Source: Nemertoderma westbladi | Lineage: Eukaryota; Animalia; Xenacoelomorpha | Length of the DNA stretch: 34,458 nucleotides | Direction: 5' to 3' | NCBI GenBank assembly: GCA_032718475.1 | Contig: JAUCBJ010005818.1 | Span: 1 to 34,458 of the forward strand | Part shown: positions 1 to 34,458 of the stretch, piece by piece | How positions within the stretch are numbered: the first letter of the stretch is position 1 | Layout of the letters: every line of letters starts with the position of its first letter | The notes under the pieces: model-generated | What the model was told of the DNA's origin: nothing | The model's input: the letters and a program-made list of their open reading frames with translations, nothing else | Databases searched by the model: none | Position numbers and translations under genes: made by a program

Positions 1-1240
1 TATATATTATGCGGAGGCTGACGATTGGTTATATAGATGGTACATTCGCCACTACAAATAATGAGAAAGCAACTTTGTTAAATGAGTAGGCTATTTTCAT
101 AGTGCTTTTACAGTTGAAGGACCTGAGTAATATTTCTAGCCTTTCCTCCTACTCAACCAACTCAACCAAAAACTCTCCTCAATTTCATTCACCACAGACA
201 GACAGAATCCAGAATCAGTCACAAAAGCCATACAGTCAGTACGTGTACAGGAAATGAAAAGTCCCAGTGCCCCTGGCTGCCTGGCCCTGATTCCATATAC
301 TGATATATCCACAGGTCATAAAGGAATTTGCTGATTCAGTCGCCCATCCACTTGCTATTCTATTCCAAAAGTCTATGGATGAAGGTATACAGGCAGACAG
401 GTATAGCAGTATAGTTCCAGCAGAATGGAAATTGGCAAATCTGCAAATATCTGAATATATCTCCGCAGTTCAAGAATGGAAATAAATATGATAAAGAAAA
501 CTACCGGCAGATTAGCTTAACCTCATTCTGTCAGTTGTGTGTAAGCTTATGCTGTTATGGCAGTATGGAGCGCAACATAGCATCTGTCACATATGAATTT
601 TTAAAGGAAAACAGACGTCTTTCTGACCAACAGTATGGCAGTATGGGTTTCTTAAAGGACGGCAGGACGGTCATGTACACTGCAACTACTGGATGCCATA
701 TTTAACTGGTATAAGGTTCTTGATGACCGACAATGTATTGACGTTGCCTTTTTAGACTTTCGTAAAGCGTTTGATTCTGTCCCGTCACATCAACGTCTAC
801 TCCTCAAATTGAAGTCATTGGGGATAGCTGGCAACCTTTTGAAGTGGATTAGTTCGTTTTTATCTGGTAGATACCAACGAGTAGTAATTGGTGGTGAACA
901 TTCTACATGGCTATCAGTTGATAGTGGGGTTCCCCAAGGAAGTGTCGATGGGGTACTATTTTTCTTGGGATTTGTAGACGACCTGACGACATTCCTGCAC
1001 TCCTAGGGCATTTGGCATACTTGTTCGCTGATGACTTAATAGACTCTGCTGTAGTGGATCCCTCTATTAAACTCTCCGTGGGTGGAATACGCATCTCCAG
1101 TTTGGTCACCCAGCCATGTAGGAGAAATCCGCCTACTTGAGTCTGTTCAACGTCGGGCTACCCGTTTGGTAGTGGGCCTTCGTGACCTTCCATATCCGGA
1201 CCGAACAGCCGATTGCGTCGCTTGGGACTACCTACTCTGG
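1..1240 (+). mobile_element. Degenerate CR1/L2-group non-LTR retrotransposon (LINE) ORF2/RT fragment, 5' part
   Basis: After removing small insertions the frame reads as typical CR1-group RT: LLNEYFHSAFT, KSAPGPDSIYP, DEGIVPAEWKLANISP, ENYRQISLTSVVCKLME, QQYGFLKGRSC, DVAFLDFRKAFDSV, SGVPQGS, YLFADD, then after an internal deletion EYASPVWSP...LESVQRRATRLV...LGLPTL. Many frameshifts; the 5' end may extend beyond the window. Confidence 0.9.
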
Positions 1241-3172
1241 CAGTCGGTGAGAAGTCAAAAATTGGACTTGAGTCCAAAATTGGACTTCGACTCCAGTTCA
1301 AGTCCAAAATTGGACTTCTGTGAGTCCAATATTGGACTTCAAATCAGCCAATTGTTCCAGGGCCTTGGGTAATAGGATCGGGCGGGATTTTTTTTCTTTA
1401 ATCGAAAATATATCAAAAAATAAGAGTTTTGAACAGGGGGACCTGAAATTCACCAGGGGGAACGTTTTTTATAAGGCTTTGAATTTTTACAAAAGTCCAA
1501 TATTGGACTTTAAGTCCAATTTTGGACGTGACATTGAGAATCGAACTTAAAGGTACATGAAGCATGACAGATGAGAGACAGCCAGACAGCTGTTAGTGTT
1601 AAGTTATGGAAAGTTACCTTTGCAGCTCTGTATGTATCTTCAGTGTACTGACTGTACTGTACTTAGAATATAATAGTACATTCTAGCATTCTAGGTACTT
1701 TGTACTTTACTTTTAGCATATTGTTTAGTTCACAATTTACATTCATGTTATGTCTAACCTTACAGCCTTATGTACCCAGGACTTTATAGTGTCTTTAGGA
1801 CTAGATTAGATTATGCTCCAACAAATATTTAATTACAAATTATATTTGGTGGATACTGGTAGCAATGCCAGGTTAGCCAACTGCAGCTGCTGCTAAGGCT
1901 AACTACAATACAAGCTACGATTTCGTCTAAGGCTATGGGAGCCCTATCAGAAAGAAATACTACAAGTTGATGCTACCACCATCTCTTCTAATTTTTCCAT
2001 ACAACAGGAAGGGTATTATAAAACAGCTGGATATCAGGATAATGAAATGGGATTAGTAACTGATTAACGCGTTGGCGTCTCCACATAATAAGTACAGAAG
2101 TAACAAGTAACACACGTCATAATCATAAACCAATTGAGGGAAAGGAACATATTACAGAGGCAGGCTTTTCTAACTAAAACAATAAACGGCCACTTTTGAC
2201 TTTACCAATTGAAGGAGCCCTATAACCTCACCACATACTACTACTACAATCGGCATGATTCATTGCAGCTGCATTATATATAGCAGTATAGGCCCTATTA
2301 TGTATTAAGAATGCTGTGCCGGCTTGTTGACAAAAGTTCGCCTCCACAACTCCCTTACACTCTTACAGCCTTATCACCCATGACATTTGCTAGATCATCC
2401 GCATCTTCAAGGCCAGTGTCCTTTTAAGACAGTAAGAAAGATGCGTCTCAAGAAAGTCATGGGCTGTCCACCATGCTTATTCACTCCATGGGGTGCACTG
2501 GCTGGTCCTCACGGCTTAAAGCGATGTCCTGCAAAGCGGAGGCGGCTTTGTTCTAGTGTCAAGCTTGGGGGAACCAATGACTGAATGAGACACCTCCAAC
2601 TCCAATGTTATATAGTGTCTGGTTGGAGATGCAGAGATGTGTGCATTGTACTTGACACAGTGCTGCAGTGAAGTGAACCTAATCAAAACAATTAGTCTGT
2701 AGTCAATAAACATTAACTCAATAACATAATAGGTTACAGTTTACAGTTAGTCTTATTTTTGCCATACCGTACGAAAATACCACAGGTATTGCAGTATGGG
2801 TATGAATGAACTATACAGCTATAAATCAACTACGCTACCAAGGTATACACCGCTAAGGCAGTAAGGCTACCGCAAAGCTATACCACTACCGCAAAAAGTA
2901 ACCACTAATGTCTGACTGTACGTGTGCGATCCCTGTTTATAATACATATAATAATTAATTTGATCATTAAAATAATGTTGCATTTTAATTATGTAATAGC
3001 CTATATATGTACTGATACGGGATGCAGTTTTGATTTAAATACCGATATACAGTATGGCAGCATGGGTACACTTGGAGTTGTACTAAAGTCCAATATTGGA
3101 CTTTGGAGTCCAAAATTGGACTTAAAGTCTAAAATTGGACTTGAAGTCCAATTTTTGACTTCTCACCGACTG
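1241..3172. mobile_element. Non-autonomous DNA transposon with 29-bp TIRs (CAG...CTG termini) and 5-bp TSD TCTGG, inserted in the LINE
   Basis: 1241-1269 CAGTCGGTGAGAAGTCAAAAATTGGACTT is the exact reverse complement of 3144-3172. TCTGG lies at 1236-1240 and 3173-3177. Removing the element rejoins the LINE frame as LPTL-EYRRSRADLIQLY. No transposase ORF is recognisable inside. Confidence 0.93.
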
Positions 3173-3177
3173 TCTGG

Positions 3178-3220
3178 AATACCGACGTTCTCGCGCGGAC
3201 CTTATTCAATTATATTATTA
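3178..3220 (+). mobile_element. Continuation of the CR1-like LINE after the DNA-transposon insertion
   Basis: G|AA TAC CGA CGT TCT CGC GCG GAC CTT ATT CAA = EYRRSRADLIQ, resembling the LxTLExRRxRxDLI motif near the C-terminus of CR1-group ORF2. Confidence 0.85.
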
Positions 3221-3284
3221 TTATTTATATATATTATATTATAATTATTATTATTAACTTCAGTTTTTTTTTACCGCTTTTTTT

Positions 3285-3680
3285 TTATTGAATTTGTACC
3301 GTTTTACTTTACTACTTATTTTATTTAATTTTCCCATTGGTTAAAAAATTTATATCGTATTTTCCCAGTTGTCCTATTTGTAATCACATGCTATGCAATC
3401 CGTTATGAATTAATCTGTTATCTTATTGAATTTGTACCGTTTTACTATAGTACCTGTTTTATTTAATTTCCCATTCTCAGTTGTTTTTTCTTACCTTTTT
3501 TTTAATGAATTTGTACTGTTTTACTTTACTATTGTACCTATTTTATTTAATTGTCCAGTAGTTATAGGCTACAATGTAATGTATGTATATCGTATTGTTA
3601 TGCTGTCACACATTCCGGAATCACAGTTCCCAGTTGTTCTATTTTACTCACATGTTGTGCAATCCCACTTTAATTATTTA
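3285..3680. repeat. Degenerate AT-rich direct repeats (about 3 copies of an ~80-140 bp unit)
   Basis: TGAATTTGTAC(C/T)GTTTTACT...TTTTATTTAATT recurs at about 3289, 3427 and 3506; TTCCCAGTTGT..TATTT...CACATG recurs at about 3362 and 3627. Confidence 0.6.
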
Positions 3681-4400
3681 TCTGCCACTGCTGCACTGCG
3701 TTGTACAATGTACATTATAGCCAATACATGCAATAATCATATTCTGTTTACACCGTATAGATTACTTTTATGCCATTAATTTTTATCTATTTTATCTAGA
3801 CAATCCACGGTGATATATAAACTTTTATTTAGGTTGCGCCATTTTATTGTACTATGGAGACATGCCTAAATATATGTTGTATTCTACGACCTTATTGTGT
3901 TGTTTAAATGTTTGAGTAATTCGCATATTTTTAAAGTTTAATTTCCGCTTACATCATACATATCGTGATTTATGGGACCCTATAAGTTCTTAACTTTCTT
4001 GTTCCTGTAACTTTTCATAATAATAATAATAATAATAATTATATAGTTAAAGAGCTGTTGCGTGTTTTCCAGGAAGCCAGCTGAGTAGGTAACTGATACC
4101 TGGATACCGGTACCGGTACCGGTACCCTAGCCCTGTAGCCTGTTGTGCTGTAGTGGTAGTCCTAGCTGCCTAGTGTAGTACCGGTATTATTATTACAGCT
4201 GTGCAGTACTGCAGTATTACGGTGTAGCCTGTCCTGTAGGTCTACTCGGCAGGCCTATTCAGGTATGAAACTTAATACAGCAATGATATGATATGAATAT
4301 GATCCGGGCTGACGGGTGAGGAAGTTGGTTAATCTGGTGAAATGGAGAGGCAATAAATCAGTAAATCTAAACAGTAAACAATTACAAATTACTGAATTAA

Positions 4401-5513
4401 CCCTTCCCCGGTAACGTGGGGTAAAATAATACCCCAAGGGAATTAATTTTGATATTTTTCGACAATCTCTCATATTATGTAGGCCTATGTCCAGCTTCAT
4501 AGTATCTTCCCAAAAACTTGTAATCTAACGATTGTGTGGGTCAAACCCATAAAATTTTGTTTATGAAAAATGTTATGGGCCTTTAATTTGAAAACAACTT
4601 AGTTAGGTAAGATGGGGTATAAAAATACCCCATAACGTTATGGTGATGGTTTAGTGGTACTTTGTGACTCATTTTGGTGTCATTGGAACCACAATGGCAG
4701 AATGGTCGATTTAGTTGTACTAGACTGCTAGACAGACAGCTAGAGGCATGTTTTAACTTTGACTTTTAAGACCAAATTATCAGTATTATGAAGCTACTGT
4801 ATTCTGGTATTGTGTATGGCCTGTATTTCACAAGCCAAGACTTCGGCCTAATCGCGATATGCGATAGATTGCTAAGTATATGTGAATAATTCTTATTGTA
4901 GGCTTTCTTAGTGGTGTTCTGTCCTTTTGGGTCTCATTATGGGTTCATTGTAACTGCAATAATGTATAATTTAGTTGGACAATAATCACATTTAATGACC
5001 AAATCATCAGTACTTTTGCAGTCATGGTGTAAATTTCATATTACAATTCAAGATCTTCTGCTATTGCGAGGTGATATAGGGCCTATCTGTATATATATAT
5101 ATTTCACCTTGTTGACATTTAGTCATTAGTGGTGGTATTTGACTCATTTTATGCTTCTTGGAACTGCAATGGTATACTTGACCCATAACACCACTAAAAA
5201 ACCTAAAATGAGAAACTTTCTCACACAGCTAATGCTTCACTATGATAGTATCTTGTTGCAAAACGCCCCATCGCGACATTAACGATGATCGCGATTGTAG
5301 TGGGATAACTTTTGTGGCATTGAGCGTTGGGTAGACTTCAACCAAATTGAAAAAACAAATTCACAACTTATTTTTTCACCATTTGGCAAATTCTGGGAGG
5401 GGGATTGCAAGTGTTTTTCTGTTTAATGTTACTTAAAATGTCTTATCAATTTGGGGTATAAAAATACCCCACGTTACCGGTGAAGGATAATTTTTTACCA
5501 TACCGGGGCAGGG
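4401..5513. mobile_element. piggyBac-like non-autonomous element (MITE) with TTAA TSD
   Basis: Left end: TTAA (4397-4400) followed by CCCTTCCCCGGTAACGTGGGG. Right end: TACCGGGGCAGGG followed by TTAA (5514-5517). A second, longer right-end copy CCCCACGTTACCGGTGAAGG lies at 5467-5486. Palindromic GGGGTA(W)nTACCCC subterminal motifs occur at about 4418, 4614 and 5453. CCC...GGG ends with TTAA are the piggyBac signature. Confidence 0.8.
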
Positions 5514-5562
5514 TTAAGTACCGGTACCATAATTCGATTTAAATGTTACGATAGAGGTCGGA

Positions 5563-7184
5563 ATGGACAACGTAAAACGCCGCAACGTCACCAGAACTTC
5601 GTTTAAACGGCGGTCCCGTTTGTCTGGTATCAACGATAAACTCACTCTAGAGACTGTTCTGGGACTCAACGTTACAAACAACTGCAACCTCGCGATCAGT
5701 TCAGCCGCTGGAGTTATCGCTTACCCCGCTGGTTGTGTTGTAGTCCTTCATTACTGGGGGTCCGGCTCCCAGAAACACATTGTTAATGTCTGTAGGAAAA
5801 CGGTCATATCAGTCGCCTTGACTACCGACGGCTGTAACCTAGCGACCGGGGAAAGCGGGCACCAACCGGCCGTTCGCGTTTGGTCCGTAGACGACGCCAC
5901 GGAAATCGCCGCGTTTTTCGGGCATAGTTTCGGCGTCCGTTGCGTCGCGTTCTCACCTTGCGAAACAATCGTTGTTTCTATGGGAACTGAACACGACCAA
6001 GTAATAAACGTCTGGGATTATCAAAACGAAAGTAAATTAAGTTCCGGGAAAATCTCGACTAAAGTTCTTTCTTTAGCGTTTAGTGGTTGCGGTAAATACT
6101 TAGTTACTGTCGGTTTGAGGCAAGTTCGTTTCTGGTATTTAACCGAGTCCGGTAGGTCTAGGGAGGCGGTTCCGTTGGTAAGTCGGTCCGCGTTGCTAGG
6201 GGAACAACAGTCAAACTGTTTCGTAGATGTAGGTTGCGGCCCTAACGACTCGACCTTCGCAGTGACTCGAACCGCGATTGTCTGCGAGTTTGATAAAAAT
6301 CGGTTGCTAATGAAATGGGTCGAGTTGCGGAGCGGTGAGGCCTTCTGTATCGCGGTAACCCGGCGTTACATTATGTGCGGCTGTAGCAACGGGGTCGTTA
6401 GAATTCTAGAATGTTGTAATCTTCATTACGTCAACTCGCTGCCTAAACCGCACCATCTAGGGGTTAGCGTAGCGCCTCCTAGCGGGGAGCGTACTCCCCC
6501 CAGCGGGGGCCGTAAGTATCCCGACTGCGTTGCGATCGCGTGCGACACGACGCAGACTGTTACCGTTACGGTTTACTCTGATAGCTCGCTGTACGTTTGG
6601 GATGTTTCCAACGTTCGACGCGTCGAGAAACTCGCCTCGTTTCTGTACCACACTGGGTGCGTCTGGGGTTTGGGCGTCCTGGGCGCTAGTGAAGGCGCCC
6701 CAGACGCCCGAGAATGTCCCCTACCGTCGGATTCATTCCTAACCTGCGGGGCGGATCAAACAGTCCGCGTTTGGCGTTTAAACAACGACGATATTTCCAA
6801 CCGCATCAGCAGTAAAGAATTACTCAACATCATTTACGTAGAGGACGACTCCTCCTCGGTTAGCTATCCGTCTGCAGTTAGCGACGCGTCGGACCGCTGT
6901 CGTGGTGTCCGTTGTCTGTCCGTCAGTCCGAACGGACTCCATCTCGCCACCGGAGACCGTCTAGGCGTCGTCCGCATCCACGAACTCACCTTCCTCGAAC
7001 AACGAGTCGCGATAACCGCCCACGACTCGGAGGTACAATGCCTCGCCTACTCGCCGCCCTGGCACGGTCGCAGTCTACTAGCTAGCGCCTCCCGTGACCG
7101 ACTGCTGCATATATTCGACGCCAATAACGATTACTCCCTGGTTCAGACAGTAGACGACCATTCCTCCTCTATAACTTCGACGAG
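5563..7184 (+). CDS. MAPKBP1: MAPKBP1/WDR62-family WD40-repeat protein, exon 1
   Basis: Motifs LTLETVLG, IAYPAGCVVVL, LATGESGHQPAVRVW, LPKPHHLG, SFLYHTGCVW, AHDSEVQCLAYS, LLASASRDRLLHIFD and DDHSSSIT match the MAPKBP1/WDR62 N-terminal WD40 region. The exon ends at donor AG|GTGAGG (7184/7185, phase 2). It may be a co-orthologue of both vertebrate paralogues. Confidence 0.92.
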
Positions 7185-10100
7185 GTGAGGTTATTTATCT
7201 TAAAACAGAACGACAATTTTCCGACTATTAAATTTCCCTCCAACCAGTTAATTATGGGTTCAACACCGACCAATAATGTTTTTGTTCCTTTGATTCCCCC
7301 TAAAATAAGTTGCTAAAATAACAAGCTATTCCGAAATGCAGTGGTCGTGGTCGTTTTATTTGTGTGAATAATAATTTATAATAATAATAATAAGTAATAA
7401 TTTCTGTTGGTTCTGTTTGTAATTTTTATTAAATACTGTACCGCGTACCGGCATAGCGTATACGAATAAAATAGTGTATTCGATAAAAAAAACGTGTCGC
7501 CACTAATTGTAACTCGTTTAACTCGTCACAAATTACTTTATAATGATATTCAGATGTTCTGCCCTACCACATTGGATTTTGTATTTCAGCTTTCTAAAAG
7601 GTAATAATCGGTTTCAGGGCCATCCACTCAGGGATTTTTATACTTTATGAAAGTCGCTGGTTACAGTAGTGGCTGCCTCAACCCTAATTAAAACTGTCAT
7701 GTAACCCTAACCCTCGAAAAACACAGCTTGCCAACACATTGTTACTAACCCTAAGTCAACTGACCAACTAACCCCATCCAAAATAATAAACCGAACACTG
7801 AAGCAGTCAGGTTCTCAGGTTCAGTATAAATACCAGTTTGCCTTTTCAAAAAAGTGACCAAATTTGGCACGGATAATAATTTTTACATACAAAACCAATA
7901 AAATTTCAATGCTCTGGAGTGTCCGCTGTCCGGAATGTTATAGAACGTGTTCCAATGCTCTGTAGTGTCCGCTGTCCGGTATGTTATAGAACGTGTTCCA
8001 CTGCTCTGGGGTGTCCGCTGTCCGGAATGATATAGAACGTGTTCCACTGCTCTGGGGTGTCCGCTGTCCGGTTTGTTATAGAACGTGTTCCAATGCTCTG
8101 GGGTGTCCGCTGTCCGGTATGTTATAGAACGTGTTCCACTGCTCTGGGGTGTCTGCTGTCCGGTATGTTATAGAACATGTTCCACTGCTCTGGAGTGTCC
8201 GCTGTCCGGAATGATATAGAACGTGTTCCACTGCTCTGGGGTGTCCGCTGTCCGGTATGTTATAGAACGTGTTCCAATGCTCTGGGGTGTCCGCTGTCCG
8301 GAATGATATAGAACGTGTTCCACTGCTCTGGGGTGTCCGCTGTCCGGTATGTTATAGAACGTGTTCCAATGCTCTGGGGTGTCCGCTGTCCGGAATGATA
8401 TAGAACGTGTTCCACTGCTCTGGGGTGTCCGCTGTCCGGTATGTTATAGAACGTGTTCCACTGCTCTGGGGTGTCCGCTGTCCGGAATGATATAGAACGT
8501 GTTCCACTGCTCTGGGGTGTCCGCTGTCCGGTATGTTATAGAACGTGTTCCACTGCTCTGGAGTGTCCGCTGTCCGGAATGTTATAGAACGTGTTCCAAT
8601 GCTCTGTAGTGTCCGCTGTCCGGTATGTTATAGAACGTGTTCCACTGCTCTGGGGTGTCCGCTGTCCGGAATATTATAGAACGTGTTCCACTGCTCTGGG
8701 GTGTCCGCTGTCCGGAATATTATAGAACGTGTTCCACTGCTCTGGGGTGTCCGCTGTCCGGAATATTATAGAACGTGTTCCACTGCTCTGTAGTGTCCGC
8801 TGTCCGGTATGTTATAGAACGTGTTGCACTGCTCTGGGGTGACCGCTGTCCGGAATATTATAGAACGTGTTCCACTGCTCTGGGGTGTCTGCTGTCCGGT
8901 ATGTTATAGAACGTGTTCCACTGCTCTGGGGTGTCCGCTGTCCGGTATGTTATAGAACGTGTTCCACTGCTCTGGGGTGTCCGCTGTCCGGTATGTTATA
9001 GAACGTGTTCCACTGCTCTTGGGTGTCCGCTGTCCGGTATGTTATAGAACATGTTCCACTGCTCTGGGGTGTCCGCTGTCCGGTATGTTATAGAACGTGT
9101 TCCACTGCTCTGGGGTGTCCGCTGTCCGGAATATTATAGAACGTGTTCCACTGCTCTGGGGTGTCCGCTGTCCGGTATGTTATAGAACGTGTTGCACTGC
9201 TCTGGGGTGTCCGCTGTCCGGAATATTATAGAACGTGTTCCACTGCTCTGGGGTGTCCGCTGTCCGGTATGTTATAGAACGTGTTGCACTGCTCTGGGGT
9301 ATCCGCTGTCCGGTATGTTATAGAACGTGTTGCACTGCTCTGGGGTGTCCGCTGTCCGGAATATTATAGAACGTGTTCCACTGCTCTGGGGTGTCCTCTG
9401 TCCGGAATGTTATAGAACGTGTTCCACTGCTCTGGGGTGTCTGCTGTCCGGTATGTTATAGAACGTGTTCCATTGCTCTGGGGTGTCTGCTGTCCGGTAT
9501 GTTATAGAACGTGTTCCACTGCTCTGGGGTGTCCGCTGTCCGGTATGTTATAGAACGTGTTCCACTGCTCTGGGGTGTCCGCTGTCCGGTATGTTATAGA
9601 ACGTGTTCCACTGCTCTGGGGTGTCCGCTGTCCGGAATGTAATAGAACGTGTTCCACAGCTCTGGGGTGTCCGCTGTCCGGTATGTTATAGAACGTGTTC
9701 CACTGCTCTGGGGTGTCCGCTGTCCGGTATGTTATAGAACGTGTTCCACTGCTCTTGGGTGTCCGCTTTCCGGGATGTTATAGAACGTGTTCCACTGTTC
9801 TGGGGTGTCCGATGTGTTACAGAACGTGTTCCAATGCACTGTGGTGTACGGTGTGTTCCGGAACGTGTTCCAATGCTCTGGGTTGAGCGGTGTGTTCCAG
9901 AACGTGTTCCAATGCTCTGGGGTGTCCGCTGTCCGGTATGTTATAGAACGTGTTCCACTGCTCTGGGGTGTCTGCTGTCCCGTATGTTATAGAACGTGTT
10001 CCACTGCTCTGGGGTGTCCGATGTGTTACAGAACGTGTTCCAATGCACTGTGGTGTACGGTGTGTTCCGGAACGTGTTCCAATGCTCTGGGTTGAGCGGT

Positions 10101-13100
10101 GTGTTCCAGAACGTGTTCCAATGCTCTGGGGTGTCCGCTGTCCGGTATGTTATAGAACGTGTTCCACTGCTCTGGGGTGTCCGCTGTCCGGTATGTTATA
10201 GAACATGTTCCACTGCTCTGGGGTGTCCGCTGTCCGGAATGTTATAGAACGTGTTCCACTGCTCTGGGGTGTCCGCTGTCCGGTATGTTATAGAACGTGT
10301 TCCACTGCTCTTGGGTGTCCGCTGTCCGGTATGTTGTAGAACGTGTTCCACTGCCCTGAGGTGTCCGCTGTCCGGAATGATATAGAACGTGTTCCACTGC
10401 TCTGGGGTGTCCGCTGTCCGGTATGTTATAGAACGTGTTCCACTGCTCTTGGGTGTCCGCTGTCCGGTATGTTATAGAACGTGTTCCACTGCTCTGGGGT
10501 GTCCGCTGTCCGGTATGTTATAGAACGTGTTCCACTGCTCTTGGGTGTCCGCTGTCCGGTATGTTATAGAACGTGTTCCACTGCTCTGGGGTGTCCGCTG
10601 TCCGGTATGTTATAGAACGTGTTCCACTGCTCTGGGGTGTCTGCTGTCCGGTATGTTGTAGAACGTGTTCCACTGCTCTGAGGTGCCGCTGTCCGGAATG
10701 ATATAGAACGTGTTCCACTGCTCTGGGGTGTCCGCTGTCCGGTATGTTATAGAACGTGTTCCACTGCTCTGGGGTGTCTGCTGTCCGGTATGTTATAGAA
10801 CGTGTTCCACTGCTCTTGGGTGTCCGCTGTCCGGTATGTTGTAGAACGTGTTCCACTGCTCTGGGGTGTCCGCTGTCCGGTATGTTATAGAACGTGTTCC
10901 ACTGCTCTGGAGTGTCCGCTGTCCGGAATGTTATAGAACGTGTTCCAATGCTCTGTAGTGTCCGCTGTCCGGTATGTTATAGAACGTGTTCCACTGCTCT
11001 GGGGTGTCCGCTGTCCGGAATGATATAGAACGTGTTCCACTGCTCTGGGGTGTCCGCTGTCCGGTTTGTTATAGAACGTGTTCCAATGCTCTGGGGTGTC
11101 CGCTGTCCGGTATGTTATAGAACGTGTTCCACTGCTCTGGGGTGTCTGCTGTCCGGTATGTTATAGAACATGTTCCACTGCTCTGGAGTGTCCGCTGTCC
11201 GGAATGATATAGAACGTGTTCCACTGCTCTGGGGTGTCCGCTGTCCGGTATGTTATAGAACGTGTTCCAATGCTCTGGGGTGTCCGCTGTCCGGAATGAT
11301 ATAGAACGTGTTCCACTGCTCTGGGGTGTCCGCTGTCCGGTATGTTATAGAACGTGTTCCAATGCTCTGGGGTGTCCGCTGTCCGGAATGATATAGAACG
11401 TGTTCCACTGCTCTGGGGTGTCCGCTGTCCGGTATGTTATAGAACGTGTTCCACTGCTCTGGGGTGTCCGCTGTCCGGAATGATATAGAACGTGTTCCAC
11501 TGCTCTGGGGTGTCCGCTGTCCGGTATGTTATAGAACGTGTTCCACTGCTCTGGAGTGTCCGCTGTCCGGAATGTTATAGAACGTGTTCCAATGCTCTGT
11601 AGTGTCCGCTGTCCGGTATGTTATAGAACGTGTTCCACTGCTCTGGGGTGTCCGCTGTCCGGAATGATATAGAACGTGTTCCACTGCTCTGGGGTGTCCA
11701 CTGTCCGGTATGTCATAGAACGTGTTCCAATGCTCTGGGGTGTCCGCTGTCCGGTATGTTATAGAACGTGTTCCACTGCTCTGGGGTGTCTGCTGTCCCG
11801 TATGTTATAGAACGTGTTCCACTGCTCTGGGGTGTCCGATGTGTTACAGAACGTGTTCCATTAATGCACTGTGGTGTACGGTGTGTTCCGGAACGTGTTC
11901 CAATGCTCTGGGTTGAGCGGTGTGTTCCAGAACGTGTTCCAATGCTCTGGGGTGTCCGCTGTCCGGAATGTTATAGACCGTGTTCCACTGCTCTGGGGTG
12001 TCCGCTGTCCGGTATGTTATAGAACGTGTTCCACTGCTCTGGGGTGTCCTCTGTCCGGAATGTTATAGACCGTGTTCCACTGCTCTGGGCAGTCTGGGGT
12101 GTCCGCTGTCCGGTATGTTATAGAACGTGTTCCACTGCTCTGGGGTGTCCGCTGTCCGGTATGTTATAGAACGTGTTCCACTGCTCTGGGGTGTCCGCTG
12201 TCCGGAATGATATAGAACGTGTTCCACTGCTCTGGGGTGTCCGCTGTCCGGTATGTTATAGAACGTGTTCCACTGCTCTGGAGTGTCCGCTGTCCGGAAT
12301 GTTATAGAACGTGTTCCAATGCTCTGTAGTGTCCGCTGTCCGGTATGTTATAGAACGTGTTCCACTGCTCTGGGGTGTCCGCTGTCCGGAATGATATAGA
12401 ACGTGTTCCACTGCTCTGGGGTGTCCACTGTCCGGTATGTCATAGAACGTGTTCCAATGCTCTGGGGTGTCCGCTGTCCGGTATGTTATAGAACGTGTTC
12501 CACTGCTCTGGGGTGTCTGCTGTCCCGTATGTTATAGAACGTGTTCCACTGCTCTGGGGTGTCCGATGGGTTCCAATGCTCTGGGTTGAGCGGTGTGTTC
12601 CAGAACGTGTTCCAATGCTCTGGGGTGTCCGCTGTCCGGAATGTTATAGACCGTGTTCCACTGCTCTGGGGTGTCCGCTGTCCGGTATGTTATAGAACGT
12701 GTTCCACTGCTCTGGGGTGTCCTCTGTCCGGAATGTTATAGACCGTGTTCCACTGCTCTGGGCAGTCTGGGGTGTCCGCTGTCCGGTATGTTATAGAACG
12801 TGTTCCACTGCTCTGGGGTGTCCGCTGTCCGGTATGTTATAGAACGTGTTCCACTGCTCTGTGGTGTCCCGTGTGTTCCAGAACGTATTCCTGTGCTCTC
12901 TGGTGTGTTCCAGAACGTGTTCCTATTCCAATGCTCTGGGCTGGGGTGTACCCAGAACGTGTTCAACATTATAAAACAATTATAAAACAACTTTATATCT
13001 TTACGATAATGAACTTTTGCAGAGTGAATTTAATTAATTAATTAATTCGATAGGCCTAACATATCATCATATATACATATATAATAAATATTAAACTCGC

Positions 13101-13328
13101 CTTCGTATCTTTGTATGTTTCATAACCATTCTACCAATTATATGGGTGTATATTAATTAAACTTCCAACGAAATACATTCAATAACTACAGACTACATGC
13201 TGGTAGTATAAAGTATAGGGTATACCTGGTACTGGAAGTTAAATAATGATTTCTGTTCAAATTGAAAGTTTTTACAATTACAATTATTTATACGCATACA
13301 ATTATTTATTAAATTATTTTCTTTTTAG
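7185..13328 (+). other. Single GT-AG intron (6144 bp) of the MAPKBP1/WDR62 gene
   Basis: Donor GTGAGG at 7185; acceptor TATTTTCTTTTTAG ends at 13328. The junction AG+A gives Arg and yields HSSSITSTR-FIIDSSKLLLLSCSADRTLIFR, collinear with the family sequence. Confidence 0.88.
7907..12965. repeat. 46-bp tandem satellite, about 110 units, intronic
   Basis: Unit GCTCTGGGGTGTCCGCTGTCCGGTATGTTATAGAACGTGTTCCACT repeated head-to-tail with point variants and a few shortened divergent units. Confidence 0.97.
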
Positions 13329-16300
13329 ATTTATAATCGATTCTTCTAAACTTCTCCTATTGAGTTGCTCTGCGGACAGAACTTTAATATTCCGTTGCGC
13401 CCAGCAGACACCCAACTTTCGGTTCGCACGAACCCACATAGTCACGGATAAAACCGCCGTGTACGACATGGACTCGCACAAGAGCGGCGTGTCCGTGGTT
13501 ACCGCGTGTCAGGACCGAAACGTCCGCGTTTATAACGTTAACAGCTCGCGTAGAACCAACTCGTATAGAGGCTCGGCCACGGAGGAAGGGTCGCTTCTTC
13601 GGGTTGCTATGGACCCCTCGGGGATGTACATAGCAACCGGGTCCAGCGATAAATCCATCGCTCTTCTAGAGGCGGCGACCGGGCTGGTTGTCGCGTCTAC
13701 GACGGGACATTCCGAACTCATTACCGGTTTAACTTTCAGTAACGATTGCAGACGATTGTATTCAGTATCCGCAGATGGTTGCATTATTGTCTGGCGTCTC
13801 GCCTTCTCATTGGTTAAACTGATGCATCAGAATTTATACAACCAGAAACTCGTTAAACCGGCAGTGAAACCATCGGCAACTAATCAGCCAATCACAGATG
13901 CGCTCCGGGTTACTTCCGCTAACTTATTGCCTATTTATAATGAGTGCCTAGATGATAGTCAACCAGAGGACTTCGAAACCTCGGCGAATAACTCCGAGGA
14001 GGATTTCGACTCGGTTGTTTTCGATCCCCTTAACGCTGTTGCTATGGACGACGGGAGTAGCCAATGGCGTTTCAGTATGGGTAAACTGCCCGTTTGGGCG
14101 CAGAAGGTTGTAAATAGTCCTCTTGTGTCGGTCTCGGAAACTCAACTTGTTGATTCATTTACCGACGGCGGCAGTGATGTAAAGTTATCCAGGCCTCGGG
14201 ATCTTCCATTAAATAAAGTATCAGATAGCGGGGCGGTAAATAAAGTATCAGATAGCGGGGCGGTAAATAAAGTATCAGATAGCGGGGCGGTAAATAATGT
14301 ATCAGATAGCGGGGCGGTAAATAAAGTATCAGATAGCGGGGCGGTAAATAAAGTACCAGATAGCGGGGCGGTAAATAAAGTATCAGATTGCGGGGCGGTA
14401 AATAAAGTACCAGATGGCGGGGCGGTAAATAAAGTATCAGATAGCGGGGCGGTAAATAAAGTATCAGATAGCGGGGCGGTAAATAAAGTATCAGATAGCG
14501 ATGGGGCGATAAATAAATTATCAGATAGCGATGAGGCGGTAAATAAAGTCAAGTCGATAAAGTCAATTCCAGGTAATAATTCAGTTGAATCCGGCTTTAT
14601 CGATCCTCTTCATCCGGTTGTCGATGACAGCGACACCGATGAGGCCGACTTTATTGTGGAGGAATCGGTTAATAGTTCGGAAGATTTGCGGGAATTCGGC
14701 AACGATTGCAGCCCAGAATGTTGGAACTACGAGATCCCGGAGAGTCAGGATAAAACCCCGGAGATTTTATTCTCCCGCGCGCCGGACGACGTCCCGCTAG
14801 AGGGCGACGTCCCGCTAGAGGGCGACGATTCTCTGTTCCTCGAGGATTCCTCGGCGACCCCCGTCCGGATGGGTTCCTCGCGGCGGCTGAGTCTGTCGTC
14901 CCGGTATCTGTGTCAGTTAAACCGGACGTTGTCCTCCGGTTCCCCCACAGTCGCCTCCCAATCGGTAGCCTCGCCCCCATTACTGCAGCTCACCGAGGAG
15001 GAAGACGCCGGTTCCGATGACGTCATCGGAGGGCATCCGGTACCGGAAGTGTCGCTAACAAACAATAAGGAAGTTAATGATGAAGAAGAAGAAAGTTCTA
15101 GAATATTTAATTCGGATTCCAAACATTTAGTTTCTTTGCGACGCAGTAAAACTTTTGATCAAGGAGACCGGAAGTCGTCATTGCGTGGCAAACTGGTCCC
15201 GCCCGCGTCCCCTACCAGTCCCGGTAGGGAGTCCGTCCGTATCGTTTACAGAACCTCCACGACGTCCACCCAATCGGTATCGGTTCCCTCGTCTCCTAGA
15301 CGACACTCCATGGCGACGGAGAAACCTCGTAACGAGTCCGCGACTAATCCGACCAATAGGGGCAGCGCGTCGGGGCAACGACGAATTCGTAAGTCGGAAA
15401 GACCTTCGTCGGTTAACGAGACGAGATTCAATCGGACGAAATCCTTGATGGAGTTTAAACTCCCGTTGCCGCCCCGTTCGCGGACTCCGACGGAGTTGAG
15501 TCGGAGTCTAAGTACCGAGAGACGGTTGCCTGGATACCTGCAGACCACGGTGGCGTCGCTGGGGAAACAGTCGACGCACGCGCGTCGCAAGAAGCGGAGT
15601 TTAACGAGCGCGGAAGCCGTTGGCTCCGAGTCGGACAACGATTTATCGGTGAGTAAGGAGTTAATCCGAACCGCCTCGTTGGGAAGTCTGACGACGTCCT
15701 CCTCCCAGGGGAGTCTAACCCCGCGGCCCTGCGGCGGCGGTGTGCGACCCCGCAGCGAGTTGGGGCGGCGTCCCTCCAGCGGCGACTGGTGCGTCGCGGC
15801 GACCCACAGCGTCGACGTCACCGCTCCGTGTCAGTTCTGTATCCGACGTGAGACCGGTTTCTTTTCCGACGCCGAGTGCGACGCCGCTAGTCGTCGTAGC
15901 ACTCCTGTCGACGGCCCCGATACCGTGGTAACGGCGTGTTGCTGCGCAACCGATTGTTTACCTGTCGTTAGCGACCCCGCTGTCCCCGTTACCATGGCTA
16001 CGTGTACCCGCGCGTTGGCGGATCTCCGTTCCGCTTTAGCGGCGGCGATCTCGGTCCGTCGACGGGTTGAAGAGATTCCGAGTGTTCCGGATCGCGTCCG
16101 GATGGCGTCGGAAATGCGTTCCGGTTTCCGGAATGTCATCGAGGATCTGTCAGTTAACTCTCTGGACGGCGATTCATCGAATGAGATTCGCTATTTAGTT
16201 CGTTGCGAAGAAACGTCTGAGATTCTAGAACGGTATTCTAATTTACTCGTTCACACGGTGGAGGAAAGGTTGGGGCTCAGGGGTCCTACTGATAGCCGGG

Positions 16301-16344
16301 GTAGTCAACATGACGTTACCTTGTTACCTTCAGAGGATGAGTGA
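13329..16344 (+). CDS. MAPKBP1: MAPKBP1/WDR62-family protein, exon 2 (last WD40 repeats, low-complexity region, C-terminal helical domain)
   Basis: Contains TAVYDMD, TACQDRNVRVYN, DPSGMYIAT, GHSELITGLTFSNDCRRLYSVSADGCIIVWRL and FSMGKLPVWA. The C-terminal EILERYSNLLVHTVEERL resembles the family dimerisation helix. Spliced CDS 1622+3016 = 4638 nt = 1545 aa plus stop. Confidence 0.92.
14212..14550 (+). repeat. In-frame 27-bp coding minisatellite (NKVSDSGAV, about 12 copies)
   Basis: AATAAAGTATCAGATAGCGGGGCGGTA tandem units inside exon 2; the last two units carry a 3-bp insertion. Confidence 0.95.
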
Positions 16345-16361
16345 ATGACGTCATTACGGAC

Positions 16362-17325
16362 GATTATAAATAAATAAGCTGTGAAATTATTTTAGTTTTT
16401 GGTTGAAGTAATCTTGGCGCTCAACGCCATCAAAGTTATCCTGTTACAGGTATCGGTGGGGATTGGCCTTGATGCAGTAAAATTCATCCCTCTCCAGGGG
16501 ATTCCTATTAAATAACTGCTGATAACTGCTGTTGTTTATTGTTTTGGTTAGAATAACGTGCCACTGTAACCTAATCCTCTCCCTTTAATTGATAATTTAA
16601 CTTTGAGACGAGATATTAATTTGCCGAGATGGGATTTGTGTCTATACCCCCCCCCCCCCCACACCCCTCCCCTCCCCGTCTCAAGTTTTCATAGAATGGC
16701 GTATATTACACCCAGTGGGCTACAGCGCGAAAATTATTGATATTGTTGATTATTCTTTCTTCCTGATTGATATCTGGCTCATATTTTCTGACCCCGGGAG
16801 ACAGGGGGAAACTTGACAAATTCAATCTCGAATTAATATTTAGATTTATTTATTAAGGGAAAAGAGCAGTTTACAGTGTGCCACGTTATTCTAACCAAAT
16901 CAAATAAAGGAAAATCAATAGAACAGGTTACAGTTATATTTTTGGAGTAATCAACTGTTATTTGGGTCCATTTTCCCCTGGAGGGGGATGAATTTTAATT
17001 GTGTCGAAAGTCCCCCCCCCCCCCATTTGACCCCAGACTTTAGTTTTTCTGAGGTCTTAACCATCAGCAGTTTCTCTATCTGCCACTACGAAGTCAAAGT
17101 GATAAGGGGAATTTGCATATATTTTGCTTATAATTTTTTCGAGTTGACAATTAATATAAATTTATGTCACGTGCTGCGCGAAGGCCCCACTTAGTGTATC
17201 ATTCTATTTAAACGGTAGTGAAAGTCAGACAGTACCTTCTGGAATAAGGCTTTGTGACGAGGAACGAGGAAGGCTTTTTCCTTTATCCAATATAAACAAA
17301 TTTTCACAGCTCATTTTTTATAATC
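16362..17325. mobile_element. Degenerate fold-back (long inverted repeat) element / MITE
   Basis: Three nested inverted matches: 16362-16393 vs 17294-17325 (imperfect); 16478-16501 vs 16974-16997 (23/24); 16543-16560 vs 16882-16899 (18/18). No TSD identified. Confidence 0.65.
16369..16374 (+). terminator. Candidate polyadenylation signal of the MAPKBP1/WDR62 gene
   Basis: AATAAA about 25 nt after the TGA, followed by a T/GT-rich tract (TTTTAGTTTTTGGTT). Confidence 0.45.
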
Positions 17326-17362
17326 TGATACATCTTGCGCGGGGCACCCGGTTTCGTTAGTA

Positions 17363-17981
17363 TATTCAGTATACCGTATACCTTTAGTGCTGTTATTCAG
17401 TATACCGTCTACCTTTTCTGCTGTTATTCAGTATACCGTCTACCTTTTCTGCTGTTATTCAGTATACCGTCTACCTTTAGTGCTGTTATTCAGTATACCG
17501 TCTACCTTTAGTGCTGTTATTCAGTATACCGTCTACCTTTTCTGCTGTTATTCAGTATACAGTCTACCTTTACTGCTGTTATTCAGTATACCGTCTACCT
17601 TTTCTGCTGTTATTCAGTATACCGTCTACCTTTACTGCTGTTATTCAGTATACCGTCTACCTTTTATGCTGTTATTCAGTATACCGTCTACCTTTACTGC
17701 TGTTATTCAGTATACCTTCTACCTTTACTGCTGTTATTCAGTATACCGTCTACCTTTTCTGCTGTTATTCAGTATACCGTCTACCTTTACTGCTGTTATT
17801 CAGTATACCGTCTACCTTTAGTGCTGTTATTCAGTATACAGTCTACCTTTACTGCTGTTATTCAGTATACCGTCTACCTTTACTGCTGTTATTCAGTATA
17901 CAGTCTACCTTTACTGCTGTTATTCAGTATACCGTCCACCTTTAGTGCTGTTATTCACTATACCGTATACCTTTAGTGCTG
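17363..17981. repeat. 31-bp tandem minisatellite, about 20 copies
   Basis: Unit TATTCAGTATACCGTCTACCTTT(AG/TC/AC)TGCTGT. Confidence 0.97.
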
Positions 17982-19519
17982 TCACATTTATGCTTCCCAT
18001 TTAAGTATTTACTTCCATTCGCTTTCATTATTCTGCCTTATCTATAATATTATTATTTCCGAAGTAGTTATGATTTAATGATATATATTTTGTTATATTT
18101 TGTTTATATTTGTGTTAATTATTTACCGAGTTTAAGAGTGCCGTGTGTTAAAGTATGAGAGTTATGGAAAGCCGCAACATTTCCCATAAATATAAGTTTA
18201 TATTTGAGAATGAAATCAAAACTCTCAATTGCAAAGTTTGAGTGTTTTAGTCATCAAGTAAAGTACTTTTTCAATTTTAATAGTGGATCAATCATTATGG
18301 ATATAATAAATGGTTTGTTTGGATTGGGTTATTGTGCGTGAATACATTTTTGATTTTTTAAAGTCATTATCCAGTTGTTATCCCGAAATTTTTTAAATAT
18401 AACGAATTTTTGTAAAACTCATTCCTCTAACAATTTGTTTCTGCTCCAACATATTTCCATAATATTTGTGTTGTAGTGTAATAAACTTATCTCACCTCTC
18501 TCTACAATTATTAGTTGTTAATCTATTTTTTAAGTAAGATACTATTATTTGTTTGTAAGTTGTTTTGTTTTTACCTTATTTACTTACTGGCGCGTAATGT
18601 GGCACTTTATATGATTTCAGTATGAGGTGGTAAAATGTCGAGCGAAGCGATTCTAGTAAATGATGCGAGTATTGTAATCTGGAAAAGTAATTTACACGCC
18701 TTGTTGTGCTAATGTTATTCCAAAATTCAACCAATATTTTTGTAATAACTAATACCGTTATACGCGGTCACTCTCAAATGCCTGATCTTTTTCTGGCAGA
18801 GCCATTCATTACTGTTGCAGACGAGAACCGGGCCTAGCAGCTGCTGTGTTAGAAAGTAACAGTCATATAATGTAATATTATATTACTACGATATTACTAG
18901 TGGGACAAATAGTGTTTTAATTTTGGAATAAATTAATATTAATTTCGTAGCTGCCTTTATGAAATACTCCCTTTTGCTAATCAAAGTGCCCTTATCAAAT
19001 ACCGTTACATTAGATTGTATTGACTCAGAAAGGCCTACATTATATAATATCTTAGTTTATGTGCAGTAAAGTTATATTGACAATCATAATATCATTCATT
19101 GTATTAATATAAACCTATGTAAATCTTTTTCAGTTTTTCTAAGGCCGCAAGGACAAAAGCAGAAGTAATTAGTTCAACTCCACTAATAGAATCTGAAATT
19201 TAGAATTTAAAAGGATCCAAATTAAATGACCAAATTAAAACACCAAATTAAATTATTTAGAACCAAATATATTTTTTTTGTCGCACAAAATTACATCCCC
19301 CAATTTAAGTATCTCTCATCACACTAAAATAATTATTCATAACACAAGACAATTATCTATATAGCCCAAAAGTAATTATCATGCCCCTCATGTAGTTATT
19401 CGTTGCCCAAAACTATTTATTCCGTTTTTGTACATATTTGTATGATAACTTTTCAGTGTTTGTTGGTTTTTGTCTGTAGGAATTGGTGGGCCAATGTTAT
19501 TTGGAGTCACGGGGGAGGC

Positions 19520-19745
19520 ATTTGACGCAAATCCCTCTCGGCGAATTATTATCTCGCCTTAAGCTAAATATCAATTTAAGGGAAAGGAGCAGGTTACGGT
19601 GGCACGTTATTCTAACCAAAATAATAATCGAAAGTCATAGAATAGGTTACAGTTTTATTTTTGAAAGTAATCAGATGTTATTTGCGTCGATTTACCCAGG
19701 AGAGGGGTGAATTTTTATTGCGTCGATAGTCCCCCCCCCCCCCCT
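19520..19745. mobile_element. Solo arm of the same repeat family as the 16.4-17.3 kb fold-back element
   Basis: Shares TTAAGGGAAA.GAGCAG.TTAC.GT..CACGTTATTCTAACCAAA (19603-19620), AGAA.AGGTTACAGTT and GGAG.GGG.TGAATTTT...GTCGA.AGTCCCCCC with 16850-17020 in the same orientation. Confidence 0.7.
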
Positions 19746-19947
19746 CCCCTCCCCCTATCTGTTTAGTTGTTATTAAAGGAGCCTCTATCTCCATTTCTAA
19801 AGTTATTTTCGGAGATTTATTTTGGCGGGTTTGTTATTTATTTTGGTCTGGATAATTAAATTTGAAAACAATTTCCTTGTTTTTTGGTGATGAATAATTA
19901 AAATTTATATTATTTGAAAATGGACTTGTTGAACTATTAGCTCTGGA

Positions 19948-20019
19948 GCTGGTGTAGCTCAGAGGAAGAGCTATCACACGGTTTGTGAGAGGTCCCTGGT
20001 TCGAATTCCGGTCCCAGCC
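19948..20019 (+). pseudogene. tRNA-like sequence (tRNA pseudogene or tRNA-derived SINE head)
   Basis: A-box TAGCTCAGAGG, D-stem GCTC/GAGC, B-box GGTTCGAAT and acceptor GCTGG/CCAGC, with TTTTT at 20024-20028. The anticodon loop ACGGTTT lacks U33 and the stems have mismatches, so it is unlikely to be a functional tRNA. Confidence 0.7.
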
Positions 20020-20928
20020 TTAATTTTTCAACAGGTCCATATCTCTCTATGGTTCTATTTAAACTTTACCAGCGGGTGTCGGCCTTCAAAATCTTTAATA
20101 TTTGAAACTATTTAAATATTTAATTAATTGGTAACCTTACTGTAGTTAGATTGCAGTATTTTAGAATATTTAAATAAATTCCCTTACCATTTTGTTGTCC
20201 CTGCTCCGCACCCTTTGCTAATTGATAAATTCCAACTATTTTAATTAACATTAATTAATTAGTGTCAATTACAGCTGGAATTTTTAAATCTATATCACCG
20301 CTGCATCATTCCATCTATCCGCAATTAATATTTAGTATTAAAGAATTCTAGTAGTTTTTTTAACATCGCTTTTTTAGTCCTAATTTTTATCATTGTTACT
20401 GAAAGGTTTACATGGGTTCATAACCATATCAATTATTTACGGGTTTATCTACTCTCTCATTCATTCATGTTTCTTAGTAGCCTATTTCCTTAGGCAAATG
20501 ATTCTGTGTAAATATCAAATTTATTTGATTTGATGAGCCAAGTTAAATGGCACTCTTCGAGAAAACTTTAGAATAATTAAACGCTGTGGTTCATTATTAT
20601 AGTCTAAATATTTAAAATAAATAAACATGTAATCCAAGTTTGTACAACTCAATATTAACCTTTTCTTTAGAAATTTATTATAAACTTTATTGCGGGGCGA
20701 GTCAAAACTGCGAGCCCCCCCCCCCCCCCCCCCCCCTTCATGTCTCAGTTAATTAACCCGATAAACTCAGGAAGTAATTAAGCTCCAGCACTTCCTTACA
20801 ACATAACAATATACAACCTACAGACTATATCAGAACCTCAATCACTGAATTTGAGCACTGAAATTGCGTATCATAATGTACAATTCAATTAGATATTATT
20901 ATTACTTTTACACTTATTTAAATGTACT

Positions 20929-21421
20929 ACTACTACTAGGTCGAGCGAACTAGGACAGTGGAAATGAGATCCTTCCAGGTTTCCCGATTCTCCATAGTTG
21001 TCGCAATTTCGTTTCTCCCAAGTTCAGTATCCCTTCCAAGTTGATCTATATATGTTAAAGCCGGTCGTCCACGACTACGCTTACCATGAGTTGGTTGCCA
21101 GAGAAGTAGATCTGGTATGACCTCGTCTTTACTCCACCAGCAGTGCCCACTGAATCTTAATCTGCGTTCACGGAGGGTGGTTGATACAGGTGGTATTGTA
21201 CCATAAAGCTCGGCGTTTGTCATGTGTTGTCTCCAGCTGATGTTTAGGGATGCCCTTAGTAGTCTTGTGTAGCAACCATCAATTCGTTGTTCAAGTGATT
21301 TAGCCAGTGTCCAGGTCTCACCCCCGTATAAAAATACACTTTCCACTGTGGCTCGAAAGAACTTAGTCTTCAGGTGCCTGGAGAGATCTGATTTCCAGAT
21401 GGTATCCATTTTTGATAGTAC
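20929..21421 (-). mobile_element. 5'-truncated RTE-clade LINE with 13-bp TSD and (TAG)n tail
   Basis: Translation FFRATVESVFLYGGETWTL...IDGCYTRLLRASLNISW...RERRLRFSGHC...RGRPALTYIDQL is the RTE ORF C-terminus. The stop runs into TAGTAGTAG. The direct repeat ATTTAAATGTACT lies at 20916-20928 and 21422-21434. Confidence 0.9.
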
Positions 21422-21883
21422 ATTTAAATGTACTTTTTTATATTTACAACAAATTCTTCTGAAGTCTGCCCACATATTAGACCGTCACAGTAAATCTCTT
21501 GGGTAATGGAATGCAAGCAGTATAGTAAAGCTTTACTTACATAATTGTAAGTCACAATATATAATTAATTATAGCAAATTACAAACAGCTGCAATATATG
21601 GTGGGTCATATCAGGAACGTAATAACAATGTCGTAGTAATTCATATATTTATTTATATTATTTGTATAGCGTGATAATAATATTACTGATTAACATCCAA
21701 TATGCATTGCTGTATGTCACCAACATTAATAGGCAAACATTAATTATTTATGTTTCAATAAAATTAAAATAGTTCTATATATCAAAGAGCCCCCGTAACC
21801 TATTTCAGTACAAAATAGTCTAAGAAACTATTAACCTCAATAAATATAAACAATTTAATATTATTAACTAATTTGAGATTATT

Positions 21884-22540
21884 ATGACCTCTAAACCTGT
21901 TCTGTACTCTTACTACCGCAGTTCTTGTTCATATCGTGTGCGAATCGCCCTCAATATAAAAGGAATAGATTACGATTACCGACCAGTTAATATGCTCAAA
22001 GATGGTGGGGAACAGTACACAGATGGATTCTCTGAGCTTAACCCAATGAAACAGGTTCCAGTGTTGATAGACAAGGGTCACACACTCACCCAATCACTGC
22101 CAATTATCGAATATCTGGAGGAAACACGTGAGGGGCCTAAACTTCTTCCAGAAGACCCGCTGTCGCGCGCCACCGTGCGGCAAGTTGCTGAAATAATAGC
22201 GGCAGGTATTCAACCGATACAAAATCTTAAAGTAATCCGCAAGGTGGTGCAATTAACTGGAAGGGAAGATGTGAAACCAGAATGGGGTAACCATTGGATA
22301 GATGAAGGATTTAAAGCTTTGGAGGTGATTCTTATTAGTTGTTCTGGAATGTATTGTGTTGGAGACAGTCTCTCATTGGCTGATGTGTGTTTGGTTCCTC
22401 AGGTGTACAACGCTTTACGCTACAAGGTGGATATGGAAAAATTCCCGGTTATAAAACGTATAAATGAGAAGCTAAAAAAGTTGAAACCTTTTATAGATGC
22501 CAGTCCAGATCGACAACCGGACTGCCCGAAAGGGGTATAA
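21884..22540 (+). CDS. GSTZ1: Glutathione S-transferase zeta / maleylacetoacetate isomerase (218 aa, intronless)
   Basis: Zeta signature LYSYYRSSCSYRVRIAL, plus LNPMKQVP, LTQSLPIIEYLEE, GIQPIQNL, SLADVCLVPQVYNA and terminal PDRQPDCP; full length and uninterrupted. Confidence 0.96.
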   Translation: MTSKPVLYSYYRSSCSYRVRIALNIKGIDYDYRPVNMLKDGGEQYTDGFSELNPMKQVPVLIDKGHTLTQSLPIIEYLEETREGPKLLPEDPLSRATVRQVAEIIAAGIQPIQNLKVIRKVVQLTGREDVKPEWGNHWIDEGFKALEVILISCSGMYCVGDSLSLADVCLVPQVYNALRYKVDMEKFPVIKRINEKLKKLKPFIDASPDRQPDCPKGV

Positions 22541-23119
22541 TGCAATACAATTATTATTAATTGTAAAAGACTCGAAGACACTCATTTAATTATACATAAT
22601 TTCATGTTTTTTTGTTGTTTACAAAAAGTTTAAAAACTTTTAGAATCGGTTAGTATCTGGGTAAAAAACAAATTGGTAACGATACACTCAAAAGAACCAC
22701 CTAAAATAACAATTGAGTAATTTATTAATTGATTTAACATTTTTCCAATCAGCCAACAAAGTGATATGATAATAATGTAGTTATTAATCGTAAAACCGTG
22801 CTCATCCGTAAAATCGTAACCAGTGACAACCAATCAGTTGAATCTAAAATTATAGACGTGTGGAGGCAATGATAGATTAGGTACATAGATTTGCGCACTT
22901 TGGCAATTTATAAGTTCAAGGCGAAATATCTTAACACTGACATTAGACGATCACAGTGGAAGTCTGCATTCACGGTATATAGTATTGTTGAAGATTCAGT
23001 TTCATTTTAATTGATTTCAGCTGTGAGTTGAGTCGATTTTCCCCTGAAGGCTGAAGAAGGATTAATTTTGAATGCGTCGTGAAACAAACAAAGTCCAATA
23101 AACCTGGCATTAAGAGTTG

Positions 23120-24626
23120 AGGGGAAAGCCCCCTACTAAAGGGGAAAGCCCCCTACTAAAGGGGAAAGCCCCCTACTAAAGGGGAAAGCCCCCTACTAAA
23201 GGGGAAAGCCTCCTACTAAAGGGGAAAGCCCCCTACTAAAGGAGAAAGCCTCCTAGTAAAGGGGAAAGTCCCCTACTAAAGGGGAAAGCCCCCTACTAAA
23301 GGGGAAAGTCCCCTACTAAAGGGGAAAGCCCCCTACTAAAGGGGAAAGTCCCCTACTAAAGGGGAAAGCCCCCTACTAAAGGGGAAAGCCCCCTACTAAA
23401 GGGGGAAGTCCCCTACTAAAGGGGAAAGTCCCCTACTAAAGGGGAAAGCCCCCTACTAAAGGGGAAAGTCCCCTACTAAAGGGAAAAGCCCCCTACCAAA
23501 GGGGAAAGCCCCCTACTAAAGGGGAAAGTCCCCTACTAAAGGGGAAAGCCCCCTACTAAAGGGGGAAGTCCCCTACTAAAGGGGAAAGCCCCCTACTAAA
23601 GGGGAAAGCCCCCTACTAAAGGGGAAAGCCCCCTACTAAAGGGGAAAGTCCCCTACTAAAGGGGAAAGCCCCCTACTAAAGGGGAAAGCCCCCTACTAAA
23701 GGGGAAAGGCCCCTACTAAAGGGGAAAGCCCCCTACTAAAGGGGAAAGCCCCCTACTAAAGGGGAAAGCCCCCTACTAAAGGGGAAAGTCCCCTACTAAA
23801 GGGGAAAGTCCCCTACTAAAGGGAAAAGCCCCCTACTAAAGGGGAAAGTCCCCTAGTAAAGGGGAAAGCCTCCTACTAAAGGGGAAAGCCCCCCACTAAA
23901 GGGGAAAGCCCCCTACTAAAGGGGAAAGCCTCCTACTAAAGGGGAAAGCCCCCTACTAAAGGGGAAAGCCCCCTACTAAAGGGGAAGGCCCCCTACTAAA
24001 GGGGAAAGCCCCCTACTAAAGGGGAAAGCCCCCTACTAAAGGGGAAAGTCCCCTAGTAAAGGGGAAAGCCTCCTACTAAAGGGGAAAGCCCCCTACTAAA
24101 GGGGAAAGCCCCCTACTAAAGGGGAAAGCGCCCTACTAAAGGGGAAAGTCCCCTACTAAAGGGAAAAGCCCCCTACTAAAGGGGAAAGCCCCCTACTAAA
24201 GGAGAAAGCCCCCTACTAAAGGGGAAAGCCCCCTACTAAAGGGGAAAGCCCCCTACTAAAGGGGAAAGCCCCCCTACTAAAGGGGAAAGCCTCCTACTAA
24301 AGGGGAAAGCCCCCTACTAAAGGGGGAAGCCTCCTACTAAAGGGGAAAGCCCCCTACTAAAGGGGAAAGCCACCCCACTAAAGGGGAAAGCCCCCTACGT
24401 AAGGGGAAAGCCCCCTACTAAAGGGGAAAGCCCCCTACTTAAGGGGAAAGCCCCCCTACTAAAGGGGAAAGCCCCCCTACTAAAGGGGAAAACCCCCTAC
24501 TAAAGGGGAAAGCCCCCTACTTAAGGGGAAAGCCCCCCTACTAAAGGGGAAAGCCCCCCTACTAAAGGGGAAAACCCCCTTCTAAAGGGGAAAGCCCCCT
24601 ACTTAAGGGGAAAGCCTCCTACTAAA
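23120..24626. repeat. 20-bp minisatellite, about 75 copies
   Basis: Unit AAAGGGGAAAGCCCCCTACT, in exact register until about 24270 and then with C-run length variants. Confidence 0.97.
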
Positions 24627-25344
24627 GACCCCCTATGTCCCTAATCTGTACAAGAAAATAATCAATAGATGCAAAACACGCATTCTGAAAAAATAATCAG
24701 TTTTATTTTTTACTGGTTGTCTCGGTAGTGTGTTGATGAAGAGCTGCCGCACTGCGGTAGGTTTGTCCCTTTTGTTTCGATACCTGATCCAGAGGTAATG
24801 CAGCTTGGCTTCGTATAATGCTCTAACTAATAACAGAGTTTCCAGAAGGTTCCAGAAGATACCTATCTATCTATTACCATCAAAAGCTATGACTGGTATA
24901 AACTCATAAGTACCGTACTACTGCGATATTATACAAGGAAAATAATTTCATGCCATATGTTATGGAGCTAGTCATTTCAATAATAATGCCTGTAGTGCAA
25001 TTGTATTCCTTCAATCGACACTCTTTTAATAAAGTTTACGCAAGGGAAATATAATATGATGTCAATATAGTTAGAGCTACTGCACAATCATTTCCCAACC
25101 ATGTGCTTTCCTCTACTCTTATGTCAGGTTTACAGGACTTTGTTTCTTCCACAATTGCGAACTTTGTACGTTACAGTTGTTATCAATCTTTATTTTCATG
25201 GTGAACCAGCACTCCCTGCCTATATCTTTCATGAATTATACTCTTTTCATTAATAATATATTAATTAGTAAAAGGTGTTTGAATTAGGCCATATAATTAA
25301 TTATTGTTTCATTAATATTTTATAGCAGTCAAATAAAACTGTTT

Positions 25345-25419
25345 GTACCTGAAAGTCAGAAAGGGCATTGTACCATATCTACAGTCAGTGGTACAATGCC
25401 CTTTCTGACTTTCAGGTAC
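25345..25419. repeat. Perfect 31-bp inverted repeat with 13-nt loop
   Basis: GTACCTGAAAGTCAGAAAGGGCATTGTACCA (25345-25375) is the exact reverse complement of 25389-25419. Confidence 0.9.
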
Positions 25420-25423
25420 TAAC

Positions 25424-25548
25424 AAAAAAATATCTCAAACATGACATCATGGAGATCATCTTGTCTCACTGATCAATGCTGGAGGTTACTGTATATTCTA
25501 CAGTAGCCTCCAGCATTGATCAGTGATGTAATGTTTGAGCTATTTTTT
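25424..25548. repeat. Second long inverted repeat (28-bp core with one G-U, 5-nt loop, extended basal stem)
   Basis: TCACTGATCAATGCTGGAGGTTACTGTA (25466-25493) pairs with 25499-25526. AAAAAATATCTCAAACATGACATCA pairs imperfectly with TGATGTAATGTTTGAGCTATTTTTT beyond a ~19-nt bulge in the left arm. Confidence 0.88.
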
Positions 25549-25824
25549 ATGTATGTATGTAGGAGAACTGTTGGGATGTTGTATGTTAAAATGACATAGT
25601 GTGGTGGGCCATAACTCATAGCAGCAGTTGACGCCATGCCAGTTCCTATCAATTGTAAGGAATGAGTACCTTTTTTTGAGGAAGTTGTATTAATGCTGTT
25701 GTTACTGCAAGAGGAGGTTTCGCTTTAACCTATGGTCTTAATTTATTACATTCATTCATAAAGGATATGACAATTTTGTAGCCGAAATGACTCTGATTCT
25801 ACAGTCTTCATGGCAGTACCTGCA

Positions 25825-26076
25825 CTAAGTGCAACACTCATGTGATAAAATTGGATTATAATTATTCTAAGTGCAACACTCATGTGATAAAATTTGATTA
25901 TAATTATCCTAAGTGCAACACTCATGTGATAAAATTGGATTATAATTATCCTAAGTGCAACACTCATGTGATAAAATTGGATTATAATTATCCTAAGTGC
26001 AACACTCATGTGATAAAATTGGATTATAATTATCCTAAGTGCAACACTCATGTGATAAAATTGGATTATAATTATC
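25825..26076. repeat. 42-bp tandem repeat, 6 copies
   Basis: Unit CTAAGTGCAACACTCATGTGATAAAATTGGATTATAATTATC starting at 25825, 25867, 25909, 25951, 25993 and 26035. Confidence 0.96.
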
Positions 26077-27049
26077 ATATAGGATGCAATTTTTTTTACT
26101 GGATGAACTAAACACAATCAGCTAAGCGGTTTGGCTTCTCTACCTCTCAGAAACCATTCCAAGCAATGCCTCTGAGGTATGTATAGCAAGATGATTTTGG
26201 CATGACAGAAGGGATATATACCCCATAAACTCAATTTATTTTACAGCCAAATCTATATAGAAACCTTATAGTCTATGCAGAGTTTAAGATGGTTTTGGCC
26301 ACCAAAAATAATAAAAATCCTACCACAGGACAAGCATTTACTGTCATCATCTTACCTACTACTTGATAATCCCCAATAGCAAACTAAGTAACCTCCTTAG
26401 TTTATTTTTAACTACATTTAAACAAAATAATAATGTATCACAAATCAAGATATTAATTATAATAGCTTTTATAGATTAAAATAAATCTATTTTTCATATA
26501 GTATTTTACAAAGGGGCCCTTCTCTACACACCCTAGCTTATTTGGATCGATTACTCGCAATACCAAACTTACATGAGAACTATCAGTAATTTTCCTATAC
26601 GTAAATGTTTTTTTCATAAAGAATTAAATCGTCCTATAATGATGTACCATAACCATTTTACTGGTATTTTTTATCAATGCTGCTTTTAATTCCTGCTCTA
26701 TGCAAAATTAAGCATTAAACGAAACCTGCATTCAGTGGCCTACCATAACACATATTGTTATGATCTTCACATAATATTAGAGAAAGATTTAAACAATGTA
26801 AAAATATAATCATTTAAATATAACATTCATCGCAAAAACCACCAACACGTATATTTATCCATGGATCGATATTTCATTGATAGAGGCGATTAGTTCGCTT
26901 TTAAATAAAAGGTCATGCGAACAGAATTGTGAAATTCTCATGCACCGATTTTTCTCTCTTTTTACAATACAATTTTCATAATATTTCCTTAGGAACCTCT
27001 TATGCTGATTTGCCATTCTAATTTGATTTGATTGCTTTCTACTTCTATT

Positions 27050-28190
27050 AGGTCAAGTAAGCTTAGAAAGTAGACATGAGTTCAGTCCAGTCTTCCCTAA
27101 TCTCCATGGTAATTCCAATTTCATTTCTTACAAGTTGGTCTATAGATGTCATATGTAAGTTTTCTATGGCAATGCATACTTGTGTTTGTTGCCAGAAAAG
27201 AAGATCAGGTGCCACCTAATTTTAGATACAGTGCTGGTATTATACCGTAAAGCTGGGGTGTCAGGGGTTACATCAGCTGGACACATGACAAACACTGTGT
27301 CATGGGATATGCTGGTGTATACTTTGGCATCCCAAAAAGCAAAACGCCACACAATAAGCCATCAACCATTTTACACCAATCATTAAGGTGTTGCTATACA
27401 ATAATATAAGGTTAGCAATCCTCATATTGTAACCAAAAGGTGCTAATGTGAAGCACCACCAGATGTTGTGCAAGCTAACAATCTGGTACAGTACCTAATT
27501 TATCTGTTAATGAATTCATTTGTTCATGAAATCTGTCTTTGTAGCATTTACATTCATTCCAACCTCCTTAACAGGCTCTCCGCTTTGTTCAGTAGAAGAT
27601 TGCATCTCTAGTGGATTAGAAATCAGGGCTATGTCATCTACTGCAAAGCTGGTGGTGCCTGTGACTTGTAATTATATCTGCTTCTTCTATGTTCTTGTAG
27701 TAGGCCTATGAACCCAAGATCTCCAGTGTGAACCCCAGCTGCCCTTGTAATACAATATAATTATGAATAGTCATAGGAACTCAGTTTCACCATCCTGTGA
27801 GATTTCCTGAGCTTCTGTGTCACAATATAACAAACAAATGCGAGTAACAATTACTTCTGGTATTCCAACAAGGAGACTGATCCCATGGTAGTTTGCTGGA
27901 ATACTGAAGTTTCCTTTCTTGGGGAATCGCTTTAGATGACTTTTAGTCCAAATTGATGACCTTCTCCTTTCAACATCAAGTTGCAAACATCCAATAATGG
28001 TATGTTCAGCCTCCTGTTTTCCACACTTTTGCAGAGATTTCATTGGCTTTGTGATTGGAGATGCTTATCTGTTGTAGTTAGGCAGTGGTGCAAATTTCCC
28101 TGTTTCTATATGTACCATAGTTTCCTCATGTATTTTCCTTGTAGGGGTGACCTCGATGTTTGGTGGCTACACAGTACACAAGCAAGTTGA
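27050..28190 (-). mobile_element. Old, heavily degraded RTE-clade LINE
   Basis: Minus-strand fragments occur in the expected order: SIWTKSH...FPKKGNFSIPANYHGISLL (~27870-27955); SFAVDDIALIS...KEVGMNVNATKTDFMN (~27523-27650, degenerate FADD region); LYGIIPA...PDLLFWQQT...TSIDQL (~27130-27255). The last parallels LYGTIPP...PDLLLWQPT...TYIDQL in the 21-kb RTE copy. Boundaries are approximate. Confidence 0.72.
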
Positions 28191-28296
28191 TGAATACTGA
28201 TCATGAGAACATTGTTGTTTTGGCCTGCCTATATATTTAATACATTTATGTTAAGTTTATTTAACACCACTGCATACTGGACTGCTACATTGCACC

Positions 28297-31200
28297 ATGG
28301 ATATGATGTCGGTGACTAACCCGCATATCGGCCCAAGTGGAGGTACCTCAACATTACAGGAAGTATGTTATACCAAAGTGGTCAGGACATTGGTGAAACT
28401 AATTGTGAATGCAGAATATAGGAAAGTTCGTTATGATGCTCATTATCCTCTTGTTGCCGCTGTCAATAACTGGCTGGCAATCAGTGTTGCACCCAAACTT
28501 CTGATGATCATGAGAAAATATATACTACGTTCTTATATATTGGCATTTAATCAGCTGCAACTTATATATATATATCAATCTCATAACCAAAAACGTACTT
28601 TAACTTTGGGGCACATTATGGAATCCTATAAAAATATATTCATAGCGCTATGTTTCTTTCCTCTTGACATCACGGTAGTTGATGTTGAAGTCTTTGGAGA
28701 ACAATTTACCAAAGAGATAATTGAGAAACTATTAGGATGGGTCCCCTTAATGTCTCTAGGGTTGAGATATTTGGATTTGGATGAAGCACCATATAGCTTG
28801 ATATGGGGGTGTACTTTGTTCAGTGGAGTTAAATACCATCAACTTACCACTCTGAAGATAAGATGGAAGAATGACAATATAGTCAACATTATCGCACAAT
28901 CCTGTCCCAACCTGGTAACTTTGTGCATTCCCTATTCATACATCACCTTTACAGCATTTTGTTGTCTTTCCCAACTAGAAAGTTTGCAGACTTTGGACGT
29001 AAGACGTTGTGTGGAAATATATGTTGAAGATCTGATTAATTTGCAGGAATTATTACCAGGTGTTTCTATCGTTACAGATACAAGGAATACAATGGAATTA
29101 CTAATGGGTTTAATTCAGCGTGATATTAACCCAACCAATACAAATTTCAGCTTTAATGATTTTACTTTAAAATATGACGATGGTGGTACTTGGGGTGCTA
29201 TATCTGCTACTAGTCCTACTGTCACTGCTACACCTACTGGATCTATATCTGCTACTAGTCCTACTGTCACTGCTACACCTACTGGATCTATATCTGCTAC
29301 TAGTCCTACTGTCACTGCTACACCTACTGGATCTATATCTGCTACTAGTCCTACTGTCACTGCTACACCTACTGGATCTATATCTGCTACTAGTCCTACT
29401 GTCACTGCTACACCTACTGGATCTATATCTGCTACTAGTCCTACTGTCACTGCTACACCTACTGGATCTATATCTGCTACTGGTCCTACTGTCACTGCTA
29501 CACCTACAGGATCTATATCTGCTACTGGTCCTACTGTCACTGCTACACCTACTGGATCTATATCTGCTACTGGTCCTACTGTCACTGCTACACCTACAGG
29601 ATCTATATCTGCTACTAGTCCTACTGTCACTGCTACACCTACTGGATCTATATCTGCTACTAGTCCTACTGTCACTGCTACACCTACTGGATCTATATCT
29701 GCTACTAGTCCTACTGTCACTGCTACACCTACTGGATCTATATCTGCTACTAGTCCTACTGTCACTGCTACACCTACTGGATCTATATCTGCTACTAGTC
29801 CTACTGTCACTGCTACACCTACTGGATCTATATCTGCTACTAGTCCTACTGTCACTGCTACACCTACAGGATCTATATCTGCTACTAGTCCTACTGTCAC
29901 TGCTACACCTACAGGATCTATATCTGCTACTAGTCCTACTGTCACTGCTACACCTACAGGATCTATATCTGCTACTGGTCCTACTGTCACTGCTACACCT
30001 ACAGGATCTATATCTGCTACTAGTCCTACTGTCACTGCTACACCTACTGGATCTATATCTGCTACTGGTCCTACTGTCACTGCTACACCTACAGGATCTA
30101 TATCTGCTACTGGTCCTACTGTCACTGCTACACCTACAGGATCTATATCTGCTACTAGTCCTACTGTCACTGCTACACCTACTGGATCTATATCTGCTAC
30201 TAGTCCTACTGTCACTGCTACACCTACAGGATCTATATCTGCTACTAGTCCTACTGTCACTGCTACACCTACTGGATCTATATCTGCTACTAGTCCTACT
30301 GTCACTGCTACACCTACAGGATCTATATCTGCTACTAGTCCTACTGTCACTGCTACACCTACTGGATCTATATCTGCTACTAGTCCTACTGTCACTGCTA
30401 CACCTACAGGATCTATATCTGCTACTAGTCCTACTGTCACTGCTACACCTACTGGATCTATATCTGCTACTAGTCCTACTGTCACTGCTACACCTACAGG
30501 ATCTATATCTGCTACTAGTCCTACTGTCACTGCTACACCTACAGGATCTATATCTGCTACTGGTCCTACTGTCACTGCTACACCTACTGGATCTATATCT
30601 GCTACTGGTCCTACTGTCACTGCTACACCTACTGGATCTATATCTGCTACTGGTCCTACTGTCACTGCTACACCTACTGGATCTATATCTGCTACTGGTC
30701 CTACTGTCACTGCTACACCTACAGGATCTATATCTGACCAACTTAAAGATTTCCTTCTCCCCCACTGCAAGAATACAGTTGAGAGTTTAGTTCTAGATTT
30801 GAGCCGGAATCGGAAATGGCAAACATCACAGTCACACCTTGAACATCAATTATTTTATCAACTTCAAGACTTTGGGAACTTAAAGTTTTTGCATTTTAAT
30901 TCCCTCAATGTTGATCAATTTATTTCAGATGCCGTAAACAATGGAGTTTCTTTACCCAAGGTCTATTGTGTTGAGTTGGCCCATTGTGATGTTTCATTGG
31001 TTGATTTTGATAGAATGTTCCCAAATTTAAAGGAATTGACTCTACAGTATTTCCCAAATGCTGTAGATCACGCCCACCTCCCACGAATGCACACTGTTGA
31101 GACTCTTGATATAACTGTACGGACATACAGGTCACTTTTCATAGCCCTTAATTGCTTCCCTTTTTTGAGCAAACTATTAATTACATTGGAGTCGAGATCC

Positions 31201-31386
31201 TTTATCCCGGAAGTGACTAAAGGAGTGGTTCTAGCTGATATGGAGAAGTTGTTTGCTTCAGGAAATCTCATTGAAGGATTAAAAAGATTCCAGATAAGTA
31301 GTGGAGGATGGGGTACTGAGGGGTATATTGTGCGGTTTATGCGTAATATGTTTCAGAAACGATGTAAATACTTAATTAATGGATAA
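28297..31386 (+). CDS. Uncharacterised LRR-like protein with N-terminal BC-box-like motif and central S/T/P-rich repeat (1029 aa)
   Basis: Long uninterrupted ORF with ~300 aa and ~215 aa of non-repetitive sequence flanking the repeat in the same frame. AMN1/FBXL-type LRR motifs: LRYLDL, HQLTTLKI, IAQSCPNLVTLCI, LSQLESLQTLDVRRC, FGNLKFLHF, MFPNLKELTL, FPFLSKLLI. STLQEVC lies near the N-terminus; no obvious signal peptide. Confidence 0.78.
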   Translation: MDMMSVTNPHIGPSGGTSTLQEVCYTKVVRTLVKLIVNAEYRKVRYDAHYPLVAAVNNWLAISVAPKLLMIMRKYILRSYILAFNQLQLIYIYQSHNQKRTLTLGHIMESYKNIFIALCFFPLDITVVDVEVFGEQFTKEIIEKLLGWVPLMSLGLRYLDLDEAPYSLIWGCTLFSGVKYHQLTTLKIRWKNDNIVNIIAQSCPNLVTLCIPYSYITFTAFCCLSQLESLQTLDVRRCVEIYVEDLINLQELLPGVSIVTDTRNTMELLMGLIQRDINPTNTNFSFNDFTLKYDDGGTWGAISATSPTVTATPTGSISATSPTVTATPTGSISATSPTVTATPTGSISATSPTVTATPTGSISATSPTVTATPTGSISATSPTVTATPTGSISATGPTVTATPTGSISATGPTVTATPTGSISATGPTVTATPTGSISATSPTVTATPTGSISATSPTVTATPTGSISATSPTVTATPTGSISATSPTVTATPTGSISATSPTVTATPTGSISATSPTVTATPTGSISATSPTVTATPTGSISATSPTVTATPTGSISATGPTVTATPTGSISATSPTVTATPTGSISATGPTVTATPTGSISATGPTVTATPTGSISATSPTVTATPTGSISATSPTVTATPTGSISATSPTVTATPTGSISATSPTVTATPTGSISATSPTVTATPTGSISATSPTVTATPTGSISATSPTVTATPTGSISATSPTVTATPTGSISATSPTVTATPTGSISATGPTVTATPTGSISATGPTVTATPTGSISATGPTVTATPTGSISATGPTVTATPTGSISDQLKDFLLPHCKNTVESLVLDLSRNRKWQTSQSHLEHQLFYQLQDFGNLKFLHFNSLNVDQFISDAVNNGVSLPKVYCVELAHCDVSLVDFDRMFPNLKELTLQYFPNAVDHAHLPRMHTVETLDITVRTYRSLFIALNCFPFLSKLLITLESRSFIPEVTKGVVLADMEKLFASGNLIEGLKRFQISSGGWGTEGYIVRFMRNMFQKRCKYLING
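29200..30735 (+). repeat. 45-bp coding tandem repeat, 34 full copies (ISATSPTVTATPTGS)
   Basis: Unit ATATCTGCTACT(A/G)GTCCTACTGTCACTGCTACACCTAC(T/A)GGATCT; (30730-29200)/45 = 34; only two variable positions seen. Confidence 0.98.
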
Positions 31387-31819
31387 TAAAGTATTTCCCG
31401 AACTGAACAATCTATGATATAATTTTCCATAATAATTATTATGACACATAAGAAATAGACATTTATAGACCCTTAATTAAAAGTCAATTATCAATTAAAG
31501 TTAAAGTTTAACACCTAGTTTATTAGTTTGTTATAATTTAATTTTCTCCATTAGATCTAATAATAGTTGTTACATAATTGAATCATTTTATTGAATATTA
31601 ATTATTATTTTATTGTCCATTTTACTCACTTTGAAATCATTGATGTTTTAACTCATTTAGCGCTTGTCCTTTAAACCCATATTTTAATTTAGAGAATGGT
31701 TTTTTTTATATTTCAATATATATGTGATTCTAAGTTCATATTTTTCTGAATTTATGGGTCCCAGATTGGACTCTTGGAATCCACTTTCTTTTGATTTTTT
31801 CATACGACTTACTGTAAGC

Positions 31820-31860
31820 GGATTCAATTCCCTGCACGGGTAGTGCAGGGAATTGAATCC
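31820..31860. repeat. Perfect 18-bp inverted repeat with 5-nt loop
   Basis: GGATTCAATTCCCTGCAC-GGGTA-GTGCAGGGAATTGAATCC. Confidence 0.85.
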
Positions 31861-33284
31861 AGGGAAAATGGGCGAAGTTGCTTTTTACCAATTACAGTTG
31901 GGAAGGTGACATTACCAATATAATGTCACCTAATAACCAACTCAGGCAACACACACTGCCGACCACGTATAGAGTTGAGAGGCCATAAGCCATCTCAGGG
32001 GACAAAGGGGCTTGCAATTGGGGACAGTGGCAACAGGGAGTGGCGAGATGGAAATTAATTAGGTTAGCCAATGATGGGAGGGGAAAACAGGTGATTGGAA
32101 CGCATCTATTGGCCAGGCCGATCAGTACAGTAAAAGCATTCCGTATTATTTTTTTTATATACACACCATGTCCTGGAATATAGTGTCGTTATTCAAATTT
32201 TTCTACAAATCTTAATGACATTGCATGATATTTGAAACATAGTTACTTTCACGAATTTCAAGAATTTTTACTTTGGGTTTTATTCTTTAGCTACAAGTGT
32301 TTAAAAAAGGTGTCTCCGTCGATATTTCAACAGTTACACCGCAGTTATTCTTCAACCGTATTGTTAAATCTTTTGCGACTAAAAATTCACATTTTAATAG
32401 CAAGGCGCTGTTCTACTCCAAAGCCATAGAACTGCTGGAGTATTTAGATAAGATTTATAAAACTGATGAATTTAGATAATATTATTCCCCAACACCCACA
32501 CGCCCTAACGTGTTCACTTTTGGTATTCACTTTCGGCATTACCATGCCTCCTCCTTAGTGGTTGGAATGCGGCCAATAAGAGCCTTTTTCATTTTCTTCA
32601 CACCATTAAACTCTAGTAAACAAATACTGTATCCAAGCTTCCGATTGGAAGTTGCTATATGAATCGCTATGATTCAGGGTTCTAAGAATTCTTTGCATTC
32701 GATTACTAGGCGTGTTTTATGCTGCATTACGGCTTTCTTTGTTCAGTGTATTCTGCTTTGCTAATAGCAGAAGGATGTTTGGCGATAACATCCGACTTAA
32801 AGTTTATGAATTATAGTAAATTACCAATGCACAACGCACTGGAGTACACCACATACTGACTTACTGTTGTACCTGTTGATTTGTTATATTTGATGGTCAA
32901 TTTATGTATTTGGTAATGATATGGAGATTCTGCAACATTAATACCACATAACTAAGAACTTTGTTTATATTTATATTTAACTAGGTAAGCTTTTGGGTGG
33001 TAAATTAGCAGTCTCGGTTCACAATTCATTGGTGTGCATGAGAATATATATTATCAGATAGCCGCAATGTGTGTGAGCCTGTCTACTCTTTATTAATGAT
33101 AAAATTGTCCCAAGTCAGTAAATCAGGTCTCAGGGTGTATTTCAGTTGGGTTCATAATACCACATCCCTAAAGGATTTGACAAACTATAATTCTCATTAA
33201 TAATCTGTTGTCATTAAGTCATAGTCAAATAGACCTTTCTGTTATCTACATAGAACACAACACCTAAAATAGAACTGTTAATTC

Positions 33285-34458
33285 CAGGCATTATTCCTCT
33301 CCCAACTCCCTTCTGAAGTCCGACGCATCCTTGCCAGTTCGAACACTGTCGACCTCAATGTTCTAGCCACCGATTCCAACCGCATTGTGGAGGCAACCCG
33401 GAACGACCCCATCGACGTTGGAATCGCCAGTGTGCGAAGAAACAATGCTGCCGGAGCTGCGCAGCCTCCAACCTCGAATCTTCCATAAGAAGTTCAGCAA
33501 TGCTGCACAAAATTTCCAACTACAGAGGTTTCCGACTCAGTCACCTTCTCCCCTCCCCATCAACCGCGACTCATGGTTCGAGAAATACTGGGGCTGACCA
33601 CTAAACATCTTCGCAGTTGGCCAGAATGCTTAGAGAACTATGACTGTATGGGATCGTCGCAGTGGCCAAACTTACCTAGTGGATTGCGGAGCGTTCCACG
33701 TAACTTCTCTAATCCTCGGTGTTGATTTCTACTTCGCCATCGACCTCACAGGGAGATCTCTAATCAATATGTCGAACTTTAAAGTAATCCTGACCAAGAT
33801 CGCCTGTTACTCCACAGTTATCGCCAGTATCCACATCAACCCTGTAAGCAGCTCCCCGATGAGTTTCTGGAACTCCTCATCCCGAGTCCGAGTCGACTGC
33901 GGCAACAAACATGGTGTGGAGCACCACATTGTTACTGAGGGACCTCCTCTACACGCGCGTATCCGCAGCTCGACTCTGAGAAACTCGCGGTTGCCAAGGA
34001 CAAGTTCGCCAAGATGGATAATAATCGGTGTCTTTGGTGTCTGACCTACCTGGGTCACAAGGTCACTGTGTATGGGATTCTCCCTCTAGAGGACCATGTC
34101 GATGCCATTCAGAAATAACAGACTCCCGACTCCAAGCTCAGTTCCCCCAACGATTCCTCTGCATGGTAAACTACTATTCCTTGGCATGGAACTATTACCA
34201 TTGCTTTATGCCGAAGTTGGCTGAAAAACTCTGCCCCCTCTATGAGGCAATAACTTGGACTACCCAGTGCCAAACTTCGTTTGAGTCCACCAAGTCGTCC
34301 CTGGCTGCTGCAACCCTCTTACACCACCCCAACCCGACTGCCTCCACGAGTGTCACCATCGATGCCTCCGACCAAGCTGTTGGTCCTAAACTCGAACAGC
34401 TCAATGGTTGTGCATGGCATCCCATTGCGTTTTCCTCTCGCAAACTCTCAGCAGCCGA
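33285..34458 (+). mobile_element. Degenerate Ty3/Gypsy LTR retrotransposon internal region (gag-protease-deleted RT-RNase H), runs off the window
   Basis: Gag-like LPSEVRRILAS; aspartic protease DRRSGQTYLVDCGA...ILGVDF; pre-RT KHGVEHHIVTEGPPLHAR; RT end CVFGV..LTYLGHKVT-like; RT/RNase H LLHHPNPTASTSVTIDASDQAVG..LEQ....WHPIAFSSRKL. Frameshifted, with the RT core missing; no LTR identified. Confidence 0.88.

What the first reader, a model, noticed from the sequence alone, without database searches (positions are those of the whole stretch)
194..4811. Dense field of NNNNN-C(A/T)G-NNNNN scars: candidate excision footprints of an unusual 5-bp-TSD transposon family
Seen: about 22 perfect 5-bp direct repeats separated by exactly CAG or CTG. 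They are ACAGA(194), CCTGG(272), ATATA(295), ACAGG(389), TATAG(402), CAAAT(436), AATAT(446), TTATG(547), TATGG(556), TATGG(634), GACGG(658), ACAGC(1578), TATAG(2279), TAAGG(2854), CACTG(3686), GATAC(4095), TAGCC(4128), CCTAG(4161), CAGTA(4204), AATGG(4693), CTAGA(4720) and GTATT(4799). One-mismatch cases occur at 523, 1201 and 3053. Under uniform base composition chance gives (2/64)x(1/1024) per site, well under one in 5 kb. In the LINE, deleting each 8-bp unit restores conserved RT codons (APGPDSIYP, LANISP, CKLMER, LKGRSC, DRLRRLG), so they are insertions. The resident element at 1241-3172 begins CAG, ends CTG and has a 5-bp TSD, which is exactly what would leave TSD-CWG-TSD. Known: Sleeping Beauty-type Tc1/mariner elements leave TA-CWG-TA but use TA targets; the 5-bp-TSD groups I know (Transib, hAT5) belong to superfamilies that hairpin the flanking DNA and are not expected to leave element ends behind. 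Inference: a cut-and-paste system combining a variable 5-bp TSD with 3-nt staggered end cleavage, possibly undescribed.
Basis: partly seen in the sequence, partly recalled or inferred. Interest (0 to 1): 0.92.

Follow-up and report, generated by a model that had tools for sequence, protein, structure and literature searches.

The report
Five-base transposon scars with CAG/CTG core
About five kilobases of an invertebrate genome hold over thirty 8-base insertions shaped as a duplicated 5-base site around CAG or CTG, most likely scars left when a jumping gene with CAG…CTG ends cut itself out, which would be a cutting pattern not found in the papers searched, though the enzyme was not found.

Summary
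Confirmed, and stronger than reported. Window 194-4811 holds 32 perfect N5-C(A/T)G-N5 words (16 CAG, 16 CTG; 0.17 expected), one more nested, and one hit in the other 29.6 kb. A length-blind alignment of the host LINE to 22 relatives finds twelve 8-bp units. Contigs from sister copies lack the tested LINE scars and show the empty site of the resident 1,932-bp CAG…CTG element with an exact 5-bp duplication. Some scars inside that element sit in high-depth family contigs, so they were inherited from a master copy. Best reading: excision footprints of this multicopy family, cut three bases inside its ends as Sleeping Beauty is, but with a variable 5-bp target. It fails Tc1/mariner (TA target) and Transib (CAC ends); hAT5 fits target length and ends, but not the footprint expected from the hAT hairpin. 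No transposase was found and no genome was held, so the family is unassigned. Ten paper searches found no such footprint; Repbase Reports were not readable. This scan noted TA-type CAG/CTG scars on other DNA, but five look-ups showed none with a variable 5-bp repeat.

The parts
194..990 (.). 12 perfect N5-CWG-N5 scars in the LINE (194, 272, 295, 389, 402, 436, 446, 547, 556, 634, 658, 978), one nested (385) and one imperfect (523)
   Evidence: Length-blind alignment puts insertions of 8, 24, 16, 8, 16, 16, 8 bp at these sites between 280 and 1035; 194 and 272 lie outside that alignment. Family contigs are shorter by 27 (=8+8+3+8) over 586-1071 and by 8 over 978.
1201..1213 (.). One-mismatch scar CCGAA-CAG-CCGAT in the LINE
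   Evidence: Contigs over 1075-1235/1240 are 8 letters shorter in runs X1, X2 and X3.
280..1240 (+). Decayed non-LTR retrotransposon (LINE) reverse-transcriptase region, host of the scars; by eye it begins near 40, and it resumes after 3177
   Evidence: PF00078 E=2.7e-08; 327 relatives at E<=1e-10, best 63% identity; alignment 280-1035; joint 1235->3173.
1236..1240 (.). Left target-site duplication TCTGG
   Evidence: empty-site joint skips 1937 = 1932+5 with 5 letters fitting either side.
1241..3172 (.). Resident non-autonomous TIR element, 1,932 bp, CAG...CTG, multicopy, no transposase domain seen
   Evidence: Summed contig depth 10^3-10^4 against 13-84 over window 1-214. Longest stop-free frame within it 92 aa; 3 frames scanned, no Pfam hit.
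1241..1269 (+). Left terminal inverted repeat (29 nt), followed by 18-nt palindromic repeats at 1270, 1300, 1322, 1493, 1512
3144..3172 (-). Right terminal inverted repeat (29 nt), preceded by palindromic repeats at 3086, 3106, 3125
3173..3177 (.). Right target-site duplication TCTGG
1578..2866 (.). 10 perfect scars inside the element (1578, 1758, 2090, 2279, 2425, 2576, 2627, 2658, 2811, 2854) plus imperfect ones (2030, 2787; also 3053)
   Evidence: Absent from at least one family contig or consensus loose end: 1758, 2425, 2576, 2627. Present in high-depth contigs: 2030, 2787, 2811, 3053. Others untested or ambiguous.
2130..2675 (.). Very high-copy repeat nested in the element (limits approximate); carries 5 of the perfect scars
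   Evidence: Summed depth up to 1.17 million.
3686..4399 (.). 7 perfect scars in the right flank (3686, 4095, 4128, 4161, 4204, 4354, 4387)
   Evidence: not tested against reads.
4397..5517 (.). TTAA-flanked inverted-repeat element (piggyBac-like by recalled end rule) holding 3 perfect scars (4693, 4720, 4799)
   Evidence: Arms 4397-4413/5501-5517, 94% complementary; scars not tested against reads.

Best explanation
The 8-base insertions are real and are most likely excision footprints of the multicopy CAG…CTG element family, whose insertion duplicates a variable 5-base target and whose unidentified transposase is predicted to cut one strand three bases inside each end. Shown: the words, their nature as insertions into a LINE, the 5-bp duplication and empty site of the resident element, and its CAG/CTG ends. 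Inferred: insertion makes N5-element-N5; excision leaves a 3-nt 3' overhang CAG on each flank; the overhangs pair C:G and G:C with an A:A mismatch in the middle; end joining then gives N5-CAG-N5 or N5-CTG-N5 equally often, and occasional trimming gives N5-(CA/AG/CT/TG)-N5. The pile-up is inferred to come from repeated insertion and re-excision near or inside copies of the element itself; open chromatin upstream of the neighbouring gene is the alternative. I put 'footprints of such a family' at about 0.9 and the Sleeping Beauty-like cut at about 0.7.
For: 32 vs 0.17 expected, only k=5, only CWG. CAG:CTG = 16:16, as symmetric repair of a central mismatch predicts. 30 distinct 5-mers among 32; 1 of 32 is preceded by its own spacer and none followed by it, so these are not plain 8-bp tandem copies. 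7 of 8 insertions found blind in the LINE are multiples of 8. LINE family contigs lack scars 634, 658, 978 and 1201, and join 1235 to 3173 with a 5-letter overlap at depths 236 and 571. Weak palindromic target bias that TCTGG also fits: positions 2/4 M..K in 17 of 33 vs 0.26 background, p=0.0016, post hoc. Companion series: 15 of 19 period-7 loci in the field have a 2-nt piece of CAG/CTG as spacer (1.56 expected), against 7 of 24 outside (4.67 expected) (post hoc). Sleeping Beauty nicks three nucleotides inside and leaves a CAG footprint (passages, PMC7827188; PMC8151067).
Against: No transposase in the window or in any search. No site was seen in all three states (empty, filled, footprint); no footprint allele of the resident insertion appears among the 15 joints listed (125 not shown). 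Only one element copy with its TSD was seen. At least 4 scars inside the element are inherited, so events are fewer than words. The 10 right-flank scars and those in 280-585 have no family-contig test; 194 and 272 have neither alignment nor family-contig support. Short tandem duplications of other periods are also above chance inside and outside the field. Known local hopping acts over 100 kb to megabases (PMC7827188), far wider than this 5-kb field.
Confidence: 0.72

Rival explanations
1. Same footprints, different chemistry: a hAT5- or CMCT-type transposase that still hairpins the flank but nicks three bases inside the element, so CAG sits in the hairpin loop and survives opening.
For: 5-bp TSD and G at position 3 fit hAT5/hAT (PMC12730594; PMC1131882). 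CA..TG ends with 2-5 bp TSDs fit the CMCT clade. Subterminal repeats are present.
Against: Described hAT and Transib elements are excised blunt or with a 1-nt 5' overhang and give variable footprints (PMC8151067). Here the spacer is fixed and independent of the target: it fits P-nucleotides on both sides in only 4 of 32.
Confidence: 0.16
2. The scars come from another family with CAG ends than the resident element, or from abortive insertions reversed at once; the resident element is a bystander.
For: CAG ends are common among DNA transposons. No direct link between a scar and this element was observed.
Against: Both the ends and the duplication length match; scars surround and fill this element and stop about 1.6 kb to its right; family contigs from other loci carry scars too.
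Confidence: 0.09
3. No transposon: slippage, templated repair insertions or assembly error.
For: Tandem duplications of 5-8 bp are above chance across the non-coding DNA of the window.
Against: A fixed CWG core between 30 different 5-mers cannot be copied from local sequence. Scar 194 is in short-read contigs of three runs (two samples) with 0-1 differences, and others are in high-depth family contigs.
Confidence: 0.03

Closest known systems
Sleeping Beauty and other Tc1/mariner footprints (PMC7827188, PMC8151067; passages read)
   Same: Three terminal bases of the element left between the target copies; CAG ends; nick three bases inside inferred here.
   Different: Target is a variable 5-mer, not TA (2-bp stagger); transposase unknown.
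hAT5 (PMC12730594, PMC9004415; passages read; the Repbase Reports original seen only as a reference entry)
   Same: 5-bp TSD; reported from invertebrates and fish; G at position 3 of the end as in hAT.
   Different: hAT excision hairpins the flank and gives variable footprints; no hAT5 footprint or terminal sequence was found in print to compare.
Transib / RAG (PMC1131882; passages read)
   Same: 5-bp TSD; the weak target bias here resembles the cCAWTGc preference of one Transib family.
   Different: End is CAG, not CAC; targets are not GC-rich (about 36% GC, worked out by hand from the matrix, background 38%); flank hairpin expected.
[quoted passage not shown]
   Same: CA..TG termini and 2-5 bp TSDs.
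   Different: Membership rests on transposase motifs that could not be tested.

Membership tests
Tc1/mariner | TA target-site duplication | tested here: not met
   30 distinct 5-mers among 32 scars, none both starting and ending in TA; resident TSD TCTGG with a 5-letter empty-site overlap.
Tc1/mariner | Footprint made of the 2-3 terminal bases of the element | tested here: met
   CAG 16, CTG 16, equal to the ends of the resident element; the link to that element is inferred.
Tc1/mariner | DDE/D transposase of the IS630-Tc1-mariner type | not testable with these tools
   No coding partner found; no genome held.
hAT5 | 5-bp TSD | tested here: met
hAT5 | hAT-type end with G at position 3 | tested here: met
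   End CAG; rule from PMC1131882. hAT5's own termini were not found in print.
hAT5 | Footprints from a flank hairpin (target-derived, variable) | tested here: inconclusive
   Not met against described hATs: spacer fixed, P-nucleotide fit 4 of 32. hAT5 footprints themselves were not found in 10 searches.
hAT5 | hAT transposase near the Blackjack lineage | not testable with these tools
   No coding partner found.
Transib | 5-bp TSD | tested here: met
Transib | CAC-starting, RSS-like termini | tested here: not met
   Terminus CAGTCGG against C at position 3.
Transib | GC-rich targets | tested here: not met
   About 36% GC in the 5-mers (by hand) vs 38% background.
CMCT clade | CA..TG termini with 2-5 bp TSD | tested here: met
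CMCT clade | C(2)C and H(3-4)H motifs in the transposase | not testable with these tools
   No coding partner found.
Kolobok / KolobokP | RR..YY termini | tested here: not met
   Ends are CA..TG; rule from PMC9587614.

The most novel reading that the evidence does not exclude
An undescribed lineage of cut-and-paste transposase joins a Sleeping Beauty-like cut three bases inside the ends to a sequence-relaxed 5-bp target, and homes to the DNA in and around its own copies, writing 8-bp frameshifting scars there at a rate approaching the point-mutation rate.
Probability: 0.3. Interest if true: 0.85.

Novelty: new variant of a known kind. Interest (0 to 1): 0.66.

Why it matters
End cleavage has been worked out for only a few eukaryotic DNA transposon groups. 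In the reviews read, those that leave their own end bases behind use TA targets, and those with 5-bp or 8-bp variable targets hairpin the flank. These scars read out a third combination directly from genomic DNA. Either a hAT5/CMCT-type enzyme has changed its cut, or a Tc1-like enzyme has changed its target, or the lineage is unnamed. The 13-mer is also a cheap, nearly background-free genome-wide marker of past transposition, which makes hot-spot and homing questions testable in any assembly.

Tried and rejected
No whole genome was held, so no genome-wide count or search for the autonomous partner. Metagenome scan with the first 16 nt of the TIR: 117 loci, none matched more than 7 of the next 13 bases, none had a scar field; chance hits. 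Viral-contig scan with a degenerate end pattern: 1 hit, inside an ORF with no inverted-repeat context; chance. Prokaryotic genomes, 25-nt TIR: 0 hits. No Pfam hit in 3 stop-free frames of the element; the other frames were listed but not scanned. A 7-bp target G-N5-C was rejected from the flanking bases; plain 8-bp tandem duplication and P-nucleotides were rejected; TA-type stacking was rejected (3 TA-CWG-TA vs 1.18 expected). My first reading of contig gap counts treated every gap as a deletion; record lengths showed that four contigs are longer than the window, so they are no evidence of absence, and 2907 is not supported as a scar. Window 429-535 had no contig cover in any run; nothing is drawn from that. 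A GSTZ1 search placed the host only as an animal-like genome with no relative above 60% identity. CpG level did not mark out the field. A supplement search for hAT5 found nothing. Unclassified 5-bp-TSD families of C. elegans are listed in PMC2817418; I saw their FASTA headers only, not their termini.
Full report
OBSERVATION. The window is animal-type DNA: a WDR62/MAPKBP1-like gene starts at 5566, and a GSTZ1-like gene has its best relatives at 60% identity or less. No whole genome was held. A scan for any 5-mer repeated around CAG or CTG gave 33 hits in 34,458 bases: 32 between 194 and 4811 and one T-run at 19126. In 1000 dinucleotide shuffles of window 1-5500 the mean was 0.169 and the maximum 3; allowing one mismatch gave 47 against 2.6. 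Repeat length 5 is the only strong signal (k=4: 4 vs 0.74; k=6-10: 0), and CAG and CTG make up 32 of the 64 5-mer repeats with a 3-nt spacer. Collapsing the perfect words exposes one nested word at 385 and leaves no other spacer pair above 1. In 13,581 bp of other non-coding, non-tandem DNA there is 1 hit against 0.30 expected.

THEY ARE INSERTIONS. I aligned unedited window 60-1240 to a profile of 22 of the 120 listed reverse-transcriptase relatives (picked mainly for length) with one cost rule for all insertion lengths. The local alignment ran from 280 to 1035 and placed eight insertions: 8, 24, 16, 8, 16, 16, 3 and 8 bp. Seven are multiples of 8 and fall on the words, twelve units in all. 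Four DNA runs of organism A (three samples, three studies) hold the region; one may be the source of the window. Only window 1-3210 was laid on their contigs, so the ten scars to the right are untested. Comparing record length with window span for the listed pieces (and table 8): a depth-521 contig over 586-1071 is 27 shorter (8+8+3+8); two contigs over 978 and three over 1201 are 8 shorter. These are other copies of the LINE family. The listed pieces are 32 of about 26,400, and gap positions are inferred from totals.

THE RESIDENT ELEMENT. 1241-3172 has 29-nt perfect inverted ends, an 18-nt palindrome repeated six times on the left and four times on the right counting the one in each TIR, and TCTGG on both sides. 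Contigs of depth 236 and 571 join 1235 to 3173, skipping 1937 = 1932 + 5 with five letters fitting either side: the empty site. Summed depth over the element is thousands to tens of thousands against 13-84 over window 1-214, so it is multicopy; depth is not a copy number. No transposase domain was seen.

RESULTS THAT TEMPER THE COUNT. Contigs of depth 1205-2281 span 2030, 2787, 2811 and 3053 without an 8-bp gap, and the majority letters at 2034 and 2790 make two imperfect words perfect. These scars belong to the family master and were copied in. One X4 contig lacks 8 bp in the 2787-2811 stretch, so sublineages differ. Others look absent from sister copies: 1758 and 2425 by length, 2576 and 2627 by loose ends. 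Four listed contigs are longer than the window and say nothing about absence; 2907 is not supported. Scar 194 is present in low-depth contigs of X1, X2 and X3 (two samples) with 0-1 differences, which argues against assembly error.

MECHANISM. Sleeping Beauty nicks three nucleotides inside the element, leaving 3-nt 3' overhangs on the donor that end joining turns into a CAG footprint (passages of PMC7827188; PMC8151067). The same geometry with a 5-bp stagger predicts N5-CAG-N5 or N5-CTG-N5 in equal numbers; 16 and 16 are seen. The spacer does not depend on the target: 30 distinct 5-mers among 32, a P-nucleotide fit on both sides in 4 of 32, and 1 of 32 preceded by its own spacer. Trimmed products appear to accompany them: 15 of 19 period-7 loci in window 1-4900 carry CA, AG, CT or TG (1.56 expected) against 7 of 24 outside (4.67 expected); 8 of 10 period-6 loci carry C or G (2.13 expected) against 10 of 15 outside (6.23 expected) (post hoc, low-complexity and long tandem loci skipped). 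Targets show a weak palindromic bias (five tests with p 0.0016-0.03, two null, all post hoc). Over the 647 LINE bases covered by family contigs there are 4 scars beside 14 substitutions; 9 more units lie in 280-585, so scar formation here has approached the substitution rate. Why the field is so local is open. It ends about 1.6 kb right of the element and 750 bp before the gene's start codon; its left limit is beyond the window. Scars in the family master favour attraction to the element itself, but promoter chromatin is not excluded, and published local hopping acts over 100 kb or more.

COMPARISON. It works like a Tc1/mariner footprint but fails the TA target. Transib has 5-bp TSDs but C at position 3 and GC-rich targets; hAT ends have G at position 3 (passages of PMC1131882). 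hAT5 has 5-bp TSDs and lies near Blackjack (passages of PMC12730594; PMC9004415). hAT and Transib hairpin the flank and Tol2 footprints are variable. The CMCT clade has CA..TG ends and 2-5 bp TSDs. Kolobok ends are RR..YY (passages of PMC9587614). Repbase classes non-autonomous elements by TSD length and the first 11 bases (passages of PMC4455052); I could not run that comparison. PMC2817418 lists unclassified 5-bp-TSD families in C. elegans (passages; supplement 2 read whole; file 3 headers only). Passages of PMC6004678, PMC12512617, PMC5753468 and bioRxiv 10.64898/2026.07.01.735963 added nothing. The piggyBac end rule and the typical Tc1 start CAGT are recalled, not from a call.

NOT IN PRINT? 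Ten full-text searches returned no listing that describes a 5-bp duplication around retained CAG/CTG; most hits were seen as listings only. Repbase Reports (hAT5, 2007), Yuan and Wessler 2011, Hickman 2010 and Hencken 2012 were not held, and bioRxiv supplements are closed; a Repbase entry could already hold this family. Five look-ups in the scan's own notes showed TA-type CAG/CTG scars in other genomes and one CAG...CTG micro-element with a 5-bp target in a giant virus, none tested here, and no variable 5-bp scar field.

VERDICT. Observation confirmed; footprint reading about 0.9; Sleeping Beauty-like cut about 0.7; family unassigned. New variant of a known kind; interest 0.66.

Noticed in passing
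window 5566-16344: WDR62/MAPKBP1-like gene in two long frames, apparently one intron (the Pfam domain runs 183 to 185 across it), with high CpG; the intron holds a 5-kb array of a 46-bp unit. The GSTZ1-like gene (21884-22540) is a single frame too: an intron-poor animal genome.
   Followed up: partly
window 2130-2675: Repeat of extreme depth (up to 1.17 million) nested in the element; contigs go back from about 2660 to 2236 and by 59-60 bp at 2187, suggesting tandem forms. Related stretches lie at 16529-16597 and 19566-19634.
   Followed up: no
window 4397-5517: TTAA-flanked element with palindromic subterminal repeats, ending about 50 bp before the WDR62-like start codon, so it occupies the likely promoter region.
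   Followed up: partly
window 2995-3003, 4095-4127: Other scar-like words: a 5-bp insertion reading TA-GCC-TA relative to family contigs and a GGTACC palindrome run; TAGGCCTA and TA-CWG-TA are modestly above chance in the window.
   Followed up: partly
window 28297-31386: Single-frame 1029-aa protein with weak LRR similarity and about 35 copies of a 15-aa Ser/Thr-rich repeat.
   Followed up: no
window 25340-25424 and 25466-25526: Two adjacent near-perfect hairpins (36-nt and 28-nt arms).
   Followed up: no
window 33634-34458 and 20936-21484: Broken LTR-retrotransposon RT/RNase H fragment at the window end and a second LINE-like fragment on the minus strand.
   Followed up: no
window 17340-17980, 23120-24630, 25830-26075: Further tandem arrays (about 31-bp, 20-bp and 42-bp units by eye).
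   Followed up: no
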